Shown: piece after piece, positions 1 to 64,000 of the stretch | How positions within the stretch are numbered: position 1 is the stretch's first letter | Layout of the letters: every line of letters starts with the position of its first letter | DNA from: Convolutriloba macropyga | Taxonomy: Eukaryota | Assembly: GCF_964194025.1 (NCBI RefSeq) | Contig: NC_134481.1 | Coordinates: 23,994,001 to 24,058,000, forward strand | DNA: 64,000 nucleotides | Reading direction: 5' to 3' | Position numbers and translations under genes: made by a program | Notes under the pieces: generated by a model | The model's database searches: none | What the model was told of the DNA's origin: nothing | Seen by the model: only the letters and a program-made list of their open reading frames with translations

Positions 1-79
1 TCAATTGCTCTAAAAGCAAGATTCAGAAACCTATGTTCCTCCTCGTATCTAATGTCAACAAACTCAAATATAAACTTAG

Positions 80-850
80 AGCTTCTGTAAGTCTAGACTG
101 GATGAGATGATCAAACACATTTTGAATTTTCGTTTCATGGAGTATCAATTTTGTTCGTTAGAGTAACATTTTTTTTCTGCACCAACAATGTTTTGAAAGA
201 TAAAAAAGAAACAATGCAAACAAAACAAATAAAATAGCATAAGTCGACCTCGCGTCTAAGTTCTGTCTCTTTTAAGAACCATGTTTGTAAAGATCCAGTT
301 TGTCAGTTTTTTCTCATATCAAAATATTTTTCTTTCGATTTTCGAATTGTTTTTCAGATTTGTACACCCCAATTACTCCTGTTTCTATCAATTTAAATAG
401 TGTCTAACACTTGTTAACGAGCCATTGAAACTCTCTGCAAAAAGTTCTATTTGCACAAAGATAAATGTCTATACGAAATTCCCGAAATTGTATAAGAAAT
501 TTGTTTAAGGACAGTCAAAATGTCCTTAGACCAAATTTTTCACAAAAGTAAACAAAAAGCGTTTTCCCCGGGAGCTGCAAAAATTCAGTAGCAGTTGCTA
601 TCGCAAATAAATTGTGAAACCAATGCAAAGAGTAATTGGCGAATTTCGTCACTGACAATTGCATCTAAAATGCATGACTGTTCTTTTAATATTTTTTTCC
701 GTCACCTTGAACTAACATTCATAAAGCCTATTTCGATTTTTAAAGACATCGCTCTCGCTTCGTTCTATTCTTGGTTTATCTGGAGCCTATCTAAAAATCA
801 ATCGATTCAAGAGACTTTTTTGACATAATTTATACCGATTACAAGAAAAA
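80..850. repeat. Degenerate local duplication (partner about 2709-3480)
   Basis: gcttctgtaagtctagactggatgagatgatca (80) matches gcttcggtaagtctagattggatgagatgatca (2709). Colinear similarity continues, e.g. ttttccccggga/ttttcccaggga and ctgacaattgcatctaaaa/ctgacaatttcatctaaaa. Confidence 0.7.
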
Positions 851-889
851 AAAAATATTTTGACCGCGCTCGTCAACAGTCGATTAAAC

Positions 890-1420
890 TACAAACTTCA
901 TAGAATGTGACAAATCTGGCTGTTAGATACATACCACACAGGCACAAGGATTCCAACTGAGGCATGGACAAACAAGTCAACCGGAGACGTATTTTGGGTC
1001 TTCAAAAATTGCACTAAATACGAGAAGAAGCTTGTGAGAATGACGAAAATAAAAAAAAGACATAAACAGGAGGCCGCAGGAAAACAAATTGACAGTGTCA
1101 GACATGAGAACTAAGTAAACTTATTCTAAAGTTCATTCGCACCAAAAGCTGCTTAATTTCAACATTAAAAATTTCCCAAAGATAAGAACAAGATAAGAAC
1201 CAACTAGGATGTTCAGGTACACCACAAGCTCTCGCAACCAATTTAAAACATTTAAATTTTATGCAGCATAAATTTTAATTCCACAAAACAAAGATTTACT
1301 GGGAGAAAATTCAAAGTTTCGAATATCAGACGATTTTGGGCCAATTTGACAATTCGTTTTCCAACAACAATTCCTGGACGGTACAAAAAATGTTCGCGAG
1401 CGCTCACGAAATCAAAAAAA
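890..1420. repeat. Degenerate local duplication (partner about 1750-2340)
   Basis: Shared colinear blocks gcacaa.gattccaactga, ttgcactaaa, tttcccaaaga, tcaaagtttcgaatat and caacaattcctggacggtacaaa occur in both regions. Confidence 0.7.
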
Positions 1421-3584
1421 AATAATCAACAAAATGAGAAGAAGATATTTGTCGGCGAATACCAGGGGGATGTATTGGAAAAGATCCCATGAATCTAGTT
1501 GTGCTAGCGACGCCAATTAAGCACACCAGATTTTCATTCTTTGCTTTTTTCCATCAAAACATTTGAAACAATTATTTTGTTTTGGTGTTTTACAGCAACG
1601 GTAGGTGGTGCGGATGGGAGCAGTATCTCATTAGTAGCATTTTGTGAAATGGTATGCGAAATATGACAAGGACAAGCAGTCAATCAGTAGTGGATCCGAC
1701 TGAACAAGTTCATATTGCTCGTGAACAGCTGATGAAACTACAAATTTTAATAGTTGTGACAAATATGAGTTCTGCGTACATATCACATATGCACAAAGAT
1801 TCCAACTGAAACGTAGGCATACATGTTGACTGAGGGCGTCTTCTGGTTCTGCAAGGATTGCACTAAAGCCTCGAAGAAGGTTGTGAGACTATATGCAACC
1901 ACAGAATAAACCAACAGAAATCTGTAGGGAATGAAATCAACACTCTCAAACCTCAAATCTAAGTCAAATCAATCTAAATAAACACCGCCACTAAAACTGC
2001 ATATTGTCGACAATGAGAGTTTCCCAAAGACAAACACAAGTTCTGAAGTTAAAAAATCAACTAAACCAAAAAATCTGGCAACCAAACGAAATTGTTTGAT
2101 TTTTTTTGCAGCATGAAATTAAATTCATTGATTCATAGGTTTTCTAGGAGAAAAAGTAATCAAAGTTTCGAATATAAAACGATATAGAGTAAAATCGACA
2201 AATGTTTTTCCAAGCGACTGTCGCGGTTGGCATCTTGACATTCAACAATTCCTGGACGGTACAAATTTGTCTGCAATTGCTCAAAAAATCAATTTGAAAT
2301 AAATTTTAACCAAGTTAAGGAGACAAAGATCTTTTTCAGCTAATCTGTGAAAATGGAAGAAAAAAATCAAAGAAAAGGAATACCTGCTCAAAAGATATAA
2401 ACTGGAGGGATAACCGCGCAAAATTTGAATCTTCATCCAGAAATTTTTCTATGATTGGACTGAAATTGATGCATCCCAGTTTTGAATAAGTGAGAAAAAG
2501 GAGTCCAAGGAATGTCTTGAGTCGTTTGTTTTTAACACACGCCATATTATTAATCAATAAAAACACCTGCAAACTATGTAATATCAACAGCTGCGGAACT
2601 CTTGCCTTTAGAGACGTGGCTTCATTGTTTTTTAATTGATAACGAGCTCTTTCTTCACAATAACACAGATTTTTTATCAGAAAGCAGTGATCAGAAATAA
2701 TGTTTACAGCTTCGGTAAGTCTAGATTGGATGAGATGATCAGGCAGATATTTGAATTATCTTTTAATGGAGTAACATTATCATTTGTTGGAGAAACATAA
2801 ACATAATTATTCTGCTTCAACAATAGTTTTGAAACACAAAAAAGAAAAACCAAACAATTTAAATAAATAAGTAGAGCTGGAGTGCATTGCTGAAACATTG
2901 ACTGAAGAAGATAAAACAGAATGTGACTCAAATTAGCACTGTCTTGATCTACTGAGAAAAAGTTCAAATGCTGCGGAAATTTTGCCTCGTCTGCAATTCC
3001 AGTTCTGTTAATTTAAAAAACAAGTCCCAATTTTTTTAAAATGATTAGAAACCTGAAACATTTTGCTAATCACAAAACAAAAGGTCCAAAAGAATTTCCA
3101 AAAATTGTACAGAAAAAATAATCATGGACAGTAAGTGAATCCATAAACAAAATATTCAACAAAATTAAACAGAAAGTTGTTTTCCCAGGGACCTGAAACT
3201 ATTCATTTGAATTTCCTACCTACAAAATGATTTTAGGTCCGATGTTAAGGATTATATACAACCTGCTCTTCTGACAATTTCATCTAAAAGTTTAGAACGT
3301 TGTTTAATTATATGGTTTACTTTCATCTTGAACGTATTTTCCATGGAACCCAATATGCTTTTGCAAAACGATGCTCTTGCGTTGTTCTGTTCTTTTTTTG
3401 CCTCGAATCTATCTATAAATGTTTTGGTCCAAAAAGATTATAAAAATACTTATTCAAATTTTGAGAAACCACTCCTTAATGTTGACCATACTATTTTTTA
3501 AACAAAAATTTTCAACCTTTTTGTTCACAGGAAAAATATTAAACTTTCGCAATCCTTAACGTTAATGTTTATCCGTTAACGTGA

Positions 3585-3950
3585 AAAATGGAGTTCCGTA
3601 GGGTTCTCTTCTGGCATCTCTCTTCTTTGTAATTTACGTCAACGATTCGCCATAAACTTGAAGATGTTGTTCTTCCCTTCAATTCATTCTAGTTAATTAG
3701 TTTAGATTGATTTGGCGATTGGATCTTAATCGGGTGATTAAATGGAGTGAAAAACACAAAATTCCTTTAAACATTGGAAACTGCACGCATATCTCAATGT
3801 CTAATTTCATTCATCACTTCTCTTCTACTGGAGCATTGATCAAAAAATTACACATACAGAAGCATTTAACGATTTATGGAACAAGTAGTCTTAAGCGGAA
3901 ATCCCACTTAATGATTTTTTTCCTCCCTGTGAACACGGAGTTTTTCTTTT
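3585..3950 (+). pseudogene. Degenerate CR1/L2-group LINE reverse transcriptase fragment
   Basis: Translates as KNGVP*GSLLASLFFVIYVND (cf. GVPQGSVLGPLLF.IYIND) and DLNRVIKWSEKHKIPLNIGNC (cf. DL..L..W......N..KC). Confidence 0.7.
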
Positions 3951-4193
3951 TCTGAAAGAGTTCCCATTGTGTCAGTTTAATTACAATTGTATAAATCCAA
4001 TGTTCTGCCGGTTTAGTTATATGGGCCAATTTTTTGTTTGTTTGATGACTGGGATAACCCGAACTGAAACTTGACTGTTCAAATCCACGGCCTGCAATTT
4101 GGCAGCAAACTGCCTTCATTAGAAGTTGTTGTGCTCTTGTAAATGTGCTTCCCCAGACTGTACATTGTAGAGGAGGATTGGGTTTGAAATGTC

Positions 4194-4243
4194 CACTACT
4201 TAATCCTATTGCTACTATATCTACGGCTAGTACTAGTACTGGT
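4194..4243 (+). repeat. Degenerate TAC/TAG-rich microsatellite running into the first N gap
   Basis: actacttaatcctattgctactatatctacggctagtactagtactggt lies immediately before the Ns. Confidence 0.55.
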
Positions 4244-4631
4244 NNNNNNNNNNNNNNNNNNNNNNNNNNNNNNNNNNNNNNNNNNNNNNNNNNNNNNNNN
4301 NNNNNNNNNNNNNNNNNNNNNNNNNNNNNNNNNNNNNNNNNNNNNNNNNNNNNNNNNNNNNNNNNNNNNNNNNNNNNNNNNNNNNNNNNNNNNNNNNNNN
4401 NNNNNNNNNNNNNNNNNNNNNNNNNNNNNNNNNNNNNNNNNNNNNNNNNNNNNNNNNNNNNNNNNNNNNNNNNNNNNNNNNNNNNNNNNNNNNNNNNNNN
4501 NNNNNNNNNNNNNNNNNNNNNNNNNNNNNNNNNNNNNNNNNNNNNNNNNNNNNNNNNNNNNNNNNNNNNNNNNNNNNNNNNNNNNNNNNNNNNNNNNNNN
4601 NNNNNNNNNNNNNNNNNNNNNNNNNNNNNNN

Positions 4632-5100
4632 NTCTTTCGAAATTAATGGAGAGAAAACTTGAGAGTTTCCACTGTGGTTGTCTTCGGAGAATTCTACGTG
4701 TGTCATATCTGGAGAAAGCAACGAACGAAGAAATTATGTCAAGATCACGAATGCCCCAACTATCCACGATGATCATGCTCAAACGGATAAAATGGTACGG
4801 ACACATCCAGAGAATGGAACCAGGAAGATTAGCCCGCAGTGCCTTCGATTGGGACCCGCCCGATCAATACGTCCATGCTAGACGCGCTCCTGGGGGGCAA
4901 CGGAAAACGTGGATGAGTCAAATCGAAGGAGACTGTGTACGAAACAAAGTATCGTTCACCAGATTGCAGGAGAAAGCAGCAACCGGGTCAAAGAATGCCT
5001 TCAACAATTTCGTCGTACAGCACTTCACAGAATAACCAAACAAAAAACTCTTCTTGTTTTGTTTGTATTTGTTGCCAACCGTGCCTTTATTTCATATTTG
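4632..5100 (+). mobile_element. RTE-clade LINE 3' fragment (subfamily A), near-identical to 8461-8929
   Basis: Encodes KLMERKLESFHCGCLRRIL...KWYGHIQRM...PGGQRKTW, with only a few substitutions versus the neighbouring long copy, including the 3' UTR. Confidence 0.95.
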
Positions 5101-5233
5101 NNNNNNNNNNNNNNNNNNNNNNNNNNNNNNNNNNNNNNNNNNNNNNNNNNNNNNNNNNNNNNNNNNNNNNNNNNNNNNNNNNNNNNNNNNNNNNNNNNNN
5201 NNNNNNNNNNNNNNNNNNNNNNNNNNNNNNCAA

Positions 5234-5309
5234 CCTCACCTCCACGTGGTGTCCCATGGGGGTAGGTCATGTGCTGCGGCTCTCCGCTCACATGGTCGAG
5301 CTAACGAGG
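5234..5309 (+). ncRNA. HDV-like self-cleaving ribozyme core, copy A (5' P1 strand not visible, presumably in the N gap)
   Basis: P2 CCTC/GAGG; P3 ACC/GGT with L3 TCCACGT; P1 3' strand GTCCCAT; GG for P1.1; P4 GGTCATGTG/CACATGGTC plus GCGG/CCGC; J4/2 GCTAA with putative catalytic C5301. Confidence 0.85.
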
Positions 5310-5368
5310 CACTGGTCTTCTAGTTTGTGGCGCAATTAGTCGTATCTCAGCCTTCAAACACCAAAGCA

Positions 5369-8300
5369 ATGAGTACATTCAACCATGGCCCCGAGTCCCG
5401 TGTAAGGGGTGCTAAGAATCTCCCGAGGAACCAACTCAGAATTGCAACTTTAAACGTCAGAACACTGACCCAAGCCGGATCTTTAGAGGCTTTGAAAATG
5501 GATCTGGCGCAATACAAGTTGGATATTCTGGGAGTGCAGGAGACGAGATTGCAGGAGCAAGAAATTGATCTCGGAGACCACAAGCTCTACCTGTCTGACT
5601 CGTGGTTGTCTGGTGTAAAGTCGAGACAAGGAGGAGTGGGCGTTGCTGTAAAGAAGTCATTGATAAACAGCATCGTAGAACAAGTGGCTCTAAGTGAACG
5701 TATTTGCTACGTCAAGTTCGCGGCTCGGAGGAGAGCCAATCTAGCTGTTGTTGTCTGCTACGCACCTACGAATGAAGCTAGTCTCCAAGAGAAGGATTTG
5801 TTTTGGAGTCAACTTTCAGACCTAGTTTCCAGCTTCAAACATAGGGAGCGTATTTGTGTCATCGGTGACCTCAATGCAGAGCCTGGACACCAGTTGAATG
5901 ACACCATGAGCTGCAGAGGCCCGTTTGGAATGGGTGAAGAAAATGAAAACTCGGAAAAGTTGTTATCATTTTGCACTTCACACAAATTGCTCTTAGGTGG
6001 TACATGGTTCCAGCATCGACAAGTGCATCGGTACACCTACAACCCTCCCGATCCGAGTTGTCGAAAAAAGATGCTGGATCACATTCTGTTTGCAGAGAGA
6101 TACAGAGGATGTCTGACGAAAGTGAGGACCAGAAGAGGGAAAACCACAATTACCGATCATGAATTGGTCATTGCGGAAGTATCTATGAAACTTTTGTCTA
6201 AAAAGCCATGTTTCACGCCCAGAATCAGTTCTGCAAAGCTGCAAGATGAAACAACGCGTGACTTATTCACGCAGGAGGTCAAGTTACATCTTGATAAGAG
6301 CGGCGATTTCGAGAATACAGAGCAGTCTTGGGACAATTTTCGAAAAGCCCTGAACCAAGCAGCAGTGAAATGCCTCCTTCCGGACAAGCGAGTGAACAAA
6401 CCTTGGATTTCTCCAGATTCTCTGGAACTTATCCGGAAACGAGCTGATCTACAGTTGAAGAAACACAGCAGCGCGGTGGCGTTGTTAGAGTTCACAAACT
6501 GCTGTAAGGAAGTCAGAAAAGCTCTACGTGCAGACAAACGGGCATGGCTTGACCGCAAAGGCCAAGAAGTGCAGAGCTTTGCGGACAGAGGCAACTTGAA
6601 GGAGGTTTTTGGGGCATCACAGCAGATTTGCCGCAACTGGAGTCCCCAGTTGACCAAATTAGTTTCAAGCACTGGCGTCAACTTACGGACGAAAGAGGAA
6701 CGACTTGAACGCTGGACGGAACATTTTAGTCAACTCCTGAATCCCTCAACATCCAGTTGCAGTACGAGATTGGATCCCGAAGAAGCAGCTGAAAGCTTGT
6801 CGATTGACCCCAATTCGATTTGAAGAAGTGCTTGAAGCTGTCCGCAGGTTGAAGAATGGCAAGGCAAGTGGACCCGATAACATTTCCTGTGAGATGTTGA
6901 AAGCACGCAAGGGTATTGTCGAGTGGCTCTGGGACATCATAGATAAGTGTTGGTCGACGGAAGTTCTGCCCGATGACTGAAAGGTAGCAGAAATTGTCCC
7001 ATTATACAAGAGTAAAGGAAAGAGGTCAGAGTGTTCGAACCACCGAGGGATCTCTCTATTGTCAGTACCAGGCAAAGTGTTCGCTTCCGTTATTCTCAAT
7101 CGATGCAAAGATTCAGTGGATCGCGTCTTAAGGGAAGAGCAGCGCGGCTTCAGAAAAAGCAGAGGATGAGCCGATCAACTCTTTGCCCTGCGTCAAATAA
7201 TAGAGAAATCTATGGCGTTTCAATTGGATATTAGCTTTTGTTTCATAGACTTTCGAGCGGCATTCGATTCTGTCGATCGTGAGCAGATGTACCAGATAAT
7301 GAAACACTATGGTCTTCCGCAAAAAGTGATAAACATCATAAGAAACAGCTATGATGGATTCAAATGTCGAGTCAAAGCCGAAGGTGAGAAAGGACGCTTA
7401 TTTGATGTCAGAACGGGCGTTAGGCAGGGTGATGTGTGGTCCCCAATCCTATTCGGCCTTGTCATCAACTACATTTTGGCTAACTCGGTGCATGGAGGAT
7501 TAGACATTGGGAGATTGGTGGCTGACTTAGATTTTGCTGATGATGTTGCTCTCGTGGGGGTCTCAGACAGTGAGGTGCAAGAAAACCTACATCGAATCGA
7601 GGCCCTTGCGGAAGCCGCTGGTCTGAAGATTAATGTGGCCAAAACAAAGAATTTGGGCGTAAAATGCGACAGCTCAAATATTGTTGCAGTGCCTAGTATC
7701 CAACAGAACGTGGAGATACTCACTGGAACACATAAAGGCAAACTAGGACTCCTGGCAGAGACATCTAGCCAGTCACGACTAACCATCAGCACGGAGGTGC
7801 TGCTGGGAACGAAAAAGAAAGCGTGCTGGTTCGAAACACAAGATGGCCGGAAGCTAAGATTGAAAAGCTTAGCGGTGGCTAAGCCAGCGTTGGTAGCTTC
7901 ACAACAACAATCTGCAGTAGCAGATTCAGAGTCGCTAGAAAATGAGAGTCGGTCAGTGGTGGCTGACCAAGAGTCTTTAAGATGTCAGAATTGTCAGCGG
8001 CAATTCAGTACAGTTACCGGACGCAAAGTGCACCAAACAAGATTCTGCAAAGCCGGTTTGTCAAAGAATGTCGTCGACAAGTCAAAGTTCGAGCAACTAG
8101 AGGCGAGTCTTACCTGTGACAAGTGTGAAAGAAAGTTCAAAACAGTCAATGGCCGAAAAGTTCACCAATCGAGATACTGTGGCAAACCTAAAGCAGTTGC
8201 CACACGCGTGTTTTCCTGCAAAGTACAAGATGTTCTCGGAAACGAGTTTGAAAACATAGAAGCGTTCAAGTATCTCGGATCATATGTCAGCCTCAAGCAT

Positions 8301-8864
8301 GGAGACCTGCAGGAAGTCAATTGCAAACTTGCAGAAGGTAGACAACGGTTTGCTAACTTCCAAAATCTCTGGAAGGGCAAGCAGCTCAGCGTGCACCTCA
8401 AGTGCAATTTGTACAAAGCACTCGTTTTATCAGCCGTGCTGTACAGCTCAGAGACTTGGACTCTTTTGAAATTAATGGAGAGAAAACTTGAGAGTTTCCA
8501 CTGTGGTTGTCTTCGGAGAATTCTACGTGTGTCATATCTGGAGAAAGCAACGAACGAAGAAATTATGTCAAGATCACGAATGCCCCAACTATCCACGATG
8601 ATCATGCTCAAACGGATAAAATGGTACGGACACATCCAGAGAATGGAACCAGGAAGATTAGCCCGCAGTGCCTTCGATTGGGACCCGCCCGATCAATACG
8701 TCCATGCTAGACGCGCTCCTGGGGGGCAACGGAAAACGTGGATGAGTCAAATCGAAGGAGACTGTGTACGAAACAAAGTATCGTTCACCAGATTGCAGGA
8801 GAAAGCAGCAACCGAGTCAAAGAATGCCTTCAACAATTTCGTCGTACAGCACTTCACAGAATAA
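5369..8864 (+). pseudogene. RTE APE-endonuclease/RT ORF with a frameshift near 6808 and in-frame TGA codons at 6978 and 7167
   Basis: ORFs 5327-6823 and 7212-8864 are bridged by an alternative frame reading PIRFEEVLEAVRRLKNGKASGPDNI...PDD*KVAEIVPLYK...NHRGISLLS...EEQRGFRKSRG*ADQ. Confidence 0.92.
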
Positions 8865-9266
8865 CCAAACAAATAACTCTTCTTGTTTTGTTTGTATTTG
8901 TTGCCAACCGTGCCTTTATTTCATATTTGGAATTAAAGTGTNNNNNNNNNNNNNNNNNNNNNNNNNNNNNNNNNNNNNNNNNNNNNNNNNNNNNNNNNNN
9001 NNNNNNNNNNNNNNNNNNNNNNNNNNNNNNNNNNNNNNNNNNNNNNNNNNNNNNNNNNNNNNNNNNNNNNNNNNNNNNNNNNNNNNNNNNNNNNNNNNNN
9101 NNNNNNNNNNNNNNNNNNNNNNNNNNNNNNNNNNNNNNNNNNNNNNNNNNNNNNNNNNNNNNNNNNNNNNNNNNNNNNNNNNNNNNNNNNNNNNNNNNNN
9201 NNNNNNNNNNNNNNNNNNNNNNNNNNNNNNNNNNNNNNNNNNNNNNNNNNNNNNNNNNNNNNNNNN

Positions 9267-10198
9267 CAACCTCTCCTCCCCGTGGTGTCCCCTGGGGTAA
9301 GTGATGCAGCAGCTGCCCGTAGGACAGATGCATAGTACAACCGAGCTAACGAGGCAAGGATCCTCTAGTTGGTGGCGCGACTAGTTGTATATAAGCCTTA
9401 AAACCCAATGCAATGACTTCAATACTGCGGAAGAGAAAATGCTGGAAGGTCTCGCATTTTCTCCTGCAATTTCCACGATCGAGATGGAGTGGAGTTCGAA
9501 AATGTAGAAGCTTTCAAGTACCTGGGTTCTTTCGTGAGCTTGCAACATGGTGATCTAAAGGAAATCCGTGTCAAGCTGGCGGAAGGGAGACATTGATTTG
9601 CGAGCTTTCAGAAGCTTTGGAAAAGCAAACAACTTAGTATTCCCCTCAAATTCAAGTTATACAGAGCTCTTGTGTTATCAGTGGTCTTTTGTAGCTCTTA
9701 AACGTGGACCATGAATAAATCAACGCAACGGAAACTTGAGAGCTTTCACACCAGTTGTCTGCGAAGGATACTATGTTTATCATATATGGAGAGGGTGACA
9801 AATGAAGAAGTACTGGCTAGATCATGTATGTCGACACTTTCTGCAATGATCATGATTAAATGGTTGAAATGGTTTGGCCATGTCCTGAGGATGAATGACG
9901 ATCGTCTAGCGCTTCGAGCCTTCACCTGGGAGCCGACAGAAAAATATTGTTATGCTAAACGAGCTTCAGGGGGTCAACGCAAGACGTGGCTGGACCAACT
10001 TGAAGAACATTGCTCAAGGAACAACATGAGCTACATCACCTTACGACAGAAAGCGAAAAAAGAGTCTAAATCCCGCTTGAACAGTTTTGTCGAACAGCAT
10101 TTCCTGGATTAAATAAACGCAAATAAGCTCAACTTATATACATTTAATTAACTTGTTTGTACTTATTTTCATTGTACCTTTATTTCTTTATGGAATTT
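9267..10198 (+). mobile_element. Internally deleted non-autonomous RTE copy (subfamily B)
   Basis: Ribozyme, 5' UTR and ATGACTTCAA are fused at about 9422 to YCG...FENVEAFKYLGS and the C-terminus. About 2.8 kb is missing relative to copy A. Confidence 0.88.
9270..9354 (+). ncRNA. HDV-like ribozyme core, copy B
   Basis: CCTC-TCC-TCCCCGT-GGT-GTCCCCT-GG, a different P4 (GGT/ACC, ATGCA/TGCAT, CTG/CAG), then GCTAAC-GAGG. One P3 mismatch. Confidence 0.8.
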
Positions 10199-10453
10199 NN
10201 NNNNNNNNNNNNNNNNNNNNNNNNNNNNNNNNNNNNNNNNNNNNNNNNNNNNNNNNNNNNNNNNNNNNNNNNNNNNNNNNNNNNNNNNNNNNNNNNNNNN
10301 NNNNNNNNNNNNNNNNNNNNNNNNNNNNNNNNNNNNNNNNNNNNNNNNNNNNNNNNNNNNNNNNNNNNNNNNNNNNNNNNNNNNNNNNNNNNNNNNNNNN
10401 NNNNNNNNNNNNNNNNNNNNNNNNNNNNNNNNNNNNNNNNNNNNNNNNNNNNN

Positions 10454-13400
10454 AATCCATCCTCACCTCCCAGTGGTGTCCTCTGGGGTAAGCGTTGCGG
10501 GGCTCTGTCGCGCAAGCTGAGCTAACGAGGCAATGGTCCTCTAGTAGGTGGCGCGACTAGTTGTATTATAGCCAACAACCCTATAATAAGACTTCAACTA
10601 ATGAGAAAAGCCACGAGTCCCGAGTAAGGATTGCTAAGAATCTCACGTGGACAAAAATGAAGATTGGATTCCTAAATTTCAAGACGTTTGCTCATGCTGG
10701 TTGTTAGCAGACGCCTAAAATGGACTTAGCAAAGTACGAATTAGACATTTTAGGAATTCAAAAAACCATATTTGACGAACAGGCGATGGACCTTGGAACG
10801 CACAAACTCTTGTTTACCAACTCATTGCGTTGCTTCAATTGTTCAAAAAAAAGCAGTTGTGGACATTTTGGTTAAGAAGACACTGCTTGGCTGCATAATC
10901 GAAAACGTGACTGTGAATGAACGCTTGTGCTATATCAAATTTTCTGTGCAGTAAAAAACAAATTTCATCGTCATTGTATGTTATGCGCCGGCAAATGAAG
11001 CGGATATTTAAAATAAAGGAAGGGTTTTAAGGATTTTTGAACACTCTAACAAGTTTGACAAAATGTTTCAGAGAAAGGGAGCGCAAAAGTCTTATCGGAG
11101 ACTTCAATGCAGTGCCGAGAAGTAATAAACAGATTAAACATCTATGCATTGGCTCTTTTGGTTTTGGCGATGAGAACGATAACACAGAAAATTTATGAGT
11201 CTCTGTGATGCAAACAAACTAATGATTGGAGGAATATGGTTTCGCCGCCGTTTTGTGCATAGGTACACTTTCAACCCACAGCATAAAAAATGTAGGAAGA
11301 AACTGTTGGATCGTGTATTGCTCACAAGTCGTTAAGGCAGCTGTTTACAAGATGTCAGAACCAAAAAAGGAAATTCTACTTTGACTGATCATGAATTATT
11401 GAGAGCACTTTTAGATATTAAACTGCAGAACTCTAAACTTCGTATAACTGCAAAAATTAAACTGACAAAATTGCATGACGAAGTGGTTCAAACCGAGTTC
11501 AACAAATTAGTGAAAATAAAATTGCATGAGAATGAGGATGTTGACGACGTTGAACAATCGTGGCTCATTTTTCGCAGTGCTCTTAACGAAGCTGCCTCAA
11601 ATGTAATTGTGCAGGATATAAAAATCACAAGCCATAGATATCTAAAGAGACAATCGATCTCATTATAAAGAGAGGCGAGATGCAGTTAAAGAAAAACTCA
11701 AGCAAAGCGGAGGCTTTGTTTTAGACCAATTTGAATAGATAAACGAACTCAAGTGAAGCAGAGGCTTTGGTTGAGTAAACTGACACTAAACCTAACAAAC
11801 CGGAGACTTTGATAGAATTTGAAGACTGCTACAAACTTGTGCAAAATACTGTGCGGGCTGATAAAAGAAAATGGCTCACTGAAAAAGGTACTCTGATTCA
11901 AGAACTTGCTGATAAAGATAGCATCAAAAAACAAAACTTTTTGTTTTTTGATGCTCTTGATCACTACTTCGTACAAGGGCAACATCATCAGCAAAGTCAA
12001 GGTCCGCAACAATTTGGCCAATGTCTGTTCCACCACGCACGACTTCGAACAGGAAAAGAGACCATACATCACCTTGACGAACTCCAGCTCTAACCTCAAA
12101 TGTATCCCCTACCTCTCCTTCAGATTTGACTCGACATTTGAAGCCGTCATAGCTATTCCTGATAATGTTCACAATTTTTACAAGTAGTCCATATTGTTTC
12201 AGTATTTCGTACATGCTGTCTCTCACAATTGAATCAAAAGCCAATCTAAAGTCAATAAGGCAGAGACTAAGATCACTTGGTTCCACAACGCTTTTTCAAT
12301 AATCTATCTTAGCGCAAAAAGCTGGTCGGTACAACCTCTGCTCTTCTTGAATCCACACTGCTCTTCCCTCAATACCTTATCTAGATTTTCCTTGCATCTG
12401 TTTAGAGATACTGCGGCAAACACTTTCCCGGCACTGACAGTAGAGAGATGCCACAATAATTGCTACAGTCTGTTCGTTTTCCATTCTTCTTGTACATAGG
12501 ATTGAAGAAACTGCGCAGAAGGTTGGTTTCCTGAATAACTTTAGCATGACCAAGAACATGGGTGTATCGCTTCAACACACAATGGCCTTAACATCAGCAC
12601 AGCAAAATCAAGTCGAGATTATAAAAGGACGTTACAAAGGACAATCTGGATTCCTCGGGAAGATAGACAAAACCTTGAGTTTATCCATTGGCACGGAGGT
12701 GCTCGAGGGAACGAAGAAAAAAATTAGGCTGGTTTGAAACCTTGAAAGGAGACAAATTCTGACATGCAAGACTGGTCACAATGGACCACCGGAACTTACA
12801 AACGAATCAAACAATGCTCGAAGTGTAAGCGTTGTTTTGATACTGCGGTTGGACGAAAAGTACCCGAGTCAAGATATGGCAAGAAAGCTGATGAAAACAC
12901 AATGCCTCAGTTAGTGAAGCCCATTGGTGCGAAGTTCGAAAACCTTGAAAAGAACTTTAGATGAAATAGATGCCAACAAAAATTCAAGTCTGTAACGGTC
13001 GGTCGAAAAATACAAGAAGCGAGATATTGCGGTAAACTGAAAGCCAGAGTTCATAGATGTCTTTCTAGCAGTGTAAAGGACGCTTCGGGTACCGAAATTG
13101 AGAGCGTTCGTGGTTTAAATTGTCTAAGATCTTACGTCAGTTTACAGGACGGTGATGCAGAAGAAAATATCTGTAAATTGGCTGAAGGTAGACAACGCTT
13201 CAGTGATTTTTCGAACATATGGAAAAACAAACAATTAGCGACAACATTGAAGTGCAAGCTTTACAGAGCGTTCATCTTGTCAGCGGTGTTGTGCAGCTCG
13301 GAGACATGGACGATAAACCAAGCGTTAGTGAAAAAACTCGATAGCTTACATCTCAACTGCCTACGTTGTATACTTTGTTTGTCTCACATGCCAAAATAAC

Positions 13401-13827
13401 TAACCAGTCTGTGCTTAACAAAACACTGATGCCAACCATATCAAAAATTGTCTTAATCAGACGCTTTAAATGGTTTGGACACATCCAAAGAATAGAGAGC
13501 AACAGACTGCTAAGGAAAACTCTTGAAAGGCACCCCACTGAGCACTATCCAAATGCCGTGAAATCTGTTGGAGGACAGCGAAAGACATTGCTAGATCAAC
13601 TGCAAAACGACTGCAACAGAAACAAGATAGATTTTTCAGTGGTTCAAGTAAGAGCTATTAGCAATTCGAGATCAGTCTTCAACAAATTCGTCAACGAAAA
13701 ACTTCTCGTTTAATTGATAACTTGATTTCGATTTAATTTAATGATTACTACGTTTATATTCTTGCCTGAAATCCATGCTTGATTGTCTTGTGATAGTGCT
13801 TCTATTTCTTAATGGAATTCAAGTGTT
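10454..13827 (+). mobile_element. Old degraded RTE copy (subfamily C) with an internal deletion and an inverted RT block (about 11936-12493)
   Basis: Fragmented APE motifs on +; IDFRLAFDSI/GVRQGD/DFADD on the minus strand (ORF 11924-12286); + strand resumes with HRIEE...TKNMGV, the KOW/ZnF insert and the C-terminus. Confidence 0.9.
10461..10530 (+). ncRNA. HDV-like ribozyme core, copy C
   Basis: CCTC-ACC-TCCCAGT-GGT-GTCCTCT-GG, P4 AGC.TTGCG/CGCAA-GCT, then GCTAAC-GAGG. Confidence 0.83.
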
Positions 13828-13858
13828 GTATCAGTAGTAGTATTAGTAGTAGTATTAC
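13828..13858 (+). repeat. (TAG)n-like tail at the 3' end of RTE copy C
   Basis: gtatcagtagtagtattagtagtagtattac directly follows the conserved 3' end ggaattcaagtgtt. Confidence 0.8.
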
Positions 13859-13859
13859 T

Positions 13860-14398
13860 TGTATTATTTGTCAATGGTCTTTTTTAGCTCTGAAACGTGG
13901 ACCATGAACAAACAAACGCAGCGAGTAAATGAAAGTTTTCACTGCAGTTGTCTGCAAAGGATCCTATGTATATCAAACCTGGAGAGGATGACAAATGAAG
14001 GAGTACTAGCTAGATCACTTATGTCGACTTTTTCTGCAATGATCATAATGAAACGGTTTAAATGGTTTGGCCTTGTCTTGAGGATGAATTACAATCGTTT
14101 AGAGCTCCGAGTCTTCACCTGGGAGCCGACAGAAAAATACAGTTAAGAAAACGAACTCCAAGGGGTCAACGCAAGACATGGCTGGATCAACTTGAGGAGG
14201 GCTGCTCAAGACACGACATGAGCTACATCGCCTTACGACAGAAAGCCAAAAAAGAGACTAAATCCCGGTTCAACAGTTTTGTCGAAGAGCATTTCTTGGA
14301 TTAAAAAGCTCGAAAAAACTCAAACTTATATGCATTTTATTACCTTGTTTGTACTTATTATCGTTGTTCCTTTATTTCTTTATGGAATTTAAGTGTTT
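13860..14398 (+). mobile_element. 5'-truncated RTE 3' fragment (subfamily B)
   Basis: SSETWTMNKQTQR...PRGQRKTWLDQLEE...EHFLD is highly similar to 9670-10198, including the 3' UTR. Confidence 0.9.
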
Positions 14399-14404
14399 AA
14401 AAAA

Positions 14405-15230
14405 CGTGTGTTCCCCAAGGATAGGTTCTAGGTCCCGTTCGTTTTTCATGCTACCTTGTTCCTCTTGAATTTCTGTTTGAACGTATTGATGTCAATTAGC
14501 ATTTTTATCTCAATGACACTGTTATCTATTTTGTTAACCACGCTTCGATAAATCAGGGGGCTTTTGGTTTGATGCTCTGCAAAATTTTTAGGGGCGCTAG
14601 GCACCGAGTAGACTAATCAAATTGAGTATTAGTAGAAAGAAATGTTTTAGTTGCGATTTTGAACTTCCAGCTGACTCAAACTTTTCGAAGAATGTTACTT
14701 TGCTGGGCTTCAACTAGGTTGCAGACTTTGCTAGTTATATGTGTCGTAGGTGTTTTTATTCCCTGCGAAGAATTTACTCCATCATAGATACAGTCGACAG
14801 AAAGTTGTTGATCAAGTTAGTTCCGGTAATGATTCTTTTGCGACTAAATTAATGCCAATCGCTGTACTTTGGACTACCTGGATAATATACAGAAATTACA
14901 GCGCATATTGAAATCAAAATGTCTCATTTTTAGAGTATCCCCTGGTTCACCAACAGCGAATTATATCAAAAAGTTCATTGGCTACACATGAAACAACGTG
15001 TCTTTTACGAAGATTTACTGTTTTGGTTCACCATCCCTGGAGGGTTCGCGTGTATCTTGGCGCATTAGATTTCCGAAATGATAAGGTGACTAGATGCCAA
15101 TATGCATGCAATTTAAAGGTTCCTAACGTCAGAACTGCTATCGGGCGATGATCATTCAGTTTTGCTGTTCCTTAAGAATGGAATTTGTCGCCTTTTAAAA
15201 CTAAATTTATACCTTATGAGTTTGATAATC
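14405..15230 (+). pseudogene. Highly degenerate L2/CR1-group LINE remnant
   Basis: VPQG*VLGP motif at about 14410 and the L2-like C-terminal PNVRTAIGR*SFSFAVP*EWN at about 15122-15185. Confidence 0.6.
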
Positions 15231-15291
15231 AAAAGGTTTATGTCCAATGAGCGGGAGAGGGGTGCATAAATTATCAGTTTTATGGTTTCTC

Positions 15292-17484
15292 TGTTGGTCT
15301 CAAGTTGATATGAAGTCCTAGTCTCCTAATACTCGAAAACGACTCAAAGGAGTTGCTAAAAATTTTTATTTTTTGAAAAGAAGCATACCGTTATAAGTTT
15401 CTAGTCTCCGCAAGAAAATGTTGCACCAAACGATGATTTTATCTGTCTTACTTTACTGCTCCCAAGCTTAGTGTGTTACAACTGGTATTTTGAAAGTGTT
15501 AGAAAAGTTTCAGCGCAAAGTGTTGCGCTGGGTTATTAGGTCTGAGGATTACAACGAGACACCTTCAAAACTAAATTTGTATCAATTTTGCGAGCTGACC
15601 TTATTCTACTGTGGAAAACTTGGCATGGAACAATGGAGAGTGACATCAAGCTACATGTCAATAGAACAACACTCAGTTCCCGAGGATCGGTCAAAACATT
15701 TTTGAACAACCGTTGATCAAAGAGGTCAAAGCTGACAACTGTTTTGTTAGTCGAACTACCCACGCCGCCAATTACTTAATTTCTATCAACGTCATTGACT
15801 TTAGATCATCTTTTAAAAATTTTTGTAAGAATTTAGATAATTTTCTTATAGCCAAAACACTTTCTTTTAACTACTATCGGCCATATACATATTTTCTTAA
15901 ATGTCGCTGTGTGGCCATGTACATATTTTCTTAAATGTCGCAGATCTCAATTTGCTAATTTGCTTTGTTAATTTGTACTGTCATGTCTTTCTTTTACTAT
16001 GTAGTTTTCCTCTTATTGGAATTTAAGTCTTTTACTACTGGTACTACTACTACTAAAAAGCGCTAAAAAAGGCGCTAAAAAGTGCGCTACAAAAAGTTTT
16101 TCTAACTCTACAATGCGTAAATAATTGAAAACCCCTATTAAAATTTGGGTACTCTTATATAGCACTTTGCAATGTGCGACTTGGGGCGTCAGACTTTTAC
16201 GCCCATGATGAGTAATGTATAAAAGTAAACATGTGAGTAATATATATCATACGGAAAAAGAGAATTCTCTAAACTTTGTGGAAATATGTTAACAAGTTTT
16301 TTTAACCCTCACATCTGCACATGGCGCGTTTGTTGCGACTACCAGAGGTGCAGAAATGTGTGGACATTTTAAACAGACCCGAGGGAGCTTGTTGGTCTCA
16401 AGTTGATATGAAGTCCTTGTTTCCTAATACACAGAAACGACTCAAAAAGAGTTGCTAAAAATTTTCATTTTTTGAAAAGAAGCATACCGTTATAAGTTTC
16501 TAGTCTCCGCGAGAAAATGTTGTACCAAACGGTGATTTTATCTGTCTTACTTTACTGCTCCCAAGCATAGTGTGTTACAACTGGTATTTTGAAAGTGTTA
16601 GAAAAGTTTCAGCGCAAAGTGTTGCGCTGGGTTATTAGGTCTGAGGATTACAACGAGACACTTTCAAAACTAAATTTGTATCAATTTTGCGAGCTGACCT
16701 TATTCTACTATGGAAAACTTGGCATGGAACAATGGAGAGTGACATCAAGCTACATGTCAATAGAACAACACTCAGTTCCCGAGGACCGGTCAAAACATTT
16801 TTGAACAACCGTTGAACAAAAAGGTCAAAGCTGACAACTGTTTTAGTCGAACTACCCACGCAGCCAATTAACTAATTTCTATCAACGTCATTGACTTTAG
16901 GTCATCTTTTAATAATTTTTGTAAGAATTTAGATAATTTTCTGATAGCCAAAACACTTTCTTTTAACTACTATCGGCCATGTACATATTTTCTTAAATGT
17001 GGCTGTGTGGCCATGTACATATTTTCTTAAATGTCGCAGATCTTAATTTGCTACTTTGCTTTGTGAATTTGTACTGTCATGTCTTTCTTTTACTATGTAG
17101 TAATCCTCTTATTGGAATTTAAGTCTTTTACTCTTGGTACTACTACTACTAAAAAGCGCTAAAAAATAGTCGCTATAAAGTGGGCTACAAAAAGTTTTTC
17201 TTACTCTACAATGCTTAAAAAATTGAAAACCCCTATTAAATTTTGCGTCTATTATATAGCACTTTGCAAGTGCGACTTGGGGCGTCAGACTTTTACGCCC
17301 ATGATGAGTATTGTATATAAGTAAACATGTGAGTAATGTATATCAGTACGGAAAAAGAGAATTCTCTAAACTTTGTGGAAATATGTTAACAAAAATTTTT
17401 TAACCGTAACATCTGCACATGGCGAGTTTGCTGCGACTGCCAGAGGTGCAGAAATGTGTGGACATTTTAAGCAGACCCGAGGGA
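15292..17484 (+). repeat. About 1.1-kb tandem duplication (15292-16386 / 16390-17484). Each unit is a CR1-group LINE 3' fragment with a (TAC)n tail plus about 330 bp of RPS17-upstream DNA
   Basis: Units align nearly base for base. Each encodes LLYCSQA*...LEKFQRKVLRWV and ends ggaatttaagtcttttact...tactactact. Confidence 0.92.
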
Positions 17485-17595
17485 ACTAGTCCCCTCAACA
17501 TTCAGCTGAAAATTTAATACAACAACAATAAGTGGTTTATTGGCAATTCTAAAAAAAGCTTTTCAGATTTGATCGTTGTCTAAGGATCTGCAGAC

Positions 17596-17750
17596 ATGGG
17601 ACACGTGCGAACTAAAACAGTGAAGAGGGCAGCCAGAGTTCTCATCAACAAATATTACAGCAAACTTTCGGCTGATTTCCACTACAACAAGATGGTCTGC
17701 GGAACTGTTGCCGTCATCCCGAGTAAAAAACTGCGTAACCAAATTGCAGG
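17596..17750 (+). CDS. RPS17: 40S ribosomal protein S17 (eS17), coding exon 1
   Basis: [52 protein letters not shown], followed by a GTGAGT donor (phase 2). Confidence 0.96.
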
Positions 17751-18639
17751 GTGAGTTTTATTACGAGTAATTAAAGTAATGTTTTATAAGCTTAAGAAAT
17801 CTACTACTACTATCATATTTGAGAGTTATGAAGTGAAAATTTTGCCCCTCTTTATTGCCCTTATATGAGAGCGAAAGCCCTGAATGTGAGAGCGGAGGGG
17901 AAAATACTTTTCAAAAGAACTTGAAGAGTCTTTGCAATGTTAGCATAAAAATATCCCAATAGACAGAAAATTAGGATCATTGGGTTATTTTTAGGAACGA
18001 ACAGCTCAATGGGCAACATCAATCAATAACCAGAAGATCATTAATAGAACAATGTATTAATTAATGTAATTTTAACAATGTAGTTTTTATTTCAATAAAT
18101 AATTATAATTATTCCGGCGCCATGCAAACTTTGACCTCTCGATTAAATCATTAATTTACATGTTTGGAAAAATGTTGTTGATTTGTTTGTTTCTCTTGTG
18201 GGTCATTATTGCGTCATCTTCTATTTAATTATTTTTCATATTTGTCTGCTTTAAGCGTTTTGATCAGCGTTGACGTTAATCGTTGACAGTTTACAAACAA
18301 TAGGAGCTATTTAATTTGAATCATTAAGACGTTATTTTCGAGGTTAAAATTGTCCATTTGTGAGATTTGAAACAAACAGAAATTGTTGGAGGTTTTTTTA
18401 CTTCTAGTAGTAAACTGCCGCCTAATTATTTGCATAAATTTGTGAAACATAACTGGCTAACTTCGGGCCAGTTGCTCTCAAACGACCTACGAAGGGCTGT
18501 CTTTAGTAGCAGCTAGCTTAAGCTTAAGAAATCTAGCCTCATTTTGACGGTGCGTGTGGCATCAAAAGTCAATTGCTTTTTTGTTTGTCTTTTATATCCT
18601 CATGAACATTTTAAACGATGTCTTTGGAAGCCAATTGTC

Positions 18640-19500
18640 ATACGGACAGATCAGTTGCTATCGTTTAGGTCTCAATTGCAAAAATAGTGAATTGTGGTTT
18701 TACACTATGGTACCAAAAAGCTACGTACACCTGAAGATTCTAAAAGCATTACAAAGAGCAAATAATAGATTCTGTGTTCAAGTTTATTCTTTAATAACGC
18801 CTCATTACACCTTTTTCGTTATCGCTGCTTCAGAATCGCTGCTTAAATTTTCATCAAGATTCAGATCTAGACTCGATGCTGGCCATTCCAGCACCTCCCA
18901 CTCCATTTCTTGGGAAAAATGCTGATAATCATTGATTTATGCTTCGGAGCATTATCTTGAAAAACATGATCCTGAAAATGCATGTTGTTCTTCGTAATTA
19001 TTCGAAATTGCCAAATAACCGACAGCGTCCAGATTGTTTGGACTCCTAACACGTAATTTTCATGCATCTGATTGTATTTCACCCCAAAGCAAGTGATCGC
19101 TTGTCCGAACTTTTTTTCAAATTTCGCTCCATTTCTTTGAAAATCGCTAACAATTCCGTCACTGGAGATGCGCACTCTCGTGTCATTATTAAAAAAGATT
19201 CTGCCAGAAATGCATAATTAGCATAATGATTCTTTAGCATAATGATACACCATTTTGAACGAAAACTTCTGCTTTTCGCCTCGGAAGTGACCTTTTGTGC
19301 AGCAATTCCTAAAAAAAAACAATAATTTTTTGAGAATTCGTCTCTCTACCTCTGGAAATTGTATCGCAGCAAGAGAAATTGCTATGAGTCACTATATTGC
19401 GCTCCATTGAGGTTCCCGGAGCTCATAAAACATCCTCATCCAATTTTTCGATAACAGTTTATTTGGAATTTTTGACGTTTCATCTTTAATATTGTAATAA
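18640..19500 (-). mobile_element. Tc1/mariner transposase fossil in the RPS17 intron
   Basis: Minus strand reads FQDNAPKH (about 18939-18962) and EVLEWPASSLDLNLDE (about 18850-18897), degenerate forms of the Tc1 QDNA..H and WP..SPDLNPIE motifs. Confidence 0.75.
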
Positions 19501-20237
19501 TCTCCAATAATTGTTTGATATTATTTTAGAAGCAAAGTGATCGCAGAAGTTGTCAGCAGGCTCTGTTGTGTAAATCCTGATGTTAATCTTTATGGTTTTA
19601 AAAATGAGCAAACAAGAAATTATTTCTGTTTTTTTACTTAATTATTGACCTTAACAAAAATCCGTTAATTTGTAATTTTTGTGACTTTCCTATTTTAAGA
19701 TATTCCTTTGATTACCTTCTGAAAAGTGGAATTCTTTTTCAATCGGGAAAACATGGGGCTTCCAGTAAATTTCTCCAAGAAACATGTCTTAAGGCTTCCA
19801 AGAGTTTTTTCCAAAAGTTTGCTCAGTTGAGTGCTCATTTTTAACCATTTTGTTAGCTTGATTTAACGAAACTGTAAAAAATGACCACAAAACTGATTAA
19901 GATTGAGATCATTGTGATATCAAACGTGAAATCTTGAAAAAATGTCGGACGCATAAAAACGTATGAAATGCAAGTATTCTTGCTTGATCAGCTTTACAAA
20001 TTAGTGATCAAGCCTAACTTTATTGTTGATTTTTATTTAGAGCGAAATTAAGGTGCAACCATCTTTTCCGTTTAAGCGAAAAAAATGAGAAATTTCTCTT
20101 AAAACCTTTAAATTTCACATTTTTTTCACATCTTAACGCAAATCAAACTCATGAGACACGAATCATGCTGTAAAAGCAGAAATCATGCTGTACGTAGCTG
20201 TTTCGTACCATAGTGTATATCTAATATTGTGCTTTAG

Positions 20238-20454
20238 ATACGTCACTCACCTGATGCGACGAATTGAGAAAGGAAGTGACGTCAGAGGAATCTCTTTGAA
20301 ACTGCAAGAGGAAGAGAGGGAGAGGAGATACGATATCGTGCCTGTTCAGTCTGCCCTTGACCAGGAGACCATCGAAGTTGACAAGGACACCCACGAGATG
20401 TTGAAGCAACTCGGATTCGGAACCATCCAAAATCTGCAGGTTGTCGAGCAGTAA
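20238..20454 (+). CDS. RPS17: 40S ribosomal protein S17, coding exon 2 (123 aa total)
   Basis: tttag acceptor, then (G)[30 protein letters not shown]...*. Phase is compatible with exon 1. Confidence 0.96.
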
Positions 20455-21399
20455 ATACCACCCAGCCAGAGAATTATACTCCAATTAAAGGAAGATTGCA
20501 AATTTTGAGACGATGCGAAACATATGAACTAAACGCCTGATTTGTTGCAATTTTTGGATGGAAAAATGTTGTATGATTCTGCAGAACTCATAATTTGTAG
20601 TTTGTGACGATGGAAAGTTGAGGATAATTTAAGTCTTCACCCATTGATAGATTTTATGAAAAACAACAGAAAGCAAGGATTGTTGATCAATATCTCATTC
20701 CTTTACCGTGAAAAAGTAATGTTAATAAAAATCGTTTCATATTTAGCAATCTTGGGAGTAAATATGTAATCTGAGTAGTTATGAAGAACTGCTACTATTC
20801 AGACCCTGTGATGTAAAGTTATTAATTTTTCGAATTTTTGGTGGCAAACAACTGAGTTTGCATGGTTTAGGTCGTGTTAGGTTATTCATTAATAGCCGCC
20901 CCCATCTTCTCAGCGGGCTATTATAGCGCTCCTAATTTTTTTACAATTCAAAGAATTTGAATTGTATTGGTGCGCTGTTTTTTTTTGGGATGTGTTCACA
21001 CATTTTTCAATGACTTTGATCTTTCAAAACGGGATAAACAGGTAAATCCCAGCGAGCATTAAGTTTCATTAGAGGTCCAAAGTGGGTTTTAGTAGTCTTT
21101 CAAGTGCTTATAGTGGTGCAGCTGCTGGGATGGCCTTAATATAAGGTTAAAAGGTTATTTTTAGGAATTTTTGGGCTCAAAATGGTGCAATTTTTCATGT
21201 TTTTTGTGATTTTTTGTGATTTGGTTAGTCTTAGGTTGAAGTTTTTAAAAGTTGATAAAGGCCTTTTGTGAGACAAAATTGCTTCTTATGGCCATTTTTT
21301 GAGCTATATGTTTTGGTGCTACAAACACAAACACGCAAAATGAAAATAATTTTTGCAATTTTTTTCAGGTTTTTTGAAAATGTTAGTCATTTTTTGAGT

Positions 21400-22350
21400 T
21401 TTTTAGCCCTAGGTGTCAAGAAACCTCCTCTAGGTTTTGATAAAGGGTTTGATGATAGATTACTGCATAGTTTCTAGTGTTAATAGAATGGTTTTCATAT
21501 TTTTGTCGTCATGAATTTTAGCATTTTTTGACAAAACTTTTTTTTGACATTTATTGTCATTATTAAAGTTGTCTGTGTCACAGTGGCCAGAAAACCTCAT
21601 CAGGGGTTGGAAAATAAGTTGCTGAAAAATTTTTAGTTGCCATGGAGTAGAATTCAACTTTTGATTATCACAAATTTTAGCAAATTTTTTTGGACAAAAT
21701 TCGCATTTTCAGGTTTTTGAAAATTTTTGTCGTTTCTTCATTTTTTTTCCAGCTTCAGGGACCAGGCAATCTTCTTTGAGGGTTGTTAATAGGACACTGC
21801 GTAGTTTCTAGTAACAATGGAATGGTTTTTAACTTTTTAATGTCTCGAATTTTAGAATTTTTTTAATAAAATCTGCAACTTTTTTAAGGCTTCCTAAAGT
21901 TTTTATCAGTTTTTGATATTCTCAAGTGCGAGAAAACATATTCCACTTTCTGATAAAAAGTTCTGCATGGTTTTTAGTTTCAATGGATTTGTCTTCAACA
22001 ATTTTACCTTTCGACTTTTAGAAGTTTTTGGATGAAATTTGAAATTTTTTTCAAGTTTTTTCAAAACAATTGTATTTTATTTTTTTCTTGCCTCAGTAGC
22101 CAGGTAACCTCATCCAGGGTTTGATAGTATGTTATTAAACAGTTGCTAGGGGGCAATCGAATGGCTTTCAGCTTTTTAATAGAATGAATTTCTATTTTTT
22201 GACGTTTGAAATTTTTTCTAAAAATTATTGCCTATCGATCTATGAGCCAATGAGTTTTTTAAAGCTTGGAATTGGGTTACTGGATAGCCTCTAGAGACAC
22301 AGAAATGATTCTGAAGATATTTATATCACGATTTTCAGCTGCATTTCTTT
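21400..22350. repeat. Old degenerate tandem repeat, period about 165 bp (dimer about 340 bp)
   Basis: Recurrent ctgc.tagtttctagt...aatggtttt...gaattttag blocks at about 21465, 21620, 21797, 21963 and 22140. Confidence 0.55.
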
Positions 22351-22618
22351 ATAATTTGCAATTGATTTTTTTCTAAGTTTTTTGTTCCTTTTCGAGTTAA
22401 TCGATCTTCAACGGTCAATGAATATTTTGAAATTGGTATTTTTGAAGGGAAAAAATTTTGGCATAGGTTTAAAAGCTTCAAGAGTTTTAGCAATGAGTAT
22501 ATTTTTGTTTAGTTTTGATTCTTTTAGTTTCTCAATTTTCTGATGATTTTTTTGTGTTCTTGCTGGCATTGTTCAATTGATCTGCTGGTCAGGTAGAGTA
22601 CGCCTGAGTTTCTCATCC

Positions 22619-24510
22619 CTAGGCTAGTTTCTCTTCTCTCATTCTGCTAAAAGTGATTTTGAACATCAGTTGCTCAGCAAAGCAATTCAAAATGAACAGA
22701 GTCAGTTTAAAAATTGAAGTCAGAATTAGAAACGGGATAATCCCATAAAGCCCAATTTTAGATGCCCGCTAATTGAACGTCGTTCCTATGAGTCTTAGTT
22801 ACATTCTCTAGTGCTTATTGGTATTGATAGTAGCCTCTCTCTAAGAAACAGAAGTATGTTCAGCTACGAAATGCTATCAAAATAAATCGGACTTAAAAAA
22901 TATTAAATATTTTTTCAATATTTTTAAATATTTTTTCAATATCTTCTATTCTTTCAATCCCAATCATGCTTATTGGAATCAACTGCGGCTATTTTCCGGC
23001 AATCTGCCGGGTATGTGTTCGATTTTTTGTATCAGTTTTTTTTCTAAAGCGTTATCTCATTCCACTGATAGTTCATTCTATGCCTATTTTTTTGTTTGAA
23101 CCAAATTTCCATTTCCTTCTTGTGTCTTTTTGTTCACATGCGGCATTTTGACATTTATTTTGTTCTTTTAAAAATTTTTTCGATCTGTTTTAGAAATAGT
23201 TTTCCCAATCCACTCATAGTGCGTTCTAGGTCTAGTTTTTTTGTTTAGTCAATGAAAATGTTTTGAATTGTACATCAGGACTTGTCCTGCTATGTTTTTT
23301 TTTTACTTCGTCGAACTTTTTTTTCGCTTTACCCATTTTGCCGCTTTTTCGACATTTTGCGTGAAATCCATCTGACTTCTCTAGGCTAGTTTAAATCTTC
23401 TGTCGTTCTGCTCAAAGTCCTTTTAAACAGCAGCTGTTCAGCAAAGCAATTCAAAATGAAGCGAGTCAGTATAAAAAAATCAAAATCAGAAATAGAAACG
23501 GGATAAACCTATAAAGCCCATTTTTAGATGCCCGGTACTTAAACTTTGTTCTCAAAAGTTTTAGTTACTATCTATAATGCTTATTGGTATTGATACTAGA
23601 CCATGTTGCCTCTCACTGAGAGACAAGAGTATGTTCAATTACGAAATGACATCAAAATAAATCTCACTTAAAAATGTTTATACAAAAGTCATATTTTGAT
23701 ATTTTCTTTTCTTTCAATCCCAATAGAGTTATGGGAATCAACGGCGGCTATTTTCCGGCAATCTGCCGGGTATGTTTTTTTTATCTGAGTGATTTTTTGA
23801 TCAGTGTAGCAAACATTGAAATAGGAAGATCAAGGTTGAGGGGGGAGGGGGCTGAAAACAATTGGTTTGATGAGCGAGTCCGAGAATCCTATAGAAGATT
23901 GGCTGCTTTGTTCATTCGCTTTTTCAAAAGAGAACGCTAAAAATTTAAGTGAGAAAAGTTTGTTGCCCTTGATAGTCGGTTTAATGTGTAAGTTTGTGGT
24001 TTGCGGTGGTGCGTGTCTTTTTATGTAAAATTTTTGGTAAACCGCTTTTTTCTTTTACTTTAGGTCCTCGACAATGCTGTTATGCGCAAATTAGTTTGGC
24101 TACAAGGAAGATTAGATTTTAACCGGTGGTGATTTTTGTCATGCCGAAATGAAGTAGAGCGAAAGAGCTTGCTTTCTCGCTAGTTGTTTTTTACTGTTTT
24201 TCCGAATTTTTGGAACGAATTTTTTACTAAATGGTTTTTCCAATCCATTCATAGTTCGTTCTAGGCCTAGTTTGTACCAAATTTCCATTTCTCGCTAGTG
24301 GTTTTTTCACATGCGGCGTTTTGACATTTCTGTTTTTTTTTCTATCTAATTTTTCTATAAATGGTTTTCCCAATTTACTCATAGTCCGTTCTAGATCTAA
24401 TTTGTTTATTCAATGAAAATTCTTTGAATTGTACGTCAGGAATTGTCCTGTTTTTTTTGTTTTTCGTGGAGTGACTTTTTCACGCTTGACTTCTTAAATT
24501 TTGCGTGACC
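22619..24510. repeat. Tandem duplication of about 760 bp (22619-23380 / 23381-24510); the second copy carries an insertion
   Basis: ctaggctagttt...cagcaaagcaattcaaaatgaa...ggctattttccggcaatctgccgggtatgt occurs twice, colinearly. Confidence 0.85.
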
Positions 24511-24650
24511 TTAAAAACCACTTATTCAGAAATTATGTCTGTTGCTGAAAGGTTGGGTATTCGCCAAGGTCGGGTATTCGAGCACCTCCATTGGCGAGTT
24601 TTTTCACCCAAAAGTTCTCTGGGCTACAGCCTCATCTGAATTGAAATTTT

Positions 24651-27600
24651 TTTTTTCGCCGAACAGTTTTCTAGGTTACAGCCTTATCTGAATTGAAAAT
24701 TCTGACGTTATTTGGTTTATGTTATGACGTCCAGTTCACAAGACAGTTGAAATTGTACGTTCTTTAATGGTATCTCAACAGCGAAGATATTTTAGGTCAT
24801 TTGGATGATAATGTTTTTGATCATACGTAACTCAATAAATGATTTGCGTCCAATAAAACACGTAAATTGCGATTAATTTAATGTAATATGACAAAAAAGC
24901 CCTCTGCGGAACGCATGCAAGAAGGAGTTCAATTTCTTCTCTTAAAAATTTTTTTGTTAGCGGTGTTGCGAATTTAATGAAGTTAATATATCCGTGTCTA
25001 TCTATATTCTACTTTCAGTGAAGATCAATATGATTAATTTACATGGGTGTACCAATTTTCACCCCTAATAGGTTCACCCTTATCATTTAGCACCGACGAT
25101 TTTATCCATCCACCGATTAGTTTATTATCTCCCCGCAATTTTTTACTTGATTTCATTGGTAAAATTAACATTCAAGTTAAGACGTTCATGGGATTTGGAG
25201 AAAAACTTAAGAGTCCAGTATTCAAAATCCGAGACTTGTAGGGTTTGAACAAAAATACTTGAGGTGAAAGGTGCAGCGTAAAACTAAACGGTTGAAAACG
25301 TTATCTGAAAATATGGGTTAAATTAATGGGGGTAAAACAAAGCAGAACCTCCTACATAACTTCTTTTTCATTACAGTGACGCTTGTATTTGCGCAATGAA
25401 ATTCTACAGGTAATGATTTTCAATGAATGCCAATAGAGCTCACATAAATAAAAAGTTGAATGTATGCATTGCTCTAGATTAAAGGCGTTGCTATTTAGCG
25501 TAGTTTTAAAGGTAGAATTTGAACGACAGAAGGAACTACCTGCTGTCTCATTTATTCGCTCCAATATAAAGTCTCAAGGTTTTTTCGCAGTTCTAATTCT
25601 GCTAATCTAACTTTTTTGTGGAAACTTTTTTTGGCAATGCTCTAATATGTTGCTTGTTAAATTTTAATGAGTTTCAACATTCGGTAATCTCAAAAATTGA
25701 GAAGAGGGTATCATGAGCCGAGTAATGTTACGGAAAATGGCGAATTTTTTTCGCCGAACAGTTTTCTAGGTTACAGCCTTATCTGAATTGAAAATTCTGA
25801 CATTATTTGGTTTATGTTTTGACGTCCTGTTCACAAGACAGTTGAAATTGTACTTTTTCTGATGGTATCTCAACAGCGAAGATATTTTAGGTCATTTGGA
25901 TGATAATTTTTTTGATCATAGGTAACTCAATAAATGATTTGCGTCCAATAAAACACGTAAATTGCAATTAATTTAATGCAATCTGACAGAAAACCTTCTG
26001 CGGAACACAAGCAAGATGGAATTCAATTTCTCACTCTTTAAAAAATTTTCTGTAAGCGGTGTTGCGAACTTAATGAAGTTAATATATCTGTATCTATCTA
26101 TATTCTAAGTCTAGGGAACATTAGAGCTTAAAAAATCCAAAACAGCTAATAAATGATTGTATTAATGCGACTCTTGGTATTGTGCGCCCCTGAATTCTGC
26201 GCTCCTGGATATTCGCTGATGTGACTGCTTTAAGTTTATAGCGTTATCAGTTTTCCTGGTTTAATTTAAAAATTTCTGTTTAGTCTCGATGCTTTTCAAT
26301 TGAGTAAAACCAAACTGAGTCGTAATATCTTCAGGGCTCTATCTTTTTTGTGAATCTTTTTGTTATTTCCCTCAGGCATATATATCAGCCGATTTGTACC
26401 CGCTGAAAATATCCAAAAAGAGACTTGTGTCCGTTAGTCGTTTTCTATCTATATTCGGCGTCTAGTACTGCTGAGAATTTCAACTTAAAACTTCTCAGTT
26501 GTTGCTTTCAAGGGTGATTTTTGATGGTCCGTACGACAGTTTTTTTGGAGTCTCTCATCTTGTGAACAATGAGGCTTCAACAACTCGACACAACAACTTA
26601 ATGGTTGTCATGCTGTGATGATGAATTTTACGCTTTTAGGTTTTCGTTGATGTTACTTCTTGGGGTCAATAGCCTCCTAAGATTTTCTGACTGAATTGAA
26701 GAATAATTTCTGTCTAATCATGTTGCTTTTCAATTGAGTGCAACCAAATTGAGCTCTAGTATTTTTAGGTTTCTATAGATTTTGGGGATCTTTTCTGTTA
26801 CTACCCTCAAGCCTGTATATCAGCCGGTTTGCATCCACCAAGAAAGTCCAAAAATCACGTTTTCCTCTTCATACAAATTTTGCGGTGTTTACTAAATTGT
26901 AATTTACCGTATAAAATTAGAAAAATTATTTTCATGTTGTTCATTGATTTAAAATTTTCTAATGTGGTATTTCGTCAATGCGCATTATTCGTATATGCAT
27001 ATGTAACTAGTATTGAAAGCCATTTATATGCTATATTTAAAAACAAGATGTAATAATTGACGTATGGGCAATAAGGGAAGTGTTCAGGATTTGGTTGGTA
27101 TTGATCAGAAATATTCCCAATAATTTAAATTTTTCGAAGCGAACCGCGAGGATATTATTTAAAAGCATTGTGTTAAAATGTTTGCTTATGATGATTGCAG
27201 TCTATTTTTTGTGCTCAAAATCATTGTTTTTTTGTTAAATACTGAAAATAATTTCAAAATAATTTGCAAAATTAGTATGTAAAAATTCAAAGTTAGTCCC
27301 AATGTTCATAAAATGAAAGTCTTTTTTCTGAGTAGTTGGCGAACTGCAATTGTTATAAGATTTGCGACAAGAATTTCCACTAAAATTTAGTTTCTTTAAA
27401 AATTTCTGCTCAGATATTGTGTTCAATCTCCGAAGACCTTGTATTAGCATTATTGCTATGCGCTTTTCTTTTATACTGTGATTTGTAGTGATGTCTTTTT
27501 TTCATCAATTGGATAATTTCTGTTGTAAGATTTGCACCTCAGTTAGGAATCTCAAAACGATTTTTAATTGCTCTCGAACGGTTTGAAGAACTTATTGTAA

Positions 27601-29236
27601 TCGCGTGTCTAGCCCTTCTGCTTGACCGTTTTTGAGATTTTGTTTTACTTCATTCTTGACTTCTAAAATTTCTTTTCACTTTTTCTCCATTTTTTAGTGA
27701 TCTCCATTAATCTCACTTCAAACTGAAGTTGCTACAATAAAAGTGATCATAAAATAAAAAATCTCAATGGCCTGATAGCCAAGTTGTTAATGCATTCCTT
27801 TGGACTCTGGAGGGCGAGGCTTTGAAGCCCCACCATGGTCGGATTTTTTTAAACACCCATAAGAAAAATTTATCTAGGTTACGTCCCCTTAATTAAATTA
27901 CTCCACCTGTCGTTCGAGAGCAAATTGTCCGACGTTAGTGGTTTATGTTTCAAATGTATTGCACCAGTCGTTTTTTCTGATTTTGTCTCAGCCTTTACTT
28001 GCTCTTTATTAGCGCAAAAAGTTATTAGCTTTTTCTTACTTCTCAGTTGGCAACTGATATTGCTTGTTAAGCCTTTCTGCGTAATGTTGAAGGTCAATAT
28101 GATTATTTTACATGGGTGTAGCAATTTCCGACTTTATTTGGTTTATGTGTTGACCGGTTTTTGATGGCCTCTCAACCGCGAAGATATTTTAGTTCATTTA
28201 GATGATTATGTTTTGGATCAAACTTAACTCAATAAATGATATGCGTCCAGTAAAACACGTAAATTGCTATTAATTTAATGTAATATGACAAAAAAGCCTT
28301 CTGCGGAACGCAAGCAAGAAGGAGTTCAATTTCTTCTCTTTAAAAAATTTTCTTTAAGCGGTGTTGCGAACTTAATGAAGTTAATATATCCGTGTCTATC
28401 TATATTCTACTTTCAGTGAAGATCAATATGATTAATTTACATGGGTGTACCAATTTTCACCCCTAATAGGTTCACCCTTATCATTTAGCACCGACGATTT
28501 TATCCATCCACCGATTAATTTATTATCTCCCCGCAATTTTTTTTACCTGATTTCGTTGGTAAAATTAACATTCAAATTAAGGGGTTCTTGGGATTTGGAG
28601 AAACAGTTATGAGTCGAGTTTTCAAAGTCCGAGATTTGTAGGATTTTGAACAAAAATAGTTGAGGTGAAAGGTGCAGTGTAAAACAATAAAGGGTTGAAA
28701 AGGTTATCTAAAAATATGTGGGTTAAACTAATGGGGGTAAAACAAAGCAGACCCTCTTACATAACTTCTGTTTCATTACAGTGACACTTGTACTTGCGCA
28801 ATGAAACTTGACAGGTAACGATTTTTAGAGCTCACATAAATAAAAAGTTGAATGTTTGTATTGCTATATAGATTAAAGGCTTTGCTATTTAGCGTAGTTT
28901 TAAAGGTAGAAGCTGAACGACAGTAGGAACTTCCTACTGTGTCATTTATTCGCCTCAATATAAAGTCTCAGATTTCTTCCGCAATTCTAATCCTGCTAAT
29001 CTAAATTTTTATGTGGAAACTTTTTTGGGAATGCTCTAATATGTTGCTTGTTTAATCAACCTAATTGGAGAACGAAAATTTCAGAAAATGGTTTATTTCA
29101 AATCACTTGCTTTAATAGTTTGCTTTATTGATTGCATGTGTTCTACAGTAGATTCTAGCACAATTCTAGTGAGTTTCAACTTTCGGTAATCTCAAAAATT
29201 GAGAAAAGGGTATCATGAGCCGAGTAATGTTACGGA
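24651..29236. repeat. Locally triplicated segment: 24651-25737, 25746-26107 (partial), 28130-29236
   Basis: Near-identical blocks such as gcgaagatattttag, aataaaacacgtaaattgc, gcggtgttgcgaa and gggtatcatgagccgagtaatgttacggaaa. Confidence 0.9.
27769..27948 (+). mobile_element. tRNA-derived SINE (degenerate)
   Basis: A-box-like tagccaagttgtt and a decayed B box. The body ggtcggattttt...aattaaatt...ttcga.gcaa is shared with 37334-37518. Confidence 0.6.
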
Positions 29237-29768
29237 AATTTGTCCATGGAGTGGAAATTTTGTTGTTTCGATTTTAAAGTGGAAATTTTGACAAAGCTGT
29301 CGACAACAAATTCTTGATAGCTTTTAATTCCATAAATTTTTAAACAATCATGTACTTCTGAGGTTAGAAAGTGCTACTGTTCCTATCTACTATAAGAGTG
29401 CTATAAAAAGGTTAATCTGACATCACGTTGTGAAATGCTGACGTTTGTCTTAGTTGCGCGACTGGTGAAAAACCTGCGGCGGACTAAAACTTTTTGAATA
29501 ATTTGATATCGAGAAGTCTTGACTTCAATTCAAACTTAGAACCTCTATATTTAAAAAACTGAACCGATTATCTTAACTGATGTTGGTATAGTATTATTTA
29601 ATAATGGTTTTTGAGTCTGAACTTAATCATTTGATCAAGTTTGTTCATACGTCGTGCCAACTTCGCTTGTCATATTATTATACGCAAGGAGAAAATAAAA
29701 GGTCAAAGCTATATAATGTTACACCATATATGGTCAGTTAATTTTCTTTTCTTTTCAGAGTTGTAACA

Positions 29769-30425
29769 ATGTCTTTGATTATTGGCTATTGGCCAATCCG
29801 TGGCCTTGCTGAGTCCATTTATTTGACATTGGAGTACTTGGAGATACCCTACGAGAAGAAAGCTTACACACGGGAAAATTACCTAGAGTGGTTTGAAAAT
29901 GATAAACTAAACCTTGGAATTGACTTCCCAAATCTACCCTATTTAATCGATGGAGACTTCAAAACTTCCCAGTCTCTGGCCATTTTGAAGTATATTGGAC
30001 GCAAGCATGGTTTGTTTGGCGGAGAGTCAAACGAGGAGATTACAAAACAAGAGGCACTTCTTGACAGTATCTATGATTTGAGAATGCGGTTTGCTCGCTT
30101 GTGCTACAGTGACGACTTCGAAAATAAGAAAAAAGAATATTTGGACAATTTGGCTAAAAATCTCAAATTTTATGACGATTGGTTAGCTAAGCGTAAATAT
30201 ATGAATGGTGACAAATTATTTGTCGGAGATTTCTTTCTCTGGTCAGTACTGGACATAAATGACTTGATGTCGCCAGGCATAATGGAACCCTTCCCCAATG
30301 TTGCGCGGTTCAAAAATGAGATCGCCTCCCTACCAGCTATTGAGAAATATTTGAAGAGTGAACGATTTAAAAAGTTCCCGGTAAATGGATTCACTGCTAA
30401 GTGGGGCGGGAAAGAGGAAGCGTAA
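29769..30425 (+). CDS. Mu-like glutathione S-transferase 1, intronless CDS, 218 aa
   Basis: IGYWPIRGLAE, LGIDFPNLPYLIDGD, SQSLAILKYIGRKH, GDFFLW. Catalytic Tyr present; no vertebrate mu-loop (Sj26-like). Confidence 0.96.
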   Translation: MSLIIGYWPIRGLAESIYLTLEYLEIPYEKKAYTRENYLEWFENDKLNLGIDFPNLPYLIDGDFKTSQSLAILKYIGRKHGLFGGESNEEITKQEALLDSIYDLRMRFARLCYSDDFENKKKEYLDNLAKNLKFYDDWLAKRKYMNGDKLFVGDFFLWSVLDINDLMSPGIMEPFPNVARFKNEIASLPAIEKYLKSERFKKFPVNGFTAKWGGKEEA

Positions 30426-31856
30426 AAGGAAAAATTTAAATCAATTGAAGAATGTTGTTGTTATTGTAAAATAGTATTTTGTCCAGCCGGATTTGTTTGT
30501 GTAAATTCTGATGTAATATGCATTTGTACATCTCTATATAAAAACAACCCTTAATAATTTTTTCTGTTCTTAAACTAAAAAGAAACTAATTTTGTTTTTA
30601 GAACTAAATATCAAATAATTTTGGACAATTTTTCTGTTATCCTAGAGTTAGTACATGGTTAATATCAGTCAATATTTTGTATTAACACAAGAATTTGCGT
30701 TGCGAAATAACAGTTGTGTTGAATTGGATTTAGTGAGTCACTTTGTTTCACTTTAAGAAATTAGTCTACATATTTGGGATCCCTACGACCCAGTCTCGAA
30801 CTCGTGCAATTTTCATTTACATAAGGGATTTTGATAGCCATACCCACTGAACAATGGATACATGTTCCAGGCCAATAAAAGACTTCGAGGAACTCGTGCC
30901 AATAAAGACTGAAGAATAACGAACTTTGAATTCTGATCCTGACTAAAAATACATCTATAACACAGAAAGCATGTTCCCTTGGTTGAGTGGTTAAGGCCGC
31001 ATCAAAAAAATGAACAACGTAACAACCGTGCATCGGAAGTAGTTTGGAGACTAAAAAATGAAGGGATCCTTATTCTGTGCGGTAGACCCCCCATTCTCAC
31101 TACTAGTATTACAATTTCTAATAACATAGACTAATAACATATAAAGATATAGGAGACTTACAATATGACATTGTATTGGGGGAAGTTCTGCATGAATTTT
31201 TAGCCGAGTTTTATTTAGTGTAATAATTGCTGTCGTCGTTGTTTGCAAGTCTGAATTATTTATTTCCTTCATTTTGATGAAAAGTTATTAGGGCTTTGGT
31301 TATATTTTTTAATGTCAATAGCAATATTTGTTAAGTTGTTCCGGGCGATTTTACGTGGTATGTGGGTTTAAATCCCCGATGTTCTCAATACATTTTTGTA
31401 AGGTTTGAAAGGAACGTTGAAGTTCAACGGTATAATTTAGGGTCTTTGAAGATTGTTTCTTCGCATGATAGACCCCTCGAAATTTTTGATATATCATAAT
31501 TTGAAAAAAAACTACGATAATCGATTTGCTTGTAATTTTTTGCCCCACTAAATTTGGATATAATTGGGTAGAAGAGGGGTATACATTGCTGGATTTCACA
31601 GCTAGGAAACGTACGTGACTTTCGCAATGACCGATTTTGTGGATGTTAATGTTATATCCATGTGGATCTGCAGAACTTAAGATCTGAACTCGAAAGCTGA
31701 TTTCATGAAAAAAATACAAAATCTAACCATTATTCGATTTGATTGTGACTTATTGGTTGCGCGTGATCAACTAATATTTTGCTTGCTTTCCAAGAATTTG
31801 GTAATAAAATTTTCTCAAATTTGAGGAACTGGAAGGAAGTAATATTCTAGATACCC

Positions 31857-33218
31857 ATGACCATCCTAATTGCATACTGGCCAATCAGGGGTCTCTGCGA
31901 ATATGTATACCTCGCTTTGGAGTATCTAGAAGTTCCATATGAGAGGAAAACATACACAGCTGAGAACATGAATGAGTGGTACAAGGAGGACAAGTATAAT
32001 CTGGGACTGCATTTCGCAAACCTGCCTTACTTAGTTGAAGGAGACTTCAAACTTGTTCAGTCACTCGCCATTCTCAAGTATGTCGGGAGAAAATATGGCA
32101 TTTTTGGAGGTGATTCAATTGAAGAAACTGCCCATCAGGTGCGTTCTACTCTTCACAGTTGGGCTTCCAAGAAAACGTAACTATTGTGATATCACCTTTT
32201 GGGTTATATTTCAAATTAGCTTGAATTGAACGTAAGTTCTAAGTTTTGATAATTGTTTCTAAACTTCAGCGGTTGTAAGAATGTAATAGTTGCTTGTCGG
32301 ACATCAGAGCCGTATTTCAAATGCAAAAATTCATTTTTGCTTTTGAAATAGGGCTCTGATGTCCGAGAATCAACTATTACGCCTAAAACTGCTGTTTGAA
32401 CCAACAAACGCAAATTTTTCCCTGGTATTTTTCTCCTTGCAGACCGAGTTACGATTTTGGAGGGCACAAAACTCTCTTAATTGCGCTGCGACTGATGAGT
32501 TTTGTTATCTTTACCTTTGGTGTTATTTTCGGTTCTTTTGTTGAAATTTACTCCAAATGTAATTTACATAAGAGGACAACCAGTGGTAACATTTTGATAC
32601 GTACGTCTCAACTATGACTAGATGTCATTCAGCAAAACTGCATAAAACCATGGTAAAAATTTAGATATTGGGCTTGACTTAAGTCATTATAGCGAAGCTG
32701 AGGGGATATTCAGTAAAAGTGAAACATGCAATAGATCTAGAATGTTTTTTCTCAGCTCCTGATAACTTGACTACAACAGCGAGAGTCAAGGTACAGAAAG
32801 TAGAATTGAATTATACCTGTGCCTTTCACTTTTTCAGGAGGCTCTGATTGAGCACGTCAATGATCTTCGGTCCCGATTCTCAAACCTCTGCTATTGTGAT
32901 CGAGACTTGTTCGAAGCTAAGAAGGTCAAGTACTTCGAAGAATTTGGGGAAGAACTCAAAAAACTGGATGATTGGTTCCAAGAGAGAAAGTGGATGAATG
33001 GGGACAAAATTTTTGTGGGAGACTTCTTTCTTTGGCATACTCTGGATGTTCACGATTGCATGGTTCCTGGAATTCTGGAAGAATATCCAAATGTTACAAG
33101 GTACAAGAACGAGGTCCAGAAAATACCTCAAATTGATCGCTATCTGAAGAGTGAGGTCTACCGAAGGTTCAATATCAACGCACCTTGGGCCAATTTTGGC
33201 TGCTATGCCGGTTTGTAA
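31857..33218 (+). CDS. Mu-like GST 2, exons 31857-32138 and 32838-33218, 220 aa
   Basis: IAYWPIRGLCE...TAHQ|gt...ttttcag|EALIEHVNDLR. A phase-0 intron restores alignment to GST1. Confidence 0.93.
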
Positions 33219-36200
33219 GTTGGGTTCGTGCGCTATCCTCTGACTTCTGTCAGATACAAACGGTATGTTTAGCACATATTGTATATAGCAACGAATTTGT
33301 AAACAATTTGCAACAATTTGTAAACAAGTAATACAGTTAGTAATAGCTTGAAAACAGCCAATACTTTCTCAGGGATTCTTTTGTGCTAATTTGTACAATT
33401 TTAGATGTTTGCTTACCAGACCGCTGTTTTTGTAGGAATAAAGTTTTTGTCTGTATTGTTTCTCAGGGGCCGATTCCTCACATTTAGATAATTTGTCGAA
33501 GTAAACAACGTGAACGTTTAATATAAAAACCACTTGAGTTCCAGGGACAAATATCAGTTACCATTTCAAAGGAGTGTAACGTCATTGTGCTTAAAAATTA
33601 AATGACACGTAATTTTAATATACTTTGACACGTAAACTTCAATATACCAGTTTCTTTTCTTGTAGTTTGGTTTTTCGTAGAAGTAATTTTTATTCGATGC
33701 TATATTGAAATGTAAACCTCAGTAATTGATGCCACAGTATTTTGCAGAGCCTGAAAATCCGTTTGAAGCTCAAAATTGGCACATATTTCTTGATTTTTTA
33801 GTTAATTTTTGACTTTTTTATTTCTTCATTTTTGCATCTCTCAGCCATCTTTTTGTCAAAAATCAGTTAATATGGCAACTTACCTGTGTTAATTCATATA
33901 CTCGACGCCTCTTTCTACCTCGATACATTTTTTGTTTTATAAAATTGTACATATCCTAATCCGATTTTGGCAGTTCTTTTTCCAATTTTTCTCAGTTTTT
34001 TCTTTGTATTTTGGTTTCAATTAATAGAATGTCTTTTTGTCCAACATGAGGGACTTAATTCTTGTTTCAATAAAATTTCAATTGTTTTTGGCGTTAAGTT
34101 TTTGAAAAACATTTAAAATTCTCATAAATGCAGTCTCGAAAATTTTTGACCATTTTTTTGGAAAATATTTCAATGTTTCTTATGTTTCAATTCTGCGTTC
34201 TCTTTTTTTCTCTTTTCAGGAGGATGGATCTCTGTCTCGGACGACTCGTTTTCTTTTCTATGTCGCGAATGCTGAACAATGAAATGTATTCATTTTTTTA
34301 AATTTATTATTAACTTTCAGAAATCAAGAATGTCTTTTTGTTACGGTGTCCCTTACATTGTTTCTATATTCTTCACATTCTAGTATGTATCATTCTAGTT
34401 TTAACCTGACACCTCCATTTATATTCGTTAAATTGATTTTTACAGTTGTTAGAAAATTGAATAATTTCAGCTTTTGTTTTTTTAGAAATTTTTCATTTCT
34501 TTGTTTGCAATTGATTTCATTCAACAGAAGGCAGTACTGAGAGTTTGCTAGAAAGCCTTTTCCAAAATTTCTGCTTATTGCTATTTATTATAATTTTCTT
34601 TCGGCCTTCGTATTGTTTTTAAATGATTTTTTGCCTTTGAATTTTATTCTTTTGATTATGTCTTTTATATGATTATTTTTTTTGAATTAGTATGAAATCA
34701 TGTTCTCTAGCATATATACAAATAAAAAGTGTATGCTTTTTTGTCTTAATTACAGCGACTAGAAATATAATTGCAGTAGTTTTCTGATTCTTAGATGTGA
34801 GCACTTTTTTGAAAAATTTAACAATTGATAGCCCTATAAGTTTTTTCAGCCTTTCAATATTTTGACCATCCTAATTATTTCGAACTTTTTTAACTTTGCC
34901 AAATGTTTACAATAATATTTTACAATAATATATTATAGTAAAATTTTACTGCATTTTGTTTCTCTTGGTGACAGGCGTTTAAATTTCACCAATTTTTAGG
35001 TCAGACCTGGGGAGGTATTGAGTTAATGGTTTAATACAAAAGTTAATAGCTTGAACTGCAATTACGATTTTATTGTGGAGTTTTGACTCTTGGAGTCGCT
35101 TCCGGAATTCTTACGGCTATGTTTTTTTCGTCAAGTTTTTTGTTACGACCATATGACGTCACAACATCTTTAAATCTGCTTTTTGTTTTTGTTCATTCGT
35201 TCATGCAATTTCAACTGAAGTGCGTGTGTGACGTAATTTTTCGCTCTTAGTGGAGAGAGTTTTGTTCATTCGCGTGATTAAATTTTTGGTCGCACGTGAC
35301 TTACATCACTCTCAAAAATGACTTCCTCACTTTTAAATTGACGTTTGTTTACTTTAATGCAAAGAGATAAGGTCAGGTGAATGTGTGTCAGTCTCTCAAA
35401 TGAAAGTTATTTGAGAGCAGCTAATAGTGGCAGCATTAACTTATACAGATTCCTAATCAAAATGTAAAATCTCAGCCTTCAATGAAAAGACTATTTTTTT
35501 GCTCTGTCTTTCTTACTGTTTTTTTAGACTAAAGATCTGCGAAGCTGTTGCGGCTTTTTTCTGCCAATCTGGCAGCTATGTTATGTGAATTTGTTATATG
35601 GCAGTTCATTGTTCCGACCTCATATAATGAGCAAATAAACTTTGTGTTAGCCTGGTTTCTTTGTTTGATTCCTGATTTTTTTAGTAGAAAGATGAGAGGT
35701 TTTTTTCAAAAATTAGAGTAGCATAATTAGACAGAGGAGCTGTAAAATTTGGTTTTTGCTTAGATGACGTAAATTGAAGATCTTTAAATTCCGTGAAAAC
35801 CTAGAAAAAAGTGGGAAGCTTAAGTTTGTAAATTTAATCCTATTTTCTGTTAGATTCCTCAATTTCAAACCTAATAATAACATGAAAACTGTGACAGCAA
35901 AGCATGTTTACTCAAAGGGTTTGTTCGAATTCCGTTTTTGCTATAGTATGGAGTTTAAAGAACTAGGTGTTCCTTGAAAAGTTCATTTGACTTCTCTATC
36001 GATTTTCCTTTTCAAACCGAAAAATTAAAGGTTGGCATGAGAATATTAAATTAATGATCGAATAAACACAAATGATTTTCCGAGACAATTTTCATCAGCG
36101 TAAACATTTTCCTCTGCATTTTTCGTAATTTACAAAGTCACAAAATACAAATGGTATGAGAAGCACTTCTTTGAATGCCCCGTTGAAACTTAATCGAATT

Positions 36201-37333
36201 TAACGTAATTCAGATTTACAAAAATAATAACTTTTTTCTTGAAGCCATTTTTATGAAATTATGCATAGAATTGAAAGGTCTCATTTTTCAAAGGACAATT
36301 AGAACTTATAGGTTTCCCTAAATTGATTGCGGAGAGGTTGAAGAAAAAATTAATTGTGATCTCATCATTATTCAGAGAAAGGTAAGTAGTCTATGTAAGA
36401 GACGTGCATCAATACTAGTGGCGGGGGTGCGCGTAGTGTAGAAAAACGTCCCCATAATTTTTAGTCAAAAATTTATTTGCTTAAGATTAGGACAACGCAG
36501 TTCATTCGAATTTATAGGATTTCTTATTTTCATGCTCTTTTAGGTGCTCATTGGAAAAAATTAAGTGTGAAGACAATTCACAAAAGTATTTTTGTACTAA
36601 GCATTCGTCAATTTTTTTGTTGAATCATTTAAATACAGTTTTGGTCACAGTATTGTTTAATGAAAAAGATTAAGTGGCAAAGACAGAAGTTCTATAATTT
36701 TTAAAGCGCTATATAAATAATAGTTTTCTAAAACGCACATTTCAAAAACGATCACAAGTTATTTTTAGTGTTAACGTACATCAAACTTTCAATCAGTTTT
36801 TTTTTTTGAATAAATATTAATCCCCAATGCACTTAATTTTCTTCTTTGTTTATTTTTTCTTCAATTTTCTTCTTCAATGCCCTTAATTTTCGTGTGGTTT
36901 TCTTCTTTGAATCTGTTTTTGGCTGTTATTGACCTCATATAATTATTTGCTGTTAAAGAACATTATTAGATTCGTAGCTGTTCAAGGAAAGTTCCGTTGA
37001 TGCAAGACTTGTTGTAGTCTATAATTTACCGGTGTTGATATTTTGACTGTGACGTTTTCGTAGTATGTATAAAAATATATTCGATGCGGATGGGAAGTTT
37101 TTTTCTATTTGTTACAATGGCTCTCGAACAACGTTTAGATCGATTATTGTGAACCTGTTTGTCTTCTTTTATACAAATTTTTCGCTTGACCGTTTTTTGT
37201 TTTTGTTCTAAAACATTCTGTGACTTCTTGAGTGACTTTTTCATACTTCAGTTCTTGATTTTTGAGGCATCGAAGTCGCTCGCGTCCTGAAATAAAATTC
37301 GTGTGAAAGCGATTGCGAGAGAAAAGGCATCCA

Positions 37334-37518
37334 AGGCTGTGTGGGTGAGTGACTATGATACCAGACTGCTAACATGGAGGGAACTGGTTCGAACCTCTGT
37401 GGGGTCGGATTTTTGCGCCTTTAAAACATTTCTTAGCTACACCCCCTCTAAATTAAATTGCACCCGCCTATCTTTCGATGGCAATTCATCCAACATCGGT
37501 CGGTTTATTTTTTTTTTT
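37334..37518 (+). mobile_element. tRNA-derived SINE, same family as 27769
   Basis: B box GGTTCGAACC, shared body sequence and a T-rich end. Confidence 0.65.
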
Positions 37519-38639
37519 CAAATTACATGTGGAACTAATACTTTTCGGGAAAATGTAAACAGGAAGATATTGATGGCTAGATGGCTATTCAGCTCCACTG
37601 AATAGAAATTTACAGCGATCCGAATAGAGTCATAGTTAGATGAATCTGGACTGGCAGTTAGAACTGTGGACGATACTGTTAAAACACAATGAAAAATCTC
37701 TGTTTGATTCTTGAACATTTGAAGGTTATTGGAAGAGAACATTAATCAAGAAGCTCTGAACAACGAGTTCTCTCAGCACAAATTGAGATTATCGATTGTA
37801 TTAGGCAAATCATTCCTCACAAACCTTCAATTCAGTTGCGAAAAATTTTTTTATAGGATTATCAGGTGAAGTTTGAGAGGCAGACGAGATCATTACTACT
37901 GCGTACTAGATGTATAGATGCTTATTTGTTCTAAGAAGCGTTGTAGAATAGTTTTTTAAACGGGTGTTCCGTAGACATTTCTGTTTTGAAGACTGGTTTT
38001 AACTATCCACACATAGTGCAAAATTTGTCACTAAATATATTGATAGGAGTTCCGTGTCCGATGGACCCATTGCAGTCAGCCGCTTGAATCAATCGATGTC
38101 AATTGTCCTGATAAAAGTTGGTAAAAACTTGATCAAAGCCGGGAGAACAGGAGATGTTCAATCAAATACTTGAAACAACAAAAACTTTCGAATCCACTGA
38201 GCGCGGAGATGTTGATCATGTACTCGCCCTGTGCTCTATAAATGTTGTCCTGTCACACAAACTTATTTCCCCGTCACGCGCAACTAAGTCGTTCAATGAA
38301 TTGTGTTATTTTCTTAAGAAAAGCTAGATTTTCCTATGTTCGGTCGCTCTAACTGTCTGGGCTAGTTAACTGACGACTAAGCTAGCTAATTAATAATTGA
38401 CGACAATAATGATACTTTTTTTCAAGTTTTTTTTTCGAGTCAGAACGGCGGAATTCGTTTTTGCCCGCGAAACACTTTTCAAGTATCTGACGCAAATTTT
38501 AAGGAAACAGTACAATATGAAAATGCCACATTTGGTACTTATTTGAACAGAAATTAGTGTAACGTCGATCTTTTTGATCCGACCCCACTTGTGGGGGGAG
38601 GAACTATATACTCAAATGGGTTTTTTTTGTTCAGTCAAT

Positions 38640-38790
38640 TTTGGCCGATCGATATATTCATCGTAGAGAATTGTGAGTGGTATCATTAAAAAGCTCGTCC
38701 AGCGTAGAATTGGAAACTAAAAAGATTTTTTTGAATTTCGTTTTTTTCGAGGATTTATCGGGGGTTGAAGTTTTGTGCGAACAACGGGAT
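38640..38790. repeat. Dispersed repeat fragment with an inverted partner at about 46940-47090
   Basis: gccgatc..tattcatcgta.ag..ttgtgagtggtatc is the reverse complement of gatgccactcacaaccctgtacgatgaatttatagatcggc. Confidence 0.6.
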
Positions 38791-39254
38791 ATTTGGCATG
38801 ATTTTGTTCACTTTTAGTACAATTTTTCTTCAAATTAAGACCTTTTAATAAAAATATTAATTCAAAATTCCATTTCACGCCACAAATTCAATCAATTTTC
38901 AGTTCCTAATAGACGAACGAAAGTCGATAAAAGACTAGTTCTGGTCTTAGAGGAAAGTGTACTATCAAAAAAATTCAAATTCTATTTGAGAGCTCTTTTC
39001 CTAGAAATTTAATATTTTTCTTTGTTTTCTCAAGTCACCTAGAGACTAGTCACTTTTCATATCAATTTCCCATTATGACAAACTGAATTACAGTTTTATG
39101 AAGCCCAATGAACAAAAAATTTGCTTTCAAAGAATCAATCGGGTTTTTTTTGGCTTCGACTCTGAGTTTTCGTAATTTTAAATGAATTTTTGATTTTCTA
39201 TTTGAGGTTTTACTAAACTTGTGGAGTCTTATGGCTTAAACCCGTTGTAAAAAA

Positions 39255-40640
39255 GTGCAATAGTTTCCGAAGTGAGCACTAAGTGAACCTATCTAGAGCT
39301 TTCACTGGACAGCTGATGGTTGTTAAGACTTAAAAACTGATTTTTCGCGAATTTTTTTTTTAACTTTAACATATCATTAAACTTATTTTCGTGAATTGTA
39401 AGTGAGTCTCAGTAATGACAGTACCCTCCTCCTTTCCACTGCAACCAAAACTAATCTGGCGGCTAAGGGTTTTATCTTCTAACTATTTGTTATATGACTT
39501 CAATGCAACAAAATTTCAAAATTTTTCAAAAAACTTTTGGATGTTTTCGTACTAATGGATCTTCTTGAAATCTTATCACATTATCCTGATATGTCCCATA
39601 ATGTGATATCTCCCATTGGCTTAGTGGACATTTTCAATGGATCATAGATAAAGTTTTCAGTGAAAGACTTATGGTTTAAATGGCTTCGACACTTTCTTGC
39701 ACTTTTCTGCTGATTATTTTGATTTTTGCCTGTATTATTTGTTGTTTCCATAGTCATAAGACTTATTGTGATGTATTATTGATACCCTATGTTTGACAAG
39801 TATTCTTGTCTTCCAATCAAGTCATAACTGAGCGTATTTATTGACTTCCGTTGAAAGCTATTGAATTTAATGACTGTTGAGACTTTAAAAATGATTTTTT
39901 TCGAGAAATTTATTTAACATCAACCGGTCTTAAGCATATTTTCGTGTACTGTATCTCAGTCTCAGTAATCACCGGATCCCTTTCCATTCTACTTGAACCA
40001 AAATTAACTTAGTTAGCCATTTTATATTCCAGCTACTGGTGTTATGACTTCGATGCACGAGTTTTCATAATTTTTTGAAAAATTTTTAGATTTATTTTTT
40101 TTTGTAATTTTGGTTGGTTCCTTTTAGAGTCCTAACCCATTATCCTAATATTGATAGTTGCATTGGTTTAAAGAAGACTTTCAATGGATCATGCATAAAT
40201 CTTTCACAGAGAAGCTTATGGTTTAAATGGCTTCGACACTTCTCACACTTTTCTACTTAATTTTTGGATTTTTGCCTGTTTTTGTTGTTGTTGTTTTCAT
40301 AGTCAATGACTTATCCTGAAGTCTTATTGATGACTTGCGAATGACAAACGTCTTTGTCATCTCACCTAGGAGTAACCTGGCGTATTTATTAGCTTCCTTT
40401 GAGAGCTATTGATTTTAATGGCGTTGCGACTACGGGTTTTCTCTAAAATTTCGTGGTTTTAATGTATTTGTTCAAGTTTGTTGTTTATTGGAGTCAAATT
40501 GTTAATTGAACAATCCCATAGTCGTTGAGAAATTAAATGAAAGTAGAAAAGTTTTTACCAAAAAGTTCATTTTTTAACGGCTTCGACATATCTCTCGCTG
40601 ATTTTAATTTGTTGTTTTTGCCTGTTTTTTTTATCATTCT
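39255..40640. repeat. Degenerate tandem duplication, period about 560 bp
   Basis: gacttt?aaaa..gatttttt, agtctcagtaat and cttatggtttaaatggcttcgacactt each recur; ggcttcgac also occurs at about 39152 and 40579. Confidence 0.7.
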
Positions 40641-42787
40641 TTAGGTAGCCATTAAATGCTGACCGGCGTCATAAGCTTGTAATTGACGATTGAATGAATG
40701 ATTCTACCCGAAGCAATCAGTTTATAGCGAATAGTCTTAAAGTTTAGGATACCAAACATTTTTCAGGATTGCAGATTTTTTCAGATTTCACATTTTTTCA
40801 GATGTTTCAGGATTTTTCATTTTTTTTCAGCCTGTTGTTCTTTTCGTCAACTTGTAACTCATTCTCATCATTGAGAAGTCCAGTAAAATTCCTTGTATTT
40901 TAAAAAATAGCAGATTTACTGATATCATGACGTTACTTATGTTTTGTTTGTTTGACAATATGCGTTTTCATAAAGTTATGTGAGTGGTGTATTTGTGTTT
41001 CTTTTTCTCTTCCTTTAGCACAATCGCGTAATAACAGATCCCAATGATTTTCAAATATGGCCCGATTGAACTTATTTCTTCATTCAGCATCTTTTTAGTT
41101 GAATTAGTACATATAGAAAAGACTTAATATTCAGATAATAGCTAATGATTTTAATGGCTTCACTAATTTGTGTTTTCGCAATGTTTGTAATTTGTTGTTC
41201 GTATTTTTTTGAGCTTTTCTACATCTTTAGTCAGTTCCTATGGCTTTGTCTAACCAAAGACAGGACCTATTGGTTTCATTCTGACTTTTTAACAAAATTA
41301 TCAAGAATTATTTTGCTAAAAGCTAATGATTTTTAATGATTTTGAATACTTTTGAAATTATTTGGTTTAACAAATGTTTATTGATTTTTTAAATTCGCAT
41401 CAATATTTCTTCTTTTTGTTGACTTGTTGCCGGTTCTCATTATGATAAATCCCATCTGCTGTTTGAGTTAGGAAAAAGAAAATCTGTGTCGCTAGGGTTT
41501 TGTCTGATTGTAATTTGACGTTGTTACTAAGTGTTTTTTAGATATTGAGTTTTGTTTTTGTTTTTGCTTTTTTGTTGTTGTTTTTTTCTCGTAGTCTTTT
41601 TAATGGCAGATCTCGTTGTAAAGATCACGTCGTTTGATTATCTCTTTGTCAAAAATGTTGGTCAAAAGACATTTTAGTCAAAAATATAGATGAGCGCGGG
41701 TCGGAACATCATGTGCGAACGCACATTAACGAGCCGCCTTGTTGATTTTCATTATAATGCTGTATTTTCTGCCATAGTATATTGCTTTAATTTGTTAAGA
41801 TCAATGTTTGGACTGAAATCGAACCTGAAATAGCCTATTCTTTCAGCTTTAAAATTCTGAAAAGAGAAATTTAATTTCTTAAGGGTGATAATTGATATAA
41901 GCGATTTGGTACGATGCTATTAAAGTATATGAGAATTGTTGGGTTCAGTTTGCACTTGTTAATAATTTTAGTCTTCTGCGATATCCTTTAACGCTATATT
42001 GTTGCCCGAGCAAACCATACACAAGAAATATCGAGCTGATTTTGTTGAAGAAAACTCCTTTCGACTGTTTGTTGAGATATCTGAGGAAAAGGAGTTCTGT
42101 TTTTGGTTTGACGAGAGGTGAAAAAGGCGATAGAACGTTGGATTTTTAAACGAGATATTTCCAGATCGGTTGCTCTAGATTCAGAGCAGAGCAAAATTAA
42201 ATGCAATGTTAAGTCAAGCTGGTGACCTACAAATTTTGATGTTCTATTTATTTCGGTACTCCCGTTAGCAAGAACAAACTTCTCTCTTAAATGAACTTGG
42301 TTGGCTGATTGAGAAATTTCCGAGAAATGAGAAACTTATGCACATGCATACAATTTCAAAGATTACCTGCAATTCATCTGTAGCTTTAGGTTCATTAGGG
42401 TGTATAAATGGTTATTTTGTACCTCCGGCAAAATGTTTCAACACATCGAAGCATAAGGAAATTTCTACAGTAATTGTAAAGTGTGTTGGATCAACAGTTT
42501 ATAATTTTTCATCTAAGTATCGTCATTTTCCAGATGACCTTCCCTTTAAGATGGATTTATTCGGGAATTGAAACTTTAAAAAATCACCAATTTTATAATG
42601 GAAGTGTTATCAGTTGCTTCCATACCCGGAAGTAAAAGTTTGATTGTTTGAAAAATGAATTTATCAATTTCGTAGTTGACTTGCGAGAAAGTTCAGGTAA
42701 GTTCAATAGAGTAAACAATAACAAACAAATCAAATATCAACTTATCGTAATCTTACTTAAATATCAATCGCCTCATATACAACTTAA

Positions 42788-44135
42788 ATGGCTCCGCTAG
42801 TTGGCTATTGGAATATACGTGGGATTGCCGAGCCAATTTATCTAATCATGGAGTACTTAAAAGTACCATACGAAAAGAAAATTTATGATGTCGAAACATT
42901 CAACGAATGGACAGAACTTGACAAAGATTGTCTAGGGTTAGATTTTCCCAACCTTCCCTATCTTATCGACGGGAACTTGAAGCTAACCCAAACTTTGCCG
43001 ATTATGAAATATATTGGACGGAAATATAAATTATTTGGACGTGGTTCTAACGAAGAGATGGCGAAAGAGGAAGAAATTGTGGAAAATATACGAGATATCC
43101 GAATGAAGTTTGCGTCGCTTTGTTATCGTGATGGGTTCGAAGCGAACAAGGTAGGAACAGTAATCCTGTATGCTGTATTATAAATAAGACAGTATTGCTG
43201 AAAAATGAGTGAGTCTGTCAAACAGATTTTGGCCGATTTCTGCCAAAAAAACCCTTTATCCTATAGGGGTTCAATTCCCAGCCTGGAAAAACGTTTTGGC
43301 ACAATTGTTAAAATGCAAGCGAAAGACCTTCATATTTAAGATGCACACAGTACTGGGGGGGGGGGGGGGGGGGGGGGTCAGTTCATTTAAATTGGCAAAT
43401 CTTCAGGGATACTGGAATTTATACCGTTTATTATCTTATAAGATGCTCAATGAAAAGGTTTTTTAAAATTTAAATGAATATTTATCATTTAGATTCAGCA
43501 AATTTGTTTTCAAATTTGAAAAGATGAAATAAACGCTTTCATCAAAAATGTCATTAAGAAATGGATTGGGGGATTGATGCACAAGGATGCACTGAGATTT
43601 GAACGACTGAATTTCTTCCATTTAAGGCCCCTGTCTAATTTACTAAACAGCATTTGCTACCTGGATATGTTCCTTTTCCCTCAACAATAACTTTGTTTTT
43701 GCAAGCTTTAAAAGACACGTTAATTAGTTTTTTTTAATTGATTATAGTCTTGAAAAGACTGATGTTTTTGGTCGGTTAGAAATTTACAAAAACGCAATGA
43801 ATCAAAAATTTCAAATAAGGAAAAGGAAACATTACTGCAAGGCGAAATATTTTACTGATGTGAACAAAATTTTACCCCACTTCGAGCTGAAACTAGCCAA
43901 TCACAAATGGTTAACTGGAGATAATATATTTATCGGCGACTTCTACTTGTGGTCAGTTCTAGACATGAACGAATGTCTTGAGGAAGGTTTTTTGTCTGGG
44001 TTTCCTAACTTGAAGTTGTTCAAAGAAAACGTGGAGAAGTTGCCCGCAATTGGCGCTTACTTGGAGAGTGAAAAGTTTCAGTGGTTTCCAATTAACGGGC
44101 CTACAGCCAAGTGGGGCTCGAAGGAGAATCAATGA
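42788..44135 (+). CDS. Mu-like GST 3, exons 42788-43150 and 43842-44135
   Basis: VGYWNIRGIAE...FEANK|gtagga...caag|AKYFTDVNK gives a gap-free alignment with GST1. The acceptor is atypical. Confidence 0.88.
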
Positions 44136-47100
44136 AACCTTCATTGGCTGATTAGGAACACTTTACACGAGTCATTCAATTGTGAGCAGTTTACCCGATT
44201 TGTTAAGGACTACAATTTTAATGGAATATTTTGTGCAGTGATATAAACAATTATGTTAGTTTGTGTTGCATTTGAACCAAATTTGATCTCATAAATCGCT
44301 CCAAGCCAACCTGAAAGTGTTAGACTATTTCCGAGCGTCTTAACGTCTTTACTGGCCCGTTCTATTTTGCCTTTTTGTTTACCTATGTACCTTTTAGCAA
44401 CTTCTGTACCATTGTAGTCTATTTTCCACTTTCAAACACTAATTTCTTTATGGCGTTAACAAAAGAAATGTCATATTTGATTGATTATAGCGTGCAGATA
44501 TCTTCCTTAGCAGACCTGATAAATGAATAAATTTAAGCCGTGTAATTTTGTCGACCCCTCTTCTTCAAAGACGTCTTAAAAACAATACCAATACTAAGAC
44601 GCTTTTTTGTTGTTCAGAAAACACCTCATGCAGTATTTTGAACTTCTGACACAATTGGAGAATAGATAGTACAAGGAGGCTTGGTAATACGGTTATGACA
44701 TAATATTCCGACCCCGCTCATCCACATTTTTCGAAATGTTCGAAAATAATGGTGTATCTATTTAAAAAATCGGTTCAAAATCTAGACTATTAAAGAAATA
44801 AAATAGTGACTCATTAGAAGGCGGATGATACCTGCCATTAGAGAGATTACAAACATTACAAGACATTACAAACAACCAAATCAAATAAAAGTAACAATCA
44901 TTAACTACTACCAAAACTCAATGTTCATCTTTTTTTTAAAAAAAAACTTATTTAGTCAAAGGAGCAACAGATAGAACCTGAATTAAACAAAAATAGCTAA
45001 CGTTTTACAACAAAAGTTATGGGAACTGTCTTTATTTAGATTGAATATCAATTAGACAAAAAGAAAAAAAGCAAATTAAAAAGTACGATGATATTTTTTT
45101 GAAAACAATTATTTTTGAGGTCATGAAAACAATTAGCTATCACCTGACATCATAAAATAGCTTCATTAATGCCTCGTTAGTAAGCCGTTGAGAGCTGTTT
45201 TTGTCCAGAATGTTATACGACTGCAAACAGTAAAAAATACAGAGTCAAAAAATTTTTACGAGAAAAAGGTATCGAAGCCGTAACATCGTAAAATATCTAC
45301 TAAACATTAGATGTAATCAATTGCGCCTACTCTTGTAGTCATAAATGTTTGATATATGACTTGTTAATGTGATATTTTGACAAGACAAGAGAAAAGCACC
45401 TCAAAAATGAAAATAGTTCAAAAAATACAAAAAAATGGCTTGAGAAAGTTTAAAATGCTCTGCACTTGAAAAAAGTTGCGACCCTCTCTGTTTGATGAGA
45501 CTATGCGTTAAGGTGACAGAAAATGTTGCGAAGTTCAAAAACTTTTAATTTCTTTTAAAGCAATTTCATAAAATTCAGATTTCATAAACTTGCAATTAAA
45601 TTGCAATTAATTTGATTAACTCGGAGCTGCGGAGGTAGCCATATGAACCCATTATTAGTAAGACAAGCTTAAGTACTGCAAGATAACGAATACAGGCTGA
45701 CCTCAAATCTTCACGATCATTTTACATGCAAACACAATCTAGAAATCAAAAAACTTTTAGCTATCAACTGAAACTATAATGTATGTACATCGATCGGCCT
45801 TTGTTTGTTCTGTCGGAAACTTAGCTTTTATTCAAAGTCATTCTGGTTTTCAGTTGTTATGAAAGTAAACAAAAAGGCAAAAGTTTTACTAAAAAGTTTA
45901 GCGCCCATTACAATCCGAAAATTTTTCGGAGAGTACAATTCCACGATTAGACTATTGCTGTTTTTGCTGTTCGCTCGATAAAACAAATACTTCAAAATAT
46001 TAAAGAATTAGCTTAATTGACAGAAATTCAAAATGTAAAAAAAATAACCTTGGATAATTCTCGAGTTATAATAGCGAAAAGCCAATAGGTGTCGAAGGAA
46101 TTATTGGATAGTTTCAATTATAGCTCCACGCATAGCGAATCTGAACTTTTATTAATTATACTCACTCATAAGACTAAGAATAACAAATGCTGGTAAAACT
46201 CCAAGAATTATTCAAAAATTTACCAAAGCTCTTTCTCGCGGCCTTAAAAAACCATGAACTTGACTCAGAAAACATAATAGTCATACGGGTGCCAAGTTGG
46301 AACAAAAGTGGGATCCTGGATTGATTGAACCTTTGCAGGAAAACAGACTTTTTGCAGCTGGGATGAAAAAAATCAAAAAGATAATTTGAAGGTCAGAAAG
46401 AAAATAAAGTCCGAATCTTCATTAATTGCCAAAATTAACGAACAGACTAAAACTGGCCTTGCTGTCGCCGCGCGGCTGTTCAAAAATGTAATTGTTCAAA
46501 TTATTCTAATAATTGTTTTGGCATACAAAATCTTAATGTATCAAAAATAAATGATGCTATTTTGATAAATATGGATTTAAATTAGCGAAAGGCCGCCAAA
46601 TTGTTTGTTCCCGAACTTTTTCCTCAGAAGCGGAGGTAAAATTGCGCTCATCTGAGTAAAAGAATGTCATATCAGTAAATTTTAACATTTTGGAACAATT
46701 CCGGTCAATTTGGACAAAGTGGGCTCAAGAAGCATATAAAGAAGCATATGTGAAAATTCCAGAAATTTCAAAATTTTAGCTAGAATTAAACCCAAATGTG
46801 TGGGTTTGAACAAAGCAGCGACTCCTTTTTGTTTCGAACTTACAAGCAGGGAGATTATCGATTAAATTTTTGACATTCGATCAAAATTCCATCAAAAATT
46901 ACCAAAAATGTGAACAAACATTTCTGGTGAGTCTAAGCTTCAACAAAACTTGAAACCTCCGAACTCCTCGAAATAAACAAAATTAAAAAAATTCTTTTCA
47001 AATTGATATTCTTCGGTTGACAAGCTTTCTAAGGATGCCACTCACAACCCTGTACGATGAATTTATAGATCGGCAAAAAAAATGAATTGGTTAAGCTTTT

Positions 47101-47944
47101 AGACATAAAATTCTGCAGTTGTCATCGTTAACAAATTTTTAGAACTTTGCTCAGGGAAAAGCCTATCGCTGCATTTTGAACTTTTGAAAGAGTTGGAGAA
47201 TAGTTAGTATTCTAACCTCGCATTACTTAGTGCAGGATTCGTTTAGTGCTCAGATATTTGCTCATTGAATTTTCTTGTTTGCCCAAAAAAGGATGATTTG
47301 CCGTCTTAGAATAAAATGCAAATCAATTGCTTTAAGTACTGCAAATGCTCCTAGTATTCCAAATGCAAATCAATTGCTTTAAAAACAAAAAAAGCTCATT
47401 AGGCTGTCAAAATGTAGATGGTTATAAAAGTCGTTATTTTTTGCGTAAGTTTATCGTGAAAATTTTTTGCTGTGATGAAAACCATAAATTGTTTTTTCGA
47501 TAACTTTTTTTATTGATCTGACTGATATAGCGTTTGTTCGCTATAATAAATGAGATGGAGCTCACGTTTTCGATGCTATTATAAAATTGAAGTTGTTAAA
47601 TAATATTGAGCCTAGTCTGCGCTAAATTATTTGTTTCTGTTTTGACAAATTAAAGGTTTCTGCTATGTTGTTTTAAAAAATTTTTTTTAAACAACAAAGC
47701 AGAAACTGTATATTTTTTACAGTTTGCTGATGCGGGTTGATTTTTGTCTATCATGGCTTTCCTCTTCTTAATTATTTGGAGTACATTTATAGTCCTCAAC
47801 CTGCCAAAAGTTTCTCAGGCGGAAGTTCGCAATGCTATAGGGTCAAAATTTAAATAGTTTTTCTTTGTATTTCTGAGCTTTTATTTTTGTGTCAATATGC
47901 AATTAGATTTAGGAACAGAAAAGAAGTCCTTCATTAAAATGAGT

Positions 47945-48431
47945 TTAACTCGATTCTTGCGTTGTATCTACTGAGATATCGGTTTCAGTATTGTCACGTG
48001 ATTTGTAACTTTTGGTAAAATTGCTGTCTGAGGTCAAAGTCTTCGTTGTTGAAAAGGTCACTCCTCGCTTTGCAGAATAAGATAATTGCTCCACATTCTT
48101 TGCGAATGATACTTGTTTCGTGTTCCGAATTGCACTTGGAACTGTTATTCGTAAATCCGGATCGACAATTCTGATGTCATTTGAAGCCGTAACTTCCAGA
48201 AGTTTTGGTTTGCATCCAAAAGGGGGTTTTTTCGGCAAGGTGTAATCGGGCTCAGGCACGTACAATTGTTGATTTAGTCGAACTTTGGGTTCGTTTTTCG
48301 TTTTGTTTGTGGATTTCTGATTGGAGTACATGTTTTCCCATGGGGATTGGAATTGATGTGGTCTCTGTTTGGGTGGGTAATTCTGCTTTAGTTTCCACAG
48401 TGCTATGTTGTGCTGAAGAGTCGCTTTGGAC
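47945..48431 (-). CDS. Probable terminal coding exon of an unidentified gene
   Basis: A 487-nt open frame after a tttag acceptor, in AT-rich DNA where long ORFs are rare. Hydrophilic, with a YVPEPDY motif. Upstream exons were not found. Confidence 0.4.
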
Positions 48432-50171
48432 CTAAATTAATCTCACGACTTCCAACATTTCCAAGAAAATGCTATGTTGTCTTTGTATTTTATCCCTCGG
48501 CATTTTAGAAAGATGAAAGATGTGTAATATTAAAGCTCTTTAAAAACTGATATTTCCATAATAAACCTTTTTTCGAAAATGTGAACACATGTACCTCCAA
48601 TATGGATCCCTCCCAAAGAAATAGAGACCAAAGAAATAAAAAAAAAATAGGTTTTAGAATGAATTATCTACCTTATTCTTTGATAGCAAAATTGAAATTT
48701 AATTAGGCTATTGGAATTATGGTCATTAATACAACAGATCAACAGTCCAACTGATCAAATATCAGCAGTCCATTTCATTTCTCCACATGCGAAGTAGGCA
48801 TTTGTTGTGATTTGTTCTCGTTTTCCCACTTTGGTCAGGTAAAAACAAAATCTTGTAATTGGAGGAATTAACATAATTTGAGTGGCTTTTCTGGATTCCC
48901 TCAACAACTGAGGTTCCCCCATTTCATCAGGAAAAAACTCAACTAAGTTTTCCTAACAACTGTTTCCTTTGAAACCATTGTAGGCAAAAATTATTTCGTT
49001 AAAGTAAATTTTAATTGAAAATTTACAACAGTGCAGATTTCCGAATAAGTACGTTTTTCGTATTTCACCGAGACTTCTCCCTCAATAAACTTTATATCAT
49101 CTAGAAATCAATTTAACAGATCATTCTTAGCACGAAAGCGCTGTAAATTTGAGAAAACAGATATCACTTTTTGTTGAAAAAGAGCAAAATTTTTAGAAAA
49201 TCCATTTTTTTTGGTTTGCACGGTTACTTTGATGGTATTTACGAATACATGGCTATGTTTAATCAGCTAATGAATGATATCGAGGAGAGAAAAAGTCCTC
49301 AGTTCAAAGAATATTCCGTTCCTGAATTTAAAAAATTGTTTTGGTCATCAAACATTTTGACATCAACATAATGCGAAAGCCCGAATAATGAGGCTTTTTT
49401 TCGGTTTTTCTGCTTGTTGTGAATTCAATCACTAATTTCTAAATTTTTATGTTCACGGTTTCTTTAGTTTTTTTAATACCCAATTTTTATCGACTTATTT
49501 TTTACTTATCCAATGCTGGCCTGAGTGCATTTTTGAAAGGGGATACCAGGTGAAAACTGAAATATCTTTTTAATTTAAGGATGGTGCTTTCTTGTCCTGA
49601 CAACGATTCGAGTTGGAGAGTTGTGAAAACTCCTATAAGCTACCCGATGATATTCGAGGTATAATAAGGGCATTTTTGTACGATAGGAGACAGCTTTGAT
49701 TGGTTGAATCTATTATCAATTCACTCAACATATGGATGCCTGTGACACCAACGGAAAAGACAACAACGCAGTTGAAGATGTAAATTGAGAGAATGATGTA
49801 GTGGTACTGTCAATGAACACTTGAATAGGTCAATTGTGGAATTATATTATATTTGAGTTAAAAAATTGACCAAAGCCTTCAATTTGAAGCACCGTGAACA
49901 ATGACAATTAATCACGCGGATGAATTTAAATATTTAGATGGCTAATTTTTAGCGCTAATTTGCGTTTTGGTCTAGATTCGTTTGTCTGATTCTGTGTTCT
50001 ATCTTTTTCACTATCGAGAAAATTTGGTAATTAGCGAAGCTGGAACTTAAGTTGACCATGCACACTAACAAGACTCACTACCGAGACTCATTTGGTTACT
50101 TGACTGTGATGACGTTACCTAGAAAATCTGGCATAGAGGTTTGAGATGTCAGTCGGAATATTGATGTAATG

Positions 50172-50584
50172 GTGGCGGTCAAGCAAGCCGATAGGCAAGC
50201 AAGCCGAATTTTGAAAATGAGGTCAAGTAAGCCGAAAAATTTTCGGATACCCGTATTTTAAGTTGCCACTGGCGGGCCGGTGGGCGCGCTTCGCGGCTTC
50301 GCCGCGATAACCGGCCCGCTATTTCCGGATTACATCCCACAGCGGATGAGAGGCATGGCCATGGACAGCGGTCTGCTGAGGCCCGTACCCACTAGATGTC
50401 TAAAAATTGACGCATTTTTGTTTCTTTGGTGCATTGGAATACATTATGCACTATAATACTACGCGCAGTATTGATTGTAACGGCTGACAATGTATTATTT
50501 CTGATAGATTACATAACTATTACATAACTTTCGGCTTGCTTTTCTGTCGGCTTGCTTGCCTATCGGCTTACTTTGCATTGCCCT
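50172..50584. mobile_element. MITE (possibly hAT-type) with AAGCCGA-repeat TIRs
   Basis: aagcaagccgataggcaagcaagccga ... tcggcttgcttgcctatcggcttactt. The direct repeat (TG)ATGTAATG(GT) is on both flanks, and the right end reads CAGGG on the minus strand. Confidence 0.8.
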
Positions 50585-53479
50585 GATGTAATGGTAGCCG
50601 AGTCTGCTAACCTCTTTTGAAACACGCACTTATCAAGTTTTGAAATGTGGCACTATATGGGATGAACTGGGACTCTAGAATCTGGCACTGAGATCTCGTA
50701 TTTTAAAACTCGCACATAAGTGCTTCAAATGAAAATCAGATATCATAATTTGAAGATAGTGGAAACTAAATATCAAATATTTAATGATGTAACACCTGAA
50801 ACACGTCATGTTTCGTCTTTTCTGCATCGTCCGCTGATGAGAGTGCAGAACCGTTAGCCAATCATAAGTTATTTAAATGATACTCACCTCCATATTTGAC
50901 TGAAGACCGAATTTGGGTCGCACCATTCTGAGAAACAGGCATGGTAGTCTACCACCTCACTTCCGCCTTTTAGATGGAGATTTCTATTATGAACAATTTG
51001 TTCATGCGTCACACTTCTTTTCAGCTTCCAACTTGCCCCTAAATCCTTGCTCATCTTCAAATTCCTGTTTGTATATACACGGTTTGTACTCAGAATACAT
51101 TCATTGATTCTGTCTGTTTTATTGGTTCAAATTTTGATTTGATTGTGTTTGCGATGGTTTCAGATTTAGATGGGAAAAAGGTGCCACTAATACAGGTGTA
51201 ATTCATAGTTTGTGCTTTAGTGCTTTGTGTTAATGTAGATTTAATTTGGTAACGCGATAAATGTCAGCAATTCAAGACGATTAGTTCGTTTTATTCCTCA
51301 ATCGGGAATTCATTGTTTTCCCGCTTGACTGAATTAATGAAATGAACAAAGAGGATTGATGACACGTGCTCGCACAAAATGTTCACAATCCGTTCATCAG
51401 AAATCTTTACTCAAGATTTAACGGAATAGTAGAAAAGTTAATCCCAAATTCTGTGTAATTTTTATCTGATCTTACAACAAAAGACCGCTTTTGGGATCAC
51501 TTCTTCAAATTCTACTCTAAAGAATGTTTTAAATGCAAGAGATAGATTATTAGATAGTAAAACCTGACTATGTTCTAAAAAAGAAAGCAATTTGTTGTCT
51601 TAAAGAAAATTTCTAGTCAACATATTGAAATTAATTTTTGAACATCATGTATTTTAAACTGCAAAAGGCTATCTAACCAACATTCATTGATCAACTGTAC
51701 ATCTTGTGCTGTTAAAAACCCATTGTATGTAAAAAATGTAAAAAATCTTACTATTCCACGGAAACTATTGTATTTATTTGAATTGTAACACTATTTTTGC
51801 TTAATCTGTTTTTCTTTTCAAAGATGCGAGCAAGGAATTTTTCTAGAGTCAGTTTTTTCACATTTATACGCTTTGCAGAGATAAATTAATTTAATACAGT
51901 TAATTAGTTTTTTTTAGTAATAGCTGTGATAGCGAGCTTTTATTGATCGGCCTCCTAATGGTTTTTATTTCGTCAAGATTTTTTACAACCATATGGCGTC
52001 ACGATCACTTATCTGTTTTCGTTCACTCCTACAATTTCCGATCGAATTGCATTTTTTTAAAAAAAAATTAGGTAAATGAATTTAATGATTTTAGAAAGGA
52101 AAGATTTTTGACGTTTGGATTGCATGAAATATAAGAATAGCCTATAGAATTAAATAGCTTACGACAATTACGTTTTCTGTTTTTTTATGTGTTTTGAACA
52201 GTAAAAATTTTAAGTAACATAAATTCGTATAGTAAGAAGGTCCAGAGTCTTTCAAAAAGAAAGCTCAAATTGAAAGTTGCGTTAACTCTTTTTTTCTTAA
52301 AAAACTAATGTTAATTGGTGATGCTATTTTTTCAGACTATAAAATAGATCTTTATTTATGATTAAGATAGATAACTTTGAATGTAGCTCTCAGTTGAAGA
52401 TTATTCGAGAACGATTTGATTCATCGGAAATGGAAGTGATGTTTTTCATATGTATTCCTAGTTGAAGAAATAAAAATGCAAAGAGATACAAATAGTTTTA
52501 AAGGAGGTGTTCTATAATGTAATGAAATTTTGGTTTTTTGGTGCAAAGTTAGTGTCCAAAAATGCCTTGGTTGAATAGAAACACAATAAAGAACATCTAA
52601 ATGCTTTGAGAGAAGACGAAAATTAAGTTTCTCCGAGCGCATTGTTTTGTCAGGAACCTAGAGTATATATATTGCAGAACGTTGATTTTTCTTGGCCAAA
52701 GAGGGATTTGAAGGAGATTACTGACTAATGAAGATTTATCTGACGCTATAAAAGAATGGAAAACATCACATGAAGATTTATCAAATTAAATGTGTCCTGC
52801 CTGTCACAAATATGAAAATTATTTTCTGTCGTCAATAATAAGCAATTCGATTCAAATAAAATGGAAAATTAATGCAATTTTTTGGGTTCACACTTGAAAG
52901 TAAAAAAGAAGACAGCAATCGTTTTACAGACAAAACAGCTGTCGGACAATTTCTACAACTTTCTTACTTTTTAATTGTTTAGGCAAATAAGTTGACAATT
53001 AACTTGGTTTTCATTATTTTAGTCATCAACACAACAGAATATTAGTTTTATTAATCTGATGTTAGCAATGCGTTTCTTTTTTCACAAAGAAAAGAAAGCA
53101 AGAAGTAGGCCTCAATTACAATTCGCTTCTGTTCTCCCCGCTAAGGTCATGTAAGAACGAAAACTTGTAATTGGAGGAATTAACATAGCTACAGGGCTTT
53201 CTTCTGGATACGTACTGTTGTTTTTCGATTGATGATCTTTTCATATTGAGGCCTTTTAAGCTGCTTGCGCAAGCACCATCGTCAATTTGTTTCTAGTTTG
53301 ATGCCCCACTCTTTGGGTGACAAAAACATTAGAGCGCTAATAATTGGCGTCAAAATTGGGTGACACACAAAAAAGGATTGTGAATCCATGCCAGTAGACA
53401 TCAATTCTACAAGTACGCTGCCCTTTCAAATTTGGTACCAAATAATTAATGACTTTTATCCGATTACTACTAGAACTTA

Positions 53480-56403
53480 GAAGATTTTTTTGAAGGTATG
53501 AAAGCTACATCTTCATATGGAAACGATCTTCATTTAGTTTCTAGTTCCTCTTACGCATAGATTTGAGGCCCTTAAGATTGCAAAATTCAATCTCAGTTTG
53601 ACACCAGTTCATGATAATGCTGTATGGTTTGTCCCATTTGCATGCGGGTATGGCCGCCAGTCTTTTGAGAAAAAATTAGCTTTCTCTGGCCGACATACCG
53701 TCAACAATGAAAATAAACGGAGTAGAAGCACATACTGTGGTTTTCTGATGCTGTAAAATTTTGTCCCAGTGTCTGTGACACGATTATCAAACCAAGCAGT
53801 TTCTTGCGGGCTCCAGATACCTCTTACGAGAAGATCGGCTCTTAACGCTTCCTGATTTTCTGAATGTTTGCGAATTACTGGCTTTTTTGAGTGTGAGCAC
53901 GATAGGTTTCCGAATAAATCTCTAGTTTCATTATGTGTTTCTGTAATCAGGCCTCATTTTTTTGCTGATTAAGGCACGCTGAGAGTGGAAATCGTCACCA
54001 TAATTGTCGCATTTTACAGGAACGTTTGTTAGGGGTATCATAGCGCCATGGAATCCTGGAGTTCGTTCTTTAACAAAACAAAATGTCTCTGACACTTTTT
54101 CTGATAACCAACAAGAGTTTCCCGTTTTGAATTTACGCTCCATTCTTTTCTTCTTTGATGTGCATGCTTTTTCTAACATCGTATTAGTCCACTAGGACGC
54201 ATTTTCAAGCTGAAAACTTGTTTTCGTTTGCGTTGAAGTCCAATCTCGTGCCACTCAAATGAGAATCCAAAATCAAGAGGGATGCTTTCATGGAATTTTC
54301 AAATTGCTCTACCATTTTTACTATCGTGTTTGAAATCCTGAGAAAAATTTCATTGGGCCTGAACTGAGTTAAAGAACAACGAAAATTTCTCATGAGAACA
54401 GAATTGGCTGCTGCGCTCAACAGTTAAATCTTAGCCATTTTTTATCATTTAGTTGTCATTTTTTAAAATTTTTTTGAGAAGATTTTCTTTCAAGGTAGTT
54501 TCATCGCCAATGAAACTTTAAGATAACCTGTTTCGGTTACGATTTTCAAACCTGTTTGCTCGAAGCAACGCTTGGCTCCATCAACTTGGTCTGGATGAAC
54601 AATAAGGAGGCTCTTTTTTGGCTCAGGTTAGCAGCCTTAATTCGGCCCCTCATCAACTATTTGTCTCAGCCATTTTTCATTACAACGAACTTTGCGTGTC
54701 GTCTGCATAAAAACTTAGTGTATTTTTTGTCGGGTTATGCAATTTTTTGGTTAAAGGGAAAAGAGCAACACCATAAAACAGCCTTCAAAGAGGGTCAACT
54801 TGAGTTATCCCCTCTTCGTTGCCCATAGAGACGTCAGTATTGCCCAGCACAAGTTTAGAACTCTCCTGGTAACTTTTGTACAGGAAAGTGGAAAATGTGG
54901 ATCAAAGGCTCCTAGTGTTTAGCAGTTCAAAACTTCAATTTATAGAATTTTATGCTTTTGTACTCCAAGTAGCAGAACCAAAACCAGTCAACTGCTTTTT
55001 ATCAAACGACTCTCGAAGTCCATGAATCGATCCCTCAATTCTACATGACACTCCTCCCCAAGTTGTTCTGATCCAAAAGCATAAGCCAAGTCATTACCAG
55101 TTAAATCATCCATTGCTTTCTCCAGTAGTCTTCGCAATGTTTCACCAATGCCGATTGGTCTGACTCCTGGATGTTTGTCCATTGCAATAAGTCAGCTTGA
55201 GTACAGGACTTTCGTTGGAAATGATTTCGTTTTGATAAATTACCATTCCGAGAAACTAAGTCTCTCAATCCGGAGTTTTGGAGCCCAAACCTGTTTAACA
55301 CATGAAACCAGTGTTTGGCGTCTGATCTTGAGGGTTGTCTTGAACTACCAAAAAGTTTCCGGGCTTGCTTTTCAGCTTTTCTTTGTAGTACTTGTTATAT
55401 TCAGTTTTTCTATAGGAGAAAGTTCTGATATTTTGAGTTTCTCCTCATAATGGTGGGGATTTTATATGCTTTCCCTGCAGAAATTCGGTTACGGTTCACC
55501 CGTCAATTAAGTAAAGAGGCTTAAGAACACTCGTTGTGTTTTTTTTTATCTGCGAGGAACCTTGTTGCATTTTTGATGTTCCCTGTCTTGAACCATCTTG
55601 GCAAATGCTTGGAGTTTCTCCTCAGGTTTGCTCTTTTGAGTTTTAACAGATTTGCTGAAGTTTTGAGTGCATCTCTTATAAGACTGAACTAGAGATTAAC
55701 ATTTTCCATCGACCTTGTGCTTCAATCTATTTTTAATTGTTATTTGTACATTTTTGGAGTGTCTCACTTTGTCTCGATGACAAATCAAAGGTCGCTGTGA
55801 TTGAATATTTGATGTTAGGAATATCTCAAGTTTGCAATTTAGCATCTCTACATAGTCTTTACCAACTTTCCCGTCGGCAATCTGTAAAATTTGCATCTGC
55901 GTGTGCAAACTGTATCCCACCTATTTTGCCAAAGCACTTCGTCCTCATAAGGCATGCTGTAATTCTTGTTTTTGAATGGAAATTTTTTTTCGTCGAAAAT
56001 TCTTTCTCAGCTTCTGATAAAAACTTATCAGCATATGATTATTGCCACTTAGATTAAGCCTCGCTAAATTTTGTGTTAAACCACTAGAAGAGGACTCAAA
56101 TCCCTTAAAATGCTCGGGGTTTTCAAAAGCGTGCTCGATCAAGTCGTTTACCTAATCGGTCATAACTGTATGCTGCTTAAGTTTTTCTACCAATTGCAGA
56201 TAAATCCAACTGAATAAGAGTCCACAGTGGTGTCATATTGTCTGTTCCAATTCACATAATGGACTCTTTTTGGTCGATTGTTTTTGTGACCAATAACTTT
56301 GTTTATTTGTGCTTTGCATATTTTTTAATCGTGACCAGGAATCCATATTTCAGTGTTCATGTCAACGAAATACTCCACGTTGATTTCCTGGTTTTCGTTT
56401 TCA
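53480..56403 (-). mobile_element. Degenerate CRE-clade (restriction-like endonuclease) non-LTR retrotransposon
   Basis: DKHPGVRPIGIGETLRRLLEKA (CRE-type RT motif), a decayed zinc knuckle near 54000, and RADLLVRGIWSPQETAWFDNRVTDT (RLE PD..D-type motif) at about 53765-53845. Confidence 0.8.
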
Positions 56404-56724
56404 CTGGACTTTTTTAATAGTGTATAGGTTGATTAATAAAAGGAATACTTAATCTGCTATCAATTGTTCGTTTAATTTCAAGCAAAAGTGTTACACGAAC
56501 TCTTGAAACACATTTAAATGAAGAAAAGACGGGGAATTTTTTGAACTTTACCTGCTCTATTTTTATTATTGAAACTAAAGTTCAAATTACATGAAATTTT
56601 GTGATGTGAGTTTCAGACAATTTTTTCAAGGAAAATCGAACAAATTTTGGATCAGGTGAAGGTGAAATTTCACAATGAAGCAGAAGATATCAAGACTCTG
56701 TCGCTGGGTCCAGCTTTTCTCCAT

Positions 56725-57728
56725 GTGCGCGCCGAAGCCGGTCTGATGAGAGCTGGCTTGCGTCGTGCACCTCAAACTGGACAATGTTAAACTTCCTGAT
56801 TAAATCCGAAGATAAATGGACTCTCGAAGTCCATGAATCGATCCCTCAATTCTACATGACACTCCTCCCCAAGTGGTTCTGATCCAAAAGCATAAGCCAA
56901 GTCATTACCAGTCAAATCATCCATTGCTTTCTCGAGTAGTCTTCGCAATGTTTCACCAATGCCGGTTGGTCTGACTCCTGGATGTTTGTCCATTGCAATA
57001 AGTCAACATGAGTGCAAGACTTTCTTTGGAAATGATTTCGTTTTGGTAAATTACCATTCCGAGAAACTAAGTCTCTCAATCCAGAGTTTTGGAGCCCAAA
57101 CCTATTTAACACATCAATCCAGTGTTTGGCGTCTGGTTATGAGGGTCGTCTTGAACTACCAAAAAGTTTCCGGGCTTGCTTTTCAATTGTACTACTTGTT
57201 ATATTCAGTTTTTCTAGAGGAGAAAGTTCTAATATTGTGTGTCTCCTCAGATAACGGTGGGGATTTTATATGCTTTCCCTGCAGAATTTCGGTTACGGTT
57301 CTGCAGAAAACGAAAACCAGGAAATCCACGTGGAGTATTTCGTTGACATGAACACTGAAATATGGATTCCTGGTCACGATTAAAAAATATACAAAGCACA
57401 AATAAACAAAGTTATTGGTCACAAAAACAATCGACCAAAAAGAGTCCATTATGTGAATTAGAATAGACAATATGACACCACTGTGGACTCTTATTCAGTT
57501 GGATTTATCTGCAATTGGTAGAAAAACTTAAGCAGCATACAGTTATGATCGATTAGGTAAACGACTTGATCCAGCACGCTTTTGAAAACCCCGAGCAACT
57601 TAAGGGTTTCGAGTCCTCTTCTAATGGTTTAACACAAGATTATATCAGTGCGCGCCGAAGCCGGTCTGATGATTGCTGGCTTGCGTCGTGCACCTCAAAT
57701 GGACAATGTTAAACTTCTTGATTAAATC
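56725..57728. repeat. Composite rearrangement: 81-bp direct repeats flanking two copied CRE pieces, one direct and one inverted
   Basis: 56725-56806 = 57648-57728; 56819-57301 = 55008-55497; 57306-57637 = reverse complement of 56071-56402. Confidence 0.9.
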
Positions 57729-58393
57729 TATTGAAAGATGCTTTTTTCCTGACGTTTACCTCTGGTCGGGTTCAGCATAACTGAGATATTGTAAATTCGA
57801 CATGTTGGAATAAAGTTGCCGTAAAAGCAGGCCTAAATTAAGCCATTGCTACAAGCTTGATATGAGATCGTTTAACAAATGATAATTCTGAAACTTAGCC
57901 ACCTCACAACAAAAGTGAAAACATCCCTGAGGAAAATAACTTTCGCTGTTTTTCAATTAGTTTGTAAATCAGTTTTTCTGATGACGTTATCGATTTATAT
58001 TCAACAAATTGTGGGCAATTTTTCTTAACATTGTCAAATTAGTGCTTTCCTCCTTCATATTAGTAAAAAAAAATTGATCAAATTAGAGAACCGAATTCCT
58101 CGATGGGCGTTCAATGCTGTAGTAATCTTGCATTGTTGCAAAATATACAACCAAGCTCAAAACCGATCGTGTATATTTACAAAGTAATCCAGATTAATAT
58201 AGCTCATTCAACGTCAGATGTTTACATAAGTGCCAATATCACCATTGATATTCCATATCATGAACTACAGATACCTTTCAAATCCAAACAGAACATTTCA
58301 AGTTATATTTGCAGTTTGCCCGCCTGGTTATATCTTTCTTTGAGCTTATAGTTGCTCACTTATAAAGGCTAATTCAATTGTCAAGATATTGAA

Positions 58394-59074
58394 ATGGTTT
58401 TAACAGTTGGATATTGGAATATCAGAGGCTTAGGAGAACCCGTCCACTTAGTTCTAGAGTATCTCCAACTACCCTATGATCGCAAAACGTATTATATAGA
58501 GAATTATCTGGAATGGTTCGCAAAAGATAAGGTCGAGTTGGGAATGGACTTTCCCAACCTTCCTTACGTCATCGATGGAGAGTTCAAGGTTGCACAGACG
58601 TTGACGGTTCTGAAGTACATCGGACGGAAGAATGGCCTCTTCGGATCCGACGATGTGCAGGAACTTGCAAAGCAGGAAGAAATCCTGGATAACATCCACG
58701 ATTTCCGCATACGATTTGCCAGATTGTGCTATGGAGAGAAATTCGATTCTGATAGAGTCAGCTATTTTGCACCACTGCCAAATGAACATCTGAACAACGT
58801 GTTCAGACTTTTGGCCAACTATGAATCACTTCTATCCAAAAAGAAATACTTGACCGGCGATAACCCTTTCGTAGGAGACTTCTTTCTCTGGCATGTTTTG
58901 GATATTCATGAATGTTTGGAACCAAATATTTTGGAATCCCTGCCGAACTTAGCGAAGTTCAAAGCAGCGATTGCCAGCTTACCAGAGATTAATAACTATC
59001 TGAAGAGCGACAAATTTAAGAAGTTTCCAATAAATGCGCCTACGGCTAAATGGGGTGGTACTACTGAAGGCTAA
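58394..59074 (+). CDS. Mu-like GST 4, intronless CDS, 226 aa
   Basis: VGYWNIRGLGE, LGMDFPNLPYVIDG, GDFFLW, FPINAPTAKWG. AATAAA at about 59147. Confidence 0.96.
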   Translation: MVLTVGYWNIRGLGEPVHLVLEYLQLPYDRKTYYIENYLEWFAKDKVELGMDFPNLPYVIDGEFKVAQTLTVLKYIGRKNGLFGSDDVQELAKQEEILDNIHDFRIRFARLCYGEKFDSDRVSYFAPLPNEHLNNVFRLLANYESLLSKKKYLTGDNPFVGDFFLWHVLDIHECLEPNILESLPNLAKFKAAIASLPEINNYLKSDKFKKFPINAPTAKWGGTTEG

Positions 59075-59192
59075 CATACCACAATGTTACTAATTTTTAT
59101 TGCGAATGGAAAGATCAATTCTGAATTTAAATTTTCACGTATATTTAATAAATGTTCACGTTTTGAAAGCTACCATTATTAATGTTCTGGCT

Positions 59193-59486
59193 GGTCTAGG
59201 AAATAAACCCCCACAGAAAAAAAACCCACAATTTTAGATAGGAAATGAACCCTTAAGGAAATAAGCCCCATTTTAAATTTGAATTTTGGTCGTGATATTT
59301 TGTTCCGTTGTGGTAGTTTCATATCATCTCCCTTGGGCAGCTAAGACATGGCCAGGGCTAGAGAGTCATCGCCAAACGCGCTAAGTTCGCTGCTCGTTAA
59401 AAGTCAAGTGGGGGTTTATTTCCCTGGGGGTTTACTTCCCATCTAAAATTAAGTGGTTTTTCCCTTGGGTTTTGTTTCCGAAAAGG
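59193..59486. mobile_element. MITE with about 75-bp imperfect TIRs and a 9-bp TSD (Mutator-like)
   Basis: GTTCTGGCT at 59184-59192 and 59487-59495. ggaaataaaccccca...aattttagataggaa is mirrored by ttcccatctaaaatt and tgggggtttatttcc. Confidence 0.8.
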
Positions 59487-60899
59487 GTTCTGGCTCCACG
59501 TAGTGGGGGAGCTGCTATAAGCTGAACCGGGATTTTTTGTCCAGTCTAGTTCAGGGGATCAGAAATCAATGTATTTCTTGCAAAAATGTTAACAGGTATC
59601 AATCGCGAGACGACAGAGCGTTGAATATTTCAATTTGAGAAATTTTTGAAATATGACTTCGAGGCTTAAATGTTAATTGTGCGCCAAAATTTTAAACAAA
59701 TTTCTTAAATATTTAGTGAAATCTAGCCAACATTAGTTCATGGCGTTGATATTTTTAATCAGTGAAGGCTTTCAAAAACGATTTTTGGTTGAATGATTAA
59801 GGAGGAATATTATCAGAAAATTGGTTCCATTTAGCGATAAATTAGTTAGTTTTTAGTATTAATGGCATATTCTTTTTAGCATAAATGAGCTAATAGTTGT
59901 GAGATCTTTGAGTTCCAAACGTTTGCAAGCTTAAAAAATGGTTTATTTTTGCGTTACTTCAGTGAAAATTGTCTTTATAGGCAAAAACTACACCACTCTC
60001 ATGACTTCTTTCACCCTGGAAATGCCTCTCGATTACTTTCATTAGAGATATTGTTAGGTCAATTGATTATATTTTGAAAGTTGCGAGAGTTCTTTTAAAT
60101 CAAATCCACATCAATTGACGACAAGCTGAATTCTTTTTCTTGTTTTATTTAAGTTCTTTTTCAGTTATCTTTAGCAATCTTTTAGCTACTTTTAATCATT
60201 TTAATGACGCTTTCTTTCCTTAAATCTTTTACAGGTATCGTTTTTGAGTAAAAATTTGTTCCAATTTTGCGGTTTTACTAAGTGTTTTTTTTTGCTCATA
60301 CATAAAATGTGCGAGGTCATATTAGCCATTAAAGAGGACACGGTGCAGAAAAACACGTGAGATTTGTTCGACTTGAAAAATTTGCATATTTTGCGTTTTA
60401 AATTGTCAATTTATGCATTCAACGTTATTATCAAAATTAGTGCTAATTTCAGAAGTTCTTTGATCTCTCCAGAACTAATCCCCGGAACACTGCTTTAAAA
60501 AATACATCAGCTCAACGTGTTTGCCTCTAGTTTGAAGATCTGTTTTGTTGGGATTCCTCTTAGCAGACTATTTTCATTTTTATTTAATTGAACAATTTTC
60601 GGCATCAGGTTCTGAGATTTTTGCTCATTTTTCGGTAAATGCTCGTGTTATAATTGTTCTCTGGGTAATAAATTAATCCTTCGTGTGCTTATGTTTTGGA
60701 AACCAATAGTCTTTTTGAATAAATTGATTTTTTCTTCAATAGTTTACATCTCCATTTGTCAAAAATTGAATAAAAACAGTTTTTATATGGGTAGAAGTAT
60801 TCAGAACCCTCATCTAACCAAATGAAAAACAAATTAAGGTGTCAAGTATTGTTAGTATAAACACATTTTCACTGACACTTTAAGTTTAAAAAGAGCAGC

Positions 60900-61068
60900 G
60901 GTAGTAGTATAAGTAAATGACTAGTAGTAGTACTAGGGGGGGGGGGGGTCACGCACTGTAACAAAACGACCCCCTCTAAATCTTGCAAAAGGATTTTCGA
61001 CCCACCGGGATTCGAACCCGGATCTAGTGCATGGGAAGCGGATATCTTACCACTGGGCCAAAGGTGTA
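60900..61068 (-). mobile_element. tRNA(Gly-CCC-like)-derived SINE with a (TAC)n tail
   Basis: Minus strand: TGGCCCAGTGGTAAG (A box), TTCCCAT loop, perfect T arm CCGGG-TTCGAAT-CCCGG, non-pairing acceptor stem, then a short body, poly-C and tagtactactactag. Confidence 0.7.
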
Positions 61069-62123
61069 TACAATCTCCCCCTGCTTATCGAGGATACGTT
61101 CTACCACTGCGCCATTGAGTCCATTGTTAACGTCTTTATAGAATTTAAGATACGTTATTCTTCGTATTCATTTCTTCGTATTCAAAGGTTTTACTCTTTA
61201 CGGCTAGCCTAGATTTATGCGTAACACAGACAATAGCGAGAGCTATTATTAAATGTGAACTAATTAACGCGTGGTTGTTGCTATTACATCTCCGTTCTCG
61301 TTACTATAACTCACTGGAATTTTACTGTTCATAAACTTACGTCTGCTTTTCCCGAAACGGTGTCGGGGATAGTAAATTATGTAAGCTGTCTGGTTCTCCT
61401 CCGCGACTATTCAATACTCTATTTTATTCACTCAATGACTAATCTGTCTACAATTCCCGAGTTATAATTTTGCAAAACTTCAACTAGTTTAATAAACTTA
61501 TGAAACAAACATTATTCATCCCCAAATGCAGAAATTTGTAGCTTGTCTAGACATTTTTGGCATCCTGATTAATCATATTGTTACGTAAATTTTTAGTTCA
61601 ATTTTCATTTTGTTGTAAATTCCTTATGATATCAGACTAACAAAACCAATAAAGAATTTGAAAAAATTTTTGAGTATTAAATATTAGAAAAAATTGGCAG
61701 TCCACTTTTAGGTTTGGACTGAACACCAGTGCTACGATATTAATATCTGTGTTTGGAATTAACACATAGCTACAACTTGTCAACTATAGAAAGGTAAGTA
61801 CATTTTATTAAACTGAGTTACCTGTTCACTTTCCCGTGAACTGTTTTGTGTTACCAATGAACTGAATCCAGTTTGTAATTTCAAATGTGATAGTAGTCTA
61901 TCTCCAGTTAAAACTGTTTGGTTTTATAAATTGAAAACTGATTTGCTTCCCCCAACACACACGCACGCACACACGCATCAGGATGTTTGATGTAATTACA
62001 TGCAATATTAAAGCCAACCCTCCCCTTATCCATACAGTTCACTTACTTGGTATCATATTATCATTATGAAAAAAGAATGGAACATTCAAACAATTGTTGA
62101 TAGGTAACCTACTTTTCGAAACG

Positions 62124-62441
62124 ATGGAGATAGAAGTTGTTGAAATTTCATCCTCATCAAATGATGAACCCGATGATCTAAACGAAATCGAAGAAATCAA
62201 TGCGGAAATTCAAGCAACCAACAGTCGGTCGGTTTCAAATGGAGATTCTAGTGAATATGAAGGCTCGTCTGATGTTGAAAACACGGGACTTAACGAATCG
62301 CTTGAAAACATTCCCGAAAATCTGGGAGTACGTTCGCTTGCGAGCATTAATGTGGCTAGACATGCTTGCGAGAGTTGTCTTTTTTCCGAAAAATGCATCA
62401 ACAGGCGAGAGTGTACTACAATGCAGGTGCCCTCAAGTTAG
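62124..62441 (+). other. Short acidic ORF of unknown nature, with a Cys cluster near its end
   Basis: Coding-like composition (EIEVVEISSSSNDE...CESCLFSEKC). No family recognised. Confidence 0.3.
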
Positions 62442-62598
62442 ATTTAGCCCCAGGTAGACGTACACGCAAAGCTGCCATGAAAGCAAGAGAAGCGTTGAGA
62501 GAGATCAACTCAAGAGCTAATCATTAGAACACTTTTAACTGAATACTGTGATTGCTTTTGTTGACAATTAAAAACCTTTCAGCTATACAATTTTTCAC

Positions 62599-63378
62599 TG
62601 GTTACCTAAGCGAGTTTTAACTTGTACATATCAAGAGTATTGGTGAAAAATAATTTGTGTATTGGATCTTAAGCTACCTAGTGGATACCTAACCGAGTTT
62701 TAACTTGTACATATCAAGGATATTGATGAAAAATAACTTGTTTATTGGATCCTAAGCTACCTGCTGGTTACCTAAGCGAGTTTTAACTTGTACATATCAA
62801 GGGTATTGGTGAAAAATAACTTGTGTATTGGATCCTAAGCTATCCGCTGGTTACCTAAGCGAGTTTTAACTTGTACATATCAAGGGTATTGGTGAAAATA
62901 ACTTGTGTATTGGATCCTAAGCTACCTAGTGGATACCTAACCGAGTTTTAACTTGTACATATCAAGAGTATTGGTGAAAATAACTTGTGTTGGATCCTAA
63001 GCTACCTAGTGGATACCTAAGCGAGTTTTAACTTGTACATATCAAGGGTATTGGTGAAAGTAACTTGTGTATTGGATCCTAAGCTACCTAGTGGATACCT
63101 AACCGAGTTTTAACTTGTACATATCAAGGGTATTGGTGAAAGTAACTTGTGTATTGGATCCTAAGCTACCTAGTGGATACCTAACCGAGTTTTAACTTGT
63201 ACATATCAAGAGTATTGGTGAAAAATAACTTGTGTATTGGTTCCTAAGCTACCTAGTGGATACCTAAGCGAGTTTTGACTTGTACATATCAAGAGTATTG
63301 GTGAAAAATAACTTGTGTATTGGATCCTAAGCTACCTAGTGGATACCTAACCGAGTTTTAACTTGTACATATTAAGGG
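62599..63378. repeat. Minisatellite, about 9.4 copies of an 80-83 bp unit
   Basis: Unit gg(a/t)tacctaa(g/c)cgagttttaacttgtacatatcaag(a/g)gtattggtgaaaaataacttgtgtattggatcctaagctacctagt. Confidence 0.97.
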
Positions 63379-64000
63379 CATTGTTGACATTTTTGTGGCC
63401 GAACATAGTAGTGTGGAGAGCAAAAGGGAGTGCAAAGCGGAGAGCAAGGTGGAGAGCAAGTTGGAAACCGACTGCAGAAAAGGAATAATTCAGTTAGTCC
63501 TTTTAAGTATTACATCTTTTTGTCCAGTTTTTTTTGGGGTTTTTTTTATTTCAAAACTCTCCTCTTTGTCTCATGGCATTTTAATTCATCACCAATTTCT
63601 GATGTTGCTCACCTTTATATTTTTGTTTGTTGATAAATTCTATATATATATTTGGAATTAATTTTAATATCTTGGCTGGAGTACAATGTCTTGAGATAAA
63701 CAGTCTGAAGAGTAGCAGGAACTGTACTCGCTTGACGCCAGTTGACTCCTTGCCTTCTTAACTTTGGCAACCCCAATGATTGAGAAGCGGACCTTGCTGG
63801 TTTAGAGAAACCCCATTGCGAAAATTAGACGGCACCAGTTCACAAAGTTTTAACACGCACCACCATTCACAAACACTCACTGAGTTCACTTAGACAATTA
63901 GATCAGTTGTAGGGTAGATTATGACAGATTGCTACAATCGACACAGATGATCTACGGAGGTAACTATGAACATGTTCCTAGTTTTTTCGAGACAAAGAGG

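What the first reader, a model, noticed from the sequence alone, without database searches (positions are those of the whole stretch)
4194..14398. Head-to-tail array of ribozyme-headed, zinc-finger-RT RTE retrotransposons, probably targeting (TAG)n tails
Seen: five co-oriented copies from about three diverged subfamilies (A fragment, A full, B deleted, C old, B fragment) are packed end to end over 10 kb. No other copy occurs in the remaining 54 kb. The one ungapped internal junction is a (TAG)n-like tract (13828-13858), and a TAC/TAG tract runs into the first gap. The least decayed copies are on the left. Known: RTE elements usually end in short-repeat tails and are generally not sequence-specific. 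Inference: this lineage inserts into the microsatellite it deposits, so arrays seed themselves. The 5' ribozymes would cut unit-length RNAs from read-through transcripts, as in R2, and the inserted zinc fingers may supply targeting. That would be an R2-like lifestyle built on an APE/RTE chassis.
Basis: partly seen in the sequence, partly recalled or inferred. Interest (0 to 1): 0.9.

Follow-up and report, generated by a model that had tools for sequence, protein, structure and literature searches.

The report
Ribozyme-headed RTE retrotransposons targeting (TAG)n repeats
This stretch of an acoel flatworm genome is a head-to-tail pile-up of a jumping gene of the RTE type that, unlike other RTE elements described in the papers I read, inserts almost only into (TAG)n simple repeats, starts with a self-cutting-RNA-like motif and carries an extra zinc-finger module inside its reverse transcriptase.

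Summary
Window 4633-14401 carries five co-oriented copies of one APE+RT retrotransposon lineage in three subfamilies (A, B, C), and there is no further copy in the other 54 kb. All four N runs sit at unit-to-unit junctions, and no ORF crosses a gap.

The window hides most junctions. I therefore fetched ten paralogous loci, none of them the window's own locus; one is from Convolutriloba macropyga. They hold 40 copies. Of 38 visible 5' ends, 37 abut (TAG)n. All 39 visible 3' ends run into (TAG)n, always on the sense strand. Truncation points mostly differ, so these are mostly separate insertions.

Full-length units begin, right after the repeat, with an HDV-like ribozyme fold. It is below Rfam thresholds. 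The nearest relative outside this genome keeps stem P1 with changes on both sides.

The reverse transcriptase has a lineage-specific insert of about 190 aa: a weakly KOW-like beta module plus two C-x2-C-x12-H-x4-C fingers. Its role in targeting is untested.

Ribozyme-headed RTEs, RTE repeat tails and microsatellite-specific LINEs of other clades are all known. A repeat-specific RTE with an RT-internal finger module looks new. RTE membership rests on architecture, not on a labelled tree.

The parts
3600..4243 (+). Flank, not part of the RTE array: a decayed remnant of another LINE-like element, ending near 4193 in a degenerate CTA/TAC tract (4194-4243) that runs into the first N run.
   Evidence: Reading of translations shows RT-like motifs. 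The terminal stretch aligns with the 3' end plus (TAC)n tail of element X at 16016-16056. Weak evidence.
4244..4632 (.). N run 1, between the upstream flank and the A fragment. The 5' boundary of the A fragment is hidden here.
4633..5100 (+). Copy 1: 3' fragment of subfamily A (reference positions 3247-3730). It encodes the last 133 aa and most of the 3' UTR.
   Evidence: 99.4% identical to 8462-8929; tblastn; map
5101..5230 (.). N run 2. It lies at the junction between copy 1 (last ~20 nt missing) and copy 2 (first 13 nt missing).
5231..8941 (+). Copy 2: near-full subfamily A unit. It is 99.0% identical to an intact paralog. It is dead through a 5-bp deletion near 6809 and in-frame TGA codons at 6978 and 7167.
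5231..5313 (+). HDV-like ribozyme core of copy 2, from J1/2 to the 3' strand of P2. The 5' strand of P1 is not visible, and the P1 3' strand carries a C-to-A change relative to the paralogs.
5369..6820 (+). APE endonuclease domain and linker of copy 2 (start codon at 5369).
   Evidence: Pfam Exo_endo_phos, E 3e-12
6804..8864 (+). Reverse transcriptase and C-terminal region of copy 2, in another frame after the 5-bp deletion.
   Evidence: Pfam RVT_1, E 1e-17; AlphaFold model matches R2 and LINE-1 reverse transcriptases
7656..8231 (+). Lineage-specific insert of about 190 aa, between the KTK motif and the F-x-YLGS motif of the RT. It holds a beta-rich, weakly KOW-like module, a variable linker and two zinc fingers.
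   Evidence: Relatives of 30-43% identity match on both sides of the insert but not in it. The insert is found only in this genome's lineage. Conserved in A, B and C. KOW hints.
7983..8048 (+). Zinc finger 1, C-x2-C-x12-H-x4-C.
   Evidence: Sequence. Ligands conserved in A and B copies; the third ligand (His) is replaced in both decayed C copies seen, where the window's C copy has also lost the last Cys. Only weak C2H2-type matches.
8115..8180 (+). Zinc finger 2, C-x2-C-x12-H-x4-C.
   Evidence: As for finger 1, but ligands conserved in A, B and the paralogous C copy (L009); the window's own C copy is decayed here.
8942..9266 (.). N run 3, at the junction between copy 2 and copy 3.
9267..10198 (+). 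Copy 3: subfamily B, internally deleted. The head (B 14-169) is joined near 9422 to B 2595-3369 (last ~230 aa and 3' UTR).
10199..10453 (.). N run 4, at the junction between copy 3 and copy 4.
10454..13834 (+). Copy 4: old subfamily C unit (84-87% to a C paralog) with many stops. It ends in the C-type terminus GTGTTGTATCAG.
11942..12500 (-). Inverted RT segment inside copy 4, with about 400 bp missing beside it.
   Evidence: tblastn on the minus strand; blastn
13835..13857 (+). Degenerate (TAG)n, about 8 units. It is the only inter-unit junction of the window that can be read.
13868..14401 (+). Copy 5: old B-like 3' fragment (85% to B). Its start is blurred by similarity to the repeat. It is not followed by (TAG)n.

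Best explanation
The region is an array built by repeated, orientation-specific insertion of one retrotransposon lineage into (TAG)n microsatellites. The host is Convolutriloba macropyga or a very close relative.

A unit is about 3.75 kb and consists of:
- an HDV-like ribozyme fold at the exact 5' end;
- one ORF of about 1165 aa, with an N-terminal APE endonuclease and a reverse transcriptase that carries a ~190-aa insert (a KOW-like beta module plus two CCHC fingers);
- an ~80-nt 3' UTR ending in GTGTT(G/C)AAACAG (C type: GTGTTGTATCAG);
- (TAG)n.

Shown:
- the anatomy of the unit;
- intact copies elsewhere;
- the near-universal (TAG)n on both sides of copies, on the sense strand;
- mostly independent truncation points.

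Inferred mechanism:
1. Transcription reads in from upstream, often from the preceding unit.
2. The ribozyme cuts between the repeat and G1. This gives a unit-length RNA and, for the unit upstream, a (UAG)n 3' tail.
3. The protein binds its own 3' UTR.
4. The APE nicks the (CTA)n strand.
5. The nicked end pairs with the (UAG)n tail and primes reverse transcription, which often stops early.

Each insertion splits one (TAG)n tract into two and adds repeat, so arrays grow. Unequal exchange between tracts reshapes them further.

Which part reads the target is not known. It could be the APE, tail pairing or the finger module.
For: Window copies and gap positions.

Census of ten paralogous loci:
- 40 copies.
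- 37 of 38 visible 5' ends and 39 of 39 visible 3' ends abut (TAG)n.
- Tracts are 9-998 bp, median about 210.
- All copies are co-oriented with the repeat.
- Arrays mix A, B and C.
- One first copy has only (TAG)3 upstream (L008).
- Some (TAG)n hosts belong to other repeats.

Intact ORFs of 1165 and 1153 aa.

Ribozyme:
- Complete heads start right after the repeat.
- Rfam drz-agam-1 gives 26.9 bits (E 0.001); HDV-F-prausnitzii E 0.017; HDV E 0.049. All three start at the same G.
- 93.7% of cells pair in P1, P1.1, P2 and P3, against 41-55% when the partners are slid.
- Each subfamily has its own P4 hairpin.
- In relative L011, six of seven P1 pairs are changed on both sides.

Insert.

Host.
Against: - The ten loci were reached through protein look-ups. 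They are a small sample, not a random one.
- In the window itself only one inter-unit junction is readable. The rightmost copy has no (TAG)n after it.
- One paralogous copy (L002 1608) has no (TAG)n upstream.
- Identical truncation points recur twice (L002 at A 3258, L007 at A 2621). The window's A fragment is unusually close to its neighbour. So some units arose by duplication, not insertion.
- All Rfam scores are below the gathering scores.
- Within this genome the ribozyme core shows no change on both sides of any pair.
- Rfam finds nothing in L011. Its fold is my own reading.
- Cleavage, transcription and nicking specificity are untested.
- RTE membership was not tested on a tree with labelled references.
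Confidence: 0.85

Rival explanations
1. The arrays are mainly a satellite-like product of unequal crossing-over or segmental duplication between (TAG)n tracts. On this reading they do not come from repeated targeted insertion.
For: Repeated truncation points occur in L002 (A 3258, twice) and L007 (A 2621, twice). The window's A fragment is 99.4% identical to the adjacent A copy, whereas the window's A copies are 96-98% identical to reference copy A. A head-only fragment lies between two tracts in L007.
Against: Most units in an array have unique truncation points. Arrays mix subfamilies that differ by 35-50% at protein level. Solitary copies are also flanked by (TAG)n on both sides (L001, L005).
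Confidence: 0.1
2. Targeting is real but owes nothing to the zinc-finger insert. Pairing of the (UAG)n RNA tail with the nicked (CTA)n strand, with or without APE preference, suffices. The insert would serve another purpose, for example RNA binding or chaperoning.
For: An unrelated repeat ends in the complementary repeat and shares the same tracts in the opposite orientation. One 565-bp fragment of it is bounded by the repeat on both sides (L004, L005). Tail-to-target pairing has been proposed for LINEs with repeat tails (PMC13295347).
Against: The same paper reports that Bov-B copies are rarely flanked by targets resembling their own 3' repeats, so a repeat tail alone does not give this behaviour. 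The insert and the strict specificity occur together in the one lineage seen. Two relatives without the insert have other tails, and one of them sits in a non-TAG satellite.
Confidence: 0.4
3. The window's array is a scaffolding artefact. Separate copies would have been joined across N runs in the wrong order.
For: Three of the four internal junctions are N runs of estimated length.
Against: Gap-free contigs and a chromosome-scale record show the same architecture at ten other loci. Each gap edge falls at a unit end, as expected if the junctions are hard to assemble.
Confidence: 0.05
4. The in-frame TGA codons of copy 2 reflect a variant genetic code, not decay.
For: Both TGA codons fall at conserved W and C positions of the RT.
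Against: The intact paralog has TGG and TGC at those positions and an uninterrupted 1165-aa ORF under the standard reading.
Confidence: 0.01

Closest known systems
RTE-clade non-LTR retrotransposons (RTE-1, Bov-B, lepidopteran RTEs)
   Same: A single ORF of about 1000 aa outside the insert, with an N-terminal APE and an RT. No RNase H or CCHC knuckle was detected. The 3' UTR is very short and ends in a simple repeat. 5' truncation is frequent (Tay et al. 2010, PMC2887409).
   Different: Papers I read state that among APE-type clades only Tx1 and R1 hold site-specific LINEs. They also state that Bov-B copies are rarely flanked by targets resembling their tails (PMC13295347; PMC4640811). Here nearly every copy sits in (TAG)n in one orientation. 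The RT also carries a ~190-aa insert that 30-43% identical relatives lack.
HDV-like ribozyme-terminated retrotransposons (R2, R4, Baggins, RTE of mosquitoes; drz-agam families)
   Same: A double-pseudoknot fold at the exact 5' end. It would free the element RNA from a co-transcript. RTEs with such ribozymes are already described (review PMC6765202). The best Rfam match is drz-agam-1.
   Different: Scores are below Rfam's gathering scores. The predicted cleavage site lies at the border of a microsatellite. In an array the same cut would also define the 3' (UAG)n end of the upstream unit; this is inference.
Microsatellite-specific LINEs of other clades (Dong in R4; Waldo and Mino in R1; Kibi and Koshi in Tx1; Togen in NeSL; some HERO)
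   Same: Orientation-specific insertion into a simple repeat, with no visible target-site duplication. (Togen and HERO: PMC4640811. The other names are from my own knowledge.)
   Different: A different clade by architecture and a different repeat, (TAG)n. The candidate DNA-binding module lies inside the RT, not at the N-terminus or between EN and RT.
R2
   Same: A lifestyle analogy: a repeated, dispensable target, a 5' HDV-like ribozyme, reliance on co-transcription, and zinc fingers that may read the target. The AlphaFold model's best structural matches are R2 proteins.
   Different: R2 has a C-terminal restriction-like endonuclease and N-terminal ZF/Myb domains, and it targets 28S rDNA. This element has an N-terminal APE. 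It is not a member of R2.
Penelope-like elements Naiad, Chlamys and Neptune
   Same: Insertion bias for microsatellites, tandem arrangements, and a Zn-finger-like linker proposed to read the repeat (PMC8557442).
   Different: An unrelated RT class with a GIY-YIG endonuclease, hammerhead ribozymes or none, and other repeats: (TA)n, (CA)n.

Membership tests
RTE clade of non-LTR retrotransposons | Single ORF with an N-terminal APE endonuclease followed by an RT; no ORF1 | tested here: met
   Pfam finds Exo_endo_phos at residues 26-243 and RVT_1 from residue 553 in intact 1165-aa and 1153-aa ORFs. The ORF starts about 150 nt from the 5' end.
RTE clade of non-LTR retrotransposons | No RNase H and no C-terminal CCHC knuckle; unit of about 3.2-3.5 kb with a very short 3' UTR ending in a simple repeat | tested here: met
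   Pfam finds nothing else above threshold. The unit is 3.75 kb including a 0.57-kb insert, the 3' UTR is about 80 nt, and the tail is (TAG)n. Relatives are ~1000-aa ORFs on 3.1-3.9-kb contigs.
RTE clade of non-LTR retrotransposons | RT groups with reference RTE sequences on a tree against other clades | not tested
   No labelled reference sequences (Repbase/Dfam) could be reached. The named hits were only 'hypothetical' or 'uncharacterized'.
HDV-like self-cleaving ribozymes | Nested double pseudoknot with P1, P1.1, P2, P3 and P4 in the canonical order | tested here: met
   93.7% of cells pair, against 41-55% for slid partners. P4 hairpins are present in every subfamily. The same strands are found in relative L011, with P1 changed on both sides at six of seven pairs.
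HDV-like self-cleaving ribozymes | Score at or above the Rfam gathering score of an HDV-family model | tested here: not met
   Best scores are 26.9 against 37 (drz-agam-1), 25.7 against 50 (HDV) and 23.1 against 44 (HDV-F-prausnitzii). There are no hits at gathering level in the window.
HDV-like self-cleaving ribozymes | Covariation within the family | tested here: inconclusive
   No pair changes on both sides among 13 distinct heads of this genome. Support comes only from P4 differences between subfamilies and from one outgroup read by hand.
HDV-like self-cleaving ribozymes | Self-cleavage 5' of G1, dependent on the J4/2 cytosine | not testable with these tools
   The invariant GCUAAC lies at the expected place. 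Activity needs a bench assay.
Site-specific (target-specific) non-LTR retrotransposons | The same target sequence at both junctions of independent copies, in one orientation | tested here: met
   37 of 38 visible 5' ends and 39 of 39 visible 3' ends lie in (TAG)n, all on the sense strand, in ten loci.
R2 clade | C-terminal restriction-like endonuclease and N-terminal ZF/Myb; target in 28S rDNA | tested here: not met
   The endonuclease is an N-terminal APE and the target is (TAG)n.
Classical (C2H2-like, CCHC variant) zinc fingers | C-x2-C-x12-H-x4-C spacing with a conserved hydrophobic core, recognised by a family model or by fold | tested here: inconclusive
   The spacing and a conserved Phe occur twice. 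Finger 2's ligands are conserved in A, B and the paralogous C copy; finger 1's in A and B only. Pfam zf-C2H2 types reach only E 0.01-0.5, and PDB Zif268 E 0.1. AlphaFold pLDDT is below 50 in this part.
KOW / SH3-like beta barrel | Five- or six-stranded barrel recognised by a family model or by fold | tested here: inconclusive
   Pfam KOW E 0.14 and KOW7_SPT5 E 0.19. PDB L24 E 0.77. The model has six strands with pLDDT 75-82, and its top Foldseek matches are Spt5 KOW domains, but all at E of 0.07 or higher.

The most novel reading that the evidence does not exclude
The module inserted into the reverse transcriptase (KOW-like barrel plus two CCHC fingers) may be what turned an ordinary, dispersed RTE into an orientation-specific (TAG)n-targeting element. 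It would be a self-contained targeting domain acquired inside the RT of an APE-type LINE. In arrays, one ribozyme cut would then make both the 5' end of one unit and the repeat tail of the unit before it.
Probability: 0.3. Interest if true: 0.8.

Novelty: new variant of a known kind. Interest (0 to 1): 0.62.

Why it matters
[quoted passage not shown] A third, independent case in the compact single-ORF RTE type would give a fresh comparison for how target choice evolves.

Here a discrete protein insert and a repeat tail are both available as candidate causes, and they can be tested separately.

It also shows how a microsatellite and a retrotransposon can amplify each other into arrays many kilobases long. 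That matters for assembling and annotating acoel genomes: all four N runs of this window fall at such junctions.

RTE-type proteins are being developed as gene-insertion tools with random integration (PMC13708176). A naturally targeted relative may therefore interest that field.

Tried and rejected
- Rfam at gathering thresholds over the whole window found nothing. On the window's heads alone there are only E 3-6 matches cut off by the gaps.
- A variant genetic code for the two in-frame TGA codons is rejected: the intact paralog has TGG and TGC there.
- Zinc-finger and KOW assignment by Pfam, PDB sequence search, two AlphaFold runs and Foldseek gave only convergent weak hints. The finger part is modelled at pLDDT below 50.
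- Clade assignment through names of homologues gave only 'hypothetical' or 'uncharacterized', and no labelled RTE references were available.
- Covariation inside the genome's own heads is absent, because the core is nearly invariant.
- Rfam on the outgroup head L011 found no ribozyme hit. Its fold rests on my own pairing table and on a P4 fold with z -3.2.
- blastn of the window's element X against the paralogous loci gave no hits. The repeat that shares (TAG)n tracts tail-to-tail there is a different family, and its ORFs have no Pfam match.
- Literature searches for acoel TE descriptions or for a (TAG)n-specific RTE found none. Absence from this library is not proof of absence.
- I considered that the 4194-4243 tract is an RTE tail. 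I rejected this in favour of the tail of the upstream LINE-like remnant, on weak alignment evidence.

Full report
**What is in the window**

A self-comparison by blastn and tblastn, and a map against reference units taken from paralogous loci, show five co-oriented copies of one retrotransposon lineage between 4633 and 14401:
- a 3' fragment of subfamily A (4633-5100);
- a near-full A unit (5231-8941);
- an internally deleted B unit (9267-10198; head joined near 9422 to the last ~780 nt);
- an old C unit (10454-13834);
- an old B-like 3' fragment (about 13868-14401).

tblastn with the A protein finds nothing else in the window at E<1.

Two things need adding. The C unit contains an inverted RT segment (about 11942-12500) next to a deletion of about 400 bp. 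The A unit is a very recent corpse. It is 99.0% identical to an intact paralog, and is broken by a 5-bp deletion near 6809 and two nonsense changes, TGG to TGA at 6978 and TGC to TGA at 7167. That also disposes of a variant-code reading.

**The gaps, tested first**

The four N runs are at 4244-4632, 5101-5230, 8942-9266 and 10199-10453. In reference coordinates the sequence stops 8-20 nt before a unit's 3' end and resumes 8-13 nt inside the next unit's head. At the first gap it resumes inside the A fragment. Every gap is thus an inter-unit junction. No ORF crosses a gap, so continuity of frame is not at issue.

Each fetched locus was checked against the window's unique flanks, to be sure it was not the same locus.

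The only readable internal junction (13835-13857) is a degenerate (TAG)n of about eight units directly after the C-type terminus. The tract at 4194-4243 is mostly CTA/TAC, the opposite strand of TAG. Together with the sequence before it, it aligns with the 3' end and (TAC)n tail of another LINE-like element present downstream (16016-16056). It is probably that remnant's tail and not an RTE tail. The rightmost copy is not followed by (TAG)n.

**Anatomy of a unit**

Pfam finds an APE endonuclease and a reverse transcriptase, in the window's pieces and in two intact ORFs of 1165 and 1153 aa at a paralogous locus. No RNase H or CCHC knuckle is found.

The closest relatives outside this genome are ~1000-aa APE+RT proteins on contigs of 3.1-3.9 kb. 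Single ORF, size, an ~80-nt 3' UTR and a simple-repeat tail are the RTE pattern (Tay et al. 2010, PMC2887409). I could not place the RT on a tree with labelled references, so RTE membership rests on architecture.

**The insert**

Relatives of 30-43% identity match the RT piece in two stretches, residues 1-161 and 354-534, and skip the part between. The alignment shows ~190 extra residues between the KTK motif and the F-x-YLGS motif.

A search with the insert alone returns only proteins of this genome's lineage.

The insert has three parts: a beta-rich module, a variable linker and two C-x2-C-x12-H-x4-C motifs (7983-8048 and 8115-8180). In the second motif the ligands and a Phe are conserved in the paralogous A, B and C copies. 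In the first they are conserved in A and B, and both C copies seen, which are decayed, have replaced the His.

Family models see it only weakly: C2H2-type fingers at E 0.01-0.5, KOW at E 0.14-0.19, Zif268 at E 0.1 and ribosomal L24 at E 0.8.

AlphaFold models the RT well, and its best structural matches are R2 and LINE-1 ORF2p. The beta module reaches pLDDT 75-82, and its top, non-significant, matches are Spt5 KOW domains. The fingers stay below pLDDT 50.

So 'zinc-finger RT' is right as a description of sequence. The fold class is tentative.

**The test the window could not give**

Protein look-ups led to ten paralogous loci. Nine are from one set of long contigs. One is from the chromosome-scale record of Convolutriloba macropyga, an acoel. 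That record holds A copies 97-98% identical at protein level to the window's, so the window comes from this species or a very close relative.

The loci contain 40 copies:
- Of 38 visible 5' ends, 37 abut (TAG)n of at least three units. The exception is the leftmost copy of one array.
- All 39 visible 3' ends run into (TAG)n, directly after GTGTT(G/C)AAACAG (A, B) or GTGTTGTATCAG (C).
- The repeat is always on the sense strand.
- Tracts measure 9-998 bp, median about 210.
- Eight of the ten loci hold two to eight adjacent units, with mostly different truncation points and with A, B and C mixed. This speaks for separate insertions.
- Solitary copies have (TAG)n upstream with no RTE terminus before it. 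One first copy has only (TAG)3 upstream.
- Some host tracts belong to other repeats.

So the repeat itself is the target, not only the element's own tail.

Duplication also plays a part. Two truncation points recur within arrays, and the window's A fragment is 99.4% identical to its neighbour.

The family is abundant. Single 90%-identity protein clusters have up to 331 members.

**The ribozyme**

In the window all three heads start at a gap and lack the 5' strand of P1.

In paralogs, twelve copies carry a 5' head that starts at its first bases, eleven of them through the whole fold. They start immediately after the repeat with GGGGGAC or a close variant. This pairs with GUCCCCU 27 nt downstream.

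The order of strands is P1, J1/2, P2, P3, L3, P3', P1', P1.1, P4, J4/2 with an invariant GCUAAC, then P2'. That is the order of HDV-like ribozymes.

Three HDV-family Rfam models align from the same G, at E 0.001 to 0.05. All are below their gathering scores.

On 13 distinct heads, 93.7% of cells pair, against 41-55% when partners are slid. No pair changes on both sides, because the core is nearly invariant.

Variation lies in P4, where each subfamily has its own hairpin and two C copies differ by an A-U to G-C exchange.

Variation also lies in the nearest relative outside this genome (L011). It has the same strand order, with P1 as CCCCUUC/GAAGGGG, P2 lengthened by a compensated pair, and a long P4. 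Rfam does not detect that one.

RTEs headed by HDV-like ribozymes are already known (PMC6765202). Cleavage here is inferred, not shown.

**How it most likely works**

Shown: the unit anatomy, the target, the orientation, and independent truncated insertions.

Inferred:
1. Transcripts enter from upstream.
2. The ribozyme cuts at the repeat/G1 border.
3. The APE nicks the (CTA)n strand.
4. The nicked end pairs with the (UAG)n tail and primes reverse transcription.
5. Each insertion splits a tract and adds repeat, so arrays seed themselves.

In an array the same cut would also give the upstream unit its repeat tail.

What reads the target is open. For the finger module: the insert and the specificity occur together; relatives without it have other tails, (TGA)n in L011 and an A-rich tail in L012; L012 sits in an unrelated satellite; and a repeat tail alone does not give such behaviour in Bov-B (PMC13295347). 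Against it: an unrelated repeat shares the same tracts in the opposite orientation, as if tail pairing were enough.

**Comparison and novelty**

Known:
- RTE repeat tails;
- ribozyme-headed RTEs;
- microsatellite-specific LINEs in R4, NeSL, HERO, R1 and Tx1 (and my own knowledge for some names);
- microsatellite bias with a proposed finger-like reader in Penelope-like elements.

The papers I could read say that only Tx1 and R1 among APE-type clades contain site-specific LINEs. My searches found no (TAG)n-specific RTE and no RT-internal finger module.

I therefore rate this a new variant of a known kind. Two caveats remain: the targeting role of the fingers and the ribozyme's activity are untested, and 'R2-like' is an analogy, not membership.

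Noticed in passing
window 14399-17490: Directly after the array lies a 5'-truncated, decayed LINE-like element (X) ending in TTGGAATTTAAGTCTTT plus (TAC)n at 16016-16056. Its last ~750 bp, together with ~350 bp of other sequence, is tandemly duplicated (15292-16392 and 16390-17490, 94% identical).
   Followed up: partly
window 8925-8941, 13815-13834, 16016-16040; L001 12645-12665: The RTE 3' terminus (GGAATTnAAGTGTT...) and the X 3' terminus (GGAATTTAAGTCTTT) share a GGAATTnAAGT motif. Their tails are complementary repeats, (TAG)n and (TAC)n. This may be chance or a shared 3'-end recognition signal.
   Followed up: no
L004 8589-; L005 9090-9654 and 13356-: An unclassified repeat abuts RTE-associated (TAG)n tracts tail-to-tail. 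Its end is the reverse complement of an X-like terminus. One 565-bp fragment is bounded by the repeat on both sides, as if a second family used the same microsatellite in the opposite orientation. Its ORFs have no Pfam match.
   Followed up: partly
window 9422; L010 5783; L009 1683; L006 9824: Internal deletions recur that keep the first 157-209 nt (the ribozyme head) and join it to different downstream points (A 2145; B 1336, 826, 2595). Possible causes are template jumping to the RNA 5' end or splicing-like loss.
   Followed up: no
window 11942-12500; L006 12525-12814: Two copies carry an internal inverted RT segment next to direct sequence, in the C unit of the window and in a B unit of L006. 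A 5' direct part is also present, so this is not classic twin priming.
   Followed up: no
L007 15918-15986; L004 1-73: L007 has a 69-nt head-only B fragment lying between two (TAG)n tracts. It breaks where the head itself contains GTAG. L004 has an inverted head fragment at a contig start.
   Followed up: no
L002 12970-13270 and 20045-20215; L003 12565-12830 and 19800-20680: Another repeat carries an internal (TAG)n between near-palindromic flanks (...caagttggctgcag / ctgtagcctaacttg...). It serves as host for RTE arrays. One 783-bp tract of it is unoccupied.
   Followed up: no
window 17596-17754: First exon of a ribosomal protein S17e-like gene ([15 protein letters not shown]...), followed by an intron with (CTA)4 at 17801-17812. 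Identified from my own reading of the translation.
   Followed up: no
window 29769-30425, 42788-43183, 58394-59074: Three paralogous ORFs read like mu-class glutathione S-transferases. Two are full length at 218 and 226 aa, and one is cut short. They form a small gene cluster. Identified by eye only.
   Followed up: no
window 62599-63387: A satellite of 83-bp units, 9.6 copies, 93% matches.
   Followed up: no
window 60896-60960: A short TAG-rich stretch, including (TAG)3, is followed by a run of 13 G. No RTE sequence is next to it.
   Followed up: no
L012 5600-9400: A distant RTE relative without the insert (different sample) sits inside a satellite of about 190 bp. ATAGGCTGT occurs at both junctions, like a target-site duplication. 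The tail is A-rich/AACTA.
   Followed up: partly

What the first reader, a model, noticed from the sequence alone, without database searches (positions are those of the whole stretch)
5234..10530. Three HDV-like ribozymes with near-invariant cores and freely varying P4
Seen: 5234-5309, 9270-9354 and 10461-10530 share CCTC-(A/T)CC-TCCnnGT-GGT-GTCCnnT-GG...GAGCTAAC-GAGG. P4 differs in sequence and length yet pairs in each copy. The P1 3' strands differ (GTCCCAT, GTCCCCT, GTCCTCT), which predicts hidden 5' strands of about RTGGGAC, RGGGGAC and RGAGGAC. Known: HDV-like ribozymes occur at the 5' ends of R2, some RTE and L1Tc elements. The class is therefore not new, but these instances are probably unannotated.
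Basis: partly seen in the sequence, partly recalled or inferred. Interest (0 to 1): 0.78.

Follow-up and report, generated by a model that had tools for sequence, protein, structure and literature searches.

The report
HDV-like ribozyme heads of RTE retrotransposons
Three head-to-tail copies of an RTE-type jumping gene each begin with most of a known kind of self-cutting RNA (an HDV-like ribozyme) whose first bases lie in assembly gaps, so this is a new example of a known arrangement, not a new mechanism.

Summary
At 5231-5315, 9267-9360 and 10454-10536 three paralogous sequences show, in HDV order, P2, P3, L3, the P1 3' strand, P1.1, a variable P4 hairpin, J4/2 with the catalytic C (5301, 9346, 10522) and the P2 3' strand. 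Each heads an RTE-like non-LTR retrotransposon (APE + RT) in a head-to-tail array (4633-14403).

The P1 5' strand and cleavage site lie in the gaps.

Six ungapped paralogues at other loci (Convolutriloba macropyga and an ENA assembly) all read (GTA)n, then GGGGGRC, then AAAAUCCAA, then the same core. Their P1 pairs at 6-7 of 7 positions. Those copies give sub-threshold Rfam hits to drz-agam-1 (E 0.004) and HDV_ribozyme (full length, E 0.026). Unrelated metagenomic ribozymes with the same core show compensatory P1 and P2 changes.

Within this family the 3'-strand changes are one-sided. The window copies sit in broken elements, and copy 2 has a weakened P4.

Verdict: new member of a known kind. 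The scan has already noted the same ribozyme elsewhere in this genome. Interest is low to moderate.

The parts
5231..5315 (+). Ribozyme copy 1, visible part. J1/2 end 5231-5233; P2 5234-5237 with 5306-5309; P3 5238-5240 with 5248-5250; L3 5241-5247; P1 3' strand 5251-5257; P1.1 G's 5258-5259, pairing with C5242-5243; P4 region 5260-5297; J4/2 5298-5304 with catalytic C5301; outer P2 extension up to 5315.
   Evidence: 98.7-99.1% identical element copies elsewhere carry the full ribozyme
9267..9360 (+). Ribozyme copy 2, visible part. P2 9270-9273 with 9351-9354; P3 9275-9276 with 9284-9285 (the third pair is U.U); L3 9277-9283; P1 3' strand 9287-9293; P1.1 9294-9295; P4 region 9296-9342 (weakened); catalytic C9346.
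10454..10536 (+). Ribozyme copy 3, visible part. J1/2 remainder AATCCAT 10454-10460; P2 10461-10464 with 10527-10530, plus outer CCAT/ATGG; P3 10465-10467 with 10475-10477; L3 10468-10474; P1 3' strand 10478-10484; P1.1 10485-10486; P4 region 10487-10518; catalytic C10522.
   Evidence: a close relative, L003, matches RF00094 end to end
5101..5230 (.). Assembly gap directly upstream of copy 1. It would hold the P1 5' strand, the cleavage site and the junction with the previous element. Not filled.
8942..9266 (.). Assembly gap directly upstream of copy 2. Not filled.
10199..10453 (.). Assembly gap directly upstream of copy 3. Not filled.
5316..8941 (+). Body of element 1 (RTE-like). It has a 5' UTR with a conserved hairpin; an APE reading frame 5369-6823; a frameshift near 6790-6820; an RT frame with in-frame TGA at 6978-6980 and 7167-7169; an RT/C-terminal ORF 7212-8864; and a 3' UTR running to the gap. 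The copy is broken.
   Evidence: Pfam Exo_endo_phos 2.9e-12 and RVT_1 3e-17; translations; homologues named 'craniofacial development protein 2-like'
9361..10198 (+). Body of element 2. It is an internally deleted derivative of about 0.9 kb, in which the ribozyme and 5' UTR are joined directly to the last ~780 nt (RT C-terminal region and 3' UTR).
10537..13827 (+). Body of element 3. It belongs to a diverged subfamily (about 65% nt identity to element 1), is degenerate, and has an inverted segment at 11942-12494.
13828..13870 (+). The only readable inter-element junction in the window: a degenerate (GTA)n microsatellite between the 3' end of element 3 and a 5'-truncated element (13871-14403).
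4633..5100 (+). 3' fragment of a further element 1-type copy (99.4% identical to 8462-8930), between two gaps.

Best explanation
These are the 5'-terminal HDV-like self-cleaving ribozymes of three subfamilies of an RTE-like, (GTA)n-tailed non-LTR retrotransposon of an acoel worm (Convolutriloba macropyga or a very close relative).

Inferred mechanism. The promoter-less element is transcribed by read-through from upstream, here from the previous element in the array. The RNA folds into the nested double pseudoknot. The J4/2 cytosine (C5301, C9346, C10522) catalyses cleavage immediately 5' of the first G of P1. This removes the upstream (GTA)n and leaves a unit-length RNA that starts with the ribozyme itself. 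The ribozyme is therefore copied into every full-length insertion. The folded 5' end may also help translation of the uncapped RNA from the AUG about 55 nt downstream.

Insertion into (GTA)n, including the tails of earlier copies, builds the head-to-tail array.

Shown: the sequence architecture, the family-level P1 and P2 pairing, the RTE-like coding capacity and the (GTA)n junctions. Inferred: cleavage, co-transcription and the translation role. The three window copies sit in broken elements, so their individual activity is uncertain.
For: - All visible elements are in HDV order with a near-invariant core.
- A variable P4 hairpin sits at the same place in three unrelated sequences.
- Six of six ungapped paralogues read (GTA)n, GGGGGRC, AAAAUCCAA and then the core, with P1 pairing at 6-7 of 7 positions and a G.U closing pair at the cleavage site (97.6% of P1 cells paired).
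- Rfam: drz-agam-1, E 0.004, with about 78% identity over the 5' 37 nt. HDV_ribozyme RF00094 aligned 1-89 of 89, E 0.026.
- Eight metagenomic ribozymes sharing the core have compensatory changes at P1 pairs 2, 3 and 4 (6, 6 and 5 double changes; 0 of 500 shuffles reach this; slid controls reach 54% paired at most, against 95.5% for the whole tested structure and 97.8% for P1). P2 also covaries: CCUC/GAGG, CCCAA/UUGGG, CCCUU/AAGGG, CUCUC/GAGAG, CCCUG/CAGGG.
- Pattern hits that lack the other features pair only 1-5 of 7 in P1.
- Each ribozyme lies 50-110 nt upstream of an APE-RT ORF.
- HDV-like ribozymes at the 5' ends of RTE, R2, R4, baggins and L1Tc are published (PMC3774820, PMC6765202). RTEs with microsatellite 3' ends are published (PMC2887409).
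Against: - No Rfam family reaches its gathering score, and the window itself gives no HDV hit even at E 10, because P1 5' and J1/2 are in the gaps.
- Within the acoel family the core never covaries. The copies are too similar, so fold support comes from more distant ribozymes that were retrieved with a pattern taken from this core.
- Copy 1 has A where the family has C in the P1 3' strand. That is a likely mismatch against the family-typical strand.
- Copy 2 has three P4 disruptions.
- One paralogue (L001:1627) has a C.C mismatch in P1. Another (L002) has GA instead of GG at P1.1.
- No RNA data are on record, and no cleavage has been measured.
Confidence: 0.85

Rival explanations
1. The three window copies are only relics. 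The family ribozyme is real, but these particular copies are catalytically dead or 5'-incomplete. Causes would be mutated P1 or P4, or loss of the P1 5' strand within the gaps. On this reading they are fossils in broken elements.
For: Element 1 has a frameshift and two in-frame stops. Element 2 is internally deleted and element 3 is rearranged. Copy 1 deviates from the family P1 3' strand. Copy 2's P4 is no more stable than shuffles. P1 mismatches are reported to abolish in vitro cleavage in other HDV-like ribozymes (PMC3774820).
Against: The catalytic core (L3, P1.1, P3, J4/2 C, P2) is intact in all three copies. P4 is dispensable in many HDV-like ribozymes, and three metagenomic relatives lack it altogether. 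Element 1 is about 99% identical to other copies, so it is young. This rival concerns activity, not identity, and is compatible with the best explanation.
Confidence: 0.4
2. The conserved 5' block is not a ribozyme. It would be another 5' UTR function, such as an internal promoter, an IRES or a binding site for the element's protein, that merely resembles the HDV core.
For: The core is invariant within the family, which by itself fits any sequence-specific function. A further invariant hairpin follows the block. Rfam scores are below the gathering thresholds.
Against: The unspecified features (P1 complement, GG for P1.1, C-NAA J4/2, P2 complement) co-occur in every true relative and are absent from chance pattern hits. 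P1 and P2 covary across lineages. P4 is conserved as a helix only. The element's first nucleotide coincides with the predicted cleavage site right after (GTA)n in 6 of 6 junctions.
Confidence: 0.06
3. The resemblance of a repeated sequence to the HDV motif is due to chance.
For: Short G+C-rich motifs are involved. Only three copies are in the window, and they are paralogues.
Against: The Rfam E-values of 0.004 and 0.026 were computed against all 4227 families. RF00094 aligns over its full length. The position is exactly at the element 5' end, as in published RTE and R2 cases.
Confidence: 0.01

Closest known systems
drz-Agam-1 ribozyme of Anopheles gambiae (Rfam RF01787)
   Same: It is the best Rfam match (31.9 bits on L001, 34.9 on a metagenomic relative). 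It shares J1/2 AAAAU, a P2 that starts CC and ends GG, ACC-UCCnCGU-GGU-GUC for P3/L3/P1', and J4/2 CUAAC. Identity to the model consensus is about 78% over the first 37 nt.
   Different: The score is below the gathering threshold (37). P4 is longer and of three unrelated types. P2 is interrupted by an internal loop. The host is an acoel, and the ribozyme heads a (GTA)n-tailed RTE-like element. I could not retrieve the primary papers to check the genomic context of drz-Agam-1.
HDV ribozyme (Rfam RF00094) and the general HDV-like fold
   Same: The nested double-pseudoknot order is the same. So are the 7-bp P1 closed by G.U, the 3-bp P3, L3 with the two C's that pair with GG (P1.1), and the J4/2 cytosine followed by NAA and P2'. 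The alignment of L003 is end to end.
   Different: The score is 38.3 bits against a gathering score of 50. J1/2 is longer (9 nt). The context is a retrotransposon, not a viral circular RNA.
HDV-like ribozymes at the 5' ends of non-LTR retrotransposons (R2, R4/Dong, baggins, RTE, L1Tc)
   Same: The position is at the exact 5' end of the element. The predicted role is to release the element RNA from a co-transcript. Cleavage falls at the element junction, as reported for RTE, R4 and L1 (PMC3774820; PMC6765202). An internally deleted derivative keeps the ribozyme and the 3' end, like the R2 non-autonomous derivatives (PMC3414825).
   Different: The upstream co-transcript here would be a (GTA)n microsatellite or the previous element, not rRNA. 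P1 is formed entirely by element sequence, unlike many R2 ribozymes, which use 28S sequence.
Bacterial/phage-type HDV-like ribozymes (HDV-F-prausnitzii, RF02682)
   Same: The metagenomic relatives found with the core pattern score 29.6-37.7 bits against RF02682 and share AAAAUCC ... CUCUGG.
   Different: Those relatives sit next to RAGATH-11 and twister-like motifs, not next to APE/RT genes. Several lack P4.
RTE-clade elements with microsatellite 3' ends (PMC2887409)
   Same: There is a single APE+RT reading frame, a short 3' UTR ending in a simple repeat, and many 5'-truncated copies.
   Different: The repeat here is (GTA)n, which also precedes every readable 5' end. This implies insertion into (GTA)n and head-to-tail arrays of different subfamilies. 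The RT carries a ~190-aa insert with two zinc-finger-like motifs.

Membership tests
HDV-like self-cleaving ribozymes | P1 helix (6-7 bp) between the first nucleotides of the RNA and the strand following P3, closed by G.U at the cleavage site | tested here: inconclusive
   In the window only the 3' strands are readable; they end in U at 5257, 9293 and 10484. The 5' strands lie in gaps that were not filled. In 6 of 6 ungapped paralogues at other loci, P1 pairs at 6-7 of 7 positions with G1.U.
HDV-like self-cleaving ribozymes | P3 (2-3 bp) enclosing L3 of 7-8 nt, whose two C's pair with the GG after P1' (P1.1) | tested here: met
   CC/GG with L3 UCCnnGU, and GG directly after the P1 3' strand, in all three window copies. 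P1.1 cells are 94-97% paired.
HDV-like self-cleaving ribozymes | P2 pairing the segment before P3 with the 3' end (second pseudoknot) | tested here: met
   CCUC/GAGG is 100% paired in 9 of 9 copies. P2 covaries in more distant relatives. An outer CC/GG extension is also present.
HDV-like self-cleaving ribozymes | Catalytic cytosine in J4/2 (the C75 equivalent), followed by NAA and P2' | tested here: met
   GAGC-UAA-CGAGG with C5301, C9346 and C10522. This aligns with GGC-UAA of RF00094 in the relative L003.
HDV-like self-cleaving ribozymes | P4 helix, variable or dispensable, between P1.1 and J4/2 | tested here: met
   There are three unrelated hairpins of 38, 47 and 32 nt at the same place. 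Copy 2 is weakened.
HDV-like self-cleaving ribozymes | Score at or above an Rfam gathering threshold (RF00094, RF01787, RF01788, RF02682) | tested here: not met
   The window gives no hit. Ungapped paralogues score 31.9 against 37 and 38.3 against 50 bits. The gathering score is a curation cut-off, not a defining property of the fold.
HDV-like self-cleaving ribozymes | Mg2+-dependent self-cleavage 5' of G1, giving 5'-OH and 2',3'-cyclic phosphate | not testable with these tools
   No RNA run is on record for this organism. This is a bench assay.
RTE-clade non-LTR retrotransposons | Single ORF with an N-terminal APE endonuclease followed by RT, and no separate ORF1 | tested here: met
   Exo_endo_phos lies at aa 26-245 of the first frame, with RVT_1 downstream. 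The ORF starts about 55 nt after the ribozyme.
RTE-clade non-LTR retrotransposons | Short 3' UTR ending in a simple repeat instead of poly(A) | tested here: met
   A 3' UTR of about 80-100 nt is followed by (GTA)n at the readable junction 13828-13870 and at all junctions of L001-L005.
RTE-clade non-LTR retrotransposons | Phylogenetic placement of the RT within the RTE clade | not tested
   Support is indirect. The named homologues are 'craniofacial development protein 2-like' and Schistosoma proteins. From my own knowledge these are RTE-derived. No reference RT tree was built.

The most novel reading that the evidence does not exclude
The (GTA)n-linked head-to-tail arrays may work as self-processing multimers. 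One read-through transcript would cross several promoter-less elements of different subfamilies. The ribozyme at each junction would cut it into unit-length RNAs, which would also mobilise the ~0.9-kb internally deleted derivative that keeps only the ribozyme head and the 3' tail. In addition, the ribozyme shares a sequence-level core (AAAAUCC ... ACCUCCnCGUGGUGUC ... CUAAC ... GG) with mosquito drz-Agam-1 and with bacterial/phage-type HDV-like ribozymes. This would point to one old, widely spread ribozyme lineage rather than repeated convergence.
Probability: 0.3. Interest if true: 0.5.

Novelty: new member of a known kind. Interest (0 to 1): 0.3.

Why it matters
It extends the known link between HDV-like ribozymes and RTE-type retrotransposons to Xenacoelomorpha. 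It also gives three naturally diverged P4 variants on one invariant core.

In this family every readable 5' junction abuts the element's own tail repeat, (GTA)n. That explains the head-to-tail arrays and why such junctions break short-read assemblies.

For annotation, the practical lesson is that Rfam thresholds miss these ribozymes, and miss them completely when the first 16 nt are in a gap. It does not change what is known about how these ribozymes or elements work.

Tried and rejected
- Rfam on the window at gathering and at E up to 10 gave no HDV family. The hidden 5' strand explains this.
- Plain MFE folding of the visible parts is uninformative, because the fold is a pseudoknot.
- Core covariation within the acoel family is nil. 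The copies are too alike.
- A covariance model built from the metagenomic relatives was abandoned. MAFFT misaligned the P4-less members, and the model would have been partly circular.
- Distant RTE relatives L006 and L007 (about 30% aa identity) have a conserved 5' leader but no Rfam ribozyme hit at E up to 1. I did not pursue them.
- RNA evidence: no RNA run is on record, only contig-level runs of unknown kind. I did not use read laying, because contigs cannot show RNA ends and the cleavage sites lie inside the gaps.
- Papers: the primary papers on drz-Agam and on RTE ribozymes (Webb 2009; Ruminski 2011) are not held. I cite them only through PMC3774820, PMC6765202 and PMC4908430.
- Gaps: I did not fill them and did not look for this locus in another assembly. 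L001-L005 turned out to come from the same or a very close species. Element copies there are 98.7-99.1% identical, but the window flanks do not match, so they are other loci. I used them only as other copies of the family and make no statement about the letters in the gaps.
Full report
**What is in the window.** The stretch 4633-14403 is a head-to-tail array of related non-LTR retrotransposons on the + strand. It contains:
- a 3' fragment (4633-5100);
- a nearly full-length copy (5231-8941);
- an internally deleted copy of about 0.9 kb (9267-10198);
- a diverged, rearranged copy (10454-13827, with an inverted piece at 11942-12494);
- a 5'-truncated copy (13871-14403).

N runs lie at 4244-4632, 5101-5230, 8942-9266 and 10199-10453. 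The last three end 0-3 nt before the shared motif.

The full-length copy encodes an Exo_endo_phos (APE) domain (E 2.9e-12) and RVT_1 (E 3e-17). It is broken by a frameshift near 6790-6820 and by in-frame TGA codons at 6978-6980 and 7167-7169. Its nearest named homologues are an uncharacterised protein of the acoel Convolutriloba macropyga (60% identity) and, at about 30%, 'craniofacial development protein 2-like' and Schistosoma proteins. From my own knowledge these names are typical of RTE-derived sequences.

**The observation.** The three stretches are as described. The parse is:

CAA / CCTC / N / CC / TCCnnGT / GG / T / GTCCnnT / GG / variable 32-47 nt / GAGCTAA / CGAGG / CAnnGG.

The core is nearly invariant, and the 14-mer around the P1 3' strand occurs only at these three places in the window. 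The order and the letters match HDV closely:
- P3 is CC/GG, plus an A-U pair in copies 1 and 3.
- L3 is UCCnnGU.
- The 7-nt P1 3' strand ends in U.
- GG for P1.1 faces the two C's of L3.
- J4/2 is C-UAA.
- P2 is CCUC/GAGG.

The P4 segments are three unrelated sequences. Each forms a hairpin that starts 4-5 nt after P1.1 and closes directly before GAGCUAA. Their energies are -14.0, -9.8 and -13.2 kcal/mol. Copy 2's P4 is no better than shuffled sequence, whereas intact relatives of the same type reach -25.1 (z -5.0). So copy 2 has decayed.

**Why Rfam is silent on the window.** Rfam finds nothing on the window at gathering thresholds or at E up to 10. The P1 5' strand and most of J1/2, roughly 16 nt, would lie in the gaps.

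**Ungapped copies elsewhere.** I followed the 60%-identical C. macropyga protein to its locus (L001), and four diverged ENA proteins to theirs (L002-L005). This gave six ungapped ribozyme heads. These loci also hold copies 98.7-99.1% identical to window element 1. The window's unique flanks do not match them, so they are other loci of the same or a very close species. I used them only as further family members.

All six read: a long (GTA)n, then GGGGGRC (once GGCGGAC, once with an expanded G run), then AAAAUCCAA (AAAAUCCAU in L003), then the same core. P1 pairs at 7 of 7 positions in five copies and 6 of 7 in one, with G.U at the first pair (97.6% of cells paired).

Copy 3 of the window still shows AATCCAT before P2. 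This is the tail of that J1/2.

**Match to known families.** On the ungapped copies Rfam gives two hits:
- drz-agam-1 (RF01787): 31.9 bits against a gathering score of 37, E 0.004, with about 78% identity to the model consensus over the first 37 nt.
- HDV_ribozyme (RF00094): aligned over all 89 model positions, 38.3 bits against 50, E 0.026.

These are below threshold but specific, and both E-values are for a search of all 4227 families.

**Covariation.** Within the acoel family the core does not vary, so it says nothing for or against the fold. The only P1 changes are one-sided: A/G at position 6, and C to U in L004, each giving G.U.

To get independent lineages I scanned metagenome contigs for AAAATCC, a gap of 6-9 nt, then CCTCCnnGnGGTGTC. 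Of 16 loci, seven (L009, L010, L014, L017, L018, L020 with two copies, L022) carry every unspecified feature as well: a 7-nt complement upstream, GG after P1', C-NAA, a P2 complement and a closing ...CUCUGG. Pattern hits without those features pair only 1-5 of 7 positions in P1 and lack the GG.

On the joint alignment (A3):
- P1 is 97.8% paired.
- There are compensatory double changes at pairs 2, 3 and 4, in 6, 6 and 5 sequences.
- 0 of 500 shuffles reach the observed covariation.
- Sliding the partner drops pairing across the tested structure from 95.5% to 54% or less.

P2 covaries too: CCUC/GAGG, CCCAA/UUGGG, CCCUU/AAGGG, CUCUC/GAGAG, CCCUG/CAGGG.

A caveat applies. These metagenomic ribozymes lie beside RAGATH-11 and twister-like motifs and score against HDV-F-prausnitzii. 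They are probably bacterial or phage sequences, not RTE elements, and they were fished with a pattern taken from this core. They show that this core belongs to the HDV-like fold. They do not show that the acoel copies cleave.

The arithmetic is right, but the covariation reading is not supported. The family-typical 3' strand is GUCCCCU. Copy 3 (GUCCUCU) differs by a C-to-U change that would still pair with a G, as in L004. Copy 1 (GUCCCAU) differs by C to A, which would need a compensating U. Its 99%-identical relative in L001 has the consensus 3' strand and a C.C mismatch elsewhere in P1. In young, broken copies, point decay is the simpler reading. The letters that would decide this are in the gaps.

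**Mechanism.** The sequence shows that the ribozyme's first G is the first nucleotide after (GTA)n at six of six readable 5' junctions. It also shows that the elements end in (GTA)n. Neighbours in an array belong to different subfamilies of about 65% identity, so the arrays arose by repeated insertion into (GTA)n, not by tandem duplication.

The rest is inferred from published work on R2, RTE, R4 and L1Tc (PMC3774820, PMC6765202, PMC4908430). Read-through transcription from upstream would be followed by self-cleavage 5' of G1 by the J4/2 cytosine. This would release a unit-length RNA that begins with the ribozyme, with possible help in translating the uncapped RNA. Priming on (GTA)n at the 3' end would fit RTE elements with simple-repeat tails (PMC2887409).

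**Novelty.** HDV-like ribozymes heading RTE elements are published, and the fold and its role are known. My literature searches found nothing on acoels. Earlier notes of this scan already describe the same ribozyme at RTE 5' ends and head-to-tail arrays on other pieces of this genome. This is a new member of a known kind, and the interest is low to moderate.

**Not done.** No cleavage or RNA-end evidence exists here. No RNA run is on record, and read laying was not used because the cleavage sites are inside the gaps. RTE clade placement rests on domain order, tail type and homologue names, not on a tree.

Noticed in passing
window 5319-5343, 9364-9388, 10540-10564 (also L001-L005): Directly after the ribozyme there is an almost invariant hairpin, CUAGU-loop-ACUAG, in a block TCTAGTTGGTGGCGCGACTAGTTGTAT. 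It is conserved across subfamilies that are otherwise about 65% identical. There is no real covariation: most changes are one-sided, and the single double change lies at the outermost pair of a weak outer stem. It could be a protein-binding or translation element of the 5' UTR.
   Followed up: partly
window 7665-8230: An insert of about 190 aa with two Cys-x2-Cys ... His-x4-Cys zinc-finger-like motifs lies inside the RT, between the palm motifs and the F-KYLG region. It is also present in the diverged copy. Another finding of the scan notes it.
   Followed up: no
window 9267-10198: An internally deleted derivative of about 0.9 kb keeps only the ribozyme and 5' UTR (156 nt) and the last ~780 nt. 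It resembles the non-autonomous R2 derivatives.
   Followed up: partly
L004:1339-1348: The G run that forms the P1 5' strand is expanded to GGGGGGGGGC in one copy. This suggests slippage or untemplated G addition at the element's 5' end. It could shift the cleavage site.
   Followed up: no
L009, L010, L018, L020 (metagenome contigs): Clusters of several ribozyme-like motifs sit on short contigs: HDV-like (two per contig in some), RAGATH-11 (77.6 bits against a gathering score of 79.4 on L010) and a twister-P1-like hit. L020 carries two HDV-like copies in inverted orientation.
   Followed up: partly
L006:1-181 and L007:780-965: Two distant RTE-like elements (about 30% aa identity) from other metagenomes share a conserved, G+C-rich 5' leader ending ...GGCCTAACAAGTC. 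No Rfam match was found. It may be a different 5' ribozyme or structured leader.
   Followed up: no
window 62599-63387: An 83-bp tandem repeat, 9.6 copies, 93% matches (satellite-like).
   Followed up: no
window 4200-4243 and 14380-14403: Array boundaries. The left flank ends in TAC/TAG-type simple sequence just before the first gap. The last element ends ...AAGTGTT and is followed by TAAAAAAC, without a (GTA)n tail.
   Followed up: no

What the first reader, a model, noticed from the sequence alone, without database searches (positions are those of the whole stretch)
7665..8230. In-frame KOW-like and twin C2HC zinc-finger module (about 190 aa) inserted inside the RT core
Seen: about 208 aa separate KINVAKTK (7641) from FKYLGS (8265), where RTE RTs normally have about 25-30. 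The insert contains VEILTGTHKGKLGLL (KOW-like V.I..G..KG..G) and two fingers, CQNCQRQFSTVTGRKVHQTRFC (7983-8048) and CDKCERKFKTVNGRKVHQSRYC (8115-8180), both C-x2-C-x12-H-x4-C. The F-x-T-x2-G-x3-H pattern recalls the N-terminal DNA-binding fingers of R2-group elements. Non-LTR zinc fingers normally lie before or after the RT. I know of no family with them inside the palm-thumb region. Inference: a target-DNA or RNA recognition module, of possible interest for engineered retrotransposon insertion.
Basis: partly seen in the sequence, partly recalled or inferred. Interest (0 to 1): 0.9.

Follow-up and report, generated by a model that had tools for sequence, protein, structure and literature searches.

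The report
Zinc-finger module inside a LINE polymerase
A very abundant jumping gene (an RTE-type LINE) in this animal genome carries a conserved extra module of about 190 amino acids, a small beta-barrel plus two zinc fingers, spliced into its reverse transcriptase at the loop that a related element (R2) uses to touch target DNA, so it may be a natural built-in targeting device.

Summary
In window 7626-8282, 205 residues separate RT motif 6 (KINVAKTK) from motif 7 (FKYLGS). 83 of 90 RTE-like relatives have 20-39 there. An insert-less RTE family in the same genome has 11 codons where this one has 194.

The insert is one open frame in more than 2,000 copies, about 23 of the best 150 with an intact 1,181-aa ORF. 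Three diverged families (42-64% identity) carry it and form one clade. Barrel and fingers evolve like the RT core (dN/dS about 0.12-0.22 between families). The spacer between them is nearly neutral.

AlphaFold2 gives an intact RT (pLDDT 87.5) with a looped-out six-strand barrel, a disordered spacer and two beta-beta-alpha C2HC fingers. "KOW-like" is only weakly supported. A specific likeness to R2 fingers is not supported.

The site matches R2's "6a" loop, which contacts target DNA in solved structures. An unrelated RTE-like protein has two PHD fingers at the same site. Copies sit in strict head-to-tail arrays that mix families.

Best reading: a nucleic-acid-binding, probably target-DNA-engaging, module. 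Binding is untested. It was found only in this species' assemblies. The scan's first readers noted the same feature in at least eight other windows of this genome. It is a new variant of a known kind.

The parts
5232..8942 (+). One copy of the young insert-bearing RTE family (F1), lying between two masked stretches. This copy is defective: a frame break near 6808 and in-frame TGA codons at 6978-6980 and 7167-7169, all upstream of the insert.
   Evidence: tblastn of an intact 1,180-aa genomic ORF gives 97% identity over residues 1-498 and 495-1180. ORF list. Most contigs carry 5 extra bases after 6808 and C at 7169.
5444..6103 (+). APE-type endonuclease domain
   Evidence: Pfam Exo_endo_phos, E 3e-12, residues 40-259 of ORF 5327-6820
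7233..7655 (+). RT core up to motif 6. The Pfam RVT_1 match ends at profile position 192/205. FADD is at 7533-7544 and KINVAKTK at 7626-7649.
7650..8231 (+). The inserted module as a whole: 194 residues (777-970 of the intact ORF) that the insert-less RTE family of the same genome replaces with 11 codons
7695..7874 (+). Six-strand SH3/KOW-like beta-barrel, with conserved LTGxHKG and KKxAGWFET...KLRLK
   Evidence: AF2 strands at model residues 315-370, pLDDT 83-94 in the RT context and 76-87 alone. Conserved in three families. dN/dS 0.14-0.19 between families.
7875..7982 (+). Acidic, Ser/Ala-rich spacer, variable in length and sequence and predicted disordered
   Evidence: pLDDT below 50. About 19 residues shorter in family F2. 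pN 0.41-0.67, near neutral.
7983..8048 (+). Zinc finger 1, C-x2-C-x12-H-x4-C, predicted beta-beta-alpha
   Evidence: Sequence. Helix at model residues 419-428, pLDDT 69-82. Ligands conserved in F1, F2 and F3.
8049..8114 (+). Spacer of 22 residues between the fingers (25-26 in F2), with a short predicted helix. It is not the canonical TGEKP linker.
8115..8180 (+). Zinc finger 2, C-x2-C-x12-H-x4-C, followed by a conserved GK/GR
   Evidence: Sequence. Helix at model residues 463-472, pLDDT 74-86. pN 0.16-0.23 between families.
8265..8864 (+). RT motif 7 (FKYLGS, 8265-8282), the thumb and the C-terminal region up to the stop codon
12492..13400 (+). Decayed copy of a second, diverged insert-bearing family (F2, 45-47% aa identity). 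It keeps the barrel motif and both fingers, now broken by stops.
9267..10200 (+). Internally deleted copy of the third insert-bearing family (F3). Its coding match starts just after the position of finger 2 (RIFSCNFHDRDGVEFENVEAFKYLGS).
   Evidence: 58% identity to residues 951-1180. (P0090, P0011).

Best explanation
A single-ORF RTE-type non-LTR retrotransposon (APE endonuclease plus RT, 1,181 aa) has acquired a three-part module in the surface loop between RT motifs 6 and 7. The parts are a small SH3/KOW-like beta-barrel, a floppy acidic spacer, and two classical beta-beta-alpha C2HC zinc fingers about 44 residues apart. The acquisition happened once, in the ancestor of at least three families of this genome.

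The RT fold stays intact and the module loops out.

I infer that the module binds nucleic acid during target-primed reverse transcription. Most likely it holds or reads the target DNA next to the nick. That would be the same job done by R2's 6a loop at the same position, and by the zinc fingers that R2 and L1 carry elsewhere in their proteins; no such finger was seen outside the insert in this ORF. This would bias insertion towards existing copies and give the observed head-to-tail arrays.

Shown: the insert exists, is translated in frame, is under purifying selection, has a single origin, sits at the 6a-equivalent site, and its carriers form arrays. Inferred: zinc binding, nucleic-acid binding, and the role in target choice.
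For: - Abundance and intactness: 2,277 candidates; the best 150 are 97-98% identical; about 23 of them lie in open frames of 1,175-1,186 aa. A full 1,180-aa ORF was read in one genomic copy.
- Conservation: F2 (42-58% identity) and F3 (64%) keep the barrel motifs and all eight zinc ligands in their less decayed copies.
- Selection: between families pS is 0.65-1.0 (saturated), while pN is 0.24-0.29 for the barrel and 0.16-0.34 for the fingers, against 0.17-0.24 for the RT core. dN/dS is 0.12-0.22. The spacer has pN 0.41-0.75.
- Single origin: in an RT tree built without the insert columns, the six insert-bearing rows are one clade (support 100) on a stem of 0.85 changes per site.
- Structure: the 701-aa RT model has pLDDT 87.5 and pTM 0.76. 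The barrel scores 83-94, the fingers 69-86 and the spacer below 50. The RT matches R2Bm, R2Tg and L1 ORF2p TPRT complexes at E about 1e-20.
- Site: the R2 '6a' insertion between motifs 6 and 7 reads the target DNA, and deleting it stops nicking (PMC10499050). It wedges into upstream target DNA in two more R2 structures (PMC12180492). An insert-less RTE aligns its motif 6 to R2Bm residues 655-667, just before 6a at 672-677.
- Parallel case: P0201 has two PHD fingers (Pfam E 6e-12) at the same point, where RVT_1 stops at profile position 193/205, and it lies elsewhere in the tree.
- Arrays: about 25 neighbouring copies in 32 loci are all on the same strand, including neighbours from other insert-bearing families. 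13 of 29 loci have a copy within 868 nt downstream, against 0 of 6 for the insert-less family.
- The fingers carry conserved basic residues on the predicted helix (G-R/C-K/R-V/I-H-x-x-R-F/Y-C).
Against: - No binding data exist, and I had no model coordinates or PAE, so the module's position relative to the active site is not known.
- R2 uses a C-terminal restriction-like nuclease, whereas RTE uses an N-terminal APE. The path of the target DNA may therefore differ. In L1, the thumb, wrist and C-terminal domain hold the second part of the target DNA (PMC7617806).
- Arrays could come from APE specificity or from annealing of the tail repeat, without any help from the module.
- The insert-less control is only six loci (one-sided hypergeometric p about 0.05, my own arithmetic).
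- The long, non-canonical spacer between the fingers argues against Zif268-like tandem base reading.
- KOW and C2HC domains often bind RNA or protein.
- No RNA run was available to show expression.
Confidence: 0.5

Rival explanations
1. The module binds the element's own RNA (the 3' UTR or tail repeat). It would act as a built-in template-recognition or chaperone domain, standing in for the ORF1 protein that single-ORF RTE elements lack.
For: - KOW-type barrels and C2HC knuckles are common RNA binders (general knowledge).
- There are weak Pfam hints to zf-C2H2_jaz, a dsRNA-binding finger (E 0.008-0.011).
- Foldseek's best barrel matches are Spt5 KOW5 chains from Pol II elongation complexes.
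- The element has one ORF only.
Against: - All of these hits are below threshold.
- The homologous loop in R2 contacts target DNA, not RNA.
- The parallel PHD insertion points to chromatin or target rather than to template.
- This reading does not by itself explain head-to-tail arrays that mix families.
Confidence: 0.22
2. The module is a chromatin or protein-docking device. The barrel would act as a Tudor/chromo/SH3-like reader and the fingers as protein-binding fingers, tethering the RNP to a host factor or histone mark. It would be analogous to the twin PHD fingers inserted at the same site in P0201.
For: - P0201 has two PHD fingers at the same site.
- The barrel has an SH3-like topology, with PH-, SH3- and Tudor-like structural neighbours at low Z.
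- The same finger type occurs in proteins that also carry Tudor and Chromo domains (P0029, P0030, P0038).
Against: - Profile comparison finds no relation between the barrel and the Tudor/Chromo parts of those proteins (probability below 1%).
- Only W, F and H/Y are conserved aromatic residues in the barrel, and an aromatic cage could not be assessed.
- Arrays that mix families fit sequence targeting better.
Confidence: 0.13
3. The insert is a tolerated passenger: captured host coding sequence, or an intron-like stretch removed from the RNA, with no role in retrotransposition.
For: - The spacer part evolves almost neutrally and varies in length.
- No transcript data were available.
Against: - The barrel and fingers show dN/dS of 0.12-0.22, equal to the RT core, across families whose synonymous sites are saturated.
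- The reading frame is kept in nearly all of the 150 best copies, and the intact 1,181-aa ORFs include it.
- All zinc ligands are conserved.
- No contig joint lies at the insert borders.
- The family is the most successful of its clade, with more than 2,000 copies.
Confidence: 0.04

Closest known systems
RTE-clade non-LTR retrotransposons (RTE-1, BovB, Rex3 and similar)
   Same: - One ORF with an N-terminal APE endonuclease and an RT, and no zinc finger or other Pfam domain detected outside the insert.
- The nearest database relatives are APE+RT proteins of about 1,000 aa, most with the DUF6451 signature after motif 7.
- The copies show a 5'-truncation depth profile.
   Different: - It has 194 extra residues (barrel plus two C2HC fingers) between RT motifs 6 and 7, where 83 of 90 relatives have 20-39 aa.
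- The clade sits on a long stem, 32-40% identical to other RTE-like RTs.
- Copies form strict head-to-tail arrays.
R2 retrotransposon RT 'motif 6a' loop (Bombyx mori, zebra finch and turtle R2 cryo-EM structures)
   Same: - It is an insertion at the same place, between RT motifs 6 and 7.
- In R2 this loop reads or wedges into the upstream target DNA and is needed for nicking.
   Different: - R2's 6a is a short loop (the deleted segment is 6 residues), whereas this is a folded multi-domain module of 194 residues.
- R2 has a C-terminal restriction-like nuclease and N-terminal ZnF/Myb domains, whereas this element has an N-terminal APE and no terminal fingers.
- The R2 paper's structure predictions suggested the 6a loop is unique to R2 among non-LTR RTs.
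P0201, an RTE-like RT with two PHD fingers (Logan contig, L048:412-3090)
   Same: A 227-aa zinc-binding insertion at the same point of the RT: RVT_1 stops at profile position 193/205 and FKYLG resumes afterwards.
   Different: - The domains are different (PHD, Pfam E 6e-12).
- It lies on an unrelated branch of the RT tree, so it is an independent event.
- Its organism is unknown.
RTE-like proteins with C-terminal C2H2 fingers (P0161, P0198 of the psyllid Cyamophila willieti, P0192)
   Same: RTE-like APE+RT proteins that have gained zinc fingers.
   Different: Their fingers lie after the RT, the usual place. Their motif 6-7 gap is of normal length.
Spt5/NusG/uL24 KOW domains
   Same: - A small five- to six-strand barrel with a V-E-I-L-T-G-x-x-K-G-x-x-G start.
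- Foldseek's best PDB rows are Spt5 KOW5 (about 20% identity over 57-59 columns, probability up to 0.98).
   Different: - Nothing is significant: Pfam KOW 12.5 bits against a cut-off of 22.3; profile against PDB gives uL24 at E 0.33; VIA Z is at most 5.6, with PH-like and phage folds ranking equally.

Membership tests
RTE-type non-LTR retrotransposon | Single ORF with an N-terminal APE-type endonuclease followed by an RT | tested here: met
   Exo_endo_phos E 3e-12 and RVT_1 E 3e-17. One 1,180-aa ORF in an intact genomic copy.
RTE-type non-LTR retrotransposon | No RNase H and no C-terminal CCHC domain; compact ORF of about 1,000 aa | tested here: met
   No further Pfam domain was found on the ORF pieces. 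Without the insert the ORF would be about 990 aa. Relatives are 950-1,050 aa.
RTE-type non-LTR retrotransposon | RT groups with named RTE reference elements in a phylogeny | tested here: inconclusive
The nearest relatives are unnamed APE+RT proteins carrying DUF6451.
Classical C2H2-like (C2HC) zinc finger | C-x2-C-x12-H-x4-C ligand spacing with the conserved aromatic residue four positions after the second Cys | tested here: met
   Both fingers in the window. Conserved in F1, F2 and F3.
Classical C2H2-like (C2HC) zinc finger | Beta-beta-alpha fold | tested here: met
   The AF2 model of the RT with the insert shows a hairpin plus a helix at 419-428 and at 463-472, pLDDT 69-86. This is a prediction only.
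Classical C2H2-like (C2HC) zinc finger | Pfam gathering score for a zinc-finger family | tested here: not met
   zf-C2H2, zf-C2HC_2 and zf-C2H2_jaz are all below their cut-offs. This is usual for one or two isolated fingers. The exhaustive search does link them to C2H2/C2HC arrays, e.g. P0015 at E 6e-36 over 11 stretches.
KOW domain | Pfam KOW (PF00467) gathering score | tested here: not met
   12.5 bits against a cut-off of 22.3, E 0.14. Two of 12 family members hit it. Weak hits also to SH3_KIN17_C, KOW7_SPT5 and GPKOW_C.
KOW domain | Structural match to solved KOW barrels | tested here: inconclusive
   The Foldseek top rows are Spt5 KOW5 and KOW2-3 and ribosomal KOW proteins, but at E 0.06-0.3. 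VIA-align's best is Z 5.6, to a phage protein.
R2-type N-terminal DNA-binding zinc finger | Specific sequence similarity to R2 fingers | tested here: not met
   phmmer of the finger pair against all PDB chains, R2 structures included, lists Zif268/EGR1-type fingers at E 0.03-0.06 and no R2 chain.
R2 RT motif 6a (works-like comparison) | Insertion located between RT motifs 6 and 7 | tested here: met
R2 RT motif 6a (works-like comparison) | Contacts target DNA and is needed for nicking | not testable with these tools
   Needs biochemistry or a structure of the complex.

The most novel reading that the evidence does not exclude
The loop between RT motifs 6 and 7 is a natural plug-in site for targeting domains in APE-type LINEs. 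In this lineage a barrel plus two C2HC fingers grafted there give the RT its own sequence-directed target recognition. That steers three diverged families into each other's tails and builds head-to-tail arrays. In another lineage twin PHD fingers at the same site tether the RT to chromatin. This would be the first APE-type LINE whose RT domain, rather than its endonuclease or terminal domains, carries the targeting module, and a ready-made template for retargeting gene-writing RTs.
Probability: 0.3. Interest if true: 0.8.

Novelty: new variant of a known kind. Interest (0 to 1): 0.66.

Why it matters
Target choice in APE-type LINEs is usually put down to the endonuclease. In R2 it is put down to the N-terminal fingers together with the short 6a loop.

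Here selection has kept a folded, 194-residue zinc-finger module inside the polymerase itself, at the 6a-equivalent site, and the family carrying it has more than 2,000 copies. A second lineage placed PHD fingers at the same spot. Three things follow.
- The RT fold tolerates large domain grafts at this loop.
- Evolution has used the loop more than once.
- The loop may face the target.

All three bear directly on efforts to retarget LINE or R2 enzymes for transgene insertion. They also bear on how site-specific LINEs arise from non-specific ones.

The claim can be tested with a small soluble protein fragment.

Tried and rejected
- **Splicing or expression.** No run on record as RNA holds the stretch. 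Laying the contigs of the four holder runs showed only scattered low-depth joints, none at the insert borders. The contigs are short and of unknown library type, so this is weak evidence.
- **Other species.** Two word-indexed searches and one exhaustive phmmer search of 1.84 billion representatives found the whole insert only in ENA proteins. The three whose source I looked up (P0010, P0011, P0017) come from one assembly, which also holds a near-identical F1 copy. It is the same or a very close species. Absence elsewhere is not shown, because TE ORFs are poorly represented in protein sets.
- **Origin of the barrel.** Nothing was significant in the Pfam, PDB-profile, AFDB-cluster, ESM Atlas shape and Atlas feature searches. 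A relation to the Tudor/Chromo parts of finger-sharing proteins was rejected by hhalign.
- **R2-like fingers.** Rejected as a specific relation.
- **Within-family dN/dS.** Values are 0.3-1.0 for both insert and RT. This is uninformative, as expected for dead copies that decay neutrally.
- **Model geometry.** I could not get model coordinates or PAE, so the module's orientation on the RT is unknown.
- **Organism.** I did not try to identify it.
Full report
**What is in the window**

Window 5232-8942 (+) is one copy of an RTE-type non-LTR retrotransposon. It has an APE endonuclease (Pfam Exo_endo_phos, E 3e-12) followed by a reverse transcriptase (RVT_1, E 3e-17).

This copy is dead. The frame breaks near 6808, and there are in-frame TGA codons at 6978-6980 and 7167-7169 (with for comparison). 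From 7212 to 8864 it is one open frame of 550 codons, and that frame holds the finding.

- KINVAKTK, 7626-7649
- VEILTGTHKGKLGLL, 7710-7754
- finger 1, 7983-8048
- finger 2, 8115-8180
- FKYLGS, 8265-8282

205 residues separate the two RT motifs.

**Is the gap unusual?**

Yes. I collected 120 RTE-like proteins by homology and could parse the motifs in 90 of them. The motif 6-7 gap is 20-29 aa in 77 and 30-39 aa in 6. It is about 205 aa only in proteins of this family.

Pfam RVT_1 breaks off at profile position 192 of 205, exactly at the insert.

The same genome also holds a young insert-less RTE family with 1,016-aa ORFs. Aligned to the intact insert-bearing ORF, it covers residues 228-776 and 971-1140 with 11 codons in between. 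The extra part is therefore residues 777-970, window 7650-8231.

**Is it real, translated and kept?**

The insert alone finds 2,277 candidates in the 1.18-Gb genome. The best 150 are 97-98% identical, and all but one are free of stops. About 23 lie in open frames of 1,175-1,186 aa. I read one full 1,180-aa ORF in a genomic copy. So young intact copies carry the insert.

Two further diverged families carry it as well:
- F3 is 64% identical (P0090, P0011, P0091). The window's 9267-10200 is an internally deleted F3 copy.
- F2 is 42-58% identical. The window's 12492-13400 is a decayed F2 copy.

All families keep LTGxHKG, KKxAGWFET...KLRLK, and both C-x2-C-x12-H-x4-C fingers.

Between families the synonymous sites are saturated (pS 0.65-1.0). 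Non-synonymous divergence is 0.24-0.29 for the barrel and 0.16-0.34 for the fingers, much like the RT core at 0.17-0.24. Where dS can be estimated, dN/dS is 0.12-0.22. The spacer between barrel and fingers is the exception: pN is 0.41-0.75, and it is about 19 residues shorter in F2.

Within families dN/dS is 0.3-1.0 for insert and RT alike, as expected for decaying dead copies.

An RT tree built without the insert columns puts the six insert-bearing rows in one clade (support 100) on a long stem. That indicates one acquisition.

**Structure**

Folded alone with a shallow alignment, the module gives a confident six-strand barrel (residues 17-73, pLDDT 76-87), a moderately confident first finger and a disordered spacer.

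Folded within 701 residues of RT, with 106 aligned relatives, the model has pLDDT 87.5 and pTM 0.76. The barrel scores 83-94. Both fingers are beta-beta-alpha at 69-86. The spacer is below 50.

The RT part matches the R2Bm, R2Tg and human L1 ORF2p TPRT complexes at E about 1e-20.

I had no coordinates or PAE, so I cannot say which way the module points.

**What are the parts?**

Barrel:
- Foldseek's best PDB rows are Spt5 KOW5 and KOW2-3 and ribosomal KOW proteins, but at E 0.06-0.3.
- VIA-align's best match is Z 5.6, to a phage protein, with PH-like folds close behind.
- Pfam KOW scores 12.5 bits against a cut-off of 22.3, with equally weak hints to SH3_KIN17_C, KOW7_SPT5 and GPKOW_C.
- A profile search of PDB sequences gives uL24 at E 0.33.
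- The AFDB and Atlas searches add nothing.
- So 'SH3/KOW-like barrel' is a fair description, but membership of the KOW family is not established.

Fingers:
- The exhaustive search links them to arrays of the same C2HC type with long spacers. One example is a Copidosoma 'xFG20-1-like' protein (E 6e-36 over 11 stretches). Others are proteins with Tudor and Chromo domains plus finger arrays.
- Against PDB they resemble Zif268-type fingers at E 0.03-0.06, and no R2 chain appears.
- So they are generic classical fingers with a Cys as the last ligand. They are not specifically R2-like.
- The barrel is unrelated to the Tudor/Chromo parts of the finger-sharing proteins.

**Where does the module sit?**

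[quoted passage not shown] His673 and Lys675 of that loop read the central GC. Deleting residues 672-677 inhibits nicking. The authors' structure predictions suggested the loop is unique to R2 among non-LTR RTs (PMC10499050).

In two vertebrate R2 structures motif 6a again wedges into the upstream target DNA (PMC12180492; also PMC13188248).

An insert-less RTE aligns its motif 6 to R2Bm residues 655-667, directly before 6a. The module here starts a few residues after KTK. It therefore occupies the equivalent loop.

One caution applies. RTE has an N-terminal APE rather than R2's C-terminal nuclease, and in L1 the second part of the target DNA is held by the thumb, wrist and C-terminal zinc finger (PMC7617806). 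The geometry may not carry over.

**Two further lines of evidence**

- P0201, an RTE-like protein from a Logan contig, has a 227-aa insert with two PHD fingers (Pfam E 6e-12) at the same point. RVT_1 stops at profile position 193/205 and FKYLG follows. It lies elsewhere in the tree. The loop has therefore taken in zinc-binding domains at least twice.
- In 32 loci fetched around F1 inserts, about 25 neighbouring copies lie within 1.5 kb, and all are on the same strand. Several belong to F2 or F3. Among the 150 best hits, all 8 pairs closer than 10 kb are on the same strand (my tally). Mixed-family, variably truncated head-to-tail arrays fit repeated insertion next to existing copies better than they fit tandem duplication. 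None of six loci of the insert-less family has a downstream neighbour, against 13 of 29 for F1. That control is small.

**Reading**

It is close to certain (about 0.95) that this is a real, selected, multi-domain insertion in the RT.

That it binds nucleic acid is likely. That it engages target DNA and biases insertion is my best single mechanism (0.5). The alternatives are template-RNA binding (0.22), chromatin or protein docking (0.13) and a functionless passenger (0.04). None of these functions has been tested.

**Novelty**

Three full-text searches found no description of zinc fingers or any folded domain inside an RTE RT, or inside another LINE RT. The R2 paper regarded even the short 6a loop as R2-specific. 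Repbase could not be checked.

The clade was found only in this species' assemblies. First readers of this scan flagged the same feature in at least eight other windows of this genome. That fits the copy number and is not independent evidence.

I class it as a new variant of a known kind.

Noticed in passing
L048:412-3090 (protein P0201, Logan contig): An RTE-like RT from an unknown organism carries two PHD fingers (Pfam E 6e-12) in a 227-aa insert at exactly the same motif 6-7 position. It lies on a different branch of the RT tree.
   Followed up: partly
Loci L003, L004, L008, L016, L024 and about 15 more of L002-L033; window 4194-14398: Insert-bearing elements sit in strict head-to-tail arrays. 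About 25 neighbouring copies are all on the same strand, with variable 5' truncation, and copies of different families (41-82% identity) lie next to each other.
   Followed up: partly
L037-L039 (G000:C1:14508811, 14510814, 14512816): Three F2 fragments repeat with a 2,002-2,003-bp period on one strand. The equal unit length suggests a tandemly amplified, satellite-like array rather than separate insertions.
   Followed up: no
L051, L052, L054, L055 (e.g. G000:C4:23515079-23515528): A young insert-less RTE family with 1,016-1,036-aa open frames coexists in the genome. It is 32-38% identical to the insert-bearing family and looks dispersed rather than arrayed in the six loci seen.
   Followed up: partly
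window 11942-12500 (-): Inside the decayed F2 copy, the segment that matches RT residues 560-755 lies on the opposite strand to the rest of the element. This looks like a local inversion.
   Followed up: no
window 9267-10200 (+): An internally deleted F3 copy joins the 5' leader and the first few codons directly to the codons just after finger 2. This may be a short non-autonomous derivative.
   Followed up: no
Proteins P0161, P0198 (Cyamophila willieti), P0192: Other RTE-like APE+RT proteins of 1,100-1,225 aa carry two or three C2H2-type fingers after the RT, the conventional position.
   Followed up: no
Proteins P0029, P0030, P0038: Proteins with a Tudor domain, a Chromo domain and arrays of the same C-x2-C-x12-H-x4-C finger type, with similar spacing of about 40-45 residues. 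P0029's cluster is mainly from ENA; the sources of P0030 and P0038 were not looked up. They are a possible source of the captured fingers.
   Followed up: partly
window 7822-7824: The window's copy reads KKKACWFET, where nearly all other copies and families have the near-invariant KKKAGWFET (T>G at 7824 in all laid contigs). This is a private change in a dead copy.
   Followed up: yes
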